Positions 1 to 64,000 of a stretch of DNA of 64,000 nt are shown here, piece after piece. Position numbers and translations under genes: made by a program. Within the stretch, counting starts at the first letter, position 1; the number at the start of each line of letters is the position of its first letter. The stretch comes from an uncultured virus (IMG/VR IMGVR_UViG_3300028840_004599). Lineage: Duplodnaviria > Heunggongvirae > Uroviricota > Caudoviricetes. Under the pieces are notes generated by a model. The model was not told where the DNA came from. It worked only from the letters and a program-made list of their open reading frames with translations, and ran no database searches. The stretch is taken from the IMG/VR virus record IMGVR_UViG_3300028840_004599, one strand, 5' to 3'.

Positions 1-1
1 G

Positions 2-109
2 GTATTCGATCTCACATCGGATGCCGTATATATATATTGTACTGCTGCCACATCCCCATGTCATGCCAATTTCACATTCTTTGTCTGGTTTAGGAGGGTT
101 GCTCCGTGA
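2..109 (+). CDS. 3' end of a gene entering from the left (probable tail protein)
   Basis: Open frame VFDLTSDAVYIYCTAATSPCHANFTFFVWFRRVAP ending TGA at 107-109, upstream of the tailspike. Confidence 0.5.
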   Translation, partial: VFDLTSDAVYIYCTAATSPCHANFTFFVWFRRVAP

Positions 110-248
110 CAGTAAAGACTACCGATGCTGTTAACATTGTGTATAATTTGCATAGGATAAAAAATAAAGGCATTCTTTTTTCTATTGTGCGTGCCTTGTG
201 GTTTGGTATACGTATCGAGTATAAAAAATTAAAGAGGAGGATTTTTAA

Positions 249-2621
249 TTGAAGAAACTACTACTTGTATTGGTTCTTGTGTCATTATCTATCTGTGCCT
301 TTGGCACGATTACGAACGTCCCCGGGAGATGGTTTATGTCCGACGGTGATACTGGTGGATCACAGGACGGTACTCCGCATTACCTAACTGAAGATCACTC
401 AACGTCGGGAGTGCTGGTATCAAACCAATCTAGCTTAACTGATGCAGACACCGACCATATACTGAAATACTCGGGTGGTGGTGTTGGCGACTTTGATGAT
501 AATAAATGGACGGCACAGGACGTTTACGAATTCTTCAATACAGTAAGTGATTTTGTAACAGAGACAAATCCCAATACATCTGATACGTTCGTGTATAATG
601 GCAGTACCATTGTGCCTCGTAACTGGGGTGAGATGGGGCTTAATCCGGCAAACGTTGTGACAGTGGCGGGGAGCGGGGCGGATTATACAACAATACAAGG
701 GGCGGTGGATTCAATAAGCGATGCAGCTTCAACAAATACTTATGTTGTGAGGGTTTACCCGGGAATCTATGATGAAAAAATTACAGGGAAAGACCACGTT
801 TCAATTGTCGGGACTGATAGAAAAACCTGCAAGATCATATCAAATCAAACTTGGGATGAAGTAAATGCTCATACCGGTTATGTTGTTAAAATCACTAATG
901 GGGAGTTGAGGAATTTCTATATTGAAAACGAACGAAGCTCTTATCCATCCGTGGCGGTTTATATGTCTGGGGATGGGCTTGTGAAAAATTGCGATCTCAT
1001 TGGTCATGCTCAGGACGTTATCATTTTAGACGATGGACGGGTTTCAAATTGTTATATCAATACTGATTCTGTGAGTTCTACAACTGACGCCGTTAGTATT
1101 AGACAAGGAACCCCGGAAATTTTTGATTGCTTAATTGATGTTGCGGGAGGCTGTGGTTTTTGGTTTGGTGGCGGGAATTCCACAACGAAAGTATATAATA
1201 CAACGGTTGTGACTGGAGGATCATACCCCGGAATAAGGTCTCAAGACAGCGGTCTTACTATCAGCATTTACTTTTACTGTTGTGAATTTTACAACAACAA
1301 TGGAGCAGCTCCCTTATTTCAAAATAGCGATGGGTCTAATACAACCGTTTATTATAGCCAATGTGTATCTTCTGCTTATGGTAATACTAATGTGACGTAC
1401 ACGGAAATGGAGACCTTATCCTTGGATGTTTCGGATGACGCCACAATCGGGGATGAATTAACCGTTACGGGTGATGCCACACTTAACAATGCGGTTACTT
1501 TCGGATTAGGTCAAAATGATTTCACAATTAATGCTTGTGATCTTATAGGCAACAATTACCGAAAAAGATATAATGGGGATACTGGCAAAACTGAATGGAG
1601 TGTTGACGGCGGAAGCCCAAGTTGGGATGTTAACCTTTATCCGAGTTCGGGGAACCTGGTGACAGATGATCTGCTCATTGCAGATTCCTTCCGGGCGGGC
1701 ACGGCTAACAACCCGGCAACCGGCGGGATTAATGCAAGTGGGGACTTCAACACGAGCGGGACTGTGCTGGCTGATACCGGTTTCAAGGTTGGAGATACAA
1801 CTGTGATCGACTCAAGCCGGTATGGTTATCTGGCACAATTGGGGATCGTGGAAACAGACATGGATTATCCTTTACATGTTGATGGGAGGGCAACTTTTGA
1901 CATGCAGGGCAACAGTCAATATGTTTATATTCGGGATGCAGCTGAGGGAAATCTTGGCATTATTGGTCAAGATTCAAGCGGTGATGGTGAGTTTTATTTA
2001 TACAATTCCGCTCATGCAGCCAAGGTGGCATTACGTACAGATGCCAACACTGGCTATATATACGGCTCTTTTACCGTTGGCGATGGATCGGATACATTGA
2101 CCGTCAATGATAGGTTATTGTTGACGCCGGTTGCCAGCGTAACGGGCGCAAGCGGGGCGATGTATTATGACAGTGACGACAACCACTTTTACGGATACAC
2201 GGGAGCAGCTTTTATCCAATTGGATAATCCTTGCGTGGATTTATTTATCGAGGAAACTCACGAGGCGGACGGGAAAACCACAATTGTCTTGAGACAGCTT
2301 GGGACACTTTGGGATAAGGCGTCTGATAAGAACGAGAAGGTATGCATCCCATTTAAGTTACCCCTGACAGATCGTGTGTCTTTGCAAGTTAGGGCAACAG
2401 AGGAAGGCGAAATAGCTATTATAGATAAGTATCAGTTTTATTATAAACAGGATGATAAGATAGAGAAACTAGATCCTATTTTAGTAGAGGGGGAAACACC
2501 ATGTCCGTATGGTGAGTATATACGATACATATATGACATACCAGGTGGGATCACACTCTTTGGCTTTGCAGCCGATGGTAGGATGGATAACGAGTTCTTT
2601 TCCGACTTCCTTAAGCTGTAG
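249..2621 (+). CDS. Tailspike/fibre-like protein with pectin-lyase-type beta-helix and N-terminal signal peptide
   Basis: GAGGAGG SD before TTG; VTVAGSGADYTTIQGAVD..VRVYPGIYDE pectinesterase-like cap, beta-helix-like repeats, GAMYYDSDD fibre motif. Confidence 0.75.
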   Translation: MKKLLLVLVLVSLSICAFGTITNVPGRWFMSDGDTGGSQDGTPHYLTEDHSTSGVLVSNQSSLTDADTDHILKYSGGGVGDFDDNKWTAQDVYEFFNTVSDFVTETNPNTSDTFVYNGSTIVPRNWGEMGLNPANVVTVAGSGADYTTIQGAVDSISDAASTNTYVVRVYPGIYDEKITGKDHVSIVGTDRKTCKIISNQTWDEVNAHTGYVVKITNGELRNFYIENERSSYPSVAVYMSGDGLVKNCDLIGHAQDVIILDDGRVSNCYINTDSVSSTTDAVSIRQGTPEIFDCLIDVAGGCGFWFGGGNSTTKVYNTTVVTGGSYPGIRSQDSGLTISIYFYCCEFYNNNGAAPLFQNSDGSNTTVYYSQCVSSAYGNTNVTYTEMETLSLDVSDDATIGDELTVTGDATLNNAVTFGLGQNDFTINACDLIGNNYRKRYNGDTGKTEWSVDGGSPSWDVNLYPSSGNLVTDDLLIADSFRAGTANNPATGGINASGDFNTSGTVLADTGFKVGDTTVIDSSRYGYLAQLGIVETDMDYPLHVDGRATFDMQGNSQYVYIRDAAEGNLGIIGQDSSGDGEFYLYNSAHAAKVALRTDANTGYIYGSFTVGDGSDTLTVNDRLLLTPVASVTGASGAMYYDSDDNHFYGYTGAAFIQLDNPCVDLFIEETHEADGKTTIVLRQLGTLWDKASDKNEKVCIPFKLPLTDRVSLQVRATEEGEIAIIDKYQFYYKQDDKIEKLDPILVEGETPCPYGEYIRYIYDIPGGITLFGFAADGRMDNEFFSDFLKL

Positions 2622-2815
2622 TGTCTGAGAAACCAGAAGATATCGACACGTTACGTGTATCTGTTGACGGTGTAGATATAATAATACCTCCAGAGGAGCG
2701 TACGAGGTGCGAGGTTTGGACAAGAGTTATGGGTTATTTTCGCCCCATTGCCTATTTCAATGTTGGGAAGAAAAAAGAATACGAAGAACGTGTTAATTAT
2801 ATGGAGCCACAATGA
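2621..2815 (+). CDS. Stand-alone C-terminal glycyl-radical domain of class III ribonucleotide reductase (mini-NrdD)
   Basis: RTRCEVWTRVMGYFRP..FNVGKKKEYEER matches the NrdD C-terminal RVxGY motif. Confidence 0.85.
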   Translation: MSEKPEDIDTLRVSVDGVDIIIPPEERTRCEVWTRVMGYFRPIAYFNVGKKKEYEERVNYMEPQ

Positions 2816-3003
2816 TAAAGATAGACCCTAACACCTTATACTCCTTCAATGAGATTAAATTGATGTTGAATAAATTGGGTGTTAAACAACCGGAGAAGCT
2901 TTTACAGAAGTTGGAAATAAAAAGGGTTGCTAGAAATGTAGTATTTGGGTTTGAATTCATTCAAGCGTGGGAGGAGGCGTCAAATGGGAAGTTTGGTAGG
3001 TAA
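2812..3003 (+). CDS. Small basic protein, possible excisionase/HTH
   Basis: 63 aa, IDPNTLYSFNEI start typical of winged-helix Xis-like proteins, near integrase. Confidence 0.4.
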   Translation: MIKIDPNTLYSFNEIKLMLNKLGVKQPEKLLQKLEIKRVARNVVFGFEFIQAWEEASNGKFGR

Positions 3004-3229
3004 GCGGTTTTTATTTGCCGTGATTATAGTTGTACTCTCGGGTGCTTTGACTGCTTTTTCGTGTTACTTAATTAGGGGTTCCCTCACACCAGAGATTGCT
3101 CTTGACATATTAAAATGGTTTTTCGGTAATTGTTTAGCTGTGGGTGGTACGTTTCTTGCGTTACAAACAATTACAGATTATCGGGGGGTAACACACAGTG
3201 AGAGGAAAACCAAAACCAAAGAGGCGTGA
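2984..3229 (+). CDS. Two-TM membrane protein, holin-like
   Basis: GGAGG SD before ATG 2984; two hydrophobic helices and basic C-terminus. Confidence 0.5.
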   Translation: MGSLVGKRFLFAVIIVVLSGALTAFSCYLIRGSLTPEIALDILKWFFGNCLAVGGTFLALQTITDYRGVTHSERKTKTKEA

Positions 3230-4436
3230 AAAAATTGGGTCAATCAATGTTCTCGAATTTCCGAAAAATGCGTCATGCAGGAGATTTAAATTTACATGGT
3301 ATGATCCTGTTAAAAGGAACACAGTTGCCAAGTCGTTGGATTTATCATCCTGGACAGAGGCACGGAAGCAGGCTGAACAGTTCAATGTGCGTAGGTGGAA
3401 TAGGGCAATAGATGATGAGACAGGTTGGACATTGCGTAGAGCTCTCAGCGCAGCTATTAGTAATTCCAGAAGTTCTTACAAGAAAAGCCTTCTTAAATAC
3501 GCAGAGGAATTCATAGTGTGGTTACGTACACATCACAGGGGTGTATCGTTATGGAGAGACGTGAAACCCTACCAAGTACAACAATATATTGCTGTGCTTG
3601 AAACAGATCATGGATATGCTTATTGTATGGCGCGTCTCAATGTCATATCCATAACATCTACCTTTATGTATAACAACTTCGGCACACGGGGCGTGACGGG
3701 TGGTGTACGAATTACTCGTGAACGGGATACGAAACCACCAGTCATATTGTGTGTAGAGGAAATAGAACATCTTATCCAAGCAGCCCGGGTTATAAGTCAA
3801 AAAAATTGCGATTTAAAAACTCCTAACGTAACCCAAATGTACAGGGACATACCGGATATTGTGTTGTTGCGCGCCTACACCGGTTTACGTCTACGTGAAG
3901 CCCTAAATATTCGAGAATGCGATATTGATTTCGAGTCTGGCACTATTCGGGTAGAAAAGACCTTATATCATACCCCCAAAACAAAGAGCTCAAGGAGAGA
4001 AATACCCGTCATAGGCAGGGTGTTGGACATGTTAAAAAAACGTGTGGATTCTTTGTTTGTGCGTGGTGGTGACTCGTTCATATTCCCCGATGCGAGTAAC
4101 AGGGCACAAGAGTATAGGCTAGGCTGTAAAGTGTTCTCTGTGGTGCGGGGTGAGGCATACCTGAGTACCCACAACGATAAATTTATTGATTACCAGTTTC
4201 GACATCTTCGTGCCTCTCTCATAACCCTTCTGTACAAGATTGGTGTCCGTGAAGCTCACATACAGCGTTACGTCGGGCACTCGCCATCCTCCCTCATGAA
4301 ACGTGTTTACATGTTCCTGAGTATCGATGATCTTCGTACGGAGATTTGTGATAGGCTTGAAAGATACCTGGCTGACCCCTCATCCTTCCGTCGTGTGGAT
4401 ATCGTGTATGGGGACGCTAAGAGGCTTGTGGATTAA
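3198..4436 (+). CDS. int: Tyrosine recombinase / integrase
   Basis: YTGLRLREAL (R), PKTK (K), FRHLRAS (HxxR variant), VGHS, terminal Y; N-terminal arm-binding-like domain. Confidence 0.9.
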   Translation: MRGKPKPKRREKIGSINVLEFPKNASCRRFKFTWYDPVKRNTVAKSLDLSSWTEARKQAEQFNVRRWNRAIDDETGWTLRRALSAAISNSRSSYKKSLLKYAEEFIVWLRTHHRGVSLWRDVKPYQVQQYIAVLETDHGYAYCMARLNVISITSTFMYNNFGTRGVTGGVRITRERDTKPPVILCVEEIEHLIQAARVISQKNCDLKTPNVTQMYRDIPDIVLLRAYTGLRLREALNIRECDIDFESGTIRVEKTLYHTPKTKSSRREIPVIGRVLDMLKKRVDSLFVRGGDSFIFPDASNRAQEYRLGCKVFSVVRGEAYLSTHNDKFIDYQFRHLRASLITLLYKIGVREAHIQRYVGHSPSSLMKRVYMFLSIDDLRTEICDRLERYLADPSSFRRVDIVYGDAKRLVD

Positions 4437-4696
4437 GGGTATGAGCAACCAAAGATACGATGCGGGAGGAAAAGTTGTTAAAAGGTGCTAAGGTATTGAG
4501 ATTGTTGGAATTAGCCACTTTTTTATTTATCCGTAGTGGTGCAAAATGTCATAAAAGTGGTGTTTAAATGGTGTTGTGTAAAACATTAACATCGTGTTTA
4601 TATCGTGTTGTTAGGAGGTAGGTATGTGTGTTGAACAGGTCACATTATATTACGGTGATTGTTTGGAACAGGCGCAAGGGAATTTGTTGAGGGAGG

Positions 4697-5206
4697 TTGG
4701 ATAATATGTATATTAGGGCAATTATAAGCATTCTTTCTATTACAGCTCCAGCTGTTGGTTACATTATTGGCTATCATCAGGGTAGAAAGAGCATGAAGAG
4801 GGAATGGGAGGAAAAGCAGAAAGTCAAAGAGCAGAAACCAAAGATGGTTTCTTTTAGGGAGTACTCGGAGGGTGTAAAGTCAATAGTAGACCTGTCTACA
4901 TGCCCCCCGCAATGCAAACGGGATTACCTTATACGAAATCTCAACGTTCTCATGGAGCGACCTCTTTGTCCCACCTGTGACGGCACTGGGAATGAACTTA
5001 TGTATATGTATCACAAGTGTCCAGATTGTGACGGTACTGGTATTAAGGACGAGCCTATTGTAGAAAGGATTGCCCGTGTGATGGATGTGGACGACTTTAT
5101 TAGGCAGTTTAGCATTCACTTTGCGAGGGAAAACGAGGAACGATTTATATTATCGGGTGGAAGGGTGTTGGAAGATATGGACGAGGAGGGCAAGCAAGGT
5201 GGGTAA
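4697..5206 (+). CDS. Membrane-anchored protein with DnaJ-type zinc finger
   Basis: N-terminal TM; CPTCDGTG and CPDCDGTG. Confidence 0.6.
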   Translation: MDNMYIRAIISILSITAPAVGYIIGYHQGRKSMKREWEEKQKVKEQKPKMVSFREYSEGVKSIVDLSTCPPQCKRDYLIRNLNVLMERPLCPTCDGTGNELMYMYHKCPDCDGTGIKDEPIVERIARVMDVDDFIRQFSIHFARENEERFILSGGRVLEDMDEEGKQGG

Positions 5207-5212
5207 CGATAA

Positions 5213-5758
5213 ATGACGTGCATTATTGGATACAAACAAGATGACAAGGTTTGGGTTGGGGCAGATAGCTGTGCCAGCACGGATAATTATAGGTTTTCTG
5301 CGAGGACGAAAAAGCTCATACGTAAGGATAACATGCTAATAGGCAGTGCCGGATCGTATAGGCAGATTAACCTTATAAAGCATGAACTTGTTATACCACC
5401 ACACCCAAAAAACATGTCAACGGATAGGTACATCAATATCCTACTTGTGAATGCTCTACGATCCTGTTTCGCTAAGGCGGGATTTTCAAAGATTGAGAGC
5501 AACCAGGAGGAGTTCGATGGTTCTCTTTTAGTGGGATACCGAGGTAGGTTGTTTGAGTTGTGTACTGATTTCCAAATTCTCGAAAACTACAAACCATATG
5601 CTGCTGTTGGGTCTGCTACGGAGCTGTCTCTGGGAGCTCTACATGTATTAAATACGACAAAAGATTTGACTCCAAGACAGAAGCTTTATCGGGTATTCAG
5701 GGCAGCTTCCACACACGATAATCGTGTAAAACCGCCATTTCATATTAGGAGTATATAA
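5213..5758 (+). CDS. HslV/proteasome-beta-like Ntn hydrolase
   Basis: MTCIIG start (Thr nucleophile), GADS, K, GSAG, AVGSA. Confidence 0.8.
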   Translation: MTCIIGYKQDDKVWVGADSCASTDNYRFSARTKKLIRKDNMLIGSAGSYRQINLIKHELVIPPHPKNMSTDRYINILLVNALRSCFAKAGFSKIESNQEEFDGSLLVGYRGRLFELCTDFQILENYKPYAAVGSATELSLGALHVLNTTKDLTPRQKLYRVFRAASTHDNRVKPPFHIRSI

Positions 5759-5759
5759 C

Positions 5760-5993
5760 ATGTATCTTTACCGCGTGATGTTTAAACAAAGAACGGAGTA
5801 TTTGGAGTGGGGGGAGGAAACCTATGTGGTTTATATTGTAGCCGAGACATTCAATGATGCAGAAAATATAACGATATCTGCATACTCGGATGATATTCAT
5901 GTGAGATGTGTTGAACGATTGGCGGGGTTTACAGATGCCAAGTATTCTCCGTTTCCGTGTTCCGTTCCGCTAGTTGCTGTCGAATTGGGCTAA
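5760..5993 (+). CDS. Hypothetical protein
   Basis: Tightly packed ORF in operon. Confidence 0.6.
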   Translation: MYLYRVMFKQRTEYLEWGEETYVVYIVAETFNDAENITISAYSDDIHVRCVERLAGFTDAKYSPFPCSVPLVAVELG

Positions 5994-6005
5994 AGGAGGA
6001 TTATT

Positions 6006-6338
6006 ATGTATTTGATGATTGGAAATTCAATAGTCAATGAGATAAAAGACCATGCTGTAGCTGAGGATATAGTACAATACGCATATAAGTTTCTGTCTTC
6101 AGAGATGTTCACGAACCCCTGTTCTTACTTGCCCCATATGCAACAACAAGCAGATATTGCTATGGCATTGCTGGAGGGCAAGAATGAGAAGGATGGAGAG
6201 TTACTACACTATAAGGATAAAGCGGTAACTAAGAACCAGGCAGACATAATAAAACGAATCAACCACCCGTACTTGTTAAAGGTGAAAGAGTTGTTATTGA
6301 AGCAAATAGATAAAATGAGATTTAAAGTAGGGGAATAA
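6006..6338 (+). CDS. Hypothetical protein
   Basis: AGGAGG SD. Confidence 0.65.
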   Translation: MYLMIGNSIVNEIKDHAVAEDIVQYAYKFLSSEMFTNPCSYLPHMQQQADIAMALLEGKNEKDGELLHYKDKAVTKNQADIIKRINHPYLLKVKELLLKQIDKMRFKVGE

Positions 6339-6359
6339 ATTAAAGGGGGAAATGAGCAC

Positions 6360-6719
6360 ATGGTAGAAGGTAAAGAGAGTAAAGAAAATAACAATGTTGG
6401 TAGCTGGTTTAGGAATGGCAGATTAAAGAACCTGATGCTTCTATCTACATTTATCCTGTTAATCGCCACAAATTATAATAAAGTCCTCTCCCTGGTATAT
6501 ACCACACAGAATACAGCTGGAGCTATCACAACCTTAGAGCGTTGCTTTAAGGAATTGGAACAGAAGGTAGGGGAGGACAGCGCAGAGAAAGCGGTAATGA
6601 GCACACAGATAAAGGAGATGCAGGAGAGATTGAAAACAATACAACAGAAACAACAGATATTTGGTGAGCAGTTAAATCGTATTGAGGGATATCTCCAGGG
6701 TGTGAGGAATGGCAAGTAA
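6360..6719 (+). CDS. TM plus coiled-coil protein (holin/XhlA-like or spanin-like)
   Basis: One hydrophobic helix then heptad coiled coil ending LNRIEGYL. Confidence 0.5.
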   Translation: MVEGKESKENNNVGSWFRNGRLKNLMLLSTFILLIATNYNKVLSLVYTTQNTAGAITTLERCFKELEQKVGEDSAEKAVMSTQIKEMQERLKTIQQKQQIFGEQLNRIEGYLQGVRNGK

Positions 6720-6909
6720 GAAATTGTTTTGTTTGGAGGTTACTCGTAAGTACGGTCTTGTTGTTTGGGAATTCGTTTTCGGAGTTTCCCTTAAAGAGGT
6801 TCAGGAGGAAGCCCAGGCAGCGTATGGTACTTCTTTGTGTAATGTCAGAAAGGCGACGAAAGAGGAACGAGAGAGAGTAGAACGAATACTTGGGGAAGAT
6901 AGGGTGTAG
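6709..6909 (+). CDS. Hypothetical protein
   Basis: Overlapping packed ORF with SD. Confidence 0.55.
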   Translation: MASKKLFCLEVTRKYGLVVWEFVFGVSLKEVQEEAQAAYGTSLCNVRKATKEERERVERILGEDRV

Positions 6910-6914
6910 ATAAT

Positions 6915-7784
6915 ATGAGTACAAAAACAAGTTCTTTTGGGACATCAGGAAGAATCAACCACGATTCTACAAAGTTTTATAAGAGCAGATTATATGAGGG
7001 TTTAAAGAAGGGAAAGAAAGTAAAATATATTGAGAATGAAATACCTCAAATAAGTATAAATCATATTTTCTGCAAATCTAGTGAAGTTATGGACGATTTA
7101 CCTAATAATAGTATTCATCTTATGATTACCTCCCCACCGTATAATGTTACAAAAGAATATGATGATAATCTAAATTTAAAAGAATATATAGATTTATTGA
7201 ATAGAGTTTGGAAGGAAACATATCGAGTTCTGGTTCCTGGAGGGCGAGCATGTATAAATGTGGCAAATCTTGGAAGAAAGCCATATATACCGCTTCATAG
7301 TTATATTATTGATGGAATGCATGAAATAGGATACCTGATGCGTGGTGAAATTATTTGGAATAAAGCTTCGAGTGCAGGTCCGTCAACTGCATGGGGATCA
7401 TGGCTTTCGGCTACAAATCCCGTTTTAAGAGATATTCACGAATATATTTTAGTATTTTCAAAAGAGTCATTTTCAAGAGAAAGAATGGGAAAGGAGCCCA
7501 CAATAAAAAAAGAGGAATTTCTTGAATGGACAAAAAGTGTCTGGAATTTTCCTGCTGTTTCAGCAAAAAAAATAGGACATCCCGCTCCATTTCCTGAAGA
7601 ACTCCCACACAGACTTATTCAGCTTTATACTTTTAAGGATGATGTTATTTTAGACCCCTTTGCTGGTAGCGGTACGACTTGTTTATCCGCGGTTAAAGAT
7701 AAAAGGAACTATGTTGGATACGATATCAGCCCCGAATATGTAAAATTGGCTGAAAAAAGAATCTTATCCATATGTGCACAATAG
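6915..7784 (+). CDS. Orphan N4-C/N6-A DNA methyltransferase, beta class
   Basis: ITSPPY, HPAPFP, LDPFAGSGTT. Confidence 0.92.
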   Translation: MSTKTSSFGTSGRINHDSTKFYKSRLYEGLKKGKKVKYIENEIPQISINHIFCKSSEVMDDLPNNSIHLMITSPPYNVTKEYDDNLNLKEYIDLLNRVWKETYRVLVPGGRACINVANLGRKPYIPLHSYIIDGMHEIGYLMRGEIIWNKASSAGPSTAWGSWLSATNPVLRDIHEYILVFSKESFSRERMGKEPTIKKEEFLEWTKSVWNFPAVSAKKIGHPAPFPEELPHRLIQLYTFKDDVILDPFAGSGTTCLSAVKDKRNYVGYDISPEYVKLAEKRILSICAQ

Positions 7785-7792
7785 GAGGACGT

Positions 7793-9049
7793 ATGCCAAA
7801 ACTAAATCAAAAAGAAGAAGACCTTAGAAGCATGATTTTGGGTCGTGGAGGAATAACGTTAGAGTACTTTATGAAAACGTATAAAGTAAAGAATGTGAGA
7901 TGTCTTAAAGACGTAAAAAAGCGACTGAATAAAAAATTAAAGAATTTGGGTTTGAGCAAGCTTCCAAAGGTTGGAAGTTGGGATAACTTTTCTGCGAACG
8001 CGCAGGAGGAAAAGGATATAAAAGATTCTATTGACCTTCAGGCGTTACAGCAGAAGGTATTATCCTTGCAAAAACAAAATGCCTTATTGTTAAAGGAAGC
8101 TGCATATGGGAAACGCTTGTTGGAGGCTGTTGAGAAAGCTACCCCGTTATTCCCACCGAGGCGTGTGGTTGTCCCGAAGATTGGAAGGGTTAAAAGCATA
8201 GAACATGTAGGATTCCTCTGCTCCGACGTACACGCCAGTGAACATATTGGTGAAGAGACAACGGGCGGTTTTGGCAGCTACTCCCTTGAAACTACGTCCA
8301 AGATGGCAGAGTACTTGAAATCGGTTATTCCAGATTTCTTACTCAGCAACCTTACTGGTACGCAATTTGATGTGTTCCATTTTTGGTTTCTTGGTGATAT
8401 GGTATCCGGAATAATCCATGAGGAGCTTAGCAAAACAAACGAAATGGAAGTTATAGAGCTGTGTTTTTACTTGGGGCAGCTGTTCGCAGACCTCATTATG
8501 TCCCTGGCTTCGGTGTTTCCCGAGGTGCGGGTTGTTGGCGTCCCGGGTAATCATGGAAGACTCACGAAAAAAACCCAGTACAAATTATACTATAATAATT
8601 TCGATTGGGCGGTGTACAAGCTGGTAGGCGTGCTTTGTTCCAAGATGGACAACATAACATTTGATTTTCCTAAATCCTTCTTTGCCTCTGTGCGTGTGTA
8701 CGATCACCTGTTTGCTTTGATACACGGGGACGGGATCAAACGGCATAGTGGCACACCTTATTACGGTCTGGACCGGTACTTCAAGAAGATATCCGCATTG
8801 TTCGCCTCTAGACGAAACTATCTGAAGTACCTTATGCTTGGACACCACCATGCAGGAGCCATGATACCCGATGTTGGGGCGTCGCGAAAGTATGTCAATG
8901 GACAGTGGACGGGTCCAAGCGAATATTCGCTTGGGGCAATTATGGAAGGGACTGATCCGACACAGCTGCTTTTTGGCATACATAAAAAGAAGGGAGTAAC
9001 GTGGGATTTACAGGTACAGCTTAAATATGCTGTAGAAGACGCTGCATAA
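7793..9049 (+). CDS. Calcineurin-like metallophosphoesterase with N-terminal coiled coil
   Basis: SDVH, GDMVSG, GNHGR, HGD, GHHH motifs; GGAGG SD before ATG 7793. Confidence 0.85.
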   Translation: MPKLNQKEEDLRSMILGRGGITLEYFMKTYKVKNVRCLKDVKKRLNKKLKNLGLSKLPKVGSWDNFSANAQEEKDIKDSIDLQALQQKVLSLQKQNALLLKEAAYGKRLLEAVEKATPLFPPRRVVVPKIGRVKSIEHVGFLCSDVHASEHIGEETTGGFGSYSLETTSKMAEYLKSVIPDFLLSNLTGTQFDVFHFWFLGDMVSGIIHEELSKTNEMEVIELCFYLGQLFADLIMSLASVFPEVRVVGVPGNHGRLTKKTQYKLYYNNFDWAVYKLVGVLCSKMDNITFDFPKSFFASVRVYDHLFALIHGDGIKRHSGTPYYGLDRYFKKISALFASRRNYLKYLMLGHHHAGAMIPDVGASRKYVNGQWTGPSEYSLGAIMEGTDPTQLLFGIHKKKGVTWDLQVQLKYAVEDAA

Positions 9050-9102
9050 ATAGGACAAGAATATACGGAGGGAGGGAAAATACTATGAAGAGGTAAAACA
9101 TT

Positions 9103-9792
9103 ATGCAGAGACCAGTAGAGAGGCAGGATGAGTGTCTTCACAACGTATTTCTCGATATCGAGACCATACCCCTTCCCGTGGAGAGGCGGGAAGTTTTCCG
9201 ACCAACCGAAGATACCATAAAACTTGGCAATCTAAAAGACCCCAATAAAATCAAAAAGAAGATAGAGAGCGTCCAGGAGGAGTGGGAAGCTGGCAAAGAC
9301 TGTGCGCTTGACCCACTTCAGGGACGTATAGCTGTGATCGGTTATGCAATTGAGGATGAGCCAGTGGTACAATTGTACGATGAGGATGAGGGAGAGCTTC
9401 TGTGCGATTTCTGGAATCGAGTCACCAAGGAAGTTGGGTTCTTTATCGCACATAACGTTAGATTCGATGCTGGGTTTATCCTACGTCGATCCATCTTAAA
9501 CGATATAAGTTTCCCTGCCAAGTTTGCAAAAGACCTTTGGAGCTACCGCCCAAAGATATGGATCGATACGATGGATTTGTGGAATATTGGCAACCGTGGG
9601 TGGTCGGCAGGTTCCGCAAAGCTGGAACATCTGTGTTATGCATTGGGTATTCCGGTGAAGGGGGGAGAGGTGACAGGTAAGGATTTCCACCTTTGGTGGG
9701 AGAAGGACAAGGAGAAGTGTTTGGAGTATAATCGTGACGACGTTAATGCCGTCCGAGAAGTATACGATAGTATCAGAATATTAGGAGGATAA
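9103..9792 (+). CDS. DEDD 3'-5' exonuclease (PolB-exo-like)
   Basis: FLDIET, AHNVRFD, IDTM, YNRDDV. Confidence 0.85.
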   Translation: MQRPVERQDECLHNVFLDIETIPLPVERREVFRPTEDTIKLGNLKDPNKIKKKIESVQEEWEAGKDCALDPLQGRIAVIGYAIEDEPVVQLYDEDEGELLCDFWNRVTKEVGFFIAHNVRFDAGFILRRSILNDISFPAKFAKDLWSYRPKIWIDTMDLWNIGNRGWSAGSAKLEHLCYALGIPVKGGEVTGKDFHLWWEKDKEKCLEYNRDDVNAVREVYDSIRILGG

Positions 9793-9794
9793 TT

Positions 9795-10070
9795 ATGAGG
9801 AAACAAAACGTGGTTAAAGTTGTGGCAAATTGCATCATGTTGGCATTAATCTTGCTCTTATTATCAGCATGTGTTACATCTCAGGTAGAGTATGAAAAAG
9901 GGGATACAAAAGTGAAGGTCACTTATACATCATGGAAGAAGATATCATTAAGGCATACAGACCCAATAAGTGGGGCAATTACAACGCTGGATTCCAACCC
10001 CGATCCCTGGGCGAACTTAATCAAGGACGTGTTCCAAGCGGGTTTTGATGCCGGAAAGGCAGTCAAGTAG
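9795..10070 (+). CDS. Lipoprotein
   Basis: Signal peptide with LLSAC lipobox. Confidence 0.7.
   Translation: MRKQNVVKVVANCIMLALILLLLSACVTSQVEYEKGDTKVKVTYTSWKKISLRHTDPISGAITTLDSNPDPWANLIKDVFQAGFDAGKAVK
9840..9856 (+). promoter_or_regulatory. Possible sigma-54 promoter (intragenic)
   Basis: TTGGCATTAATCTTGCT fits TGGCAY-N5-TTGCW but lies inside a coding region. Confidence 0.35.
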
Positions 10071-10072
10071 CT

Positions 10073-10390
10073 ATGAATACGAGTGATATTGACATCTATT
10101 ACAAGTCTAAGTCTTGTTGTGGGCAGCGTAATAAGGCAATTAAGAAGCAAAACACAACTGCCTTGTTCCGTCAGCCCTATGCGCCTGTCAACGATCCCAA
10201 GGTGTTGGCATGTAGGATGGAGAGGGACTTCATAATTCGTGGAAAGAATTATAAGTACGAGGGAAAGTCAGGTGAGTACGTGGTACTTATATGTTGGGGG
10301 AGCTGTTGGACGGTGACTGTTGTGCCGGAGAGCAACTTCTCGGAAGATTTCGTTAAATTTGATTTAAGGAGTCAAAATGATACGGTTTAA
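10073..10390 (+). CDS. Hypothetical protein
   Basis: Packed ORF. Confidence 0.55.
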   Translation: MNTSDIDIYYKSKSCCGQRNKAIKKQNTTALFRQPYAPVNDPKVLACRMERDFIIRGKNYKYEGKSGEYVVLICWGSCWTVTVVPESNFSEDFVKFDLRSQNDTV

Positions 10391-11045
10391 AACATACGAC
10401 GAGGCAAAGGAGTTCCTATATGATACAAAGGACTTCCTACACCCGGGAGATGTGGGTGTTCAGGGTGGTAGGAGCTTCATATCATCCGCTATTCGATTTT
10501 TCCGCCGATCCGATGTAAATCATGCCTGGATTGCTGACAAGGATAATATGTGTATTGAGGCTTGTTGGAACGGTGTGAGACGAAGACACGTAATTAACAA
10601 GGTGGAAAAAGGCAACATCATTCGTGTGTATCGTGGTCAACCGTTCACGGGGGAGGAACTTCAGGCTGTTATGAGGGTAGCCAAGTCTTTTATTTCCAAA
10701 CCCTATGCTTATGAAGAGCTTGTTTTTCAGGCTCCGGATAGTTTTTTGGAAAAGTATATACTTTTCCCGATCTCCCACATTATCCCAGGTTTGCCAAAGA
10801 AAGTACAGTTGTTCTCCAAATATCAACGTCGTGGAGCCTATATTTGTTCCGAGGTGGTAGCAGAAGCTTATTATAGGGGAGCTGGATACTTCTTTGGGAA
10901 AGACGATCCCGCGGGTATTTGGGACGTAAAGAACACAACACCTGATGAGATAGACGAGCAGTGTAAGGATTCCCTTATCTGGAATACGGTGTTGGAGATG
11001 TATGAGGGGGAGAAGAGCGGTATTGTTGGATATGCCATAGATTAA
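10377..11045 (+). CDS. Permuted papain-like NlpC/P60 enzyme (YiiX/YaeF type)
   Basis: LHPGDV, SAIRFF..SDVNHAWI (His), IEA, KPY, YICSEVVAEAY (Cys). Confidence 0.8.
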   Translation: MIRFKTYDEAKEFLYDTKDFLHPGDVGVQGGRSFISSAIRFFRRSDVNHAWIADKDNMCIEACWNGVRRRHVINKVEKGNIIRVYRGQPFTGEELQAVMRVAKSFISKPYAYEELVFQAPDSFLEKYILFPISHIIPGLPKKVQLFSKYQRRGAYICSEVVAEAYYRGAGYFFGKDDPAGIWDVKNTTPDEIDEQCKDSLIWNTVLEMYEGEKSGIVGYAID

Positions 11046-11093
11046 ATAAGGGAGACACAAAATGAAAGGTTTGAGAGGGGGGTTGTTTGAATA

Positions 11094-11309
11094 GTGTACG
11101 AATATCCAGAAGTAAGATTGGTTGGTTATGGGAACGACGAAGATGATATTGGAAGGGCTGTCTTTACTCCAGTTTGCCCGATTTGCAGGAGGTTCGTAAA
11201 GGCGGATAAATCTATAACGGTTAATCATAATGGGGAATTCAAAGAGACGGCAAACGCTACGTGTTCCAAATGTGGGCGTGTTGAAATGCCATTTATGGGG
11301 TATATATAA
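11094..11309 (+). CDS. Small zinc-ribbon protein
   Basis: CPIC and CSKC. Confidence 0.6.
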   Translation: MYEYPEVRLVGYGNDEDDIGRAVFTPVCPICRRFVKADKSITVNHNGEFKETANATCSKCGRVEMPFMGYI

Positions 11310-11318
11310 GGAGGTTGT

Positions 11319-11591
11319 TTGGTGGCTAAAATGCCAGAAAATATTATCGGTGTGACTTGCGAAATAAACACAAGGCGACGGGTGAAGCTGATTTATGATA
11401 AGGATACAAACCTTTGGTTTATTGAATTTTACAACAAGAACAACCCGCCGGGAAAGACCTTCACACGAATCAGATTAACAGAAAAGGCTTTTTGTGCCTT
11501 GACCAATTCGAGGCGCATGATCATAGATCGGGTAAAACACCCAGAGCTTTATAAGGATCACGAAATTGTTGGATATGCCAATGAGGAATGA
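11319..11591 (+). CDS. Hypothetical protein
   Basis: GGAGG SD. Confidence 0.6.
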   Translation: MVAKMPENIIGVTCEINTRRRVKLIYDKDTNLWFIEFYNKNNPPGKTFTRIRLTEKAFCALTNSRRMIIDRVKHPELYKDHEIVGYANEE

Positions 11592-11615
11592 AGAATGAAA
11601 TTAAGGAGGAGTTAG

Positions 11616-12014
11616 ATGGAACCGATTGTTAATCCTTGGATTTGGTATTTTGTTGGACTGGCGGGTAACTTTGGTAATCTCTGTGCGTGGGTAACGTTTG
11701 TTACCGGGGTAGGGTTGGTGTGCTGTATCGTCTTTCTTTACGTAAATGCCGACTCAACGGAACCCCACATCTCCGGCATTTCCAAAAAGGCGGTTAGGAA
11801 AACATCAAAGATATTGGTTGTAATTCTGATTGCTTTCATACTTTTTCTCGTGTTTGCCCCCTCAGAAAGCACCGTGTTAAAAATGTACATATCCAAAAAA
11901 ATAACAAGAGATACCATGAAAAACACAAAAGGTGTTACTGGAGATATAAGGGAAGCCATCAAGCGGGACATCATCGAAATTATACAAGAAGCTAATAAAG
12001 TAAAAGGAAAATGA
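11616..12014 (+). CDS. Membrane protein
   Basis: MEPIVNPWIWY start, two TM segments. Confidence 0.7.
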   Translation: MEPIVNPWIWYFVGLAGNFGNLCAWVTFVTGVGLVCCIVFLYVNADSTEPHISGISKKAVRKTSKILVVILIAFILFLVFAPSESTVLKMYISKKITRDTMKNTKGVTGDIREAIKRDIIEIIQEANKVKGK

Positions 12015-12015
12015 A

Positions 12016-12675
12016 ATGAAATATTTAGGCGGGAAGAATAACGGGAAAGAATATCCCAAAATACAAACGGTTTTTAAACGTGACCCCGAAACGAACTTTA
12101 AGACGCTGCTCATGTGGGATTACAGCGAACCGGAATTCAAATACCTGCTCAAGAACGATTGGTTCTTTACCGAGAAAATTGATGGCACAAATATTCGGGT
12201 GATATGGAATCACGAAACCGAAATCGTCCACTTTAAAGGAAGAACCGAGCGGGCGCAAATTCCCACACGATTATTGACAGCCTTGCAAGATACCTTTCCT
12301 GTAGAGAAATTCAAAAAAACGTTTTCCGATACAACGGTAACGTTCTACGGCGAAGGTTACGGTGTAGGCATCCAAAAGGTTGGGAAGAAATACTTGGCAG
12401 ACGGCAACGGCTTTATTCTCTTTGACGTACTTATAAATGATTGGTGGCTGGAAAGGCAGAACGTGGTCAAGATAGCAAATACGTTTTCCGTTGAGCCGGT
12501 TCCGTGTCTTATGGTGGGAACGATACCCAGGGCGGTGCAGATCGCCATTGAGGGGTTTAAATCGCAGATAGGTGATTGTGTTGCGGAGGGGTTGGTCTTG
12601 CGCCCCATAACCGATCTATACAATCGCATGGGGAAAAGAATAATAACCAAGATTAAGCACAAGGATTTTAATTAA
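12016..12675 (+). CDS. RNA ligase (Rnl2-like nucleotidyltransferase domain)
   Basis: TEKIDGTN (I), YGEGYG (III), FILFDV (IIIa), EGLVLRP (IV), KIK (V). Confidence 0.85.
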   Translation: MKYLGGKNNGKEYPKIQTVFKRDPETNFKTLLMWDYSEPEFKYLLKNDWFFTEKIDGTNIRVIWNHETEIVHFKGRTERAQIPTRLLTALQDTFPVEKFKKTFSDTTVTFYGEGYGVGIQKVGKKYLADGNGFILFDVLINDWWLERQNVVKIANTFSVEPVPCLMVGTIPRAVQIAIEGFKSQIGDCVAEGLVLRPITDLYNRMGKRIITKIKHKDFN

Positions 12676-12695
12676 TATGGAAAGGACAATGACTT

Positions 12696-13544
12696 ATGCA
12701 CTATCATTGTGAAGTATGGATACCAGAAAACCGGGACGTTAAAGATCAGATTCAGGACATCTTGGCTCCCTATGAAGAAGGGCTTAATATTGAGTTTGTC
12801 AATATCGAAAAGGAATACCGCAAGAAATATGAAACCGAATCGTGCGAGCGTATAAAGACCACTACGGGGAAGTTATTATCACCATATGATAAGTGTTTCT
12901 GTGTGCGTATTCCCGGTGAGATTGAAACGCATACCGCAATCCCCGAAGAATTTCAAAGGGTTACTATTTCCTTCAAGAAACTATATTCAACGTTCGAGGA
13001 ATTCGTAAAGGAATATGCCGGTTATGAATATGATGAATCGGAAGAGGCTTATGGGTATTGGATAAACCCCTTAGCCTTGTGGGATTGGTATGTTATTGGT
13101 GGGCGATGGACTGGCTCTCATGATGGTTATGACCCCACGGAAGATAGGCAAAATTACAAGACGTGTTTTCTTTGCGGTGGTACGGGTTTCCGCAATGATG
13201 CGTTAGGCAGGAAGGCAAGAGAAGAAGACCCCTCCTATACTTGTAATGGGTGCGGTACATACAACAGGGAGATAAAAAAATGGGAACATGGTAAGTTCGG
13301 TGCGGGTTTGAAACTATGCGGAGAGTTTAAGCCTCACGCCGAGGATGTTGCATCTGTAGATAATGTTAAACCCGATCTTACCTGTTATACGCTTATAGTC
13401 AAGGGACAGGTTTTTGAAACAAGAAAATGGAATGATAAAAAGAAAAAATGGGAAAATACGGATTTTGATGGTAACGTAAAAAAGAAACTGGAAGAGCTGA
13501 AGATTAAAACCGGTTATCTAGTTACCGTGGATTGCCATACATAG
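12696..13544 (+). CDS. Conserved phage protein with zinc-finger insert
   Basis: NP..WDWYVIGGRW, CFLCGGTG/CNGC, terminal VDCH. Confidence 0.7.
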   Translation: MHYHCEVWIPENRDVKDQIQDILAPYEEGLNIEFVNIEKEYRKKYETESCERIKTTTGKLLSPYDKCFCVRIPGEIETHTAIPEEFQRVTISFKKLYSTFEEFVKEYAGYEYDESEEAYGYWINPLALWDWYVIGGRWTGSHDGYDPTEDRQNYKTCFLCGGTGFRNDALGRKAREEDPSYTCNGCGTYNREIKKWEHGKFGAGLKLCGEFKPHAEDVASVDNVKPDLTCYTLIVKGQVFETRKWNDKKKKWENTDFDGNVKKKLEELKIKTGYLVTVDCHT

Positions 13545-13638
13545 GAATAAATATGCATTGGCAAGAATCACACGGAGATGAACTTATGGATATGCAATAT
13601 CAAAAGCGGTTAGACTTGGAGTTTCAGGAGGTTGTTTG

Positions 13639-14037
13639 ATGGGAACTAATTACTATTTAAAGTACAACATTTGTCCAACATGCAAACGGGGACAAACATT
13701 GCATATCGGCAAATGTAGCATGGGCTGGACGTTTTGTTTTCGTGGCTATCGTATAAGTGATTTTGCTTCCCGTGGTGATTGTAATGATTTGCTTGACACA
13801 GATATTTTTGGCACAGGGGCAATAGAAACGTATAAAGAATGGCTGAATGTTTTTGAATATATGAAAAATGCAAAAATATTTGACGAATATGGCGATGAAG
13901 TAAGCGTTGAAGAATTTATGAAAATGGTTGAAGATCATGCCGACAGTCCAAATAATCATGCTGCAACGTATAGCAGAGACACAAGATGTTGGATAGACTC
14001 GGAAGGTCATTCATTTTCTGGATATGATTTTTCATAG
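13639..14037 (+). CDS. Conserved phage hypothetical protein
   Basis: MGTNYY, HIGK.S.GW.F, DEYG, terminal FS; GGAGG SD. Confidence 0.7.
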   Translation: MGTNYYLKYNICPTCKRGQTLHIGKCSMGWTFCFRGYRISDFASRGDCNDLLDTDIFGTGAIETYKEWLNVFEYMKNAKIFDEYGDEVSVEEFMKMVEDHADSPNNHAATYSRDTRCWIDSEGHSFSGYDFS

Positions 14038-14095
14038 GGGGAGGTTGTTTGATGGCTAAGGATAAGGACTGTTAAGGATCACGAAGGAGGGGGAG

Positions 14096-14314
14096 ATGCG
14101 CAAAGGACTTAAAATAGTTTATAAACACGGTCAACCACACGGGATAAGAGATGAGAATGGGTTTTTGTTATTTTTTCCTCGTGTGGATAAATATACGGGG
14201 CAAGATGAACGTTACCGTGAAGAAATCGAAGAGCAATATGCACTCGCAGATTATCTTTTAAGCTCATTAAAGGGGCGTAACAAACCCGAAAGATTGGAAG
14301 GATTAAAGACGTAA
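14096..14314 (+). CDS. Hypothetical protein
   Basis: Strong SD. Confidence 0.6.
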   Translation: MRKGLKIVYKHGQPHGIRDENGFLLFFPRVDKYTGQDERYREEIEEQYALADYLLSSLKGRNKPERLEGLKT

Positions 14315-14385
14315 CAAAACCCAGGCAAACAGTGACGTTTCCTGACCATTTCTGAAGGAAACGTAATAAAATGTAATGAAGTAAA

Positions 14386-15324
14386 ATGAATAATATCAAG
14401 CATATAACGGATAATGTCGGAGAGGGTGGGACTTTGACCCACGATACCACAAGTCAAGCAGAATCAAGCCCCGAGAATCAAGACGTAACAGAATCTAATG
14501 GGAAACATAACAAAATATATTGCGTGGATGCTGAAACATTTCTTTACGGGCTTGAACCCGGGTCCATAGATTTAATTGTTACGTCCCCTCCGTATGATGA
14601 TTTAAGATTATATAATGGGTACAAATTTAATTTTTATGAAATCGCCCAGGGTATTTGGTATGCCACCAAACAAGGCGGGGTTGTAGTATGGATAGTAAAC
14701 GACCAAACTATAAATGGAAGCGAGAGTTGCACAAGCGCAAGGCAAAAATTATATTTTAAGGAGATTGGTTTCAACATACACGATACTATGATATACCAAA
14801 AAAATGGGTGTTCCTATCCCTCGCAAAATAGATACTATCAAATTTTTGAGTACATGTTTATCCTGTCCAAAGGATCCCCCAAAACAGTAAACCTATTAAG
14901 AGATAGGAAAAACCGGTGGCATGGGAAGAAATGGAGCAAGAAAAGATCGAGGCGGTCTAGAAATGGGGAATTGAAAGAATCCGCCTGGACGGGAAGTCAG
15001 AGTAATGAATATGGTGTACGGTTTAATATTTGGAAATATTTTACCGGGCATGGTTATCAAGATTCAGATGGATTATCAAAAAAGCACCCTGCCTCATTCC
15101 CGGAACAGTTGGCTGTAGATCACATCCTTTCCTGGAGCAATCCTGGGGACATGGTTTGTGATCCGCTAATGGGTTCAGGAACAACCGCCGTTGCTGCAAT
15201 ACTAACGGGGAGAGATTATATCGGCTGTGATGTATCGGAGGAATATTGCAACCTTGCGGTGGAGCGAATACGGAAAGCCAAAGAGCAAATGAATTTTTTC
15301 GGAAAGACATATACGGGGAATTGA
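14386..15324 (+). CDS. Second orphan N4-C/N6-A DNA methyltransferase, beta class
   Basis: VTSPPYD, HPASFP, DPLMGSGTT. Confidence 0.92.
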   Translation: MNNIKHITDNVGEGGTLTHDTTSQAESSPENQDVTESNGKHNKIYCVDAETFLYGLEPGSIDLIVTSPPYDDLRLYNGYKFNFYEIAQGIWYATKQGGVVVWIVNDQTINGSESCTSARQKLYFKEIGFNIHDTMIYQKNGCSYPSQNRYYQIFEYMFILSKGSPKTVNLLRDRKNRWHGKKWSKKRSRRSRNGELKESAWTGSQSNEYGVRFNIWKYFTGHGYQDSDGLSKKHPASFPEQLAVDHILSWSNPGDMVCDPLMGSGTTAVAAILTGRDYIGCDVSEEYCNLAVERIRKAKEQMNFFGKTYTGN

Positions 15325-15335
15325 GGAGTAACAAA

Positions 15336-15734
15336 ATGATTACACAGCAACAAGCTAAACGGTTAGCAATACGCATTTTGCGTGCTTTGCATAAAATTTA
15401 CAATGAAAAAGCCGTACTTCGCAGTGTCAATAAATACAAATTAGCATTGCGTTTGTTGAGATTGGCAAAAAAGCGCAGTAATACATTAGAGGACATATCA
15501 GACGAAGAGCTCGAAAAACGTCTTACAAAAATCGTGGCTTGGGAGGCATTGTCAATGTTGACAAAGGATATGAGTGACGAGGAGAGGGAAATATTTATCA
15601 ACAATACGAAGCGTATGAGATTCGATAGCCAAAAAACTTTAGCTTCTACGAGAGAAACAGTAAACCAAACCAATAGTTCTCATAGAAATTATCTAAAAAA
15701 ACTGGTTAGTAGGAAAAAGAATGCAAACGTTTGA
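15336..15734 (+). CDS. Basic hypothetical protein
   Basis: GAGGAG SD before ATG 15336. Confidence 0.6.
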   Translation: MITQQQAKRLAIRILRALHKIYNEKAVLRSVNKYKLALRLLRLAKKRSNTLEDISDEELEKRLTKIVAWEALSMLTKDMSDEEREIFINNTKRMRFDSQKTLASTRETVNQTNSSHRNYLKKLVSRKKNANV

Positions 15735-16212
15735 TAGACACGATTACGTTAATATCTCCTATACTCCTTCTATTGGAGAACATAGCCACATGCCGTGTTC
15801 CATTTGTGGCACAATCGTGGCAATTAGACTGCCCTCACAAAAGGGAGTCTTGCCATTTGAGGCAAGGGAACCTGTGATTACCGGGGTTCTTTGTGATGAT
15901 TGCAAAAAGGAGTGCATGATGAAAGATAAAATAAAGATTTACACGAAAGAAGTAAACCCCCTTTTTGATAGGCGGGGGTACGCCATAAAAAAAATCAAAT
16001 TGGGTGGGGAAGAGAACGATTATCAAAATGAGACAATAGCAGATTATGCTGTATCCGTTTACTCAAACGGCGATATATACATTCAATCGAAAGCATATCC
16101 TGAAGGATATGTAAATATTGACGGGGATGTTTTGGGTAATCTGATTGATATATTACAGATTGCCCTATCAAAGCGAAGGGATAGACTGAATAGGGAAAAG
16201 CGGGTTCCCTGA
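15721..16212 (+). CDS. Hypothetical protein with CxxC pairs
   Basis: CSIC, CDDC. Confidence 0.55.
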   Translation: MQTFDRHDYVNISYTPSIGEHSHMPCSICGTIVAIRLPSQKGVLPFEAREPVITGVLCDDCKKECMMKDKIKIYTKEVNPLFDRRGYAIKKIKLGGEENDYQNETIADYAVSVYSNGDIYIQSKAYPEGYVNIDGDVLGNLIDILQIALSKRRDRLNREKRVP

Positions 16213-16343
16213 ACAAACCTTTATTGTATAGAGAAGTATACTTTCTGTTTAGGAACTAACGTTATCATGGACAAAAATAAAGTTGACGAATTGTCAACGT
16301 TTCTTGAGGTGGTGAACGCAGGTCTTTAAGGAGGCGAACAAAG

Positions 16344-16559
16344 ATGGAAGATGCAACAGAAATGCTTATTCATACTAAGGATTTTAATCATGAAACGTCT
16401 ATTAATCTTGATATACACATATTGTCGATCCCTAATAGGGATGTGGAAAACCTGTTGAAAGATAAACTAGCCAGGATTTTCGGCTGGCTTTGGAACGTAG
16501 ACCCTAATCAAATTGAATTTGATCTTGAAACTGTAAACAGGGAAGAGAGGAGGGCGTGA
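16344..16559 (+). CDS. Hypothetical protein
   Basis: AAGGAGG SD. Confidence 0.6.
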   Translation: MEDATEMLIHTKDFNHETSINLDIHILSIPNRDVENLLKDKLARIFGWLWNVDPNQIEFDLETVNREERRA

Positions 16560-17194
16560 TGGCTTTGGAAACATACATATCCGATTACAAAGTAAGTTAT
16601 ACCATCGAAATATCGCAGAGTAACAGAAATAAATCAAGGTTAAGGGTGTGGTGTTTTGAGGTCACTATCGTAAATCAAAAACAAACTGTGTTATATACCA
16701 AATATCAAGTATGCGAAAGGAACAAACCGGCATCACCGTCCCCCATGATGTATAGCACTCGCACTGTTTGGAGTAAGCGGATTGGGGGGAGAAAGCCGTA
16801 TGTTCCGCAGGATGTAAAGGACGCACTAAAAAAAGCCCTGGAAATAGAGTGCGTTAAATCCGAAAGATTTAACTTGTTTAATAAGAAAGAACAGGTAAAG
16901 GAAGGCACACCACAATATCAATGTCGCTCTGGGATGAAAAAGCGAGAGTTTAAGGCACGAATTGTTGAAAATTTCAAAGAGAGGTGGTTTGAGTGGAATG
17001 CAAGAGCCGAGAAAATGACCATTGACCAATCAAAGGAATATTACGGGGGCAAAGCAATGGACGAGCTCCACAATAGGATATCGGGTAAGGTTGTAACTAT
17101 CATTGAACACGAATATCCTAGTGTCGCTAATGAGTTTTTTGAAAAAGAGGACAATAATTTTGTACTTTCGGAAGAGTTATTTCAAGTTCTTTAA
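16556..17194 (+). CDS. Hypothetical protein (possibly fused from two small genes)
   Basis: GAGGAGG SD; N-half resembles the 17463 ORF (W.+R..KP.VP..+K). Confidence 0.55.
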   Translation: MMALETYISDYKVSYTIEISQSNRNKSRLRVWCFEVTIVNQKQTVLYTKYQVCERNKPASPSPMMYSTRTVWSKRIGGRKPYVPQDVKDALKKALEIECVKSERFNLFNKKEQVKEGTPQYQCRSGMKKREFKARIVENFKERWFEWNARAEKMTIDQSKEYYGGKAMDELHNRISGKVVTIIEHEYPSVANEFFEKEDNNFVLSEELFQVL

Positions 17195-17265
17195 ACAAAC
17201 TTTAAGGAAGATGATGAATTTGATAAGGAGGCGGAAATTGTTGAGGTTATTTTTTATAAGGAGGA

Positions 17266-17466
17266 ATGATAATGAAAATTACATGTGAATTTGCTGGATA
17301 TTCCGAACACGGAATTGACGACGAGCTTCTAAGGGCTGTTGCGGAAGCAATTGTTGCCAGGTATGATGAACGTGTGCAATCTATTTTATCTGAATTTGTA
17401 GAAAAAGCAGTTAATAAGTTGATCCAGGAAAGATTTAAAGAGTTTTTGCAGGGAGCAAAGAAATGA
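17266..17466 (+). CDS. Hypothetical protein
   Basis: AGGAGG SD. Confidence 0.6.
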   Translation: MIMKITCEFAGYSEHGIDDELLRAVAEAIVARYDERVQSILSEFVEKAVNKLIQERFKEFLQGAKK

Positions 17467-17810
17467 TCAAGGAAACCAAAAACAAGAATGAATTTATTGT
17501 TGAGGTAGATTTACTAAGCCCCTATCTGGGTGATAGGAAGCCACAGCATAAATATATATATGGGTTTACTGTGTATATTTACAGGAGGGGCATTTCCATC
17601 AGTTTTGATTATTGCCACTGCTATGATCGCACCAGTAGATTTTCTCCTTTTAAGCGCACCGAAAGTTGGTATTCTCGCAGGTTTTGTAAGAGCTGTTACG
17701 ATCAAGAAGGTGTTCTGACAATGGATAAACCCAAAGTGCCTAAAGCCATAAAATCGGATTTATTTAAACAGATTAAGTTTAGTGCCGATTACTCTTTTGA
17801 GTGTGTGTAG
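17463..17810 (+). CDS. Hypothetical protein
   Basis: Coupled ORF. Confidence 0.6.
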   Translation: MIKETKNKNEFIVEVDLLSPYLGDRKPQHKYIYGFTVYIYRRGISISFDYCHCYDRTSRFSPFKRTESWYSRRFCKSCYDQEGVLTMDKPKVPKAIKSDLFKQIKFSADYSFECV

Positions 17811-17811
17811 A

Positions 17812-17997
17812 ATGGTAAAACCTTTAGGAATCTGGATAATGGGAAAATTTATCTTTCATAAACTCACCCCCGCAGAACTTACATGGGAAGAACAAAACAT
17901 TCAGTTCTTTGAACCCAACCCAAATCTGATAACGGAGATTGAAGAGCTGATAGACGAAATAGAAAAGGAGATTGGGAAGGGCAAAAAGGACAGATAA
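17812..17997 (+). CDS. Hypothetical protein
   Basis: Packed ORF, start uncertain. Confidence 0.4.
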   Translation: MVKPLGIWIMGKFIFHKLTPAELTWEEQNIQFFEPNPNLITEIEELIDEIEKEIGKGKKDR

Positions 17998-18010
17998 AGA
18001 GAAAAATGAT

Positions 18011-18526
18011 ATGAACAGGATCCCCAGAACAGTTAAAATTCTTTCAATTATATCAGAGCTGGATGGCAAGGTCGAAAGCTCCAAGAAATTTCAAAAGCTT
18101 GTTTTCCTTGCTCAATTTTTAGGAGATGATTTCGGACAAGAATTTAAATTCCATTTTTATAGTGTTTACTCATCAAGCCTTACATTTGATCTGAATTATG
18201 CGAAAGAAGCAGGATTAATAGACTTCAATAAAAATTATTTACCCCACACTATTGAATTGAAAGAGGAAGGCTCCGATTTTTTGAAGCAAGTAAACGCACA
18301 TTATGAAGGAATTCAAAATATTGAAATAATTAAAATATTAAATAAAGAAACTCCTACATTTCTTGAGGTATTGTCAACCATCGTTTATTTAAATATGAAG
18401 AATTATCCCAAAGGAAAAATTGAAAAAAAACTCAGAGAGATTAAGGGTCATCTTGAAAGGCATTTTGATAAAGCTTTTGGTTTTGCGAGAGATATACTTT
18501 ATCCAAAAGTGATTATGAAGCGGTGA
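18011..18526 (+). CDS. YwgA/Panacea(SocA)-like winged-helix protein, antitoxin-like
   Basis: KVESSKKFQKLVFL..F.FHFYSVYSSSL..DL and LEVLSTIVYL; AT-rich; start uncertain (17972 alternative). Confidence 0.6.
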   Translation: MNRIPRTVKILSIISELDGKVESSKKFQKLVFLAQFLGDDFGQEFKFHFYSVYSSSLTFDLNYAKEAGLIDFNKNYLPHTIELKEEGSDFLKQVNAHYEGIQNIEIIKILNKETPTFLEVLSTIVYLNMKNYPKGKIEKKLREIKGHLERHFDKAFGFARDILYPKVIMKR

Positions 18527-18688
18527 AAAAGTCTGTAATATATGGAGAAAAATACGGGAAGAGGGACTTGTAATATGCACGAAGCAACACGAACACATAA
18601 AGAAAGATTAAGAAATGTTGTATGTTAATAATCCTGAAAATCAAGGGGAAAATTGGAGAAAAAAAGAGCACGGAAGGGAGATAAGGAT

Positions 18689-18973
18689 ATGATAACATCA
18701 ACGCAAGACCTTAAATATCCGATTGAGAGTTATATAAATTTTAGCCCATTTGAGGATGAAACAGAGATAAGGGGACGAACCGTAAAACTTGTTAAGGCAA
18801 GAAAAGAGCACGAATGTCATGGGTGGTATGTGGAATTTTGTAAACCCCACAAGATAAAAATTGGAGAATTATACTGGTGTGAAAAAATATTCAATGTAGA
18901 AGCTGGTAAATGGGAAATTTACAGAGTGTCTCTGGAATGTATAGAGAGGTGGTTTGTTGAACAGGGGTATTAA
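18689..18973 (+). CDS. Zinc-binding phage protein
   Basis: VKARKEHEC..C..IKIGELY motif. Confidence 0.65.
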   Translation: MITSTQDLKYPIESYINFSPFEDETEIRGRTVKLVKARKEHECHGWYVEFCKPHKIKIGELYWCEKIFNVEAGKWEIYRVSLECIERWFVEQGY

Positions 18974-19018
18974 GGTGAGACAAACCTTTAGGAATCTGAT
19001 AAGCGTAAACAATAACGC

Positions 19019-19095
19019 GGGGCGGTAATTCAAGTGGTTAGAGTGCTCGGCTCATAACCGGGAGGTTGCAGGTTCGAATCCTGCTCGCCCTACCA
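19019..19095 (+). tRNA. tRNA with CAT anticodon (Ile2 or elongator Met)
   Basis: Full cloverleaf: acceptor GGGGCGG/TCGCCCT, D ATTC/GAGT, anticodon arm CTCGG-CTCATAA-CCGGG, T arm GCAGG-TTCGAAT-CCTGC, encoded CCA. Confidence 0.95.
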
Positions 19096-19191
19096 AAATT
19101 GTTTCGTGAGCTCATTTTGATCAACCACGATCTTCTCAAAAAATGAGATTGGAAAGTATATTAAAAAGCATACAAAAGGAGGAACACAAGA

Positions 19192-19380
19192 ATGGTAGCT
19201 ACTATACAGAAACAAAAGGAACGTATACTCGCGTTGGAAAAGGCGTTAATGCCGTTCGCGAGGATGTATAGAGAGGGCAACACAGAAGAAGATGTAATAT
19301 TGTGTGTTGGTACGGGGTGTGATGCCGACTACTTATTCGGGGCAGATTTTAAAGAGGCATTCCTTACCTTATACGATTAA
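19192..19380 (+). CDS. Hypothetical protein
   Basis: AGGAGG SD. Confidence 0.6.
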   Translation: MVATIQKQKERILALEKALMPFARMYREGNTEEDVILCVGTGCDADYLFGADFKEAFLTLYD

Positions 19381-19458
19381 AACACCAAATTCAAAAGTGA
19401 TTATGAAAACCACACAAAGGGGACCATGGTAATATCTACCACCCTCACGAAATCGTAC

Positions 19459-19478
19459 ACTGTCCGAAAATCGTACAC
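19459..19478. promoter_or_regulatory. Quasi-palindromic site TGT(A/C)CGA-N3-TCGTACA, also at 26306-26325 and inverted at 28830-28849
   Basis: Three 20-bp copies differing by 1-2 nt. Confidence 0.75.
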
Positions 19479-19492
19479 ACATGTGTAATCCA

Positions 19493-19771
19493 TTACCCAT
19501 TTGCAATCTCTACCATATCCTCAACATCCATACCCAGAACCGGTATGGAATACATATCTATATAGGCATCAAAAGCTGTTTTAGCAGCTAGGGCATCAGG
19601 GAGAGTATAATACTCTACCCTCCCCGATTCCCACACAATCAGCACCCTGTTATTTTCCCACTCAACATTTCGTATTTCACCAACTAGTTCAAATCCACAT
19701 TCGAAAATCATATCCCCTTCCTGTATACCGCTTCTATATTCCTTGTAACTGCGCCTATTTGCTTTCTCCAT
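19493..19771 (-). CDS. Hypothetical protein
   Basis: AGGAG SD, coupled to RHH gene. Confidence 0.6.
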   Translation of the reverse strand: MEKANRRSYKEYRSGIQEGDMIFECGFELVGEIRNVEWENNRVLIVWESGRVEYYTLPDALAAKTAFDAYIDMYSIPVLGMDVEDMVEIANG

Positions 19772-19961
19772 AGACCTTTTCCATCTCCTTTTGTTTTTTC
19801 CATGCAGCCTCTTCCAAGTTTTGTTTGTACTCGATCAGGGCTTTCCTCACCACGCCAGCACAAGAGCTCTTATCTTTAGCTGCTTGTGTGGTGATAAACT
19901 CGCGTAACTCCCGATCCAAACTAATACCCATACGTAGAGACACCCGTGTATTAGTTGACAT
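19755..19961 (-). CDS. Ribbon-helix-helix (CopG/Arc) regulator
   Basis: RMGISLDRELREFITTQAAKDKSSCAGVVRKALIEY; GAGGAGGT SD before ATG 19961. Confidence 0.75.
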   Translation of the reverse strand: MSTNTRVSLRMGISLDRELREFITTQAAKDKSSCAGVVRKALIEYKQNLEEAAWKKQKEMEKVYGESK

Positions 19962-20011
19962 GTTTACCACCTCCTCACTTTTTATTATATACACCATGTT
20001 ATAAAAAGTTG

Positions 20012-20040
20012 TATATATGGTGGTATTGTGTGTATGTCAA
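20012..20040 (-). promoter_or_regulatory. Sigma-70-type promoter for the RHH gene
   Basis: TTGACA-N17-TATATA on minus strand. Confidence 0.7.
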
Positions 20041-20087
20041 GAGCTTTTTATGTTATTTTGGGAAAGGAGCAGGTTGCCCCTTCTTCG

Positions 20088-20552
20088 TTATTGTTCATCT
20101 TCATCAAAATTCATTTCCTTGATCGCTTCCAATAAATCAGATTTGTAAAACAGCATTGCATCGTCAAATCCCTCGTTCATCAATTGCAAACCAACATATC
20201 GGTATTTTCGTAAAGTGGGTTCGCAACCGTCAGGGAAATCAGTTATGGGAAACGGGATTGACGACTCGAAATCCAGGTTAATCAGATCATCGAAAAATTT
20301 TATGGATGATCTGACAACTGGGAGGGTTTTTATATATTCTCTGATTTCAGTTTTGTTTTTACCTGGTAGTGACGATGTCGGATACCAGTAAAATCCATCA
20401 GAGTCAACTCCCGCAATCCCTCCCTGAGTTTGACATTCCAAAGCATCTCCGCAATCCTCTTTTGCCAGAAACTTGACAAACGATTCCGCATTTGATCCGT
20501 CCTCTGGATTCCCCGCATTGACAATCTCTATTAGTTCTTGTTTCGTTTTCAT
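20088..20552 (-). CDS. Hypothetical protein
   Basis: GGAGG SD. Confidence 0.65.
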   Translation of the reverse strand: MKTKQELIEIVNAGNPEDGSNAESFVKFLAKEDCGDALECQTQGGIAGVDSDGFYWYPTSSLPGKNKTEIREYIKTLPVVRSSIKFFDDLINLDFESSIPFPITDFPDGCEPTLRKYRYVGLQLMNEGFDDAMLFYKSDLLEAIKEMNFDEDEQ

Positions 20553-20625
20553 ATTAAGCCTCCCGCGCTAATCTCTGACCTGGCAACCCAGGGCAGGGAA
20601 AGGGGCAGGAAGCCCCTTGTTGTTT

Positions 20626-20958
20626 TTACTCCTCCCTATTCAGGTGCGAGAGGTAAATATCCAGTTCCCCAAGTAGGAACTCGATATTGTACGACCCACC
20701 CCTGGTTACAATTGCTTGCCGGATGCAAAATCCGACAGGCACTTTCTTTTCTGGAATATATTTATATGTAGAGATTTCCCCAAATCCCCACAAATATGGA
20801 AGGAGAACCCACGAACGTCGTGGGTTTGACCCAAGATACCTGTGGTAGAGCCACTTAGGCAACACCTCAGGTATCTGGTACGCTCTTGCACCATCCTTTG
20901 GCACTCTGTAATGTCTGGGAAATTCATCCCAATTTTTGTGATAAAACAGAGTTTTCAT
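20626..20958 (-). CDS. Hypothetical protein
   Basis: Coupled ORF with SD. Confidence 0.6.
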   Translation of the reverse strand: MKTLFYHKNWDEFPRHYRVPKDGARAYQIPEVLPKWLYHRYLGSNPRRSWVLLPYLWGFGEISTYKYIPEKKVPVGFCIRQAIVTRGGSYNIEFLLGELDIYLSHLNREE

Positions 20959-21341
20959 TTTCCTCTCCTTTCACATAAATCTACAACCCAGCTGTCGTAA
21001 TCCTCATAGGTTTTTTGTTCTATTTCTTTGATCGTTGCTATTACGGTATCCCTATATTTTTCATGGGGAGCCGTGTCTGCCATCATCCAAGCATCCGTGA
21101 ATTCGTCGCAAAAAATAACCTCTATTGCCCCTGTATCACCAAGATTTATGACAACATCAGCCGATGGGTATGTTTTCTGTAGATTGTCATTCAAAACCTC
21201 ACAATACGTGGCAGATGATTTTCCTTGATCTGTTTTATCTAAGTCGCCTGGCATCCAGTAATGATAAAGCGAGTCTTCGTCAACGTCAATTGTAATACTC
21301 TCTATCATAGGATTACCATTTTTGTCTGTTTTTATTTTCAT
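20955..21341 (-). CDS. Acidic hypothetical protein
   Basis: Coupled ORF with SD. Confidence 0.65.
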   Translation of the reverse strand: MKIKTDKNGNPMIESITIDVDEDSLYHYWMPGDLDKTDQGKSSATYCEVLNDNLQKTYPSADVVINLGDTGAIEVIFCDEFTDAWMMADTAPHEKYRDTVIATIKEIEQKTYEDYDSWVVDLCERRGK

Positions 21342-21826
21342 TTCCCTTCTCCTTTCGATTTTTCAAATATTGTAATCATCTCCTGTAATTGTCTGATTTG
21401 AGACGTAAAACTACGCCTGTCCGAACCTGTGTAATAATTCCTTTTTCCTGTGGGGTCTTTTTTTGCCAGAAGATTTTTAAAATGTTGTAGTTTAGATTTT
21501 ACCTTCTCGATGCCTCCAAGAGATTCAATCCTTTCCAGTTGTCCATCTTTCCATTGTTTAACCTGATCTGATTCCTGTTTGCGAGTAGAAAGGCGAACAG
21601 ATTTCCGGTATTGCGGATCATCAATTATTTTTTTTGTGATGCTTACCATATCCTTGTAAGGTGTATCTGGATAACTGGCAACCGCACCCGCATAAACCTG
21701 ATGATGGTCGGAAAACCGGAACTCAAATTCGTCAAGAATCCGCACATAATATGATCCCGTTCCCGCTCGATGCACTTGCCCCTTGAACCTTTCGGCAAAT
21801 TGTTTTGATTTTTGTTTTGCGTTCAA
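21338..21826 (-). CDS. Hypothetical protein with RFSDH motif
   Basis: GGAGG SD before TTG 21826; GSYYV..FRFSDH. Confidence 0.65.
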   Translation of the reverse strand: MNAKQKSKQFAERFKGQVHRAGTGSYYVRILDEFEFRFSDHHQVYAGAVASYPDTPYKDMVSITKKIIDDPQYRKSVRLSTRKQESDQVKQWKDGQLERIESLGGIEKVKSKLQHFKNLLAKKDPTGKRNYYTGSDRRSFTSQIRQLQEMITIFEKSKGEGK

Positions 21827-21874
21827 CTTTTTTCCTCCTATCCAAAGTGATTGTGAAAACAACACAAAGACACC

Positions 21875-22270
21875 TTATCGTTTTGCATAAAGCCTCTTTG
21901 TCTCCTTCCTTGTTTCTCTCCTTGCCTCCCTTCTCTCCCTCTCCTTTTTCTTCTTTTCTCCTTTCCTCCACTCTTCCCAGGGTGTTTTCCTGTATAGCTC
22001 CTTCGTTCCTTCCCAGGGAAACTCCAAGCGGTATTCCTCTCCTCTCTGTGGACCTACTATTCCTATTTTCTGTTCGATCATACGCTTGCAGGGGATACAC
22101 GTCCACGTCGCATACACAGCTCCATTCCGGATTGTTACTTTTATGTCAATCTCACGTCCACAGACATTACATGTTACTGTATACCCGTCAATAGTAAAAG
22201 CTGTCAAGGCATCCTTCCTTTCTATTTCGTGCTTCTTTTTTTTAGCAACACCCGGGAGAACGAAGTGCAT
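21875..22270 (-). CDS. Zinc-ribbon protein with charged tail
   Basis: CNVC, CIPC; start uncertain. Confidence 0.5.
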   Translation of the reverse strand: MHFVLPGVAKKKKHEIERKDALTAFTIDGYTVTCNVCGREIDIKVTIRNGAVYATWTCIPCKRMIEQKIGIVGPQRGEEYRLEFPWEGTKELYRKTPWEEWRKGEKKKKERERREARRETRKETKRLYAKR

Positions 22271-22572
22271 CCTATGATGTTTTTCTCTTCATCCCTTACA
22301 GGATTCGGTATCAGAAAATCCCGTCTATCCGGATATGATTGAGCTATGAGGGAGCTCACAATGTAAAACACCCCATGTTTCCTGGAAGGTAATCCCGCGC
22401 AATTAGTGTACGTGTTATCATATATCGGGATAGTATTCCTTCCCAGTTCCACATAACCGGATTTAAATCCTTCACGTTTGAGTCTTGGTGGGTGTTTACA
22501 AGCTGGCAAGATGATATTACACCCGTTTCTAATGATCCTGACCTTGTGTGGTGTTAAGTTAATCAGTTCCAT
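22222..22572 (-). CDS. Conserved viral protein of the NLTPH family
   Basis: INLTPH..GLP..YIVS..RD..IIGC. Confidence 0.75.
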   Translation of the reverse strand: MELINLTPHKVRIIRNGCNIILPACKHPPRLKREGFKSGYVELGRNTIPIYDNTYTNCAGLPSRKHGVFYIVSSLIAQSYPDRRDFLIPNPVRDEEKNIIGCTSFSRVLLKKRSTK

Positions 22573-23320
22573 TGTTCTCCCCTCTCTTGATATGTTCCAT
22601 CACACCATATTCAATGGCTTCCCGGATAGTACGTTCCATATATTCACGATCATAGAAGCCAGAACAGACATCGTAAAAGAGCTGGGTGTGGTGTCGCTGA
22701 TAATGCTCCCTCTCCTCGATATAATACTCATCCTCATCCGTTTTTGCCTCGTATGCCTCGATGCAATACCCATACACTTCCCCATTAAAGTACTTGGTGT
22801 ATCTGTCACAAGCTTCCCTTGCCATATTCCTGTATGCATCCACAACCGCGACTTCGCCAAGACCCAGCTTTCTCCTGTTTTGCGTTTCCACGGTTTCGAT
22901 ACAGATTTCATCAGGTATCCATACTCCGGCAGCGTCGCAAAAGTCACCATCTAGTGGATTAGTCTGATCTCCTGATACACTCCAGGAACACCCAGAATGC
23001 TCGTAGTAATCAAGCAGCACACATCTACGCAGCTTCCCATCACACAGGTCTTCCACGTTATCCGGGTGTATGTAATTGGTATGGCGTTTGTTAAACGAGT
23101 ATATTTTACCCTCTCCATCAAACTCCTCTTGTGGGTTTTCGATACATTCACCTTGTACGATTTCTGTAAAAACAATAATATTCGTGGAATTGCCCAGTTC
23201 TAGGATGTTGATTTCTGACTCACCCGCCTCACCCGGAATATCCAAAGCTTTTATAGCTTCCTCAATTTCGTTTTCTGTTTTCTCTGTTTTCTCTGTTTTC
23301 TCTATTTTCTCTATTTTCAT
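22559..23320 (-). CDS. Conserved phage hypothetical protein
   Basis: YEHSG, Y.NGEVYGY, CSGFY; N-terminal EK(I/T) repeats. Confidence 0.7.
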   Translation of the reverse strand: MKIEKIEKTEKTEKTENEIEEAIKALDIPGEAGESEINILELGNSTNIIVFTEIVQGECIENPQEEFDGEGKIYSFNKRHTNYIHPDNVEDLCDGKLRRCVLLDYYEHSGCSWSVSGDQTNPLDGDFCDAAGVWIPDEICIETVETQNRRKLGLGEVAVVDAYRNMAREACDRYTKYFNGEVYGYCIEAYEAKTDEDEYYIEEREHYQRHHTQLFYDVCSGFYDREYMERTIREAIEYGVMEHIKRGENNGTD

Positions 23321-23402
23321 GGTACTTCTCCTCTCGTTCCTATTTCGTTTATTTCGTTACATCTCTAACTCTGAGTGATTGCCAGACACACACAAAGTTG
23401 CT

Positions 23403-25124
23403 TTATCCCTCTATCTTTTCATAGCTGTATGTATTTGTATCCTCGTCATAATGAAACCGTACCTGATCCAACATTATCACGTCCGGAATGTCTGATCCTG
23501 GAAGCTCCTCTTCCCTGTGCTCAATGCCCAAGTCCTCCAATACCGTTATAAGGGTAACGATGTTGGCATAAGGGGAAACTTCCCCACCCTCATAAATTAC
23601 GTGTGTTTGGATAACTCCAAGCAGTTTATTGCATACACTCCACGGGATTTCCGTTACTCTATCCCATTCACTAGTTGTAATGATTCCCTCCAGGTTCTCA
23701 TACAGCTCGTTTTGTGCCTTGTTGTTGTATGTGTTTCTCCCGATTGAGAAAGGCATACACAGGGAGATAGTATCGCCTTTTTTGTATCGCGGATCCTTAC
23801 TAACAATAACGGGTTTTCTTCGATGCCATACATGCAGGTAGGCGGTCGCATTTTTATCATCGTCATCAATACCTGCCATATCAAGCGCGTTCTCCAATCT
23901 ATGCAGATGGAACGCCAAGAAGGGTTCATTCCAGTCTGTGGGAGTCAGTATGCCGGTATGCAGGTTAAATTGGCATTCCACAGGCATATTAAATGTAATA
24001 TTCTCATCCTCATATTTTGCCAAGAATCTGCTGTTGCCCTCGTTATTTTCATAATCACGAACAAAGGTGATGTAATCGAACACCCCCTTTCCTCTTTTAA
24101 TGATATCCCGTAATTGTTGAACCGGGATTCCCAGCGTATAGCTGAAACGTGGGGGCAATACCATTTTGTAATTCGGGTATTCCTCATTGTTTTGCGCGAT
24201 TTGTATCCTGTACCCGTACGGGATTATTTCGAGTATTCGTCTATTGAGATGCTCCCAAACAAAGAAGCTCGTATAGTTATGTATGCGCGCTTTTATGAGA
24301 GTACATCGTGTAGATTTAGGCTTCAAAACAGATTGAACGAATTTAAGAACCTGCCAGGGAATCAGTTCATCCGTGTGCAAGTTACCCACTGTATCAGGTT
24401 TTAACGTGTCTACCGGGTAATTCTCCAAATGTGAGCTAGTTCCGCCACGGCTGTATTCGTACAGATTCACCCCGTCACAAGCTGCAAAGACCTGCCCATG
24501 TTCCTCAATCCTCACAACTGCATTCCTTACTATGGTTCTTCTTTCGGTTTTGTTTATGGGAATGAGGAGCTTTTTAAAAAGTGATCTAGTTTCCCTCACA
24601 AACAGGGAAAAGCTGGTTGAGTCAATCGGTCTGTTGCTATTCGCCAAGCGATAATCCTCATCTTCACCAACAAGCGCGGGAGTTAAACCGGTTTTCGTGT
24701 AGAATCCCTCAGAACCAATATAGACAGATTCCCCTTTTAAAACCCCTTCAGCACCCTCTTTCAACAGCCTGCTCATTCCTCTGAGTTCATCAGGTGGGAT
24801 TACAAAGGCAAATTCCTTGTATAGGTGGGTTTCTCCAATACATGTTGTAATATTTACATCCGGAATACGGTTTTGTTTCCGGGTAAGGGTGAGGAAAACG
24901 CTTCCTTGTGGCTTCGAGTAGATAATACCGCCAAGCGCAGCCTCCTTTTCCGCCAACATGTAACTGGTAAGGAGTTTTTTAGTGTGCTGAGCTCCTTCTT
25001 TAGATACTGTAAAAATCTGTCCTTGTGTGGTTTCCTGTTTTATTTCTTGTTCCTGTTTTTGTTCCTGTTTTTGTTCCTGTTTTTGTTCCTGTTTTTGTTC
25101 CTGTTTCATTTCTTGTGTTTCCAT
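23403..25124 (-). CDS. Divergent DNA polymerase III beta sliding clamp homologue with extensions
   Basis: AACDGVNL (ATDGHRL), LIPWQVL (IIPRK.L), YPNYKMVLP (FPDY.RVIP), LAFHLHRLENAL (IGFN..YL.DAL), SLCMP (L.MP) in DnaN order. Confidence 0.7.
   Translation of the reverse strand: METQEMKQEQKQEQKQEQKQEQKQEQEIKQETTQGQIFTVSKEGAQHTKKLLTSYMLAEKEAALGGIIYSKPQGSVFLTLTRKQNRIPDVNITTCIGETHLYKEFAFVIPPDELRGMSRLLKEGAEGVLKGESVYIGSEGFYTKTGLTPALVGEDEDYRLANSNRPIDSTSFSLFVRETRSLFKKLLIPINKTERRTIVRNAVVRIEEHGQVFAACDGVNLYEYSRGGTSSHLENYPVDTLKPDTVGNLHTDELIPWQVLKFVQSVLKPKSTRCTLIKARIHNYTSFFVWEHLNRRILEIIPYGYRIQIAQNNEEYPNYKMVLPPRFSYTLGIPVQQLRDIIKRGKGVFDYITFVRDYENNEGNSRFLAKYEDENITFNMPVECQFNLHTGILTPTDWNEPFLAFHLHRLENALDMAGIDDDDKNATAYLHVWHRRKPVIVSKDPRYKKGDTISLCMPFSIGRNTYNNKAQNELYENLEGIITTSEWDRVTEIPWSVCNKLLGVIQTHVIYEGGEVSPYANIVTLITVLEDLGIEHREEELPGSDIPDVIMLDQVRFHYDEDTNTYSYEKIEG
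25046..25106. repeat. 12-bp tandem repeat encoding (QEQK)n
   Basis: TTCCTGTTTTTG repeated about five times. Confidence 0.9.
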
Positions 25125-25352
25125 AATAATTCTCCCTTCAATTTTTTAAATTTTTAAATACAAAAGTGATTGCAATATACCCACAAAAGTACACATACAT
25201 ACAGCACTGTCACACTGTGCCACATTGACACAGCATCAATTATGTGTCAATTTGCACCATTTAGGATATGGGGTTTCTAAGAACGCTATAGATTCGTGTA
25301 TCCCTTGGTTTCCTTAAAGAGAAATCTCCATAGCTTTCAATGTGGTTTAGGC

Positions 25353-25384
25353 AAAAAAAGAAAAAGGGGAGTGTTGAACTCCCC
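25353..25384 (-). terminator. Intrinsic terminator
   Basis: GGGGAGT/ACTCCCC hairpin followed on minus strand by long T tract, just after the 25390 stop. Confidence 0.8.
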
Positions 25385-25389
25385 ATATA

Positions 25390-26208
25390 TCAATAACCTT
25401 CACGTTCTTTTTCTATGAGATATTGAGCTTGGTCCCGAAAAAGACTCTCCCATATTTCCAAAAGCAAATCTTCATCAGAACCAGACAGGATCACTTGTGC
25501 GCCATCAGACCAGTTTAAGAACCAGTATTCAACGAGATGAACGGAACAATCCGGATTTACATAAAACCGGAATTCGTCACCCGGACCGCCAGTTGACAAT
25601 TGCCAACGGAAATATCCTTCTCTCTGGTCTGTGAAGGTTCCTGGGGAAACATAATCAAAACAGAGACCGTACTCATTGATATTTCCAAGGTCTTCCTTGA
25701 TAGCTTCGAAGATGGTGTCTTTAAGGTCTTCCAAGTCAGGATTGTATTCAAGAATCTGTTGTTTTTCTTCTTCTGTGTCACAAGAAAGGATTTCCTGTTC
25801 CTTGTATTTTTCTTGATATTCCTGCAGCTCCTTTTCTGACAATTCCCCTTCCAAGGTGTCAACATCGTCTGTTTCCACTGCCCACATAAGCCGCAAATCG
25901 TGAATTGTCCTGTCAAGTTCATCTTGAACGATATCCGCGCATTTTATTTGTTGTTTGTCAGTTACAAGGGGAAGCTGTGAAGATATGAACTCCATCCAAT
26001 CTTCTGTGCTGCAAAGGAAACACTCTTTGGGGTGTGTGTAGTTGAAATCTTTCCAAATCAGTACTTTACCTCGGTTTTCCCCATGAAGATTTTTTCCGTA
26101 AAATACATCTCCTGTAATCCCCGCAACAAATTTCAAAGTCTGTACATTCTTTAAAAATGTACCCTTTTCACCAAAACTCTTGATTTCCTCTTCACTTAGT
26201 TTTTTCAT
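25390..26208 (-). CDS. Conserved phage hypothetical protein
   Basis: YFRWQLSTGGPGDEFRF motif; strong SD. Confidence 0.75.
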   Translation of the reverse strand: MKKLSEEEIKSFGEKGTFLKNVQTLKFVAGITGDVFYGKNLHGENRGKVLIWKDFNYTHPKECFLCSTEDWMEFISSQLPLVTDKQQIKCADIVQDELDRTIHDLRLMWAVETDDVDTLEGELSEKELQEYQEKYKEQEILSCDTEEEKQQILEYNPDLEDLKDTIFEAIKEDLGNINEYGLCFDYVSPGTFTDQREGYFRWQLSTGGPGDEFRFYVNPDCSVHLVEYWFLNWSDGAQVILSGSDEDLLLEIWESLFRDQAQYLIEKEREGY

Positions 26209-26350
26209 TTTTAACTCTCCTTTTTTTAAATTTTAAATTCAAAAGTGATTGTGAAATAAACACAAACACACAATTACACACACACAAATAAACTGCTTCC
26301 CAAGCACTGTACGAAAATCGTACACATGTCAGGGGCAGGAAGCCCCCCCC

Positions 26351-26611
26351 TTACCCAAAATAGATTTCCACCAGACGGTCAGTTTCTTCCTCATCTGCCA
26401 CATCGTCGTTTTTGTGCAAATACGCGAATTGGGATGCTTCCTCTTCACATATTGGGCGTACATCCCAGTCTCCAAATCTCTCTCTGTTTCGGGTCAAAAC
26501 GTAATATTTGCCCTCATATAGATAGAGGGTTTCCATGTAGGGGCTTACGGGATCATCGCTGCCCACAAACCCACAAATCTCGTGACCGTCGTCGATTAAT
26601 TTAGTTTTCAT
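26351..26611 (-). CDS. Acidic hypothetical protein
   Basis: AGGAGATATTAAAAATG leader. Confidence 0.65.
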   Translation of the reverse strand: MKTKLIDDGHEICGFVGSDDPVSPYMETLYLYEGKYYVLTRNRERFGDWDVRPICEEEASQFAYLHKNDDVADEEETDRLVEIYFG

Positions 26612-26780
26612 TTTTAATATCTCCTTTTTTTAAATTTTTAAATATAAAATTGTGTGGAAACAACGAAAGCATTTGTTCTTGTGTTTCATACATTTTTAAC
26701 AATCTCCCTTCTTTATTTTTATATTTGGTTACACTTTGGAACCAAACATCAAAAAGAAAAAGGGAGCTATCCCTTATTCG

Positions 26781-26954
26781 CTAATAAAACAAAACAAGCT
26801 CCCTGGAATTGTCAAGGTTGACATGACGCTCCCCTTTTCGGATTGCGTCTAAGATGCCCTCTTTGTGATCCTCAAACACCTCGCGGAAAATACACGGGAT
26901 GAGGGTTTTTTCGCCCTTAAACCGTTTATAGATTTCGCACAGTCTAACACTCAT
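26781..26954 (-). CDS. Small hypothetical protein (57 aa, not in ORF track)
   Basis: GGAGG SD; MSVRLCEIYKRFKGEKTLIP...RELVLFY. Confidence 0.55.
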   Translation of the reverse strand: MSVRLCEIYKRFKGEKTLIPCIFREVFEDHKEGILDAIRKGERHVNLDNSRELVLFY

Positions 26955-26987
26955 GTTTATTTCCTCCCTTCGTTATCTCGCTTTAAC

Positions 26988-27689
26988 TTATGCATATCCT
27001 ATACCAAAGCATCTTTTTAGATAATTTTCCACTTCCCCGGCTATTCGGCTTTTCCAGTTTTGCCACATATCCCCATCGATGTAAAGCAGCTCAACAAATG
27101 TGCGTATTCGCCTTTGGTACAACACAGACAAAAGAAATTGTGTGGAAACAACTTGTTTCTTGATGCATCGTTTGAGATAACGCCTTAAACGTCCTTTTTC
27201 CCCTTTATCCAGGGGAATCTCATAATAATATGATTCCATCTCCTCTTCTTTTTCGCCTTGAGGAAATTTGTCATACTGTTTGATGACATTACAATATTGC
27301 TTGATCAGGGTTTTGATCTCGTCTTTTTCCCTGTCGTTTTTTCGTGGGTTTAAAACGTTTCCTTCCCGGTCAATCCTTATTCCATCGTAAAAGATTGATT
27401 CCGGTCCGGTTTTGTTTCCGTTCTTGTTCCATACATACCAGATTCCCTGTTTTTGTTGGATTATTACCCGAGTTTGAAATCTGTTGATCCTATCCTTGGT
27501 TGTGGGTGTGTACCAGTCTCCAGTATTCAATGTCATAATACCGGTTTTCTTATTGACGGAAATGACATCCGTTTCATGGAGACGAATACACTCCTTTCTT
27601 AGCGTTTTATACCAAATGGTATTATTCGCCACAAATTTGGATTTAATGGGGTTTAATTCCCCTAAGATTTCGCTTTTTCGTTTTTTCAT
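26988..27689 (-). CDS. Conserved phage hypothetical protein
   Basis: LHETDV..LNTGDWYTPTTKDRIN; start moved to 27689 by shared leader. Confidence 0.7.
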   Translation of the reverse strand: MKKRKSEILGELNPIKSKFVANNTIWYKTLRKECIRLHETDVISVNKKTGIMTLNTGDWYTPTTKDRINRFQTRVIIQQKQGIWYVWNKNGNKTGPESIFYDGIRIDREGNVLNPRKNDREKDEIKTLIKQYCNVIKQYDKFPQGEKEEEMESYYYEIPLDKGEKGRLRRYLKRCIKKQVVSTQFLLSVLYQRRIRTFVELLYIDGDMWQNWKSRIAGEVENYLKRCFGIGYA

Positions 27690-27768
27690 TTTTAATATCT
27701 CCTTTCGTTTTTTAAATTTTAAATTCAAAAGTGATTGTGATAGTAGCACAAAGGCATACTCAACAAGC

Positions 27769-28092
27769 TCACTCATCGCTAATTGAAACGGCATCTAAAA
27801 ATTTATCCCAAGCATCATCGCCATAGCAATCGATTGCCATAGCAATGAACTCATAACGCGTATCGCCGATGTCGTCGTCAAAATCGTCAATATCGTTAAT
27901 AGTATCTACCAGGACGTCATCCGCATCGCCATAACCCGAAAACCCCTGGGTTTTGGCGTTGCATGTATCATCAGCCCGATGCCAGTAAACATCGCAACCG
28001 TAACCGGTATCACCTCGTTTGTGGTCAAACCAGTCCCAAATAGCACCGAAATACTGAGACAGTAGCTCGATGGTTTTGTTTTTTTTATTCAT
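27769..28092 (-). CDS. Acidic hypothetical protein
   Basis: GAGGAG SD before MNKKNK. Confidence 0.6.
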   Translation of the reverse strand: MNKKNKTIELLSQYFGAIWDWFDHKRGDTGYGCDVYWHRADDTCNAKTQGFSGYGDADDVLVDTINDIDDFDDDIGDTRYEFIAMAIDCYGDDAWDKFLDAVSISDE

Positions 28093-28145
28093 GATAAATC
28101 TCCTCGTGATATAATTCTGCATTTCTTTACTGAATCTCTACAATC

Positions 28146-28364
28146 CTAGTAAACCATAACCTTGAGATCAGGTGTGATGCCGGTCCTTGTACCATTGGGC
28201 AAGATTGCATCATCCGTGATCCCTAACTCCCCACTGCAATCACAATCCATAGACCCACACAGTGTGAGTTTCAACTTCTTCGCTTGTCCAGGCGATATGG
28301 TATTCCCCCGAACCATAATTGTGCATTTTGATTTGTGATACCGGTTTTCAAACGTTACTTTCAT
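28146..28364 (-). CDS. Hypothetical protein, first gene of leftward block
   Basis: Shared leader; LCGSMDCDCSG. Confidence 0.65.
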   Translation of the reverse strand: MKVTFENRYHKSKCTIMVRGNTISPGQAKKLKLTLCGSMDCDCSGELGITDDAILPNGTRTGITPDLKVMVY

Positions 28365-28678
28365 TTTTAATATCTCCTCTCATCTATTTAATTTGACCAA
28401 AACAACACAATAACAATCACACAACGCACCACACTTGTCAAGCTCTGGATACGTTTTTTTTCATTTATTTGTACGTTTACATCACGTACATACAAGATAT
28501 TGTACACACTGGTTATGTATGTACTATATGTACTGTATGTGGATAAAATAAATACATGCACAAGACAAGGTAATTCAACATTGTGTGTGTTTCATGCATG
28601 ATTGCACAGTGTGATATTTTAACTATGCGAGGAATTATACAAACTTATTAAGACTTGCCTTTAGTTGTAGTTTGGCTT

Positions 28679-28976
28679 TGTGCGAAAATCCGCACGATTG
28701 CACAATAATTGTGCAATATACCTTGTATTACTAGGTATGCCATATTTTGACGTTTTTCAATGGGTTTTAGTGTACACGATTGATATCCCTGGATATCTGC
28801 ATCATACAAATCTTATGCACTGGGGGGGAGTGTACGAATTTCGGACAGTTGGTGTAAACATAAGCGATGCTTGCCCTCACGAATTTTTCAGGTATTTTCC
28901 ATCGGGCTTTGTGCCTATTTTCGCACATCCTTAAAATCTCGCCTCCCGATAACGCAGAAATGCATCATTTTGTTGC
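28679..28976. promoter_or_regulatory. Array of palindromic, enhancer-like binding sites
   Basis: 28679-28696 and inverted copy 28910-28927; TTGCACAATAATTGTGCAA 28698-28716; TGTACGAATTTCGGACA 28831-28847. Confidence 0.65.
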
Positions 28977-28990
28977 CCTTTTTCCTACTT

Positions 28991-29007
28991 CTGGCATGAT
29001 AATTGCG
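28991..29007 (+). promoter_or_regulatory. Sigma-54 (-24/-12) promoter
   Basis: CTGGCATGATAATTGCG, correct GG-N10-GC spacing, intergenic, heads rightward operon. Confidence 0.7.
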
Positions 29008-29024
29008 TAATACCTACCATCGTG

Positions 29025-29179
29025 TAGCAAACATACAAAACCCCCGAGGGAAGGAGAACCGGCAGTCGTGTATATTCGCCAATCGTCCATCAATGAGAAT
29101 CGTAAGGACTTGGAGTGTTCGTTATTTTACCTCCTGGCTGCCGTTCTCTTCCTTCTCCTAGTGTGTCTCTCGATTGCTA
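29025..29179 (+). ncRNA. Candidate rod-shaped RNA / structured leader
   Basis: Nested complementary segments: TAGCAA/TTGCTA, ACATAC/GTGTGT, 29049-29067 with 29136-29152, CCAA/TTGG, GTCC/GGAC. Confidence 0.5.
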
Positions 29180-29357
29180 TTCCTGAAAATCCATTTGTAT
29201 AGGAGTACGTTGTGGCTCATATTATTGATCTTCTATCTCATTTTGGGGACATCTTCTATCACGAGGTATACAAGGATACCCTGATTGTTTGACGTTGGTA
29301 GGGATTAGAAGACTATTAAAGCATATAAAGTCAGAATAAAATATAGGAGGAAAGAGT

Positions 29358-31493
29358 ATGTATGACATGATTATGGGGGGTAAATACCTCCGGATTGGGT
29401 GGAGTGCGAAGCCAGATGGGGCTTGGGAAGGGAGAATATTGGAACAGATGTGCCGTGGTGAGGCAGCTATTCCTGATGGTTTGTTTGAATTCTCCGTACC
29501 TGAGAACCCTATAAGCATACGATCTGTAAATGCTCCCCAGATTACCAAATTTGTCCTCTACATACGAGGTAGAGACAAGAATCGGGATAATAGTATTCTC
29601 CGCATCCAACCTAGGGAAAGCTCTGATATTTCCCACGTTGCCAAACTTGTGAGTGCGTACAATCAGGCAATGGCCACTATTGAAACCCGTTCCGAAGAGA
29701 TCGTGGTAGGTGGTGAATACCTCAAGATATCCTGGAAACGCTTGCCCTGTACATCCCGGGAAGATAAATGCTACGTCGGCAGGGTAATTGACCAGACATA
29801 CCGTTGGGAGGACTTTTACCCAATAGCAAAGAAAGGACATAAGTGGTATTTTAATCCCAAGATACAAACTTCTGCGGTTGGTGATGTAATAGTACACATG
29901 AAATCTGTTGACCTTCCCTCCATCGAATCCATATCAAAAACCCGGATACTCTTTGATGTACGGGGAAAACACGTTGATCGTGACGACGATGAATTTCAGG
30001 CAACCGACCACGAATTCTGTATAATTAACGAGGCAATCAATAAGTATAACAGCAATATGGAACAGTACTTCGGTGGGTACGTGGGTAAGGAATGTGGTGG
30101 CAAGTACCTAAAGATTATGTGGGATCAGCGTGTCCCCGGCAGGTACTGTGGTGTAATTCAGCAGCAGATGTACGTTCGTTCCAATTTTAACAAACCTCTC
30201 AAGCTTCGTGAACCCGATATTGATACAAACGTCTACTTTAGCGAAACCATGTACAAGTGTAGCAGTATATGTATTTGTTCCGGCAGATCACCAGGTGTTC
30301 GTAAAGATGAAAACGGTGACATTATCCTCGACGTGATCCGTGAAGATGACGTATCCGACGTATCCGCGAGTGAGTACACATTCGATGCCCCCGAATACCT
30401 TATCCCTTTTCTATCCGAAGCTATCGAACAGTATAACAAGTACATGGCGAAGGAGTTGGAAAGGGAGGAGGAAGTTGTTGGTGGTGATTATCTGAAGGTC
30501 AAATTCACCCCCATACCCAATTCTGTTGATTGGGAAGCTGTAATATTGAAGCAAAAGCACAGAATGGGTAGCTTTTATCCCCCCAGCATATCCAATTCGC
30601 TTGAGTTCGTAGCATCTAATGGGTACTCCTTGCGATCATGTATCTGGCCTGCCGTGTCCCAAGGGGAGAAGCTTTTCTATGTTCGTGGCAATTCAACCGG
30701 TAGTGATTATGATGAACTGTTCGTTCCCAACATTATGTACCCATTTATGAAAGCAGCTATTGAGGAGTACAACCAGAAAATGCTCGAATACGAGCGCACA
30801 CACAAGGAGAAAGTTGTAGTAGGCGGTAAGTGCCTCAAGATCGAATTTACCCGAGAAGCCAGTCCCGATGCTTGGGATGGCAAGGTATTATGTATGGATG
30901 TTCCGGATACTATCAGGTACAAAAACTTTACCGTTCATATGACAAATGGCGATACTTACACCACCTATGCAAATCTTGAGCCTTGCCAAACAATCACCTG
31001 GGCATGGTATAATCGCAAAATGGAGCCCGATTTAAAAGGTTTCCCAGGAACGGGGAAGGCATTCTTCCTCAAGCTCCCCACTTCCGCACTTGAGTCACCT
31101 TTGTTCAAACTCCCGGCTTCTTATCTCTCCGGTGTCGTCCTCCTTATCCGACGTTATAACGAGTATGTGGAGGCAGAAATTGCTAGGTTGGAAAAAGAAA
31201 GGGAGAGGAAGAGCAGTAATGAGGAGGAGGAAGTTACTTTGTCTGATATAAAAGGTGTATTCGCGTACCTTGAACATGCGGAGGCAGAAATTGCCAGGTC
31301 GGAAAAAGAAAAGGCAGAGAAAGAAAAGAGGGAGAAGGAAGCCAAACGGGAAGAGGTTTTGGATCGGCTTAGGTACGCTGAAGCGGTATATGACTTCCCG
31401 GCAGACCCCTTTCTCCTTTGTAATCCAGAAGTCATTAAATATGCGTGTAAGACATGGGTGAAAGTTTGTAAGGAGGCGAAAAATACAGAATGA
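29358..31493 (+). CDS. Protein of five tandem ~120-aa domains plus coiled coil
   Basis: Repeats start GG.(Y/C)L(R/K)(I/V).(W/F) and end ..(A/L)(I/V)..YN. Confidence 0.8.
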   Translation: MYDMIMGGKYLRIGWSAKPDGAWEGRILEQMCRGEAAIPDGLFEFSVPENPISIRSVNAPQITKFVLYIRGRDKNRDNSILRIQPRESSDISHVAKLVSAYNQAMATIETRSEEIVVGGEYLKISWKRLPCTSREDKCYVGRVIDQTYRWEDFYPIAKKGHKWYFNPKIQTSAVGDVIVHMKSVDLPSIESISKTRILFDVRGKHVDRDDDEFQATDHEFCIINEAINKYNSNMEQYFGGYVGKECGGKYLKIMWDQRVPGRYCGVIQQQMYVRSNFNKPLKLREPDIDTNVYFSETMYKCSSICICSGRSPGVRKDENGDIILDVIREDDVSDVSASEYTFDAPEYLIPFLSEAIEQYNKYMAKELEREEEVVGGDYLKVKFTPIPNSVDWEAVILKQKHRMGSFYPPSISNSLEFVASNGYSLRSCIWPAVSQGEKLFYVRGNSTGSDYDELFVPNIMYPFMKAAIEEYNQKMLEYERTHKEKVVVGGKCLKIEFTREASPDAWDGKVLCMDVPDTIRYKNFTVHMTNGDTYTTYANLEPCQTITWAWYNRKMEPDLKGFPGTGKAFFLKLPTSALESPLFKLPASYLSGVVLLIRRYNEYVEAEIARLEKERERKSSNEEEEVTLSDIKGVFAYLEHAEAEIARSEKEKAEKEKREKEAKREEVLDRLRYAEAVYDFPADPFLLCNPEVIKYACKTWVKVCKEAKNTE

Positions 31494-31768
31494 AATACCC
31501 AACGAGAGAGATGAAAAGGAGAGCAGAGGAAATCGCAAAGCGGTTTAAGTCGTGCCCTTTTTGTGGAAGCGAGATGGTTTTTGACTACGATTTCACCATT
31601 GCCCCGTTCGAATTCCCTAAGAAACGCAATGTTTGGTATTCCCTATATTGCCAAACAGATGGCTGTTTTGGAGAGTACATTGATTGTGCTGTTGATATTA
31701 ACGACAAAGAAGATGTCGACAAAACAGTGGAGAGTTTCAATAGGAGAAGGGAAAGCAACGTAGAATGA
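31490..31768 (+). CDS. Lar-like zinc-ribbon protein
   Basis: KSCPFCGS..C...C..FNRR. Confidence 0.6.
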   Translation: MKYPTREMKRRAEEIAKRFKSCPFCGSEMVFDYDFTIAPFEFPKKRNVWYSLYCQTDGCFGEYIDCAVDINDKEDVDKTVESFNRRRESNVE

Positions 31769-32025
31769 ACATTCTAACCCTTACAAATGACTTCATACAA
31801 GCCGTAGATAACTTGGTATGCTGTGGCGTAACATTTGACACCCTGTCCCATTACGTATCTGTAAACCCAAAATACTTTACATCGTTCTACAACAAGGCTA
31901 CAACCGGCAAGTTGCCCGACTCGGCAAAGAACCGCATCCGTATGAATCGCATCGTCACAGTATACCGTTTCTACGTGCGTCAAGGTTATATGCCTGACAT
32001 GGATAGAGGAGGAAATTTAATATGA
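31765..32025 (+). CDS. Hypothetical, possible HTH
   Basis: Coupled ORF. Confidence 0.55.
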   Translation: MNILTLTNDFIQAVDNLVCCGVTFDTLSHYVSVNPKYFTSFYNKATTGKLPDSAKNRIRMNRIVTVYRFYVRQGYMPDMDRGGNLI

Positions 32026-32714
32026 ATGACTCAAAAAAGGATAGTCTTGGCATGTCGGAAGCGGACAGGCGCAAGGCATCCAGACACATAATCCCCTACA
32101 TACGCCACATCGTACGTATGTTGGATGCGGAGAGGTACTCGGAAGACCCTTCCAAGGAATACCTTGTAAAGTGTTATTCCTTGACAATCCCCGGCTTATT
32201 TTTGTCCGAACAGAGGCATGTAATAGAGAAGTTGCCAGAGGAGATTTTCCGCGGTTTTAGATTTCGTATGTGCGGGTGTAAAGCAAAGTGCCTTGACGCT
32301 TGTGTTAGGGTAATGCTGAAGTACCTAAAACCGCTTGGGGAGCAATTTCTTTCTGCGGCATACTGTCCCCTATGTATGTTATACAACGAGGGCTCTGATG
32401 GGCACTGCTCGTATTGCCCTTTAAAATCATCTGATAGTGACTTTCATGCTTGTGGGAATATGCGTACATACAAGAATACAGTTAAAGCTTTAGGATTTGC
32501 CAATTATATACGTACTTATCCCTTTACCTCATCACACAGCACCCCGGCTGTACGGGAAGCCTTTAGCGACCGTATCCAGTTCTACACCTACTTTATACCC
32601 TTCCTGGCTACCCTCCCAGCTGAACGCTTTAACTGCGATGCCAGCTGGACGCCCATACTCCCCGATTTTGAAGAGTATCTTCAAGTTGACACATTTTTTG
32701 TCACCAATTTATAA
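32022..32714 (+). CDS. Cys-rich hypothetical protein
   Basis: CPLC..CSYCPL..C; GAGGAGG SD. Confidence 0.65.
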   Translation: MNDSKKDSLGMSEADRRKASRHIIPYIRHIVRMLDAERYSEDPSKEYLVKCYSLTIPGLFLSEQRHVIEKLPEEIFRGFRFRMCGCKAKCLDACVRVMLKYLKPLGEQFLSAAYCPLCMLYNEGSDGHCSYCPLKSSDSDFHACGNMRTYKNTVKALGFANYIRTYPFTSSHSTPAVREAFSDRIQFYTYFIPFLATLPAERFNCDASWTPILPDFEEYLQVDTFFVTNL

Positions 32715-32725
32715 AGGAGTGAATT

Positions 32726-33046
32726 GTGAAAGCTATATTTTACTTACGCCTACAAAGTAATAATAAGGCGCGGGTTTTCAAGAAGGTAACAAAGATACCC
32801 AATACCCTTGTGCCCCCGACACAACAAAACCCCGCCACAGACAAGATTATTCTTCCCATAGTTGTTATCCCAGGTTCATCATACGATGATTTTTTCCTCG
32901 TGGATTTCCAACTAGTGGGTTTTGACCTCAATTCCCAACACCTCCTGTTCCACCACGAGGAAATACTGGATGAGGGTAGTAAATCCAAGTTTATTCTCGA
33001 CTCCATGAAGAAATGCAGATGGGAACTTATAGATAAGGAGCAGTAA
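32726..33046 (+). CDS. Hypothetical protein
   Basis: AAGGAG SD. Confidence 0.6.
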   Translation: MKAIFYLRLQSNNKARVFKKVTKIPNTLVPPTQQNPATDKIILPIVVIPGSSYDDFFLVDFQLVGFDLNSQHLLFHHEEILDEGSKSKFILDSMKKCRWELIDKEQ

Positions 33047-33058
33047 ATAATGCAGGAC

Positions 33059-33275
33059 ATACAACATATTGTACCTCTCGGTAAAAAAATGCAAGATACA
33101 CTTTTGTCCATTTTTGTGCATTTTAACCGTTTTTCCCGTACCCATTCTTACTGCGAGATACAACATCTTGTACTTAGCCTCCCTCCCCGCATACAACATC
33201 TTGTAAAAAAAATCTTTTCCCTGTGCAGTGTACCAGACTTTACCAAACGGTTACGAGAGGTACAAGATGCTGATT
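33059..33275. promoter_or_regulatory. Phased 16-bp NrdR-box-like repeats or iterons
   Basis: ATACAACAT(A/C)TTGTA(C/A) at 33059, 33158, 33191; degenerate inverted copy at 33260. Confidence 0.6.
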
Positions 33276-33299
33276 TTGGTGGTGTTCAGTGGGGCTCTG

Positions 33300-33362
33300 C
33301 CCCCCTTCCCCCACACCCCCTACCCCCTATATATTATATATATATATATTATTATATATTAC
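33300..33362. other. C-rich tract followed by (TA)n tract; candidate origin unwinding element
   Basis: CCCCCCTTCCCCCACACCCCCTACCCCC then about 35 nt of pure A/T. Confidence 0.45.
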
Positions 33363-33375
33363 TAGGGGGAGTATA

Positions 33376-33549
33376 GTGTTTTTACTCGGTAAAGCTCACG
33401 AATTAACCAAACAGCTCGAATCCGACCTCCCAAAGACAGAGAAGAGCCGTATTCGTTACCACCTTAGCCGTATTCAGGATGTTCTAAATGGCAAAATAAC
33501 AGAGGAGCAGTATAACAGGGGCAGAGGTCGCCCGAGGAAGGAGCAGTAA
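33376..33549 (+). CDS. Small AT-hook protein
   Basis: GGGGGAG SD before GTG 33376; C-terminal RGRGRPRK. Confidence 0.65.
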   Translation: MFLLGKAHELTKQLESDLPKTEKSRIRYHLSRIQDVLNGKITEEQYNRGRGRPRKEQ

Positions 33550-34082
33550 TGGCAAGTAGTAAAAAACAAGGTAAAAAGGGGGATTATAACCCCGATGAGT
33601 TCGTAGTGCCCGCTACGGATGCCCGTGGAAATAGCGAACGTGTTAACCTCCGTATGTCCCCTATGTACCTGGCTGCCATGCAGGATATACTCCAATCCAG
33701 GCTTTTCCCGTATAGAACCATACAGGATGTAATACGGGATGCTGTGAAAAGACACCTCCGCTACCTAAGCACCTTGGACACTTCTATAACATCCCTTATG
33801 GGACAGATACAGGCTGTAGACAACATAGTCTGTGCCAACATTCGTCAAATAGAGTTCATGCGTAGCGTAGAGGACATGAAGAAGACCGTAGCATCCCTCC
33901 TGAAAGCAGGAGCCAACGAGGAAGCTGTATCTGTCCTAGCTAACGTAAAACACGAGGTGGAGAAGATAAAGAATAAGTTCTTCCGTGAACACTTCCTGGC
34001 TGCGATACAGCCGTTGTATGAAAAAGCCTCCAAGTCTTCCAAGTCCGTGAAGGTTGGCAAGAAAAGAAAGGTTAAGGAATAG
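33549..34082 (+). CDS. RHH-domain regulator with helical C-terminus
   Basis: ERVNLRMSP..YRTIQDVIRDAVKRHL. Confidence 0.65.
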   Translation: MASSKKQGKKGDYNPDEFVVPATDARGNSERVNLRMSPMYLAAMQDILQSRLFPYRTIQDVIRDAVKRHLRYLSTLDTSITSLMGQIQAVDNIVCANIRQIEFMRSVEDMKKTVASLLKAGANEEAVSVLANVKHEVEKIKNKFFREHFLAAIQPLYEKASKSSKSVKVGKKRKVKE

Positions 34083-34083
34083 T

Positions 34084-35637
34084 ATGAGGTTGAAGATATG
34101 GAATGGGGAAACAGTTATAGTACCATTGCGACCGCAGGAACTAGACATATCGGACAAGTTTCAAGAGTGGAGAGCCAGCCAGTGGGAAGCTATCCATGAT
34201 GCTCTTACGTCCAAAAAACGTTTCGTGGTGCAGTCTCAACCAACCGGCTCTGGCAAATCATTAACTTATTACACCATAGCCAAGGTATTAGGGAAGCGTG
34301 TGTGCATCTTAACCTCCACCAAAGCCCTACAAGACCAAATAGCCAAAGATTTCCCAGTAGCAGATATTCGTGGTCAAAATGCCTACAAGTGCCTCCTCAC
34401 TGGCGACTCTGCCAACTATGGACCCTGTCGAATGGGGTATGATTGCCCTCGTACCCGTACCTGCCCATACATACGCCAATACCGGGCAGCTCTTAAAGCC
34501 AGCATAGTTCTCACAAACTACTCCTATTTCATAACCATTAATAGGTTTGGCAGGGGTCTTGGCAAGTTCGATTTGCTTGTATGTGACGAAGCGCATAACA
34601 TACATACACAATTGTGCAACGCAGCAACAATATCTATCCGATCCGATCTCCTATCCACCCCGCCAGATGAGTCCGATCTGACCGCGTGGGCTTTGTATGA
34701 GGGGGGCAAGATAACAAATAGGATAGATAGATTACATTCCGAGTTCAACCAGGATACGACTGATTTTGATAAACCCCTGTTGCGTGAGATATCAGATCTC
34801 AAAATAGCTGAGCGGGGGTTGGAAACAGTACGTTCCCACGCGGATGACTGGTTACTTGAGAAATCTAAAGGCTCCTGCGTATTTACACCCGTTTGGGCTG
34901 GTGAGTTGTCCGAGGAGCTTCTTTTTTCGGGAATACCCAAAGTTATAACCATGTCAGCCAATATCTGCCAGAAGTCCTTATCTCTCATAGGTATCAAAGA
35001 TTACGACTATTTCTCATACAAGCACACATTCCCCTTACAAAACAGGCTGGTGTATCATATTCCTACAACTCGTGTTGATTTCCGCATGAGTAGTGCTCAA
35101 TTTGACACATATATGAAGCGTGTGGATGAGATAATCGAGTCACGATTGGACAGGAAGGGCATAATACACGGGGTTTCTTACAAACGTTGCCAGCAAATCA
35201 TGTCCAAATCTCGTTTTAAAAAGTACATGATTACCCATTACAAAAACAATCTTGCAGAGGTTGTGGAGCGGTTTAAAAACTCAACAGCTCCCAGTATCCT
35301 GATATCCCCATCAATTGTGGAGGGGTACGATTTCCCAGGCGACCAGTGTTATTGGCAAATAGTGGCAAAAGTGCCATTCCCTGATACTCGTGGAAAGCTA
35401 ATGGCGTTGAGGAAGAAGAGCGATCCAGAGTACCCAAACTACATCGCAATGCAAAAATTCGTCCAAGCGTGTGGTCGTGGTGTCCGTTCCCAGGATGATG
35501 TTTGTGAAACGTTCATACTAGACGATCACATGTTTTGGTTTTTCCGAAGATTCCAAGAATTTGCACCAGATTGGTTCTATTTAACAACAATTCGGTACAA
35601 TCCCACACCAGTTGGCATAAAAATTGCTGTAAAATAG
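34084..35637 (+). CDS. DinG/XPD-family SF2 helicase (probable Fe-S)
   Basis: Q motif, PTGSGKS, Cys cluster ending CPY, DEAH, SA, EGYDFPGD, KVPFP, QACGRGVRS..D. Confidence 0.9.
   Translation: MRLKIWNGETVIVPLRPQELDISDKFQEWRASQWEAIHDALTSKKRFVVQSQPTGSGKSLTYYTIAKVLGKRVCILTSTKALQDQIAKDFPVADIRGQNAYKCLLTGDSANYGPCRMGYDCPRTRTCPYIRQYRAALKASIVLTNYSYFITINRFGRGLGKFDLLVCDEAHNIHTQLCNAATISIRSDLLSTPPDESDLTAWALYEGGKITNRIDRLHSEFNQDTTDFDKPLLREISDLKIAERGLETVRSHADDWLLEKSKGSCVFTPVWAGELSEELLFSGIPKVITMSANICQKSLSLIGIKDYDYFSYKHTFPLQNRLVYHIPTTRVDFRMSSAQFDTYMKRVDEIIESRLDRKGIIHGVSYKRCQQIMSKSRFKKYMITHYKNNLAEVVERFKNSTAPSILISPSIVEGYDFPGDQCYWQIVAKVPFPDTRGKLMALRKKSDPEYPNYIAMQKFVQACGRGVRSQDDVCETFILDDHMFWFFRRFQEFAPDWFYLTTIRYNPTPVGIKIAVK
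35612..35628 (+). promoter_or_regulatory. Sigma-54 (-24/-12) promoter
   Basis: TTGGCATAAAAATTGCT, 38 nt upstream of the 35667 start. Confidence 0.7.
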
Positions 35638-35666
35638 CATGATGACTAAATTAAGGAGGAAAAGGT

Positions 35667-36377
35667 ATGACAGAGGGTAACAAGGTTCCTTTGAATCAGT
35701 TTAAGCGATCCGGGTTTCTGGATGGTGTGGAGGCTACCATCACAAATGCCAGATTCGTGTTCTTCGCGTTCCCTACTGCGGGAAAGCAAGCGTGCTTAGA
35801 GGTCACGTTTGTTCCGAAGCAGGAAATTCGTAATCTCAGACCCCAGATGTACAAGGTTGGCGACCCTGCATCGTTCGTGCCATCGGAGAACGGAGATGAA
35901 CTTATCTCCCCGACAGGCGCACAAATCCACGAAAACACGAAGTTCGGAGTTTTTATTACCTCTCTCTACGATGCAGGGTTTGATGGAGAGCTTAAGACAA
36001 TCTCCGAAATCAACGATCTTAAAGTACGCTTGAAATCCGTTCCCAATTCCCAGATTTGGGGCGGAAGCGGAAACACGCAGATGAGCAAAGGCAACACGAT
36101 CCTTATTGATGAAATTCTTGGTGATGATAGCGCGCCTACAAAGGGTGGTGGGGAAGTTTCCAAAGTCGAAGACGTTGCCAAGCTGACCATCCTTGAAATC
36201 CTTGAAGCATCCGGAAAGCCGATGAAGAAATCTCATGTGGTGCTCAAGGCAAATAAGGCTGAGTTTGCGTCGCCAGCAGAGCGCAATTTAGTACTCGATC
36301 TTGTTGGCTCTGACGAGTTCCTTGCCAGTTCGGATGAGTGGAAGTTTGAAAACGGCATTCTCTCCCTGGAGGAATAA
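35667..36377 (+). CDS. Replication-module protein, possible ssDNA-binding protein
   Basis: Position before Sak4-like ATPase, strong SD; no firm motif. Confidence 0.45.
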   Translation: MTEGNKVPLNQFKRSGFLDGVEATITNARFVFFAFPTAGKQACLEVTFVPKQEIRNLRPQMYKVGDPASFVPSENGDELISPTGAQIHENTKFGVFITSLYDAGFDGELKTISEINDLKVRLKSVPNSQIWGGSGNTQMSKGNTILIDEILGDDSAPTKGGGEVSKVEDVAKLTILEILEASGKPMKKSHVVLKANKAEFASPAERNLVLDLVGSDEFLASSDEWKFENGILSLEE

Positions 36378-36438
36378 TTCCTCCTATTCTCGTCCTACTT
36401 TGTTGGTTTGCATAGTGGTGGTTCAATCCTATGCGCTT

Positions 36439-36478
36439 GGGGAGGGAGTTATCCCTTTCAGCTCCCTCCCACTCTTTC
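36439..36478 (+). terminator. Hairpin / weak terminator
   Basis: GGGAGGGAGTT pairs with AGCTCCCTCCC, followed by ACTCTTTC. Confidence 0.45.
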
Positions 36479-36493
36479 TACTAGGAGATTTTA

Positions 36494-37315
36494 ATGGATG
36501 AAAAGAAACTTGCGTCTGTCGGGTTTGAGAAGACAAAACCCGACACCGAAAGAGCTTGGGTAATTTCAATATCCGGGGAAACATCTTCGGGCAAGACAAC
36601 GTTCGCGCTTACCGCGCCAAAACCCCACGCCTTTTTTAACTTCGACCATGGGGAAGCCAGAGCCATTTCAGGTATCAAAGACAAACTTGACGTTGATAAG
36701 GATGGCAACATTGACGGTTTATACATAAAAACCTTCTACCCGCCCTCTGTGAAAGTCTCCAGCAGGTTCTCTGGTAATGTAAAAAGCCCGCTACGTGAGG
36801 ACAGTGGAGGTGTTCAGGAAGACAATATCAAGAATTTTGTTCCTCTGTATAGGGATTTTAACGAGGCGTACAATGCCGTTCTTTGTTCGGGGTTAAAATA
36901 TGCAACTATTGATGATGGTGGTGATCTCTGGGAAATTGTTCGCCTCGCCTACCTGGGTCAAGTTACCGAGGTGATGCCACAACACTACGTGGAGGTGAAT
37001 GCAGTGTGGAAATCCATTATTCAACGTGCCCGGTATCGTGGCGTGAATCTAATAATTACCCACAAACTGAAAGATGTCTATGTCGGAAATAGTTGCACAG
37101 GGGAACGCACGTTGGATGGGTTTTCCAAAGACAACTTCCTGTCAGATATTTCCCTGCTTACAAGCTGGGATAAGAAAAAAAAACAACCCGAAATCCTCAT
37201 CACGAAGTGTGGACCCAACAAAGAGCTCGAGGGAATAACGATCTCGGGCGACATGTGCACATATACCATGCTTAAAGCACTCATTCTCGACTGTGACCCG
37301 GAGGACGTTACCTAA
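36494..37315 (+). CDS. P-loop ATPase, Sak4/AAA_24-like
   Basis: GETSSGKTT, FDHG, TIDD, IITH. Confidence 0.75.
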   Translation: MDEKKLASVGFEKTKPDTERAWVISISGETSSGKTTFALTAPKPHAFFNFDHGEARAISGIKDKLDVDKDGNIDGLYIKTFYPPSVKVSSRFSGNVKSPLREDSGGVQEDNIKNFVPLYRDFNEAYNAVLCSGLKYATIDDGGDLWEIVRLAYLGQVTEVMPQHYVEVNAVWKSIIQRARYRGVNLIITHKLKDVYVGNSCTGERTLDGFSKDNFLSDISLLTSWDKKKKQPEILITKCGPNKELEGITISGDMCTYTMLKALILDCDPEDVT

Positions 37316-38037
37316 TGCCACTTTATATAGATAACCGAATGCATGAAAAGACCAAACTATTTCCACTATTAAAAGACATCGCCGAATTAGCCAGGTTGGA
37401 GTTCGGCGATGTTTCCTTTTCTGGCAATGGCGAGGATAACGCACGAATACTGATCGGTGTGGAGCGTAAAACCCTCCCTGACTTCCTCCACTCATTTACT
37501 AGTGGCAGACTCGCTGGACACCAGATACCTGGGATGCTCAATTCCTACAATTACGTGTATTTGATAGTAGAGGGTATTTGGCGACCCAATCCAAAATCCG
37601 GAACAATGCAGGTAAAGCGTGGAAAGGCTTGGGCAGACTTGCGATTGGGCAAACGAAAGTACTCTTACCGCGAGTTCGTATGTGCCCTGAACACCCTTAC
37701 AATAATCTCAAACGTACACGTAGTAACAACACACTCTATTCGCCAAACAGCTCTATACATCCGTAGCCTTATCCACTGGTGGAATTCAAAGAAGTACAAC
37801 GAGCATAGAGCTCACTTGGCTTTTCAGAATACCCCGCCGATAACCTACAACAAGCCCGGTCTGACTCGTAGGCTGGCAAAAGAGCTGCCAGGAATTGGGT
37901 GGAAACGCTCTGCTGAAGTAGCCAAAGTCTTTAAAACACCCAGGGGTCTAATAAACTCAGAATTGTCACAATGGCTAGGTATCCCCGGAATCGGAAAGTC
38001 CATAGCCTCCAAGGTAATGGAGGAAATTAGTCAATGA
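37315..38037 (+). CDS. ERCC4/XPF-family nuclease with HhH motifs
   Basis: IDNR, GDV, VERKT..DF..S...GRL..Q, LIVEG, LPGIG/IPGIG. Confidence 0.88.
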   Translation: MPLYIDNRMHEKTKLFPLLKDIAELARLEFGDVSFSGNGEDNARILIGVERKTLPDFLHSFTSGRLAGHQIPGMLNSYNYVYLIVEGIWRPNPKSGTMQVKRGKAWADLRLGKRKYSYREFVCALNTLTIISNVHVVTTHSIRQTALYIRSLIHWWNSKKYNEHRAHLAFQNTPPITYNKPGLTRRLAKELPGIGWKRSAEVAKVFKTPRGLINSELSQWLGIPGIGKSIASKVMEEISQ

Positions 38038-40754
38038 CGTCGTGGATTGATGAAAACTGTGCTTTGTGTGATCTTTGCAAGAATAGAAAGAACGTAGTCC
38101 CTGGGAAATGGGCTAGGGGTTCGGGTATACTTCCAGAAGGAATGGATACTTTTGTTGTTGGGGAGGCTCCAGGCGTCAACGAAGATTTAACCGGTGAGTG
38201 TTTTGTTGGGAAAACAGGAGAAGAGTTATTCAGTAATTATCTGAAGCAGGGTGGAATAGACCCGAACACATGTTATTTCACGAACATAGTCAAGTGCCTC
38301 CCCACTTCCCAAGATAAAAAACCGAAGAAAGAGCACATAGATGCTTGCAAACCTTATCTATGGAAAGAACTCGAATCCGGATTGCCTCGTTACATAATAG
38401 CGATGGGTAGCACAGCATCCAAGTTCTTCCTCGGCGCAAACCACAATGTCGAACGTGCGCATGGCAATGCGTTCAATGTGGAGATTCCCCTGCCCTCTGG
38501 AAAGCTCCAATGCGCGGTAATAGTCACGTACCACCCAGCAGCCGGTCTACACACCACCTCCATTATGCAGGAGATATACGAAGATTTTGTGTTCGCTGGA
38601 AAGGTAATTCGTGACGGGTTGCTTGAAAGGAGCACTATACCCGTTGACCGGTATGCCAAGGAGGAAAATTATCGTAAAATAACTACAGTGTCCGAATTAG
38701 AAGACGTGTTCAGACCAGATATACCCAAAATAGCTTTGGATACGGAAACGGTATCTGGAGAACCATACTGCTTATCGTTTTCCCAACATCCTGGAGAGGC
38801 ATTTGTTATCTTCCAAAGTAATTCAGACGTATTATCCGCACTTAATCAAAATATCTTAGAAAACAGCTTGATTAGTATTTTGCACAATGCTACATTTGAC
38901 TTGCCAGTTTTGGAAAAGATGGGTGTGAAAATAGCTAATTTTGTTGATACTATGTCAATGGCATACTTACTTGGCAACAAACCCAAGAAGTTAAAGCTAT
39001 TAGCATATCGCATAGCTGGTATGCACATGCACATGTACAGTGATATATTGAAAATGGGCGATGCGAGAAGGATACAAAGATACCTGCTTGATGCTTGTCG
39101 CGAAGAGTGGAAAGACGCCCCTATAAAAATATCAGGGTGGGAACCGCGGTCCAATGTCAAAGAAAAAACCGTAGTCAAGCGTATGGAGCGTTTGGACTCC
39201 GTTGGAATGCTTACAAAGGACGTGCTTGACCGGATGATAAGCAAAGGCGAGGTTCCACGGGTAACACAAGCGCGAAATATAGGCAACAAAGCTGAGGCAT
39301 ACTTTATAAAATCTTGTGATAATCGCGAGAATCCATACTCGTTGTGGAATAGCACAAAACCCGAAGATGGTCGGGAGGAGGTGGAAAAGGTTCTCGGGAA
39401 GATGCCAGAACCAAGTCTGCTCGATGTTCCCGAAGACGTAGTTATCCGCTATAGCGCACGCGATGCTGATGCCACATTTAGAATTTACCCAATACTCGCG
39501 GAGGAGATACGAGAGTTTGGTTTAGAGGACACGCTCTATAGGGACATGGGGACAATCCCCATGATTTGTGATATGGAGCAGAGAGGAATCCTAGTAGACT
39601 TGAACCATTTTAAGCATCTTTCCGAGAAATACGGGGAGGAGCTTGCCAGTATCGAGGCAGAAATTAACAAGATAGCTGGATGGGATGTCAATGTCCGTTC
39701 TACTAAAGATTTACAACAGCTCCTATTTGTGGATTTGGGATTAGAACAGGTAAAAACAACAAACAAGGGGAACATATCCACAGATATGGAAACACTTACA
39801 ACATTACAAGGTTCACACAGTGTTGTAGATTTGTTATTACAGTACAGAAAGCTTCACAAGCTAAAGTCCACCTACATAGACTCAATACCAAAACACGCGG
39901 ATTCGCGTAGCAGAGTTCATAGCAGGTTCTCAATAACGCGAACTGAAACTGGCAGGCTTGCCTCCTCGGAACCCAACCAACAAAACCAACCAAAGCGCGG
40001 GGAGGGGGCAAAAGACATACGTAGGGGATACATAGCTCCCCCCGATTACTCTTTCGTATCTGCCGACTATTCGCAGATAGAGCTTCGTGTCCTGGCTCAT
40101 ATCTCAAAAGACCCGTCTCTATTACAGGCGTTTAACAACAATGAGGATGTCCACAACAAAACAGCTTGTGACATATTCGGAGTCTCTTCCCCAACGAAAT
40201 CCCAACGACGCGTAGCAAAGACCGTAAACTTTGGTGTTGTTTATTGTATACAACCAGACGGGTTGCAAAGGAAGCTATTTGAAATAGGGATAGATTGGGA
40301 TGTGGATAAGTGTTCGGAATTTATAGCGGACTATTTCAAACTGCGCCCAGCTGTCAAAAAATATATTGAGTCTACTAAGGCTTATGCTAAACGAAACAAG
40401 CTGGTACGTGATATATTTGGCAGAATCCGATACATACCGGAAGTTCGTAGCGCACATTATTGGATACGGGAAGCTGGTCTTCGTCAAGCAGTAAACACTC
40501 GCATACAGTCATCTGCACAAGGCATTATCAAAGAGGCAATGAGGCGAATGATACCCGCCTACAGGGGGCTTGGGAACGTTCACCCCCTGATACAAATACA
40601 CGACGATTTACTATTTGAGGTCGAGGATAGGCTACTAAGGGAATTCATATCGAAGCTATCCCACACCATGAGTATGGCTGTGACGTTGGTAGTGCCAACA
40701 CCCGTCTCGGTAGAGGTTGGTAAGAATTGGGGAGATATGGAGGAATGGAAATGA
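38034..40754 (+). CDS. polA: Family A DNA polymerase fused to N-terminal family-4 uracil-DNA glycosylase domain
   Basis: CALCDL, VGEAPG, TNIVKC, YHPAA; ExoI DTET, ExoII HNATFD, ExoIII YSARD; DYSQIELR, KTVNFGVVY, QIHDD. Confidence 0.95.
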   Translation: MTSWIDENCALCDLCKNRKNVVPGKWARGSGILPEGMDTFVVGEAPGVNEDLTGECFVGKTGEELFSNYLKQGGIDPNTCYFTNIVKCLPTSQDKKPKKEHIDACKPYLWKELESGLPRYIIAMGSTASKFFLGANHNVERAHGNAFNVEIPLPSGKLQCAVIVTYHPAAGLHTTSIMQEIYEDFVFAGKVIRDGLLERSTIPVDRYAKEENYRKITTVSELEDVFRPDIPKIALDTETVSGEPYCLSFSQHPGEAFVIFQSNSDVLSALNQNILENSLISILHNATFDLPVLEKMGVKIANFVDTMSMAYLLGNKPKKLKLLAYRIAGMHMHMYSDILKMGDARRIQRYLLDACREEWKDAPIKISGWEPRSNVKEKTVVKRMERLDSVGMLTKDVLDRMISKGEVPRVTQARNIGNKAEAYFIKSCDNRENPYSLWNSTKPEDGREEVEKVLGKMPEPSLLDVPEDVVIRYSARDADATFRIYPILAEEIREFGLEDTLYRDMGTIPMICDMEQRGILVDLNHFKHLSEKYGEELASIEAEINKIAGWDVNVRSTKDLQQLLFVDLGLEQVKTTNKGNISTDMETLTTLQGSHSVVDLLLQYRKLHKLKSTYIDSIPKHADSRSRVHSRFSITRTETGRLASSEPNQQNQPKRGEGAKDIRRGYIAPPDYSFVSADYSQIELRVLAHISKDPSLLQAFNNNEDVHNKTACDIFGVSSPTKSQRRVAKTVNFGVVYCIQPDGLQRKLFEIGIDWDVDKCSEFIADYFKLRPAVKKYIESTKAYAKRNKLVRDIFGRIRYIPEVRSAHYWIREAGLRQAVNTRIQSSAQGIIKEAMRRMIPAYRGLGNVHPLIQIHDDLLFEVEDRLLREFISKLSHTMSMAVTLVVPTPVSVEVGKNWGDMEEWK

Positions 40755-40981
40755 CAATGAATCATGAGGCAATAACGTCGCAAATAAAAGTTTACGAAGA
40801 TGCCATAAGGGACTTGCCTAAAGATGCAAACAGCGTCCAAATAAAAGACACAACAAATTTTGTTATGCGCGGAGTTAATAGTCTTCGTAGTTCCCTTGGC
40901 AAAAACGTAATACTTTATCGTAGCAAGTTACGGGGCGTTTTAGACGCGTTAGCTATAAAAATATTTGAATGCGGGAGGTAA
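40751..40981 (+). CDS. Hypothetical protein
   Basis: Coupled ORF with SD. Confidence 0.55.
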   Translation: MTMNHEAITSQIKVYEDAIRDLPKDANSVQIKDTTNFVMRGVNSLRSSLGKNVILYRSKLRGVLDALAIKIFECGR

Positions 40982-41414
40982 TATCATGGGACGAGAAACG
41001 GATGGGATAACTACGGTAGACGAGTTGGAAACAAATCTTAAAGGGGAAGAGAGACACAAACTTGGCGGCGTCGACGAGGGTTTTGTTTTGATTGAGGAAC
41101 TATTAAAAGTGGAAAAGAGAGAGAAGTATCTCAGAACACGGATACAGCGTATATTTTCCAATATACTAATCCGATGTTCTCTCAAATCTATTTCTAATGG
41201 GAAGTACGACGTTTTTCTTGAGGAAACCAGACACGAGGAGTACGATATTGAACACCTGAAAACATTGTTGAGGTACAATTTTAATATTACCAATGAAGAG
41301 ATACGTGCAATTATAATGCCATGCTTAACACTGGTTACTGATGAGAAGGTCGTGTTTCGTCCTGTGAGGAGTAACAATGCACAATTACAAAGTGCTGGCA
41401 ATTGCAATTCTTGA
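40965..41414 (+). CDS. Hypothetical protein
   Basis: Packed ORF; likely start 40986. Confidence 0.6.
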   Translation: MNAGGNIMGRETDGITTVDELETNLKGEERHKLGGVDEGFVLIEELLKVEKREKYLRTRIQRIFSNILIRCSLKSISNGKYDVFLEETRHEEYDIEHLKTLLRYNFNITNEEIRAIIMPCLTLVTDEKVVFRPVRSNNAQLQSAGNCNS

Positions 41415-41829
41415 GGATGCAATTTGGTCTATTTTAAGTCCGCCATCCCGCAAGGAACAGAGGGACATAGACAGGGATAGGGAGTGGCTGTATTGCAAAT
41501 ACCGCAATACCGAAGAGGGCTGCCTACCCTACCTGCCAGCTGACTTCTGCTGTGAGGTTGCTGAAATAGACTGGGATGACCTTATTGGCATGTTTGGTCA
41601 GGTACAGGTGCAGCCAGAGGAATTGAGCAGATACGTAGCTGATTTGGTTTCACGGGGGAAAACAATATCCACAGCTTTGATACTAAAAATGTTTAAGTAC
41701 CCGTTGTCTACCATTTCTGATTTATTTGAAGTGCCTGAGAAAATCATGCAGGGCATTCTCAAAGAGGCAGGCTACCCCGGCTACAATATACCTAGGAGTA
41801 GCAGAAAACAGCAACTCATAGCTGTTTAA
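41377..41829 (+). CDS. Conserved phage protein with C-terminal HTH, possible late regulator
   Basis: LAIAILEDAI..EWL..FCCEVAEID; LSTISDLFEVPEKIM; position before packaging genes. Confidence 0.5.
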   Translation: MHNYKVLAIAILEDAIWSILSPPSRKEQRDIDRDREWLYCKYRNTEEGCLPYLPADFCCEVAEIDWDDLIGMFGQVQVQPEELSRYVADLVSRGKTISTALILKMFKYPLSTISDLFEVPEKIMQGILKEAGYPGYNIPRSSRKQQLIAV

Positions 41830-41850
41830 CGTACTGTTAATGTTTTTTAC

Positions 41851-41880
41851 TTGACAGATACCCCGCCTTTATGCTATTCT
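41851..41880 (+). promoter_or_regulatory. Sigma-70-type promoter for packaging operon
   Basis: TTGACA-N18-TATTCT with extended TG. Confidence 0.7.
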
Positions 41881-41886
41881 AAACCT

Positions 41887-42045
41887 ATGAATCACAAAGA
41901 AATACGCAGACTAATCTGCTCTGCGTACGCACATGGGTTAAATTTCAGGCTTATATCCAAACTTATAAAAGACACATGGGGAATTACTCTTTCCCCCGAG
42001 TCCGTTCGTGGGAGGTATCGTAGGTATGCCACGAATGTCGGATAA
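41887..42045 (+). CDS. Small HTH protein, probably leaderless
   Basis: GLNFRLISKLI..LSPESVRGRY; ATG 7 nt after the -10 box, no SD. Confidence 0.55.
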   Translation: MNHKEIRRLICSAYAHGLNFRLISKLIKDTWGITLSPESVRGRYRRYATNVG

Positions 42046-42556
42046 GTTGTCTCTTACCGAGGAGCAAAAAGAGCAAGTAGCTCGGTTCTATGCTCGTGGG
42101 AAGGTACGCACAGAAATCTATGAAACCATGTGTTCAGAATACCCACAACTAAAGATGGTTCCTAAAGAGGCTATAATTGCTCTTATTCACTCGGTTTACA
42201 CCACGGATCGGTGGAAACGAAAAATTGAAAAGTACAAGGACGAGATTACCTTAAAAAAGGACGTTTCCCTATCCAATCCCACAGAAGCAATCAAGTATTT
42301 AGAAACCCTCCTTAATCAGGAAAAGAAGCGCAACAACCCGGATGTAGACAAAATCGTAAAGCTGCTCGACAGCATGTTAAAGCTTCGTAGGGAAGTCAAG
42401 CGGGAGGATGAGGAGGAGCAGGGAGGCTCCTGGGAATACTTCGTTCACAAGGTAGTGCAGTTGGAGCGTAAATTTCCCGTATTTGGATGCAGCGCAATAA
42501 TAAGAGCCAGGCAGGGTTTGGAGACAGATAGTGTCGAAGAAGAAAATAACGCCTGA
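42026..42556 (+). CDS. Putative terminase small subunit
   Basis: N-terminal HTH, helical, overlaps terL. Confidence 0.6.
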   Translation: MPRMSDKLSLTEEQKEQVARFYARGKVRTEIYETMCSEYPQLKMVPKEAIIALIHSVYTTDRWKRKIEKYKDEITLKKDVSLSNPTEAIKYLETLLNQEKKRNNPDVDKIVKLLDSMLKLRREVKREDEEEQGGSWEYFVHKVVQLERKFPVFGCSAIIRARQGLETDSVEEENNA

Positions 42557-44117
42557 GGATTACAGGAACTGTAGGCGACTCTTTCACAATCAACGCTTAT
42601 ACAGTGCCCTTTTCCTAAAAATAAAAGACAAAAGTGGCAAGCTGGTAAATTTCGTATGGAATAGAACGCAAAGACATGTGTATGCCACAATGCTCTGGGC
42701 ATACCATCTTGGACTTCAGCCACACTTCTTAATATTAAAAGCCAGGCAACAAGGAATCACGACATTTTGCCAATCTCTTGGTTTCCATTCTACAGCTACC
42801 CGCCCAGGCATAGAAGCCCTGGTACTTGCGCATGATAGGGAAACATCGCAAGCCGTGTTTGAGAAATCACAAACATTCTGGAAATACCTGCCCCCCGACT
42901 TTCGTCCAGCGCGGAGAACAAAGAACAAAAAAGAACTAGACTTTTGTGATCTTGAATCGAAGTTCTCGATTGGAACTGCTGGTGGTGGTGAAACTGGTGG
43001 TGTTGCCAGAACCTTAAATTTTGTGCACGCCACGGAAGCTGGGTTGTGGCCAAAGGGAGGTTACAATACCCTCTCTGCCCTTCGTGAGTGTCTACCTATA
43101 GAATCCGGATTTCTCTCGTTAGAGAGCACCGCGTACGAACCAACAGGCGTGTTCTTCGACAAGTGGGATTTATGCAAAGACAATCTCAACGTAATTAAAA
43201 AGTGGGTCAGGAATGGCAGAAGGGGCGCACCGGATATGAGGGGGTCGTTCATACCCATATTCATTCCTTGGTTCCTGCACGAAGAATACAGGATACCACT
43301 TCTACCAGGAGAGGAAATAAATCTTACAGAAGAGGAGGAAGCCCTTACTCAAGAACACAATCTGTCTCTTGAGCAGATAAAGTTTCGTCGGCACAAGGAC
43401 AGGACGTGTGGGGACGACAGACCGAAGTGGTATCCGGAAAACCCGGAAGAGTGTTGGAAATACCAATCTGGTCGTATCCTGCCCGAGTTTGATAAAAAAA
43501 CCCACGTAGTAAAGTCATTCCCAGTGAATGACAGGGACAAGTGGATGATAGTGGGTGGTATAGATTTTGGAGCAGACCATCCGTTTACGTACGAAAGAGT
43601 AGCAATAAACAAGAAAACTTTTGAAATATATGTGTTTTCAGAATTCGGCAGACGTAACCTGATAGCTGCCGACCAGATAAGGGAAATAAAGAACGGACGT
43701 GTGGATGGAACATACCCCAACATTATCTTTGCAGACCCAAGTAGCCGTGCTGGTCGTTTGGAATTGCAAGCTGGCAACGTTCGCACCTACAAAGCAGCAA
43801 ATGATATAAATTGGAGCATACAGCTTCTGAAGACACTTCTACGACCCCACCCAATTACCGGCAAACCCATGCTACACGTCATGGAGTCATGCAAACATAC
43901 TATTCGCCAGTTGGAAAGCTGGTCGCGGAAATTAAAAGCCCCGGGCGTGTTCGGGGAGATACACAAAGTCAACGACGACTTCGTGGATGCTCTCAGGTAC
44001 GCAGTGTACTCAGTTTGGCTCCTGTGGCGTAGGAAGAAGATAAAGACGCCTTGGGACTGGGGCGTAAATGAGGCTGAGGGAAAGATAATAACTAAGGAGA
44101 ATACTCAGGGAGGATAA
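42531..44117 (+). CDS. terL: Terminase large subunit
   Basis: ILKARQQGITT, VHATE, ESTA, GIDFG, FADPS, DDFVDALRY. Confidence 0.95.
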   Translation: MSKKKITPEDYRNCRRLFHNQRLYSALFLKIKDKSGKLVNFVWNRTQRHVYATMLWAYHLGLQPHFLILKARQQGITTFCQSLGFHSTATRPGIEALVLAHDRETSQAVFEKSQTFWKYLPPDFRPARRTKNKKELDFCDLESKFSIGTAGGGETGGVARTLNFVHATEAGLWPKGGYNTLSALRECLPIESGFLSLESTAYEPTGVFFDKWDLCKDNLNVIKKWVRNGRRGAPDMRGSFIPIFIPWFLHEEYRIPLLPGEEINLTEEEEALTQEHNLSLEQIKFRRHKDRTCGDDRPKWYPENPEECWKYQSGRILPEFDKKTHVVKSFPVNDRDKWMIVGGIDFGADHPFTYERVAINKKTFEIYVFSEFGRRNLIAADQIREIKNGRVDGTYPNIIFADPSSRAGRLELQAGNVRTYKAANDINWSIQLLKTLLRPHPITGKPMLHVMESCKHTIRQLESWSRKLKAPGVFGEIHKVNDDFVDALRYAVYSVWLLWRRKKIKTPWDWGVNEAEGKIITKENTQGG

Positions 44118-44121
44118 GTAG

Positions 44122-45792
44122 ATGAAGACGAAAGCTGGTAAAAAAGAAGGATACAAAGTGGCTGCAAAAACATACACATCTAGTCCCAATGTGCGTGTGG
44201 AAAAGCCTGGGTGGTATCAGGACAAACCAAGTACTGGTGATCGTGCAAAAGATACAAAGCAGTTCACAGAGGACTCGTTCGAGAAAGAATATGGTGGTTC
44301 AAAGGGTATAGATATATTAAAACCCAAGTACAACCTTGAGTATCTGGTAAAGGTTCCTCCCGGCTCGTCAATTCTATCCCCCTGTATTGACTTTAAAGAG
44401 GTCGGAGTTGGCGGGTTTGGCTACTCTATAGAAGCTACTGGGGATGCTAAGGACAAGAGTATCGAGGATGCCGAGGTGGAGCAGGAAAAAGACGAGTTGG
44501 ATTTCTTTTATCGCACATGTAACCCAAAACGCTCTTTCGTGGAAATAGTTCGTAGTGTTGTTAGGGATCGGGAAACAACCGGCAATGCTTACCTTGAGGT
44601 GATTCGCACAAAGAGTGGAGAGCTTGCTGGGTTTGAACCCGTGCTCCCCCACAATATCCGATTGTGTGCAGCTGACCCAGTTGGGATAGACTATAATTAC
44701 ACCGTGCGGATAGGAACTGAGATAAGGGAGGTAAAGAGTACTCACAGGTTTCGTCGGTATGCAATGAGAAGGGATGCAGAGGACGCAATAATCTACTTCA
44801 AAGAGTGGGGGGATATCAGAAGCGTAGATCGAGAAACAGGGGAATACACAGAAAATCCAAAAATTCAAGCTTCTGAAATAATTCACTTTTCTTATTACAA
44901 TCCCCACACTTTTCCGTATGGTTCTCCGAGATGGGTAAGTAACTTGGACTCCATCGTTGGATTACAGGATGCCGAGTCAGTAAACCAATCATTCTTTCGC
45001 AACAAGGGTATGCCAAATTTCATCATCTGTGTATCTGGTGGAGAGGTTCCGGAGAAGGTTGAGCAGGACATACGCGAATATATTGAGAATCTAAAAAAGA
45101 TGGACAGTACCGATCAATTCTATTCTATACTGGTTCTTCACGCCAAGACTCCGGACTTGGAAAATTTCCTGCCCGAGGATCGTCCTAAACCTCCAGTTAT
45201 AGACATAAAGCCCATAACCCCCTATCTTCAATCTGAAGCCCTGTTCAAAGAATACATGGGAACAACTCGTGATTACGTTCGTTCGTCTTTCCGAATAGGC
45301 GATATATTTTTAGGGGGAGGCAACACCACCCAAGCTTCTGCTGAAGTGGCAAAGCGCGTTGTGGAGGAGTGGGTGCTTAACCCGGAACGTATGTTCCTCC
45401 AATACAAATTTAACCAGATAAATGAGCGTGAGTTCGGAGCTCGATACACGAAGATGGTGCTTCGCGGTCCGGACGTAGTAGACTATGACAAGGTAACACA
45501 GGCACTCTCTCGTATTCAGGGAGCGGTAACACCCAACGATATTCGGGGCTTGGTCGGAAAAATACTCGGTAAAGACCTTCAACCTTGGAAGGAGCCCTGG
45601 GCTGACGAACCCATAATCTTAATTTCCAACGCAGCCGGATTGTCTGCCCTTAATGGTGCTCGCGGTGGTATGGATCAGGCGTCTGTGAGTATAACTCAGG
45701 ACATGGCAAAGCGTATAGAAAAGGTGGAAACGCAGCAGGAACTTCTTGGGGCAGTATCAAAAGTGTTTTCAAAACAAACTAAGGATAGTTAA
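44122..45792 (+). CDS. Portal protein (PBSX-like)
   Basis: TGNAYLEV, EIIHF, YGSPRW, FFRNKGMP, TPNDIR. Confidence 0.92.
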   Translation: MKTKAGKKEGYKVAAKTYTSSPNVRVEKPGWYQDKPSTGDRAKDTKQFTEDSFEKEYGGSKGIDILKPKYNLEYLVKVPPGSSILSPCIDFKEVGVGGFGYSIEATGDAKDKSIEDAEVEQEKDELDFFYRTCNPKRSFVEIVRSVVRDRETTGNAYLEVIRTKSGELAGFEPVLPHNIRLCAADPVGIDYNYTVRIGTEIREVKSTHRFRRYAMRRDAEDAIIYFKEWGDIRSVDRETGEYTENPKIQASEIIHFSYYNPHTFPYGSPRWVSNLDSIVGLQDAESVNQSFFRNKGMPNFIICVSGGEVPEKVEQDIREYIENLKKMDSTDQFYSILVLHAKTPDLENFLPEDRPKPPVIDIKPITPYLQSEALFKEYMGTTRDYVRSSFRIGDIFLGGGNTTQASAEVAKRVVEEWVLNPERMFLQYKFNQINEREFGARYTKMVLRGPDVVDYDKVTQALSRIQGAVTPNDIRGLVGKILGKDLQPWKEPWADEPIILISNAAGLSALNGARGGMDQASVSITQDMAKRIEKVETQQELLGAVSKVFSKQTKDS

Positions 45793-45793
45793 G

Positions 45794-46696
45794 ATGCCAA
45801 AGGATATAACTAGTCTTCGTAGAGAAATACTGGATGGGTTGCCAGAAGAGGTAAAGGGCATAGCAGATCGTTTGTCCGATGCTGAGTTGGAGGATGTGGA
45901 AGACCGCGGCTTAATCAGCTCGTGGCTTCTGGAAATAGTTATCTTGGTAACAATCGTTGATTTGTACAAAGCTCAGTTTGAAAGAGCTTCACACATAGCT
46001 GTGTCCGAAGTAAACACAACTTTCGGGCATACAAAGGATTTCATATTCCCCACGATAGATAATGTTTTGGAGCGACGTATAGGCGTGTTGGGTGATCTTG
46101 GAACGCAGATGAGAAATAAGGTATTGGGGTTTACAGCAGACGCGTATAGGATGGGTGCGCGCTCCGTAGGCAGCCCTATAAAATTCCCACCGGCTACACA
46201 CATAAGTCGCCTCGCCAACATAACCATGTATTTTCTAAAACATCACTACCACGACACCTTACGAAAGCACGTAGAGTACGAAATAGAGGGTGTAACAAAG
46301 GATCGTGTAGTAACACAGCAGGAGCTTTACGAAGCAATACAGCGCGGGTTTGTGCGGATGGAGCCTAGTTTTCAAAGACATGCCACGGTTGCCATTAACA
46401 TGGCTCGCTCCGTTGGTTCCATTTATGCCATGCACAGACAGCGTGTGGAAGCTTTTGAGTTTGTGGCACTTCCTGGATGCTGTGTTGTCTGCGCCGAGTT
46501 ATCCGGCAAAGTATTCACAATGTCATCTGCTTTATCAACATTAGATGCAATAATGTACTCTGACAACCCAGAAGATATTAAAATAATCTCCCCGTTCATC
46601 CACACCCTAAGTGAGTTGGCTGGACGTGGCGACCAATTCATACTCATACCCGTGCATCCTAATTGCCGTTGTTACTACCGACCAATTATCCTGTAG
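45794..46696 (+). CDS. Minor head protein (SPP1 gp7/Mu F)
   Basis: C..C..L.GK.F and PVHPNCRC. Confidence 0.85.
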   Translation: MPKDITSLRREILDGLPEEVKGIADRLSDAELEDVEDRGLISSWLLEIVILVTIVDLYKAQFERASHIAVSEVNTTFGHTKDFIFPTIDNVLERRIGVLGDLGTQMRNKVLGFTADAYRMGARSVGSPIKFPPATHISRLANITMYFLKHHYHDTLRKHVEYEIEGVTKDRVVTQQELYEAIQRGFVRMEPSFQRHATVAINMARSVGSIYAMHRQRVEAFEFVALPGCCVVCAELSGKVFTMSSALSTLDAIMYSDNPEDIKIISPFIHTLSELAGRGDQFILIPVHPNCRCYYRPIIL

Positions 46697-46791
46697 ATAA
46701 TAAAAATCATCCGTTACTTATCCTACCATTATTCAAATATCTGCATGGAATACCTGCCTATTATCCCCCATCTTCAACCAATATGTGACCG

Positions 46792-46821
46792 TTGCTTGTT
46801 CCTCCATTGCGGTGTTACACT
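46792..46821 (+). promoter_or_regulatory. Possible sigma-70-type promoter for head genes
   Basis: TTGCTT-N18-TACACT with extended TG. Confidence 0.45.
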
Positions 46822-46850
46822 AAACATGTAAACCTATATGGAGGGTATCC

Positions 46851-47891
46851 TTGCCCGTAGATAGAAAACGATTCCTTATAACCGATCTCGAAGTAACCGC
46901 AATTGGCTTAACCAAGCCCCCCACAGCACACGATGGGAAACAACCCGCTACTGGGTACGGTATAATCTTGCGCACTGCTGATGGCGGGGACAGAGAAATC
47001 CAAACAGACCCAATAGTAACTTGCAAGCTAGACAAGATGCGCCAGATGGTTTATAGCGTCGTTTACTCACCCGGTAGATGGGATAGTCAGAATCAGGGCG
47101 TAGCGAAAGAAGACGCGCAGGTAATTTCCAAAGCAGCACACAATTTCATTTCTAACGGATTCGCACGAAATATCGATATCCTCCACGATAGGAACACCAA
47201 CATAGGTGCTCGCGTTGTGGAGTCGTGGGTCACTAAAAAGGAAGGTGATCCATTTTTTAATCCCCCTGAAGTGCCTGTGGGTTCCTGGGCTGTTGGTATC
47301 AAGATAGATTCTGATGATCTTTGGGGCAAAATATTGGCGGGTGAGTATGGGGGAATTTCACTATTTGGGCTTTCCCAAGTAAGAGAGTACGATGGAGGAA
47401 AAACTATGGAAAAGACGGATTCTAAACAAACCGATACTGTGCAGGTTGCCAAGAGTGCCGATGTGGAACCAAACACGGTTTTGCAAAGCCTTGCCAAGCT
47501 CGTCTCGAAGATTCTTGGCAAAGAGCAAACCGATGGGCGGGTAGAGAAAACGGCAGAAAACCAGACACAGGAAAATAAGGAGGTTAGTAACGTGGACGAA
47601 ACTCAATACAAGGAGCTTGTCGACGGTTTGAACAAGCTTACGGAGAAGATAGCTGGCATAGAGGCAGCCATTGAGGAAACCAAGAAAAGCCTCACAGCCA
47701 AGTGTGCGGAAATAGACTCCGTTGCGCAGGAAGCAAAGAAAACCGCCGAAGATGTAACCCCGCGAGTGGAGGCTTTGGAGGGGCGTCGGCAGGACACGTC
47801 CAAGACCTCTGAAAGGGACATAAAACAACCAGAGAAGGCGGACCATGGGTTGTTTTCAAACCTCATACCGGCTGAGTACAGACCCAGCTAA
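46851..47891 (+). CDS. XkdF-like prohead protease with C-terminal scaffold
   Basis: VYSVVYSP..DSQ, KAAHNF, IDILHD, VVESW, GSW, GGISLFG; coiled-coil tail. Confidence 0.85.
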   Translation: MPVDRKRFLITDLEVTAIGLTKPPTAHDGKQPATGYGIILRTADGGDREIQTDPIVTCKLDKMRQMVYSVVYSPGRWDSQNQGVAKEDAQVISKAAHNFISNGFARNIDILHDRNTNIGARVVESWVTKKEGDPFFNPPEVPVGSWAVGIKIDSDDLWGKILAGEYGGISLFGLSQVREYDGGKTMEKTDSKQTDTVQVAKSADVEPNTVLQSLAKLVSKILGKEQTDGRVEKTAENQTQENKEVSNVDETQYKELVDGLNKLTEKIAGIEAAIEETKKSLTAKCAEIDSVAQEAKKTAEDVTPRVEALEGRRQDTSKTSERDIKQPEKADHGLFSNLIPAEYRPS

Positions 47892-47923
47892 CGAAATAAA
47901 TAGAGAATAGGAGGAGAGATATA

Positions 47924-48841
47924 ATGAGCGACCAACTTTTAAGAGCTGCACTAAAGACGGATACCTTGATTACTTCGGGGACTACTATTGCCAGTTATGG
48001 AAAACTGAATGCTGAGCAGCTTGACAAGTTCATGCAGTGGATCATCGAACAGGAAAACATACTGAAGATGATTGATGTTATTGACATGAACGGTCCAACG
48101 CTTGACTTGGACTCTTTCGACATTGCCGAACAGAGTTTGAGAAAGGCTACTGAGGGTACGGCGTCCGATGCTGTGGGCATCACAACGGCAAAGCGATCCC
48201 TGAGCACCACAGAGGTTGTCCTGCCATACAAACCCTCGTACAGCTTCGTAGAGGACAACATTGCCAAGCGGGGAGGTGTAGACCAGATCATTCGTGGCTT
48301 TGCCACGTTGTTCTCCAATGACCTCGCAAACCTCGCCATCAACGGTGACGGGTCTACTGGTAACTTTTTCTCGATTGAGAAGGGATTCATCCAGTTGATT
48401 AAGGATGAGGTTGGAAGTTCCCACATTTACGACCACAACGGAAGCACATCGTACCTGAGCACGGTTTTGCCTAATATCTTGGCTGAGTTACCGTCGAAGT
48501 TCAAGGCGAACTTTCCCAAGCTGCGTTTTATTGTTTCCTACGCTACATACGAGGCAATTGCCAAAGAAGTAGCTAACCGCAGCACTGCACTCGGCGACGC
48601 TATCCTGCTTGAGGGCAAGCCGTTAAAGTATGGCGGTATCACCATTGAACGCGTGCCATATTGGCCGGACGGAACTCACTTGCTGTGTGATCCCAAGAAC
48701 TTGGCAATTGGCGTTCAAAGAAACATCCTTTTCGAGACTGACAAGGATATCGAAAAGCGATTGCACATCTATGTGATGACGTCCAGGATTGATTTTCAGA
48801 TTAAAAACCTGGATTCCCTGGTCATCTCCTACGATGCATAA
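47924..48841 (+). CDS. Major capsid protein (HK97 fold)
   Basis: GKLNAEQLDKF, EDNI, NDL..LAINGD, PKNL; position. Confidence 0.9.
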   Translation: MSDQLLRAALKTDTLITSGTTIASYGKLNAEQLDKFMQWIIEQENILKMIDVIDMNGPTLDLDSFDIAEQSLRKATEGTASDAVGITTAKRSLSTTEVVLPYKPSYSFVEDNIAKRGGVDQIIRGFATLFSNDLANLAINGDGSTGNFFSIEKGFIQLIKDEVGSSHIYDHNGSTSYLSTVLPNILAELPSKFKANFPKLRFIVSYATYEAIAKEVANRSTALGDAILLEGKPLKYGGITIERVPYWPDGTHLLCDPKNLAIGVQRNILFETDKDIEKRLHIYVMTSRIDFQIKNLDSLVISYDA

Positions 48842-48873
48842 TAACATGCGAAAGAATAAGGAGGATATGAACA

Positions 48874-49167
48874 ATGCCTAAACCCAAACCGCCCACAGAC
48901 GTGGTGATCGAGAATCCCCCAAAACCCAAGAAACCCGGTTTCGATGTGACCTTTGTTGGTAGTGGGTCAATGAAAGTAACTTCTGTTACGGGAAGCGGAA
49001 ATGTGGATGAGGGGAAGAACTACCACTTCACGCGTGCCGGTGCTGATCCGGCAAAACCCGTGTTCGTTGTTGAGGAAGATATTGGGAAGTTCGAGAACAT
49101 CAACGACGTTGTTGATCTCAAAAAAAACCGCCCGTTCGATATCAAGCGTGTAGGGAAGGGGGACTAG
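48874..49167 (+). CDS. Hypothetical head-module protein
   Basis: AGGAGG SD. Confidence 0.65.
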   Translation: MPKPKPPTDVVIENPPKPKKPGFDVTFVGSGSMKVTSVTGSGNVDEGKNYHFTRAGADPAKPVFVVEEDIGKFENINDVVDLKKNRPFDIKRVGKGD

Positions 49168-49169
49168 TA

Positions 49170-49838
49170 ATGAGAATGAAACATGTAGCGTTTCTTATCT
49201 CACTCTTTCTCGTGTTTTCCTTTCTGTTCACTTGCGCGTATGCAGAAATGGCGTTTGTGGAAAAGGAGTTCACGGTTTCTTCCGGATCGGCTAGTGGCAG
49301 CGTTACCCTTGAACCCAACTTCATGTTGTATGAGGTGCGATGGAAGACGAACGGTATTGATGCTGGTGACTCGGTAACGTTGTCCCTTGTGGACAACTTT
49401 GCCAATTATACCGTTTGGACAGCTACCGATTCCACGATAGTTGCTGGTATAGGCGAGGTATGTGTTCTTTCCAATATCTGGGATTATACTATCACAAATA
49501 CCAGTACTACCACAACCACATCCGGGAATACGGCAACAAGTTCTAATAGTGGCACTAGCACCGGCACAAATACATCTACAGCTACAATGACCGATGTTAC
49601 ATCTGGAACACTCTCAACCATCACATCTACAGTCACCACAACCGATACTGTAACAAATACCGTAAGTGACTCTGTTACCACATCCGGAACTACCACGAAC
49701 GTGGCTGTTGTCGAGAATATCAGCTCCGCATCAACCACGAGGTACTTCGGATGCGGTCCTACTATGTTTACAATCACTTTCTCAAGCACACAGGAAGCTG
49801 ATCGTGTTATCCGGGTGAAGTTGTTAGGCAAGGAATAA
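49170..49838 (+). CDS. Thr/Ser-rich protein with Sec signal peptide
   Basis: MRMKHVAFLISLFLVFSFLFTCAYA; long T/S-rich insert. Confidence 0.7.
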   Translation: MRMKHVAFLISLFLVFSFLFTCAYAEMAFVEKEFTVSSGSASGSVTLEPNFMLYEVRWKTNGIDAGDSVTLSLVDNFANYTVWTATDSTIVAGIGEVCVLSNIWDYTITNTSTTTTTSGNTATSSNSGTSTGTNTSTATMTDVTSGTLSTITSTVTTTDTVTNTVSDSVTTSGTTTNVAVVENISSASTTRYFGCGPTMFTITFSSTQEADRVIRVKLLGKE

Positions 49839-50320
49839 TGAAGATCGAACTAAAACGACTCATTGACGTACTTTTTGTTTTGTTCCTTTTTGGAGCTTTA
49901 CTACGACCATCAGTTGCACAGGACGATTATAGGTTGGATAGGAGTGTGCCCGGTTTTGCTGGGTACACTCTCTCCTATCCTGTTTTTGGCGGGACTTATA
50001 ATCAGGCATCCTTAACAACTACTACGGTAGCTACCATAGCCAGTGATTTGAGCTCAGCAACCGTACAGTATAATATTACATCCACAGATACGCTCACCGT
50101 TTCGGAAGTGTGGATTCAAACCTCTGTAGATTCCAGATGGACGTTGGACAATAACACAAACCCAACATCTGTTACTGGTATCCTACTGTCAGCCGATGAT
50201 ACCTTGAAGCTCCCCGGGAACAGCGCACGATGGTTGCGTATTATAGGGGTAAGCTCTTCTGGTTACATCCGCAAGCAATATTTTGGATGGCCTACCTCAT
50301 ATTATTACCCTTGGGAGTAG
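49838..50320 (+). CDS. Beta-rich protein with probable signal peptide
   Basis: MKIELKRLIDVLFVLFLFGALLRPSVA-QD; RWT.D...PT...G..L. Confidence 0.65.
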   Translation: MKIELKRLIDVLFVLFLFGALLRPSVAQDDYRLDRSVPGFAGYTLSYPVFGGTYNQASLTTTTVATIASDLSSATVQYNITSTDTLTVSEVWIQTSVDSRWTLDNNTNPTSVTGILLSADDTLKLPGNSARWLRIIGVSSSGYIRKQYFGWPTSYYYPWE

Positions 50321-50323
50321 ATT

Positions 50324-50965
50324 ATGTCAGTAGCATATTGCGCTATAGCTGATGTTTCTGCCCTACTCCCAAGTGGAGCCTCTTACACAGACGACGAAAT
50401 ACAAACAGTAATAGATTTTGTAAAAGAGCAAATTGACTTATTTATGGAGGAAGCGGACTGGTTTGGTTCTGTTTCCTCCCAAACTATTATAATGGACGGG
50501 TCTGGCACAAGCAAGCTCATGATTCGTGATGAGGTTCGTCCATTGGTGTCTATTACATCCATCTTAATAGACGAAGTAGAGATCAGTACAGCATATTTGG
50601 AAGAGATGGAATATGACAGCAAACGGCATATCATATACTCTCCCAGCTTGGAATTCTACAAAGGTACTAGGAATATAGATATAACGGGCACGTTTGGATA
50701 TGCCAGTGTGCCCGGTTTGCTAACACACAAGGCAGCAAAGACCTGTGTTAAGATTCTTCGTGCTGGTGGTGTTGGCGATTGGTTGGAGAGCAATAGTTCC
50801 AGCTCCTCTGGTTCCCATGTAAAAAGCGTAAAATTTGATGATGCAACGGTTGATTTTGATTCGACTGAAAACGCAACAGACACAACGCACACGACCGGAG
50901 ATTCTGAACTTGATGATATTTTGTGGAAGTATAAATCACTGTACCCGTTGGGTGGCATAGTATAG
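50324..50965 (+). CDS. Head-tail adaptor
   Basis: AYCAIADV, DGSG, NIDITGTFGY..VP, IL.KY. Confidence 0.75.
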   Translation: MSVAYCAIADVSALLPSGASYTDDEIQTVIDFVKEQIDLFMEEADWFGSVSSQTIIMDGSGTSKLMIRDEVRPLVSITSILIDEVEISTAYLEEMEYDSKRHIIYSPSLEFYKGTRNIDITGTFGYASVPGLLTHKAAKTCVKILRAGGVGDWLESNSSSSSGSHVKSVKFDDATVDFDSTENATDTTHTTGDSELDDILWKYKSLYPLGGIV

Positions 50966-51009
50966 TAATTTTCGTGAGTAGTGGATTTTCAGCATAGTAG
51001 AGGTGTATC

Positions 51010-51393
51010 TTGCTGGGTTATGTAAAACCTGAGGTGCTTTCAGCCTTTTATGATGTTTGGAGTCTGAAAGGAAAGCAATATGTGAGCATCGAGAGGTACT
51101 CGGAAGTTGGTGGGGCTGCACAATCCGGAATAGCCCCAACAAGAACACAAGTTTCCGGTTTATCCAGTTTAAAGGCAATCGTTCGTCGTGTTACTCAGAA
51201 AATGATCCGCGAGTCTGGTCAGGTTCTTCAGCAAAACGACCACAAATTCAAAATATTAATGCCTACCAGCTCCATCCCGATCACTAGGACAGATAAAATT
51301 TCCTGGAATAGCCAAACGTGGGAAATAGTTGGGATAAGCATGAGTGACGCCTCCACAGGACTATCCCACGTATATGCGAGGGCAGTTAAATAA
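51010..51393 (+). CDS. Head closure protein
   Basis: Position; DKISWNSQTWEIV. Confidence 0.6.
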   Translation: MLGYVKPEVLSAFYDVWSLKGKQYVSIERYSEVGGAAQSGIAPTRTQVSGLSSLKAIVRRVTQKMIRESGQVLQQNDHKFKILMPTSSIPITRTDKISWNSQTWEIVGISMSDASTGLSHVYARAVK

Positions 51394-51842
51394 TGCGAGT
51401 ACACTTATCTACAAAATTAAAAGCCGTAGCCAGTTTTTTAGATAAGCGGTATGGTGCGTTGTACGGTTTTCGCGCCTATGCTGATTGGGTGGCTGAGAGA
51501 GCATTCAATATGATAAAGAATAGCACCCCAAGACGGTCTGGCAAAACAGCAGACTCTTACTCGTTGGTCGTGGAGGATACACACAGTGGAAGACGCTATT
51601 CGATCTGTAACGAGAATAAACAAGTAATCGAGTGGTTGTCAAACGGCACACCCGCTCATGGTCCGGTGACTGCCTCCTTTATGCAGTGGGTAGAGAAGCA
51701 TCACCCACTATATAAAGGTTTTTGGAGAAAGGCATGGGTACGCGGGATTAAACCGCACCCATTTGTATTGGATACAATAGAATTTGTGATGCAGGCAATG
51801 ATGATGGTTGGGGAGGACGTAAGAGTAATATCCTACGTGTAG
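51393..51842 (+). CDS. HK97 gp10-like tail completion protein
   Basis: TPRRSG, GT..H, GIKPHPF. Confidence 0.7.
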   Translation: MRVHLSTKLKAVASFLDKRYGALYGFRAYADWVAERAFNMIKNSTPRRSGKTADSYSLVVEDTHSGRRYSICNENKQVIEWLSNGTPAHGPVTASFMQWVEKHHPLYKGFWRKAWVRGIKPHPFVLDTIEFVMQAMMMVGEDVRVISYV

Positions 51843-51847
51843 TTTAA

Positions 51848-52327
51848 ATGGCGCTTAATGCAGCTAGCAAATCTGAGAACTTGCTACTTTCCTTCTGTAA
51901 GCACCTTTATGACAATGTGGGAGCTTCTTTCAGGAACAAGATAAACTACTTACAGGAGCGATGGAGTCCGGAAAACCAAACAACGTGGGCTGAGGTAGAT
52001 TGGTTAAAGGGTGCAGACGGTTATTGTAAAAAGCCCTGGTTGGTTTCCATAGTGGTCTACTCCAGACCCGAGGAAGATGAATTTGCTCACGCACACAGGG
52101 AACTGATGGATGTTATAAAGGCTGCCCTGAATTCTACATCTGTGAGTATCTACGACTTTGGAGCCACTGATCTGACTCGTGCCAATCCCGTAGACACGAC
52201 GTTGAGTTTCTATCCCCTACCCAATGGTGGTGAGGAACCCGTATCTGATTTGGTTGGTGGAAACATACGGGGAACCCGTATAGTATATAAATGTTTTTCA
52301 GTGCGTCCTGATATGTGGGGCGCATAA
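51848..52327 (+). CDS. Putative tail terminator
   Basis: Position and size. Confidence 0.5.
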   Translation: MALNAASKSENLLLSFCKHLYDNVGASFRNKINYLQERWSPENQTTWAEVDWLKGADGYCKKPWLVSIVVYSRPEEDEFAHAHRELMDVIKAALNSTSVSIYDFGATDLTRANPVDTTLSFYPLPNGGEEPVSDLVGGNIRGTRIVYKCFSVRPDMWGA

Positions 52328-52340
52328 GGAGGAAATATAA

Positions 52341-53153
52341 ATGGGAGCTACGATTCCGGAATTTGGTCACGACACGGAAGCAGAAACAATAAATATAGGT
52401 TACACGCGGGAACCTATAGAACTGCTGGATGGTCTTGGAAAAACGGATTACACGAAGAGCCTTACAACCACGTTTACAAAAACACAACCCGTATGTGCTG
52501 CTATTGGCATTGCATCGAGCACCTCTGAGGCTAATATGATAGCAGCTGCTGCAATTGCAGCTGTCATAAGTGGGGCAACACTTACAGTAGAGGAGGAAGT
52601 AAGCATCCTTCGTGGACCCTCAACAGATTTCCAGGTAGAGGGTGGTTATGCTCCCAGCTCTGAAGACAAGCTCATGTACGTTACCTGTTGTAAGTGGAAA
52701 CGCGTGCGTGTTCGTTTGGAGATAAAAGGCAAGGGGCGTATCCCGTCCGAGTTCCTCACAATGGGTGATGATTTTCTGTCAGCTTCGGCAGCCATCACTA
52801 TCCAGTCTGGAACAGACGCAACCACAAAAATAGTAACATCAGCTGTTTATGGGGAAACGGGTGTTGATCTCAAAATAACAGATGTACAGCGTAATGAGGA
52901 GAACGAAGATTGGGGTGGTTGGGCTGTGACACTGGAGGGGTGGGTAGACCCAGGAACGTACACTACTTCCCCATTAAAAAGCAGTTTGGAGTTTTTTGGC
53001 GAAGCTGGTGCAGACCTTGATGGTGAGACGGGGTATAAGATCACAATTCAAGAAACTTATTCGGAAGATCAGCATGTCATGAGAACTGAAACTGTCGAGG
53101 TTTACGATGATGCAGCATCGAGCACAGTATCTGCAATCTCATATCCTGCGTAA
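52341..53153 (+). CDS. Putative major tail (tube) protein
   Basis: Strong SD, acidic beta-rich, position. Confidence 0.5.
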   Translation: MGATIPEFGHDTEAETINIGYTREPIELLDGLGKTDYTKSLTTTFTKTQPVCAAIGIASSTSEANMIAAAAIAAVISGATLTVEEEVSILRGPSTDFQVEGGYAPSSEDKLMYVTCCKWKRVRVRLEIKGKGRIPSEFLTMGDDFLSASAAITIQSGTDATTKIVTSAVYGETGVDLKITDVQRNEENEDWGGWAVTLEGWVDPGTYTTSPLKSSLEFFGEAGADLDGETGYKITIQETYSEDQHVMRTETVEVYDDAASSTVSAISYPA

Positions 53154-53167
53154 GGAGATAACATCTC

Positions 53168-53446
53168 GTGGCAGCTCTTGTAGTCGTACATGATCTTGGT
53201 AAACGACCAAGGAAAACAGTGTCACCACAATGTGATGGTAATGACTTGGTTACGACTCATGGGTATGTGCATAGAAAGGTTGTTGTAATCTCCTGGGCTG
53301 AAACAGCTGAGATAGAATCGAACATTGTGTCGAACGAGACTGGTGGATTTAGTAGGGATGGGGATTACCGTGCATATCCGGCGATTGCAAGAGAGTTCCC
53401 TTTATATAATGTGGAGGCAAATCTGGTAAAATACACGGATACGTAA
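53168..53446 (+). CDS. Hypothetical tail-module protein
   Basis: AAGGAG SD. Confidence 0.55.
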   Translation: MAALVVVHDLGKRPRKTVSPQCDGNDLVTTHGYVHRKVVVISWAETAEIESNIVSNETGGFSRDGDYRAYPAIAREFPLYNVEANLVKYTDT

Positions 53447-53456
53447 GGAGGCATAC

Positions 53457-54071
53457 ATGATACGCAATCTTAGAGAAGGAGAACAGATACCGGAGGAGTT
53501 TGCAGACGTTTTGAAGCTGGCTCCTGAAGAGAGGAAGAAGCTCATCATCCTAGGTGATAAACGGATGTGGATTTTCCCGCCGACCAAGGAAGAGGTCGAC
53601 AAGATCATAGATGCGTTGAAGAAGTACCTGCTATTTCAGGACAATAACGAAGACGTGGTCGATTCCATACTCAGGGACTTTGTTCCAAGCGCATTAAAGT
53701 CTATCGGAATAAACGAGACAATCCTTGCCAAGGCAACACCCGACCAGATTATTCATGTCGCCTACACCGTATACGACTTTATATTCGGGATGGAGGGGCT
53801 TGGTGAAGGCATACGAAAAAACGTGAAGAGCCTCTGGGGAACACTTCGGCAGATGCTGTCACTAACCCCGGAGGCAGAAGAAAACATGAAGACCTTATCC
53901 GATCATTTTTCCCGCACACCGGAAGCAGCGCAGAGGGCTATGTCTGCGAAACCTTCGGATACTCCCCCGCCTTCGTCCGAGGAAGGTATTACATTCGGTG
54001 CGCGGATACTGGAAATCCCTGTTGTAGATGCAAAGGGAAAGACGGGGGACGACGGTGTGAAAACGCCATAG
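53457..54071 (+). CDS. Tail assembly chaperone (G-like)
   Basis: Upstream of tape measure; contains in-frame slippery heptamers. Confidence 0.65.
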   Translation: MIRNLREGEQIPEEFADVLKLAPEERKKLIILGDKRMWIFPPTKEEVDKIIDALKKYLLFQDNNEDVVDSILRDFVPSALKSIGINETILAKATPDQIIHVAYTVYDFIFGMEGLGEGIRKNVKSLWGTLRQMLSLTPEAEENMKTLSDHFSRTPEAAQRAMSAKPSDTPPPSSEEGITFGARILEIPVVDAKGKTGDDGVKTP

Positions 54072-54577
54072 TTGCGTTAGAGGGACTCACGTATACAGAG
54101 TTCGTGGTTCTATATAGATGTGCCCTATTCAATCACTACAACAAGCTCCGGGACTTCATGCAACAAATAGGTCTTTTGGTTGGGTGGAAGCCGAAAGGAA
54201 AACCGCGTGGCGACTCCTTGGAAAACTTCCCAAATGATGTGGATTATTTTGGTGAGGAACAGATACGAAACCACCTGAAATATTGGAAAAGGATATTAAG
54301 CAAGAATAATAATGTAAAGGACATAGGTAGGATTTGGGATGATCGACGGGCTTCTGCATGTAGGGGTGAGATGGGACAGGCAGCCCGTCGTTGTTCTATG
54401 GACGATAGACTTTGGATGATGTATATAAATTCTGTGAAGGTGGGAACGGAGCCGGATATGGGATTGGTTAAACACTGGTTCTCCATACAATATTACTCGT
54501 CCAAGGCAAAAACACATCCGGACAAGGAGGAGAGGGATAAGGCGTTTGCTACGCTTAGAGCCCTTATCAGGAGATAG
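53807..54577 (+). CDS. -1 frame extension of tail assembly chaperone (T-like)
   Basis: Frame of the 54104 ORF is open from 53807, just before A AAA AAC at 53816. Confidence 0.65.
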   Translation, partial: RHTKKREEPLGNTSADAVTNPGGRRKHEDLIRSFFPHTGSSAEGYVCETFGYSPAFVRGRYYIRCADTGNPCCRCKGKDGGRRCENAIVALEGLTYTEFVVLYRCALFNHYNKLRDFMQQIGLLVGWKPKGKPRGDSLENFPNDVDYFGEEQIRNHLKYWKRILSKNNNVKDIGRIWDDRRASACRGEMGQAARRCSMDDRLWMMYINSVKVGTEPDMGLVKHWFSIQYYSSKAKTHPDKEERDKAFATLRALIRR

Positions 54578-54579
54578 AT

Positions 54580-56271
54580 ATGAGTACTGATGTAAAACGC
54601 ACTATATTCCAATGGGATTCACAAGGGCAACCCAAAGTTCTATCCGATCTTCTTGGTTTGAAAGCTGCCGTGGACAAGCTCAATGCTGCCATTGGGAAAC
54701 TAAACACAAACATGGGAACACTGGCTAGCAGGAGTCGCGGAATAAAAACAACCGAACCGGGGTGGGCGTATGGTGGTGATCAGAGTCGGCTAAGCTTGAT
54801 AGGACAGCCGTATGGGAGAAGGGAGCTCCCATTTGGCAAGGTATTTAACGGCATCGAGTCATTCAGTAGTAAGCTATGGAAAGCAAGCATACACATACTT
54901 GCAATCACATACCTACTCCGTAGAATCACAATACCCATAAAACGAATCATACGTGCAGGAATAGGTGCTGGTGCTCTTACACTGGAAAAATCCGATGCTT
55001 GGTTCAGGCAAAAAGTAGCCCTGTCAGAGATGCTTGGAAAAGAGCGTGGCGAACATGCTATAAGATATGGGTGGAGAAAAGCTGCTGTAGAGATGGGACA
55101 GGCTACGGAGTTCATGGATTTGATCCGTACTGTAGCTGCATTAAATACAGAAATACGAGATGCCATGCGTTCCAACACACAGACAGCAGAGCGCATCTGG
55201 AACAAGATGGTTCATACCGTCCAGGCAATGGTAACAGTCTTCCCGGAATATTCCATTGGTCAGGCTACCTCTGCTCTTTCCCGTGCTATAGCTGGTCAAT
55301 ACATAACAATGGCTCGTACATTCCGCGCTCCAAGAAGGGTAATCGAGTCGGAACTTGGACGTCCTGTTGGAACTGGCATGGCTGCGATAGAAGACCTTCA
55401 CAAGTTTTGGTCGCAACGTATATCGCAAAGTGCCATCGAGTCCATCGGTGGATCGTACAGAGAACAAAGCAATAACATACGTCGTCAGCTTGGGGAGCGT
55501 TTTCCCTTTCGCATAGGTGAGATGGGATTCCGGCAACAGGTATCCGGGAGCCTTTTCAACCTGAACACCACAATAAACGAGATGATGAAGGCTGGCAAGT
55601 ACGACAGGTTCTTTCGTCAAATATCTGATAAATTCATGGGTGTGTGGAGTGATATTACAGATGCCGTATCGACGCTGGTTATAGACATAGACATATCCGA
55701 AGATTCCCTGGCTGCTATGATTAACAAGATGGTAGACCAGATGGGGAAAGCTGCGCCAAAATTAATGAAGACCTTGTTGTACTCTGTGGGTGACGTAGCC
55801 AAAGAGCGTGGTGGCAGCTTGGGATTTGTTGCTGACTTATCTGCCATGAGTAATGCTTCAGCTAAAGTAATTAGAGACGCAATACTACATGATTATGGTT
55901 CTATGAGAACAACGATTCCCCAGCTAGGGGCACTGTTTCAAAGTACCAACGCCCCGCCAGGAACAGCGTTCTCCGAATACATACGCGAGATGTACAGGGA
56001 GCCTCCTCCAGGATACACGGACAGGTGGATGGGTGATGAGAGCTTAATCCAGAAAATACGTGGCAGTGTAGGGGCTATGGAATCTTACCGTATGTTTGGA
56101 GAAGAGGGGCTTTCGCAATACGTAGCATCCCAAGGAGGGAAAATACCACAGAGCTCTCCCGAGGAAATAGCAAAATACCTGGCTAGGATAGCCGAGGCAA
56201 CAGAGAAGCTGGCACACGGCTCAGAGAGAGATGCAGCATTTGCACACACAATATGGGCAGATACTCCATAA
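54580..56271 (+). CDS. Tape measure protein
   Basis: Helical, Ala/Gly-rich, follows chaperones. Confidence 0.7.
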   Translation: MSTDVKRTIFQWDSQGQPKVLSDLLGLKAAVDKLNAAIGKLNTNMGTLASRSRGIKTTEPGWAYGGDQSRLSLIGQPYGRRELPFGKVFNGIESFSSKLWKASIHILAITYLLRRITIPIKRIIRAGIGAGALTLEKSDAWFRQKVALSEMLGKERGEHAIRYGWRKAAVEMGQATEFMDLIRTVAALNTEIRDAMRSNTQTAERIWNKMVHTVQAMVTVFPEYSIGQATSALSRAIAGQYITMARTFRAPRRVIESELGRPVGTGMAAIEDLHKFWSQRISQSAIESIGGSYREQSNNIRRQLGERFPFRIGEMGFRQQVSGSLFNLNTTINEMMKAGKYDRFFRQISDKFMGVWSDITDAVSTLVIDIDISEDSLAAMINKMVDQMGKAAPKLMKTLLYSVGDVAKERGGSLGFVADLSAMSNASAKVIRDAILHDYGSMRTTIPQLGALFQSTNAPPGTAFSEYIREMYREPPPGYTDRWMGDESLIQKIRGSVGAMESYRMFGEEGLSQYVASQGGKIPQSSPEEIAKYLARIAEATEKLAHGSERDAAFAHTIWADTP

Positions 56272-56281
56272 GGAGAAATGA

Positions 56282-58423
56282 GTGACAGACATTAACAACA
56301 TATTTGATATGGGTATTTCAGGCTCTACTGACTTCACATACCAGCACAACGAGAAAGAGCTTGGTCCAAGTATTGTTGTTGGAGGAAACTATGCTGCTGG
56401 AAGTGTGCCGAATTACGAAAATAACGACATCATAACAATATCCCTACCCTACGGGCAGCGTGTTGTTGGTAGGGTCATAAACCCGCGAACTATGGCAGAG
56501 CCGGACAAGTACCGTTTCACATTCGAAGTATTATCCGAACAGAGCCTATTCGTGAAGTCCTCCCCGTCGAAAGATGTCCGTTTTATGACAATGACATGGG
56601 AACAATACGAACGTTGGTTAGACGGTATCGATTTAACCGTTATAGATTATGTTCCAAAGGTGCGTATATCCAATGACCCACACGGCAGGTATGGTTGGGA
56701 TAGCCACTCCATTATAGCTTGGGCTGCTATGCAGATGTCGGCACAGATACAAGGCGTCTGGATTAACACACACAATTACTGGTTAAAGGATTTTCAGATA
56801 TCTTATGGCTCCTCGTATTATTCTGCCATGCTCGGACTTGTTGGCATATTCGACCCGCGTATAGAATTTGATGGGTATAACCTATATATACTGGACAGAG
56901 CTGTAAATAACGGGGAATTCGGAACAGTAAGTGTGGTTAAATCTGAGTTTATCAGCCAAGAGGAGCCGTGGTCGTCCAAGCCAAAATATGTGCGGGTTCT
57001 CGGGCAAGATAGTGAGTGGCGCGCAACCAAGTACAAGGGCAAAGTTGGTGGGTCTCTTACCTTTATAAACGTCCCCATGTACGATCTTACCGTCAAAGCT
57101 GGTTACTCGCACGGAACACCGGCACTAGAGGTAAAAAAGACAGACACCACGGAACCAGTAAAGAATGAGGAAAGCGAGAACATAATAGTAGCTGATGGAG
57201 ACGATACAGAAACCATATACACCAGAACAGTAGAGATTAACTATTATCTTCGGGACGTCTTTGGCAATAAGGCAGAAATATACCTGTCCGAGAAGTTTGT
57301 ATATAAGCGCATTGGTGATTACCCACCGTGGCCTTCGTACACAGCAGGTTCCACGTACACAGACCCAACAAATATGGAAACCGATTATCTGTACGAGTCT
57401 AAAATAGTCATACATTCCTACTCAGGCACAGGAACCAACTACGAGAAGCCCCGCCTGACCAGCACACACAACAGCGGACTTAACTATTGGGGATCGTTAG
57501 CAGTCCAACCACACACTGTGATAATAAATGGTCAGTATTGTTGGGAATCTTATGCTTCTGAAACAGGCTACGGTTTATCCGTATCCAAAAAACAAACATA
57601 CTACCCACTCGCCTCGGTAACGTTTAAAGGAACATCGTACACGGATGAATACAAGGATATGAGTACAGACCTCGTTTTGGATGGTGTGCCATTTTATGAT
57701 AGAGAAATAACCTACGCTCCAACGATATCGGACGGAAAAATAGATGATCTTGGCATCTTCTTACAGATAATGCCGAAGTATGCAATACAAGGAAAAAATT
57801 TCCCACTCAACGCATATGAGTTCCCAACAAAGGACACGGGTTTGGACGCGGATATGCCTATATCAGCCTCGAATCTAAAGACAGCCGATTTAATACGGGA
57901 TGAGTGTATTGTGTCGATGAAAGAAACCACCCTAACCAACATCGATTTTAGGCATTACACAAAAAGAGTTCGTCACAAGGAACGAAATGTTAGGGACGGG
58001 TTGATACATTTTGTAGAGAATTCGACAAAGCATATATCCTCCCCACCGCCACAAGAACCTTATAGGATGAGAACGATGCAGGCATATGCGGAGGACGATA
58101 CCATCCTGACGGAAACGCTCAATAATCCCCCGGCAGAAGTGGGCACGGAAGCAGTAGACTGGTACGATTTGGAAGAGATGCAACGAAAGGTAAAAAATAG
58201 ACTACGTAGGGGCGTACTGCGTAGAAAGTACAGGTTTTCCTGCCATGTGCCCTTCGAGATAGGGCAATCTGTAACACTGTCTACATATTCGGGACCGGGT
58301 GGAGCCATAGTACATGAGCCGGGCACATATAAAGATGCTCGTGTTGTTGACATAAAAATAAATAGGGATGCCAAAACAGGAAAGGCATACACAGATGTGG
58401 TAGTGGAGTGTGACGTAGTATGA
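56282..58423 (+). CDS. Tail tip / baseplate hub-like protein
   Basis: Large beta-rich ORF after tape measure. Confidence 0.55.
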   Translation: MTDINNIFDMGISGSTDFTYQHNEKELGPSIVVGGNYAAGSVPNYENNDIITISLPYGQRVVGRVINPRTMAEPDKYRFTFEVLSEQSLFVKSSPSKDVRFMTMTWEQYERWLDGIDLTVIDYVPKVRISNDPHGRYGWDSHSIIAWAAMQMSAQIQGVWINTHNYWLKDFQISYGSSYYSAMLGLVGIFDPRIEFDGYNLYILDRAVNNGEFGTVSVVKSEFISQEEPWSSKPKYVRVLGQDSEWRATKYKGKVGGSLTFINVPMYDLTVKAGYSHGTPALEVKKTDTTEPVKNEESENIIVADGDDTETIYTRTVEINYYLRDVFGNKAEIYLSEKFVYKRIGDYPPWPSYTAGSTYTDPTNMETDYLYESKIVIHSYSGTGTNYEKPRLTSTHNSGLNYWGSLAVQPHTVIINGQYCWESYASETGYGLSVSKKQTYYPLASVTFKGTSYTDEYKDMSTDLVLDGVPFYDREITYAPTISDGKIDDLGIFLQIMPKYAIQGKNFPLNAYEFPTKDTGLDADMPISASNLKTADLIRDECIVSMKETTLTNIDFRHYTKRVRHKERNVRDGLIHFVENSTKHISSPPPQEPYRMRTMQAYAEDDTILTETLNNPPAEVGTEAVDWYDLEEMQRKVKNRLRRGVLRRKYRFSCHVPFEIGQSVTLSTYSGPGGAIVHEPGTYKDARVVDIKINRDAKTGKAYTDVVVECDVV

Positions 58424-58602
58424 ACGTAGCTGATTACATAATGCAGCGTAAGTCAGCACTTAGACGACGACGCCCCAATCTCGAAACGGATGTTGCGGGG
58501 GAATGCGTACCTATAGGGGGCAGACCACACAGATCGGAAAGGGTTCTAATAGTGCCAGTAGGACACAGGAGATATGTGATTGGTGCTGTTGGTGTATCAT
58601 AA
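58420..58602 (+). CDS. Small tail-module protein
   Basis: ATGA overlap. Confidence 0.5.
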   Translation: MNVADYIMQRKSALRRRRPNLETDVAGECVPIGGRPHRSERVLIVPVGHRRYVIGAVGVS

Positions 58603-58640
58603 TGACACATATTGTACCATTTTAGAGGTAAACATACTAT

Positions 58641-58823
58641 ATGCAATACAAAAAGGAAACAGTAGTAGTAGAGTTATCGAGTCATTGTGTGCTCACACAG
58701 AGTGGCTATGTTGTTGAGTCTTCCGGTAGACCCGGGGATACGATAATTGTGCTCAAAATTGCAGGTTGTGTAAAGGGCACACACTTTACAGAGGTACTAC
58801 GCAGACCGGATAGGGGGGAATAG
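58641..58823 (+). CDS. Small tail-module protein
   Basis: GAGGT SD. Confidence 0.5.
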   Translation: MQYKKETVVVELSSHCVLTQSGYVVESSGRPGDTIIVLKIAGCVKGTHFTEVLRRPDRGE

Positions 58824-59194
58824 TGTTGTTAGACATACAAGACACGAACACATCGGACGATGAAAAGAGGATACAAACCAAGCGAACATTGGTTGTTAGT
58901 GGGAACAGCTATGAGAAGTCCTTACAGCATGGCACTGTGGCTGTAGAGTTTGTACGCGACTCCAACGGCAAGATACAAGTAGATGAGAACAACGCGCCAA
59001 TTGTCGAGTTGGACACAAACGGAAATCCCAAGCAGGGTCCTATACTATTACGGTGGAACCCAGAAGCGTATACAAAGGATGGGAAGACGTATGGAGCCTG
59101 GGTATCCGATGATGGGATAGGGGGTAGTGGGGTAGCCGTAAACTACTACAACATAGTTTCCTTGGGATTTTGTATAGATGAGACGGAAGCCTAA
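58823..59194 (+). CDS. Hypothetical tail-module protein
   Basis: Coupled ORF. Confidence 0.6.
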   Translation: MLLDIQDTNTSDDEKRIQTKRTLVVSGNSYEKSLQHGTVAVEFVRDSNGKIQVDENNAPIVELDTNGNPKQGPILLRWNPEAYTKDGKTYGAWVSDDGIGGSGVAVNYYNIVSLGFCIDETEA

Positions 59195-59197
59195 ATG

Positions 59198-59235
59198 AAG
59201 AAAGAACACAGAGTCGAAACCCTGTGCCCTCTCTT
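59198..59235 (-). terminator. Minus-strand UUCG hairpin (terminator or sRNA body)
   Basis: GAGAGGGCACAGGGT-TTCG-ACTCTGTGTTCTTTC pairs fully with four G-U on minus strand. Confidence 0.7.
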
Positions 59236-59262
59236 TTTTGGGGGTCAAATAAGGATATAGCA

Positions 59263-59279
59263 AGCAAGAATCGTGCCAG
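59263..59279 (-). promoter_or_regulatory. Sigma-54 promoter, antisense to tail operon
   Basis: CTGGCACGATTCTTGCT is a full match to YTGGCACG-N4-TTGCW. Confidence 0.7.
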
Positions 59280-61171
59280 TTAGTACAACATTTGCAGGAA
59301 ATATACTAAATCAGGACAAGGTTGCTCTACCAAGACTTACTGGTGGCCAGTCCAATTTTGATGGATATCCTGGTATTTTTGGTCTGTTTGTTCCAGATTC
59401 ATTTGTATCTGGGTATTGTTCAGCCTGCTGCAAGTGCGCTTCTCATGACGCAGCTATTATGGTTGGTGTTAAAGTAGGTAAGCACGCTCCCGAGGCTGTA
59501 TTTTACCCAGAATACAGATATACGCATGAAGATTTGTTATATCTGCATAATGCGCTTTATCTGACATATTATATTTATTATGGGGTTGAGTATGACCTTT
59601 TATACAACTCAGGGTGGACAGCTGACAATATTTCTCAACAACGAACATACACCATCGTAGACACGTCTTTGTCTGATCCGGTATTGAGCTCCAACCAGCT
59701 TCGGCTTCGGGGTGATAACCCGAGGCATTTGCAAACGGGCGACTCACAGCCTAACCCAGATTGGTATGGGAATGGGGGTGACGAGGGTAATCGCCTAATT
59801 ACGGTAGACTCATTCCACTGCTTGCCAATCGGTTCTATGGGAGTATTTCATTTCCCTTCCGTACTTAGACTAAAGCAGCTTCCATGCTTGACAAAGGTTG
59901 AGGATGTGACGGCGGTTGGTGATGGCGAATACGAGTTTATAGCTACTCTGTCAAATGCCTGTTCGTATGCAAAGTACCCCGATGATCAGAAATACGGTGA
60001 CGTGTCTGAGTACAGTATAACATTCTATTATTATAAAACGACCCCAATGGATTGGCCTGACATACAGCCATCTCCGAATACTGGGTGGACTCGCGAGACA
60101 GTGAGTTTAGAATCTGGAGATTTGGTAGAGGGCGTCTATACAATATCGGATAGAATATTGTATCCAGGCTTGGTGGATGTTGGTGGTCTAACGTTGTTTG
60201 GCTGTGTGGTTAGGGACGGACACAATAGGTATCCCGTATCCTTTGGCAGTTTATCAGTATCCACGCAACAATCTGGTGGTTCTTGGACGGTTCAAATAGA
60301 CTTTTCTTCCATAACGTCTTTTGATACAATCGAATTAATGTATTTTAGGGAGGCTTCCGGAAGCGACGATGTGTGGTTCAGAACCCGATCATCGTGTACA
60401 AATTCCAAGCGAGAGTGGTCTGGTTCATACACCCACGATACAAACAATTATTGTGCTGCTTATATAGGCTCTGATGGGAACCCACAATCGTCTGTTGCCC
60501 CATTCAAAGCAAACTTCTGTGACGAGTGTTGGCAACCGGAATGTCCAAATTTTACACTGACACCAGTATTTGATTGTAACGACCCTGCATGGCTTAATCG
60601 TTTTTGGAATAGTGTGGATATGGTCATGTCCCAAGGTATTCCTGGGTGTTCTAATCACAGAAATTTCTCTATAGACGTTGTTTCCATGCCATCTTTACGG
60701 CAGGTTGCGGGTTTTTACGAGACTGCAACATCTACGGGTGTGGGACACGCAACAAAGTACTTATATCACGATGCTGCTTGCGGACAGCTTGAAGAGAGTA
60801 GCACCAGCTTATATCTTAGGCATGGAGCTCTTTGGGGCAGGGATGGCAATGGTGAAGAATTTGACATGGCAGATATGTTGAATTCCAGAGCTGGTTTATT
60901 TCCGGAAGACGTATCCGGTTATGAGACAAAAAAGGGACAATTGGGTCAAACGTACGATGATGATATAGATGCAACTGGTGCTTTACGCAGATTCCCTTTC
61001 CACAATACAGGAGAAACGCACCTTTATCAATATACTACCAGTAATCATGGTTACTGTATGACTCAGGGTCGTAGAGAGAATATTCAGCTTATTATTTCTG
61101 GTTTTAATGAGAATGATTATCTGACGGACGATCAAGAGCTAGACGTGGCAGATATAAGGAGCTTATACTAA
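59273..61171 (+). CDS. Large Cys-rich tail-module protein
   Basis: 632 aa; CSACCKC, CDECWQPEC. Confidence 0.7.
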   Translation: MPVSTTFAGNILNQDKVALPRLTGGQSNFDGYPGIFGLFVPDSFVSGYCSACCKCASHDAAIMVGVKVGKHAPEAVFYPEYRYTHEDLLYLHNALYLTYYIYYGVEYDLLYNSGWTADNISQQRTYTIVDTSLSDPVLSSNQLRLRGDNPRHLQTGDSQPNPDWYGNGGDEGNRLITVDSFHCLPIGSMGVFHFPSVLRLKQLPCLTKVEDVTAVGDGEYEFIATLSNACSYAKYPDDQKYGDVSEYSITFYYYKTTPMDWPDIQPSPNTGWTRETVSLESGDLVEGVYTISDRILYPGLVDVGGLTLFGCVVRDGHNRYPVSFGSLSVSTQQSGGSWTVQIDFSSITSFDTIELMYFREASGSDDVWFRTRSSCTNSKREWSGSYTHDTNNYCAAYIGSDGNPQSSVAPFKANFCDECWQPECPNFTLTPVFDCNDPAWLNRFWNSVDMVMSQGIPGCSNHRNFSIDVVSMPSLRQVAGFYETATSTGVGHATKYLYHDAACGQLEESSTSLYLRHGALWGRDGNGEEFDMADMLNSRAGLFPEDVSGYETKKGQLGQTYDDDIDATGALRRFPFHNTGETHLYQYTTSNHGYCMTQGRRENIQLIISGFNENDYLTDDQELDVADIRSLY

Positions 61172-64000
61172 TGGGTCAAGCAGGATGTTCATATGGGTTT
61201 GCAACGAAGCTAGTGCCCCCGATAAATATTGATGGGAAACAGTATACACTTTTGGTTCGTTTCCACGATTACCCATCATTGGGTAATGATGATGAGATAG
61301 TATCTGGTGAGATAGAATCAGTTGTGGATATCGGCGGTGGTTACAAGAAAATTGTGTGTGCGTTGGGCAGATATTATTTTTCTCAAACTCATGTGCTCGG
61401 TGCTGGCAACTCGTATGAGGAAGTAGTAATGTATTATGCTGGTGGAAACATTTGTATAGCACCTGAACCTGCCATAGGCTCATATTGTTACTCGGATGCG
61501 AAGGCAACTACGGGACCCAACTCCGCAAATCGGGCACAGGACGGGCACACTCTTATATGGAATAATAAGAAGTTTCTTATAACAAAAGCCTTAGCATTTC
61601 ATGAAGCTCCAGATAGTATTAGCTGGCAACTTGGCAATAGATCACAAGGGGAGCGTATAACAGTTGGGTTGGTTGGAGAGGATGATTTTAAGGGTTGGCA
61701 GTTCCCGTTAAGCACTTATAATGCAAATGATGTGGCAATAGATACGACACTTGGTGACATATACGACGATGCAGGAATAACGTGGGAGGACACAGCTGTT
61801 GAGTCCGGTTCGTGTTCACGAAAGATTTTTTTGTCATCCCCTGACTATTTCCCATCGGATGCTTGTTTGGACTTTGCAGAGTTTTGGTACGACCCAATAC
61901 ACTACGGACTTCGTTTTTGCTCTACCAACGCTCTTCGCGCCGGTGATAGCAAGCCCTGGAGTGATGTAGACCTGCTCAAAGTGACTTGGTATGCGCGGGA
62001 TATACAAGGTGAGATGACGTTAGGCACGACAAAAGTATTTGCGTTCGAGGGTGACGGTGATGGTTTATCCGATTCCGGCGATAGTATAGCGACAATATTC
62101 GATACCGTAGAGAGACCAGACCCATTTGCTCTCCATAGTCAGCAGATTACTATTGGCAAGTCTATTGGTAGTGAATCCGGCTTGATGTGGCGAGAAGATT
62201 ATTCTGCCGATTCTCCATTTATTGCTTGGGTTTATGACGAGGACGGAAATGTTACACTTAAATATAGATTGTTGCAGGGAGGATCAATATCATCCAACCC
62301 TGTATCGGGTACTCACCCAATCCCGGTAACACTAAAGCTTGAGGAGATATCCGCAGGCACAATCAGGGCATGGTATGATGTGGGGGCTGGTTTTGTCCTT
62401 CATGATACAATCTCGCTTGATCTCACATATTCGTGGTTTGGTGGTGTGTTTGGCTCCTCTGGCTCTTCAATACGGGCATATTTCAACGCAGATACCGATG
62501 TTGAGGTTCTGCCCGTAGGCACAAATTCTGATTCTGGTGTTTTGTCATATCGTCTTGATAATGAGGTGTATACGCCATATGCCACAAAATGGTATTGGGA
62601 GCACGATAAGCCGTTTACAGGGGATATAGAAGAGATACGCAACGTATCAGCAGATGTGGATATGACATTGGTTGTTACGGGAACAGACCTACAACGGGAT
62701 ACGTACATGATATCCGGGAGCACACTAATATTTAGTCAAGAAGCATTCGGTGATAGTGTAACAGCAACATATGATAGTGATGAATCTTTGTCTGCCCCGG
62801 GAAGATGCCCAGGCGGACCAAAGAACTTTTCAAATGACGATGGTGTGGTTGAGCACAATATAGGTCAATATCGGGATTGTCTATACGTTTATGATCCAAA
62901 TGGGGAGCTTACGGCAATAGGCGGTGAGGACTTTTCTGTGATAACCAGTTCGGGGTTTGATCCTAGGACAACATTTTCATTGTATTATGACGAGGAAAAC
63001 AACGCAAGTACGGATTTTACACAGATACCGGATGGGTCTCTTATAAAAAATGCCTTGTCACGCTATGTATTGGTTGAGGATGTTTGGGTGGAAAGCAACA
63101 TATTTGCCAATAAACGATATTGTTTTGAAGGTGTTGGTTCAAGGTTTGTACGATTTAATGGTGCGTCCCCACGTTACCTTAATGAGGCTCGGGACTGCAT
63201 ACAGACATTAAATACTTGTCGTGTGTCTATAACACAGGGAGATGGTGCTCATATTTGCGGGGAAGGACAGATGTACCCGGTTCCCACTACACGTTTTTGT
63301 GATGAGGAGGGCAACAATGTATGGGGAGGGTGGACTGTGGGCGTTACCGGTGCGCATGTTGATAGAGAAAAAGCGAATGCGTGGTTTCAAAAACGGTCTG
63401 GAACCCGGTGGTTTCAGGCTTTTTCTTATTTCGGTAACAGGATAGCGACACCAGGAATCGTCCTCCCGTATGGGTGGATGGAGATTGATGGAGTTCCTGA
63501 ACAGGGCGATTTACATTACAATCTGGGTGGTATATGCCAAACGTATAAGGAGTATTATACGCAGTGCCCAGGGTTGGCTTTGCAGGGGATGTGTTCCGGT
63601 GGTGCGTTAAACCCTTCCGTGGGGTGGTGTTCTGACGGTTATTGCGGCGACCCACTTACACCCTCCGAATGGTATGAGGGTGATCGCGGTATCACCAATG
63701 CCATGGCGACATTTTTCGCGTGGGCTTCCACAGGGGGGCAAGATTTTTGTGGGTGCAATTACTACGAGAGTTGGGCGGTGGGACATGAGGAAATATCTCC
63801 AGAGTTTAATTTTACGCCTACGTATTTCCAGCCGGGAAATCGGTTGAAGAGAATGCTGGATAACACCACAATAAATTGGGCGAAGATGGAATTTGAGCTG
63901 AGTGGGGCTTGGCAACGGGTGAGAAACAAGGAATGGGATGCTACTGTTGTTGTGAACGATATTGATGGTATTGGGGAAAACTTCTCGTTCAGCCTCATGA
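61171..64000 (+). CDS. Very large tail-module protein, truncated by window end (not in ORF track)
   Basis: ATG overlaps previous TAA; MGQAGCSYGFATKLVPP...; frame open in all stretches I translated, including the last 800 nt. Confidence 0.75.
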   Translation, partial: MGQAGCSYGFATKLVPPINIDGKQYTLLVRFHDYPSLGNDDEIVSGEIESVVDIGGGYKKIVCALGRYYFSQTHVLGAGNSYEEVVMYYAGGNICIAPEPAIGSYCYSDAKATTGPNSANRAQDGHTLIWNNKKFLITKALAFHEAPDSISWQLGNRSQGERITVGLVGEDDFKGWQFPLSTYNANDVAIDTTLGDIYDDAGITWEDTAVESGSCSRKIFLSSPDYFPSDACLDFAEFWYDPIHYGLRFCSTNALRAGDSKPWSDVDLLKVTWYARDIQGEMTLGTTKVFAFEGDGDGLSDSGDSIATIFDTVERPDPFALHSQQITIGKSIGSESGLMWREDYSADSPFIAWVYDEDGNVTLKYRLLQGGSISSNPVSGTHPIPVTLKLEEISAGTIRAWYDVGAGFVLHDTISLDLTYSWFGGVFGSSGSSIRAYFNADTDVEVLPVGTNSDSGVLSYRLDNEVYTPYATKWYWEHDKPFTGDIEEIRNVSADVDMTLVVTGTDLQRDTYMISGSTLIFSQEAFGDSVTATYDSDESLSAPGRCPGGPKNFSNDDGVVEHNIGQYRDCLYVYDPNGELTAIGGEDFSVITSSGFDPRTTFSLYYDEENNASTDFTQIPDGSLIKNALSRYVLVEDVWVESNIFANKRYCFEGVGSRFVRFNGASPRYLNEARDCIQTLNTCRVSITQGDGAHICGEGQMYPVPTTRFCDEEGNNVWGGWTVGVTGAHVDREKANAWFQKRSGTRWFQAFSYFGNRIATPGIVLPYGWMEIDGVPEQGDLHYNLGGICQTYKEYYTQCPGLALQGMCSGGALNPSVGWCSDGYCGDPLTPSEWYEGDRGITNAMATFFAWASTGGQDFCGCNYYESWAVGHEEISPEFNFTPTYFQPGNRLKRMLDNTTINWAKMEFELSGAWQRVRNKEWDATVVVNDIDGIGENFSFSLM

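Follow-up and report, generated by a model that had tools for sequence, protein, structure and literature searches.

The window analysed here is a 64-kb stretch of a 67,121-bp contig from a tailed phage (~43% G+C), whose sequence came from sediment and seawater metagenome runs. A tyrosine integrase (at 3198) and DNA methylases are encoded in it (87 ORFs scanned). Two arms of genes diverge from a 993-bp gap (28365-29357): a leftward arm, and a rightward arm that starts at 29358 and carries a helicase, a Sak4-like ATPase, an ERCC4 nuclease and a UDG-fused DNA polymerase A, followed by terminase, portal and head genes. Within the gap sit a sigma-54-type promoter box and an array of dyads upstream of it (Table 1). 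The GC-skew change at 28.5-29 kb was considered as a sign of an origin and rejected, since the skew tracks gene strand. Elsewhere, a 184-aa ORF (17972-18526) gave a weak AimR-like Pfam match (E = 0.0018) under the cut-off.

The first long gene of the rightward arm encodes a protein with several VVGGxYLKI-type repeats and a charged C-terminus, residues 1-230 of which gave no usable Atlas match. The 177-aa RHH-like protein further along had tblastn matches in 53 of 125 loci, some of them overlapping, and an Atlas CopG/RHH lead of 0.87, under the 0.9 bar. A short ORF directly before its gene (33289-33549) ends in an AT-hook-like RGRGRPRK.

Table 1. Features of the window, in order of position; dyad centres are relative to the predicted transcription start.
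Feature	Position	Strand	Remarks
Sigma-54-like box, TGGTACG-N4-TTGC	3144..3160	+	54 bp before tyrosine integrase
Tyrosine integrase	3198-4436		No homologue at E <= 1e-20 among 4346 candidates, query itself aside; integrases rare in clade
Sigma-54 box	9840..9856	+	Inside 91-aa ORF, 233 bp before next gene
tRNA-Met (CAT)	19019-19095		Near convergence point of two arms
Element B, TTTGTG-N7-CACAATCACTTTTG	19397, 21847, 23375, 25166, 26245, 27731	-	Often runs into A-rich tract and RBS
Dyad A, copy 3	19461..19477	.	End of leftward arm, 44 bp upstream of B element; no credible sigma-54 box within 450 bp
Leftward arm	19493-28364	-	Small orphan genes
80-aa RHH-like ORF	19755-19997	-	Weak PHROG regulator match, E = 0.002; sigma-70-like promoter of its own; candidate A- or B-binding protein
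Dyad A, copy 2	26308..26324	.	Leftward arm, 43 bp upstream of B element; no credible sigma-54 box within 450 bp
Possible sigma-70 promoter, leftward arm	28413..28441	-	TTGACA, 17 nt, TGn-GATTGT; weak -10; read from sequence, below scan threshold
AT-rich tract with TGTAC and TGT(A/G)(C/T) half-sites	28450..28680	.	6 TGTAC vs 0.49 expected; 17 TGTRY vs 2.6
Dyad C1, DctD-type site	28679..28696	.	Centre about -330; 231 bp (22 helical turns) from C2
Dyad D, NtrC-like, TGCAC-N7-GTGCA core	28697..28717	.	Perfect 10-1-10 palindrome; centre -311
21-bp dyad	28718..28738	.	Centre -290; 21 bp from dyad D
Dyad GATATC-N4-GATATC	28782..28797	.	Centre about -228
Dyad A, TGT-N11-ACA, TGTACGAATTTCGGACA	28831..28847	.	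Centre about -179; one of three window copies
Dyad C2, DctD-type site	28910..28927	.	Centre about -99; 64 bp from TGGCA
Sigma-54 (RpoN) -24/-12 box CTGGCATGATAATTGCG	28991..29007	+	GG 28993-28994, GC 29005-29006
Predicted transcription start	29018..29019	+	From sigma-54 geometry, 12-13 nt past -12 C
Terminator-like hairpin, leftward transcripts	29041..29057	-	Just downstream of promoter; weak: 8 found vs 5.0 in shuffles
44-codon ORF	29068..29202	+	RBS, hydrophobic segment; likely first product; no family at curated cut-off
26-codon ORF	29212..29292	+	RBS; putative
711-aa protein, first long gene of arm	29358..31493	+	Internally repetitive; no family or fold match
177-aa RHH-like protein	33549..34082	+	Candidate phage regulator; conserved before helicase in clade
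Replication block	34054..40754	+	DinG-like helicase, 236-aa ORF, Sak4-like ATPase, ERCC4 nuclease, UDG-fused DNA polymerase A
Second sigma-54 box	35612..35628	+	55 bp before 236-aa ORF; without own dyad array
Antisense sigma-54-like box	37875..37891	-	In ERCC4 gene; 10/13, may be chance
Antisense sigma-54 box	41306..41322	-	Near end of replication arm
Antisense sigma-54 box	59263..59279	-	Perfect 13/13; strong hairpin (z = -3.74) about 50 nt downstream
Antisense sigma-54 box	63094..63110	-	Inside long late-region ORF

The box at 28991-29007 agrees with the sigma-54 consensus at 11 of 13 positions with exact spacing, holds a GG-N10-GC core in YTGGCAC/T-N5-TTGCW, and accords with the TTGGCAT-N5-TTGCT motif of PMC6615313. 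It is intergenic and lies 77 bp from the 44-codon ORF with its RBS. The preliminary description had it heading the rightward operon; it does face that arm, but 367 bp and two short ORFs precede the first long ORF (29358). A scan against shuffled sequence, proposed in the same description, found exact boxes to be enriched: there are 7 copies of TGGCA-N6-TTGC in the window against 0.46 expected from 100 dinucleotide shuffles (none reached 7) and 0.95 from 60 order-4 Markov simulations (maximum 3). At the other 40 spacers from 0 to 40 the same half-motifs occurred 0-3 times each, so the enrichment is specific to N6. The excess was smaller with one mismatch allowed (25 versus 13.9 expected) and vanished for sites matching at least 10 of 13 consensus positions (18 versus about 15), indicating that only the best sigma-54 sites carry signal.

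One good sigma-54 box, not a packed decoy array, was found in 28365-29357, and shuffling of this intergenic region produced a box in 10 of 1000 cases. The promoter scan listed no sigma-70-like promoter for the rightward arm in 28930-29358. An IHF site between enhancer and promoter is common at such promoters and is not required; exact matching to the IHF consensus WATCAA-N4-TTR gave no hit in 28365-29357, where A/T tracts are present. The 343-nt leader folded no better than shuffles (z = -0.19) and the Rfam scan returned tRNA only, which argues against a riboswitch or structured leader. A 26-nt inverted repeat (77%) pairs 29008-29033, at the predicted transcript start, with 29282-29307, in the region before the 711-aa gene.

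All the elements that had been claimed upstream of the box were found in place, 64-312 bp from it. Under a TG..CA definition that was picked after the sites had been seen, so that the cluster statistic flatters the result, five dyads occupy the 340 bp upstream of the box (centres -99 to -330) against 0.30 per 340 bp window-wide; none of 3000 shuffles gave five, and nowhere else in the window are there four or more. As judged from sequence, the array thus supplies dyads in the interval 80-350 bp upstream in which those of a sigma-54 promoter would lie. Dyad D (TTGCACAATAATTGTGCAA at 28698-28716) is present in a single copy, and a perfect palindrome with 10-bp arms arose in 3 of 1000 shuffles of the 993-bp gap. 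The arms of C1 and C2 are 88% complementary, making the two an inverted pair, and neither C nor D occurs elsewhere in the window. The half-site TGT(A/G)CGA is common to C and A, whose main difference is a single spacer base. The clustering reported earlier is real and the only one in the window, but dyads of the A type also stand outside this promoter. Since A recurs before B elements with no credible box within 450 bp, it is not solely an enhancer of the 28991 promoter; being present also in the leftward arm, it is probably shared with another control layer.

Copies of element B (TTGTG-N7-CACAATCAC) precede leftward genes, except for one at the end of the arm that no gene follows; two of the copies lie 43-44 bp downstream of dyad A. 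An exact search of other viral contigs gave no match to B, and its reading as a plain sigma-70 promoter was rejected by eye because the -35/-10 spacing did not fit. Sigma-70-like promoters were found for the terminase arm and the gene at 19997, and use of sigma-54 appears restricted to the replication arm, and perhaps the integrase, rather than genome-wide. Of the seven exact boxes, four run opposite to the genes, which a plain promoter model does not explain. At 59185-59279 (minus strand), the perfect box is followed by a 17-pair hairpin that could end transcripts both ways, and a small RNA of ~60 nt is possible. A weaker sigma-54-like box at 27007 (minus strand, 10/13) lies 53 bp before a 57-aa leftward ORF at 26954.

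Next, the dyads were compared with known enhancer sites. C1 and C2 match the DctD consensus TGTGCGgaaatCCGCACA, which is rhizobial, at 16 and 15 of 18 positions, respectively (PMC11077940), a likeness overlooked in the preliminary description. The first 17 bases of C1 are those of a site before dctA in one metagenomic locus (L255). A metagenome scan for sigma-54 boxes with a C-type dyad 52-82 bp upstream returned at least 120 loci, 89 of them distinct among the matches listed; one of the 89 is this phage, and 27 have a DctA-like N-terminus downstream. The two DctA-like loci that were tested both proved to be DctA, with a sensor kinase and an NtrC-family regulator as neighbours in each case. 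Among the matches listed, the dyad-to-box gap at the 27 DctA-like loci was 62 bp in three cases and 71-75 bp in 24. The C2 gap of 64 bp is one helical turn short of this main class, and so fits in distance and phase. Gaps at the other 61 distinct matches listed were scattered, chance matches included. Natural dctA enhancers, among the matches listed, mostly have a second site ~30 bp away, which C2 lacks.

Dyad D agrees at 12 of 14 fixed positions, counted by eye, with the E. coli NtrC site TGCACCAnnnTGGTGCA (TGCACCA-N3-TGGTGCA; PMC8743547). The TGT-N10-12-ACA pattern is common to 15 of the 39 clostridial groups of enhancer-binding proteins (bEBPs) described in PMC6615313, and the Desulfovibrio DVU1419 and DVU3023 sites given in PMC4641369 resemble dyads C and A. 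As dyads of this generic Fis-type TGT..ACA pattern cannot be assigned to separate proteins, the names DctD and NtrC serve here as leads, short of membership in either regulon. Exact A, C and D dyads in unrelated viral contigs (36, 4 and 10 loci; n = 50) had no exact TGG(C/T)A-N6-TTGC nearby; these loci look like chance or unrelated matches, and a general phage enhancer was rejected. C plus a box in viral contigs gave five loci with scattered gaps and no second dyad, and was likewise set aside. One unrelated viral contig (L135:700-900) has tandem repeats, each with a D-type palindrome, and no sigma-54 box.

Sigma-54 holoenzyme is silent until an AAA+ enhancer-binding protein bound upstream opens the promoter. 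Neither GAFTGA nor any other bEBP motif was found in six frames of the window, and PF00158 was absent from the 87 ORFs scanned (64 kb of the 67,121-bp contig), confirming the earlier statement that the window encodes no GAFTGA AAA+ activator. Pursuit of the host through integrase homologues returned the query itself only at E <= 1e-20, and matches between genome contigs and the phage comprised nine contigs, all in unrelated MAGs. Two DNA runs searched over positions 1-20000 revealed no attachment joint or variants; they gave the same contig pieces and possibly represent one data set. As to parts of a lysis-lysogeny switch, the integrase is present, a CI-like repressor gave no match, and RHH-like proteins are the candidates.

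We then asked how widely this arrangement recurs. No close relative was found with a single helicase query, and none among cultured phages (best rows 24-38% identity). An alignment of 18 helicases retrieved 287 related viral stretches, and 80 of them were retained for analysis. Helicase identity to relatives is 44% at most, and no promoter alignment was possible; one record (G001) is identical to window positions 17999-60165, is therefore the same genome, and adds nothing independent. In the 80 stretches TGG(C/T)A-N6-TTGC occurs 44 times, as opposed to 5-25 times for 15 other spacers. Among 39 whole related records, chosen for length and including many fragments, TGGCAY-N5-TTGC occurs 50 times in 16 records, with 24 of the 50 in the arrays of G003 and G022, compared with two occurrences of the reversed pattern; 23 records, many of them fragments, have no such box. 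An RBS and ATG at 50-92 nt follow 15 of 79 correctly spaced boxes but 9 of 325 with other spacers (p = 2e-6; 125 loci).

The first box lies at the divergence of early genes and terS in 7 of 11 box-bearing records examined (G003, G008, G016, G017, G021, G034 and, only if its ends join, G022). First promoters (n = 10, the window's included) were richer in dyads than internal ones (n = 8; p = 0.0013), a comparison confounded by the first promoters being non-coding and often beside terS while the internal ones are coding. The first promoters of L093 and L036 did not exceed the background in dyads. Relatives vary in the motif that is repeated; at the first promoters of L026 and L037 the repeats resemble sites of the Desulfovibrio bEBP DVU0619 as given in PMC4641369. 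What recurs among the related phages is the box-plus-dyad design. PF00158 was found in none of the 39 related records, 12 near-complete ones among them, and HTH_8 matches in relatives were rejected as activators, being terminase small subunits or under the cut-off. An integrase is present in 2 of 16 related records (the seventeenth, G001, is the same genome lacking the integrase region). The window genes that are widely common to the clade amount to the replication core, with or without boxes.

Several relatives have box arrangements of their own. In L093:18550-19062 (G003), 14 exact same-strand sigma-54 boxes stand in tandem, often ~25 bp apart, right behind and antisense to terS and beside a GGGGGGTACCCCC run, with more boxes at 19651 and 19721. 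At a contig end, L037:527-936 (G022) has seven boxes in head-to-head pairs and then four GAACTGCGA(A/G)TTCCG repeats, followed by a promoter box that lies 86 bp upstream of the first gene. Back-to-back sigma-54 promoters in L128:3993-4382 (G010), 64-67 bp before their genes, share a gap rich in TGTATACA dyads. Eight TGAGACA/TGTCTCA half-sites lie upstream of a perfect box in L005:1060-1402 (G005); a likeness of these repeats to AcoR sites was not confirmed. Arrays beside terS could be packaging sites, but the window's array goes with the box and lies 13 kb away from the terminase genes.

How the box and its dyads are to be read was weighed among several explanations. In one, the box is incidental, GATAAT (28998-29003) acts as a sigma-70 -10 element and the palindromes are chance products of an AT-rich gap. 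GATAAT does match the -10 consensus at five of six positions, and about one of the seven boxes is expected by chance; but no -35 element lies at 16-18 nt, a TG extension is lacking, and the enrichment statistics leave this reading extremely improbable. A genuine sigma-54 promoter could instead be opened by an activator of the phage's own, non-PF00158 or encoded in the remaining 3.1 kb of the contig, that binds the dyads. Many ORFs are orphans, the dyads vary between relatives as phage operators would, and the Htm preprint proposes that a T4-type phage AAA+ protein lacking GAFTGA acts on sigma-54 polymerase (bioRxiv 10.64898/2026.10.06.757011). We nevertheless give this little credence: the AAA+ bEBP motif is missing from the window, the genes common to the clade and the HTH_8 matches offer no such protein, and the first box at the terS junction in 7 of 11 relatives faces early genes, before phage proteins could exist.

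The antisense boxes raise a different idea, in which boxes serve mainly as closed-complex roadblocks or decoys, the dyads act as origin or packaging sites or are bound as operators by phage proteins (RHH-like 19755 or 33549), and the replication arm is transcribed by other means. The G003 and G022 arrays of 14 and 7 clustered boxes, heading no clear gene, would suit this idea, as would the recurrence of A before B and the dense TGTAC half-sites at 28450-28680, and a repressive role of RpoN holoenzyme has been described in E. coli (PMC8743547). It is nonetheless quite unlikely, since sense boxes lie at promoter distance from start codons in window and clade, the promoter scan offered the rightward arm no sigma-70-like substitute, C and D are confined to this promoter, and C2 has the geometry of a real enhancer. 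Closer to the original proposal is a scheme in which at least three different host bEBPs (DctD-like, NtrC-like and a TGT-N11-ACA binder) have their own dyads, and carbon, nitrogen and other signals decide lytic growth. Three dyad types can be told apart, two of which agree well with sites published for different regulators; the spacing from C1 to D and on to the -290 dyad is ~20 bp; a sigma-54-like box precedes the integrase as well; and the source is sediment, with Desulfobacteria and Myxococcota carrying many bEBPs (PMC12316311). Of the original proposal, the promoter, its enhancer array and the need for an activator that the phage does not appear to encode are supported, but the plurality of activators is weakened by the half-site common to A and C and the generic nature of TGT-N10-12-ACA. 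The likeness of DVU1419 and DVU3023 sites to C and A means that names cannot be fixed, D is single and distant, A recurs where there is no box, and the integrase is rare among relatives, so that we regard the scheme as possible yet doubtful.

On balance, we favour 28991-29007 as a working sigma-54 promoter of the rightward arm, opened by a host bEBP at the upstream dyads. Host RNA polymerase with sigma-54 would sit on the box as a closed complex, and a host AAA+ enhancer-binding protein on the dyads would loop back, hydrolyse ATP and open the promoter. The best docking candidates would be the DctD-type pair of C2 and C1, and the NtrC-like D might provide a second input; the array would call for no more than one or two host activators. 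The bare box at 35612 and other internal boxes may share the enhancer from afar, an NtrC enhancer being effective over kilobases (PMC4641369). This reading draws on the motifs, their enrichment and geometry, the recurrence of the design in relatives and the lack of a detectable phage bEBP. Transcription, binding, which and how many activators act, the host and the consequences for the phage life cycle are inferred.

It is thus likely on sequence grounds that the replication arm has a host-activated sigma-54 promoter, and host state probably gates phage replication, DNA replication of the phage then depending on the signalling state of the host. A lytic-entry switch, as suggested in the preliminary description, is conjectural: what the promoter heads is the replication arm, sigma-70-like promoters serve the leftward and late arms, and, with an integrase in 2 of 16 related records, the trait of the clade is not a lysis-lysogeny switch. 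A promoter that needs an activated host AAA+ protein would tie phage replication to a host two-component signal with no sensor of the phage's own, and would be a simple way for the infection of slow-growing sediment bacteria to become nutrient-gated. The enhancer motifs could also help to assign hosts to uncultured phages. A bolder possibility, which we hold with considerable doubt, is that the clade, a widespread one of uncultured phages from sediment and soil, leaves it to sigma-54 enhancer proteins of the host to start infection, with a different regulator per phage and several stacked here (a dicarboxylate-type, a nitrogen-type and a third), so that replication and, via a second box, the integrase would answer to host nutrient signals in combination. 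If true, the enhancer motif would set host range too and be readable as a host-prediction barcode.

Host sigma-54 use by a phage has a precedent in Pseudomonas phage YuA, which depends on it for some transcription, the source passage naming no enhancer or activator (PMC10914365). This phage differs from YuA in that sigma-54 boxes stand before the replication arm here and before the first early genes in relatives. The sigma-54 promoters of YuA are said, after Ceyssens in 2008, to serve the structural and lysis region. Phage early or replication promoters are usually of strong sigma-70 or phage-polymerase types and unconditional. An enhancer array at such a promoter was not found in the literature searched, which included few subscription papers.

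In its sequence features the phage promoter is a sigma-54 promoter that resembles enhancer promoters of the dctA or glnA type. With rhizobial dctA (DctB/DctD) it has in common the 18-bp dyad, two sites per promoter and the helical phase of the proximal site, and V. vulnificus DctD targets, as described in PMC11077940, likewise pair a near site (-125 to -160) with a far one (-237 to -451). By contrast with rhizobial dctA, the phage promoter drives replication genes and lacks an adjoining activator gene, and its sites are 231 bp apart rather than ~30, with other dyads interspersed; the binder need not be DctD. E. coli NtrC promoters have a 17-bp TGCAC-N7-GTGCA dyad that D matches at 12 of 14 fixed positions, and glnAp2 has a tandem pair of NtrC sites. 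The phage has a single site at -311, beyond the typical UAS distance of 100-250 bp (PMC6615313). Deltaproteobacterial and clostridial bEBP enhancers described in PMC4641369 and PMC6615313 resemble it in that several dyads lie 100-300 bp ahead of a TGGCAT-type box; the DVU3023 sites (PMC4641369) exceed dyad A in length by one base. Unlike the phage, those systems usually have the activator gene adjoining its target and a single motif type repeated. The parts are of the textbook kind, and the novelty lies in their use on a phage replication arm.

Follow-up and report, generated by a model that had tools for sequence, protein, structure and literature searches.

A putative sigma-54 promoter and hairpin in a late-region spacer of a tailed phage, read as a predicted antisense small RNA unit

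Close to where the plus-strand late region of an uncultured phage ends, the 78-nt gap between a 123-aa gene and a 632-aa gene holds a long hairpin, and at the downstream edge of the gap a sigma-54-like motif on the minus strand points toward it. The question raised by this locus is whether motif and hairpin form a transcription unit for a small RNA opposed to the late transcript and, if so, what such an RNA would do. The DNA analyzed (64,000 nucleotides, hereafter the window) corresponds to bases 1–64000 of a 66,191-bp virus record that has 144-bp direct terminal repeats and is rated complete; coordinates with the prefix G000 refer to the full 66,191-bp record and are used for sites beyond the window. 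Since genes for an integrase, a DNA polymerase, a terminase, a portal protein and head and connector proteins are present, we take the virus to be a tailed and probably temperate phage. The public DNA runs that contain the stretch are sediment and seawater metagenomes, and no RNA run is listed as containing it. In the search for a host, the integrase had no relatives at E 1e-30 and only distant phage matches, and all Atlas matches fell below threshold.

The features of the locus are as follows.

58823..59194, plus strand: upstream 123-aa gene, with no homologue outside this phage
59193..59252, minus strand: predicted small RNA of 54–60 nt, from motif spacing and folding
59195..59260, plus strand: 21-codon ORF whose ATG adjoins the stop codon of the 123-aa gene and whose TAG lies 12 nt ahead of the GTG of the 632-aa gene
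59198..59235, minus strand: 17-bp hairpin with a UUCG loop and four G-U pairs, its 3' arm entering a U-rich tract
59236..59252, minus strand: unpaired 5' end of 15–17 nt with a five-C run, a putative toehold or seed taken from the fold
59250..59256, plus strand: displaced Shine-Dalgarno (SD)-like TAAGGAT, 15–16 nt before the GTG
59263..59279, minus strand: sigma-54 (−24/−12) consensus CTGGCACGATTCTTGCT, a putative promoter from its sequence match
59273..61171, plus strand: 632-aa gene, its GTG start backed by homologue N-termini
61171..64000, plus strand: 1088-aa gene, extending beyond the window to G000 64437 and traveling as a module with the 632-aa gene

Motif, hairpin and predicted RNA

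Sigma-54 promoters have GG at −24 and GC at −12 and are served by upstream activator sites, often with an IHF site. On the minus strand, CTGGCACGATTCTTGCT places the GG at 59277–59276 and the GC at 59265–59264 with exact spacing, as a sigma-54 promoter should; in its −24 half it overlaps codons 1 and 2 of the 632-aa gene (GTG-CCA-G). Scored against a 13-position consensus that we took as standard (E. coli examples in PMC4591121), the site matches at 13/13 positions and is the only one in the genome to do so (expected mean 0.01 in 100 Markov genomes); it is also the sole exact match among 8 window sites with at most one mismatch. The perfect consensus claimed by the original prediction, on the minus strand and overlapping the GTG of the 632-aa gene, is thus borne out. 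A promoter scan called no sigma-70 promoter at the spacer site. Within 450 bp upstream of the focal promoter we found no NtrC-like, TGT-N10-ACA or IHF-like box; the same 450 bp hold three unrelated palindrome rows, all in coding sequence. Neither a phage-encoded sigma-54 (PF04552) nor an activator (PF00158) was detected (0/1 genome each, with controls positive in 4 and 14 of 14).

The hairpin had been described as having 15 bp and a UUCG loop; it is real, although its uninterrupted stem is 17 bp, the longest in the genome. The loop is closed by a U-A pair; extra-stable UUCG loops have C-G closure. The 38-nt stem-loop folds with −22.3 kcal/mol on the minus strand vs. −9.2 on the plus strand, and for a 51-nt minus-strand stretch the z-score is −4.57, with none of 200 shuffles as stable. 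On the plus strand the fold has −17.3 kcal/mol, with a T run after it, and is not significant (17/200 shuffles as stable). The hairpin ranks as the third most stable 44-nt window of the genome. Taken alone the stem is moderately unusual (at least 17 bp in 10/200 Markov genomes, p ~0.05), and hairpins of equal stability exist inside coding sequence of this genome. On the minus strand it is likely an intrinsic terminator: the inner 8–11 bp of the stem are followed by 5–6 U in 8 nt. The terminator scan did not call the focal hairpin; the probable reason is that the U run is taken up into the long stem.

The four minus-strand G-U pairs become A-C on the plus strand, and this asymmetry had been offered as a sign of selection on minus-strand RNA. 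That argument falls away, since a random 17-bp stem averages 5.4 G-U pairs vs. the 4 seen here and 4 of 13 other top genome hairpins are equally strand-asymmetric (difference of at least 8.8 kcal/mol), so that the asymmetry is not separate evidence of selection. Long strand-asymmetric hairpins also lie within predicted coding sequence at 27815–27848, 19595–19628 and 49941–49971.

It is the pairing of motif and stem that exceeds chance. A core motif followed by a stem of at least 13 bp within 60 nt occurred in 0/200 simulated genomes, and a permutation in which six randomly placed sites were matched to any of five real stems gave p 0.013. The spacer feature is real and is probably a transcription unit.

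By the rule that places the start by distance from the motif centre, taken from PMC4591121, the +1 would fall at 59252 (19 bp from the motif centre and 17 nt before the stem), in agreement with the earlier placement near 59251, and the RNA would end at the U-rich run near 59197–59193. Neither a start codon nor an SD lies between the +1 and the hairpin, and both minus-strand TTG ORFs in the area (59040–59267 and 59048–59263) begin within the promoter, upstream of the +1; the original statement that no gene fits between promoter and hairpin is correct. That a discrete RNA can be made from the spacer at all seems to us fairly probable. The predicted RNA would lie across the spacer and the 21-codon plus-strand ORF and would take in 3 nt of the displaced SD. 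An antisense RNA of about 55 nt to the translation start region had been proposed, of which the size and the unit stand; the GTG is not covered, as the predicted 5' end lies 21 nt upstream of it and leaves most of the ribosome footprint uncovered too.

Rfam gave no match at the gathering score (best weak scores 25 vs. 90 and 17.5 vs. 50 bits). Within the phage, the 5' end pairs strongly with the cis site alone (−25.7 vs. −18.6), which is no proof of function since any antisense unit automatically has such a partner. No significant trans target emerged among 72 phage start regions (p 0.215) or among 76 (p 0.08–0.14). The predicted RNA does not mirror the leader tag GGAGGTTGTTTG, and it lacked a c4-like multi-target signal against shuffled seeds (p 0.08–0.215). 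The tag itself is common to several plus-strand early genes (window 5544, 11078, 11310, 13627 and 14040).

Sigma-54 motifs across the genome

The core TGGCAY-N5-TTGC is present in 6 copies in the genome vs. 0.26 expected, with a maximum of 2 in 200 simulations. Besides the focal copy these are:

28992, plus strand: sense, before a 711-aa gene
35613, plus strand: sense, 54 nt before a 236-aa gene that precedes Sak4-like, ERCC4 and polymerase genes
G000 64471, plus strand: sense, after the 1088-aa gene and just upstream of a gene
9841, plus strand, and 41321, minus strand: inside coding sequence

With this enrichment and three copies in sense upstream of genes, the phage likely uses host sigma-54. 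The sense copies stand before replication and accessory virion genes, which suggests a sigma-54 regulon without a phage activator; the copies at 9841 and 41321 may be chance. Two palindromes lie side by side at 28680–28720; one of them, perfect over 21 bp and of what we take to be NtrC-box shape, is 293 bp upstream of the 28992 motif. The 35613 motif has a half-like box 51 bp upstream. Without an activated host enhancer protein sigma-54 does not fire, and a unit of the kind predicted in the spacer would tie one virion module to host physiology in an all-or-none manner. Six core motifs vs. 0.26 expected may be a more solid lead than the small RNA unit.

The late-region junctions (n = 20 after dropping 2 of 22 listed, where intervening genes existed) are all 38 nt or shorter with two exceptions, the focal 78-nt gap and one of ~100 nt that follows the 1088-aa gene; each of these long gaps contains a sigma-54 motif. 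In the second of them, at G000 64437–64490, the sigma-54 motif forms the 3' arm of a plus-strand 15-bp stem with G-U pairing. On either side of the 632/1088 module there is thus a sigma-54 motif that faces outward and is associated with a hairpin.

A wider scheme can be drawn in which transcription of two replication operons and one accessory virion operon starts from sigma-54 promoters and the antisense RNA restrains a swappable distal-tail module, so that tail completion would be gated by a host signal via a host activator. We regard this scheme as unlikely as it stands.

The junction on the plus strand and in a relative

The GTG at 59273 is likely the start of the 632-aa gene, since the second Met of the nearest homologue aligns there and the family begins there; GTG is the start codon in 6/22 late genes. 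It has the weakest canonical SD among 27 correctly placed starts (−0.5 kcal/mol; 2 of 29 starts were left out for wrong coordinates), so the 632-aa gene likely relies on the spacer for its translation. The best SD-like site is displaced because the −12 half of the promoter occupies the usual SD position. The 21-codon ORF spans the hairpin, is in frame with both neighbor genes, has a weak SD (−3.5) and has no NCBIfam match; it is possibly a coupling peptide, or else chance.

Several other identities for the spacer were considered and rejected. Read-through of the TAG, fusing the 21-codon ORF to the 632-aa protein, does not fit homologues that start at or after the GTG, and there is no suppressor tRNA; the tRNA/tmRNA scan of the genome returned only a tRNA-Met at 19019, which also disposes of a tRNA/tmRNA or att-site remnant at the spacer. 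Judged on inspection against the traits of type I toxin-antitoxin families, the 21-aa peptide is charged and is not a membrane helix. The genome holds no second copy of the spacer and the DNA fold is weak (−8.2/−3.8 kcal/mol), contrary to a repeated or mobile DNA element, and a Pfam scan of 76 ORFs contained no reverse transcriptase, as a diversity-generating hairpin would call for.

A profile search places the 632-aa protein in an unannotated family with 99 representatives of ~600–650 aa. The protein is Cys-rich, and its confident structural model (pLDDT 83.8) has no fold match at E 0.001 among solved or viral structures, and the protein has no Pfam, PHROG, NCBIfam, PDB-sequence, annotated-phage or Atlas match. 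The label of distal tail genes used in the original prediction agrees with the late-region position and finds no family or fold match, so that the tail role of the 632-aa protein is assigned from position.

One independent relative with DNA is available (L006; the records L007 and L009 are identical to it). It has 47% identity in the 632-aa protein and 56% across the first 943 residues of the 1088-aa protein, and its upstream tail genes are unrelated save for a short GFCxD end shared with the 123-aa gene (E 0.18). The 632/1088 genes are thus common to both phages and the upstream tail genes are not, which makes the spacer a module boundary. At the corresponding junction of L006 a single nucleotide separates the upstream stop from the ATG, with no spacer, hairpin, promoter or inserted gene, and neither the core sigma-54 motif nor spacer DNA occurs in its records (0/2). 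Conservation of the promoter or hairpin in relatives, or an inserted gene in their place, had been named among the checks on the original prediction, and in the sole relative with DNA all are absent, so that one of the two halves of its refuting condition goes against it. On present data the element appears lineage-specific, which would fit an insertion, without support from conservation. The DNA of L006 is too diverged to fix insertion boundaries. Base composition is not distinct (spacer GC 42% vs. 44–47% in the flanks).

Viral scans returned the identical phage, one true relative, two spurious loci, or nothing, and two genome scans were empty. Two of four public DNA runs span the region and show no variant, joint or insertion, and these runs are possibly this DNA's own source. 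A homologue of the 790-aa gene (L006 7–2169 vs. window 249–2621) lies before the tail genes in L006 and after the 632/1088 module here, a mosaic exchange of modules.

Precedents and competing readings

Phages are already known to encode short RNAs at insertion sites and antisense RNAs directed at distal virion genes, and occasionally to use sigma-54; a phage small RNA under sigma-54, or a phage sigma-54 regulon, was not found in the main text of open-licence papers. The closest comparison is to AsxR and AgvB, anti-sRNAs of EHEC prophages described in PMC4104026 as 51–60 nt long, with a 14–18-nt variable 5' part and a ~42-nt 3' part, situated at moron sites and convergent on late transcripts. 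The predicted RNA resembles them in its 54–60 nt, its 15–17 nt of free 5' end and its structured 3' part, a likeness in size that depends on predicted ends, and in its place, since both kinds are coded where an insertion occurred in a temperate phage and run against its late transcript. According to PMC4104026, AsxR and AgvB are multicopy RNAs located downstream of PR' close to lysis genes, and their action is in trans and depends on Hfq, whereas the unit here, predicted from sequence, exists once, lies in the tail region and follows a sigma-54 motif, and shows neither their conserved 42-nt 3' sequence nor an Rfam family.

STnc6030 of prophage BTP1, as described in PMC7067206, is antisense to an injection/tailspike junction, blocks superinfection and is proposed to destabilize late mRNA. 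The likeness is in the antisense position at a distal virion gene junction in the late operon of a temperate phage; however, STnc6030 is 786 nt long, runs over coding sequence and has demonstrated expression and superinfection exclusion, in contrast to ~55–60 nt predicted in a non-coding spacer. The bacterial sRNAs GlmY and GlmZ are sigma-54-dependent (PMC3045617) and share with the predicted RNA a non-coding product of a −24/−12 promoter, but they are chromosomal, conserved and equipped with an activator (GlrR) and IHF sites, of which none was found here within 450 bp upstream. A lambdoid moron is one gene, equipped with a promoter and a terminator of its own, that sits between two genes adjacent to each other in related phages (definition as quoted in PMC4378225); the spacer has its own putative promoter and terminator, and its flanks abut in L006 (1-nt gap; one relative, upstream genes not homologous), but there is no coding region and, as noted, no distinct GC. 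Pseudomonas phage YuA offers an example of phage use of a host sigma-54-type promoter, P015, the one such promoter that PMC10914365 reports, vs. six core motifs here, one of them facing backwards into a hairpin. The spacer unit might best be described as a sigma-54 version of the known phage small antisense or moron-site RNAs, seen in one lineage.

Of the parts of the original prediction, a promoter-plus-terminator unit of ~55–60 nt, backed by motif enrichment and adjacency, remains the best reading, and the prediction is supported in part. The account we favor, tentatively, is a lineage-specific, gene-less, moron-like unit whose small RNA would act in cis on the late mRNA. A host activator (the phage encodes none) would fire the minus-strand promoter, and host sigma-54 polymerase would make an RNA of 55–60 nt ending at the 17-bp hairpin. 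The free C-rich 5' end would nucleate on the late mRNA, and the resulting duplex would extend over the 21-codon ORF as far as the edge of the displaced SD, where it could cut translational coupling or invite double-strand RNase cleavage at the junction. The result would be less output from the 632- and 1088-aa genes, with the possible role of damping leaky or superinfecting late transcripts, or of holding the distal module back as long as the replication operons linked to sigma-54 are active. Against this cis account stand the absence of the element from the sole relative with DNA, the start codon missed by the RNA, the lack of an activator or IHF box within 450 bp upstream, the stem p of ~0.05 with its chance-like G-U pattern, the location of 2/6 motifs in coding sequence and the apparent transcriptional inactivity of most E. 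coli sigma-54 sites (PMC4591121). The same miss of the start codon favors action of the 55–60-nt RNA in trans, on host mRNAs or sRNAs via the C-rich 5' end, as an “RNA moron” under a host sigma-54 signal, and so do the AsxR/AgvB-like shape (15–17 nt free, a 38-nt hairpin and a U tail) and the existence of bacterial sigma-54 sRNAs such as GlmY/GlmZ. This is a lesser possibility, given that neither the 72 (p 0.215) nor the 76 (p 0.08–0.14) phage start regions held a significant target, that the five-C run may be merely the complement of an old G-rich SD and that no Rfam family is matched; we would nonetheless place it close to the cis account, since AsxR and AgvB share the size and placement yet act in trans.

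Other explanations dispense with a regulatory RNA. The minus-strand terminator may act as an insulator that shields the upstream tail genes from antisense transcription arising in the acquired 632/1088 module or at a cryptic sigma-54 site, the short RNA being a by-product, and in a variant the weak plus-strand fold could attenuate the late transcript. The module boundary at the spacer, shared on one side only with L006, the absence of an activator box near the promoter and the plus-strand fold of −17.3 kcal/mol with its T run are consistent with such an insulator, but L006 has the same module without a terminator there, a neutralized cryptic site need not be the best motif of the genome and the plus-strand fold is not significant (17/200 shuffles), so we think it unlikely. 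Quite unlikely in our estimate is the earlier suggestion of an empty moron, in which a small accessory gene on the minus strand was lost and its promoter and terminator stayed behind. It agrees with the definition of a moron and with the tight junction of L006, but no filled version was found in L006, in the 2 public contig sets spanning the region (possibly the same source) or in a viral pattern scan whose 1 match was the identical phage, and there is no SD or gene remnant after the +1, the promoter is undecayed and the spacer GC (42%) is like that of the flanks (44–47%).

Coincidence would require that the motif arise from the letters of the GTG-CCA start together with an A-rich leader, with a chance or duplication-born inverted repeat beside it. 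The 6/22 late genes that start with GTG, the equally stable hairpins in coding sequence, the stem p of ~0.05 and the lack of conservation all lean this way, but the joint event was absent from 200 simulations, its permutation p is 0.013 and the motif is enriched genome-wide, which leaves coincidence improbable. A polymerase roadblock, in which an idle sigma-54 polymerase at the site lowers late transcription into the distal genes, draws on the report that the holoenzyme binds promoters without firing (PMC4591121), and the site is a perfect consensus. The tuning of tail genes that had been proposed on this basis is, however, very improbable: in E. coli, PMC4591121 gives down-regulation in just 3/85 genes with internal sites (p 0.47), so that the effect was sought there and was absent, and a roadblock leaves the hairpin unexplained.

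Three further observations were made elsewhere in this phage. A repeated leader motif (families D2–D5) precedes several minus-strand early genes at window 19391–28394, and these repeats are likely operator or promoter boxes. At window 2621–2815 there is a stand-alone 64-aa protein matching the C-terminal end of the anaerobic ribonucleotide reductase NrdD. The gap after the integrase at window 4437–4696 carries 11-bp-spaced repeats, with a similar repeat at G000 64460; these resemble arm-type sites and make the gap a candidate attP.
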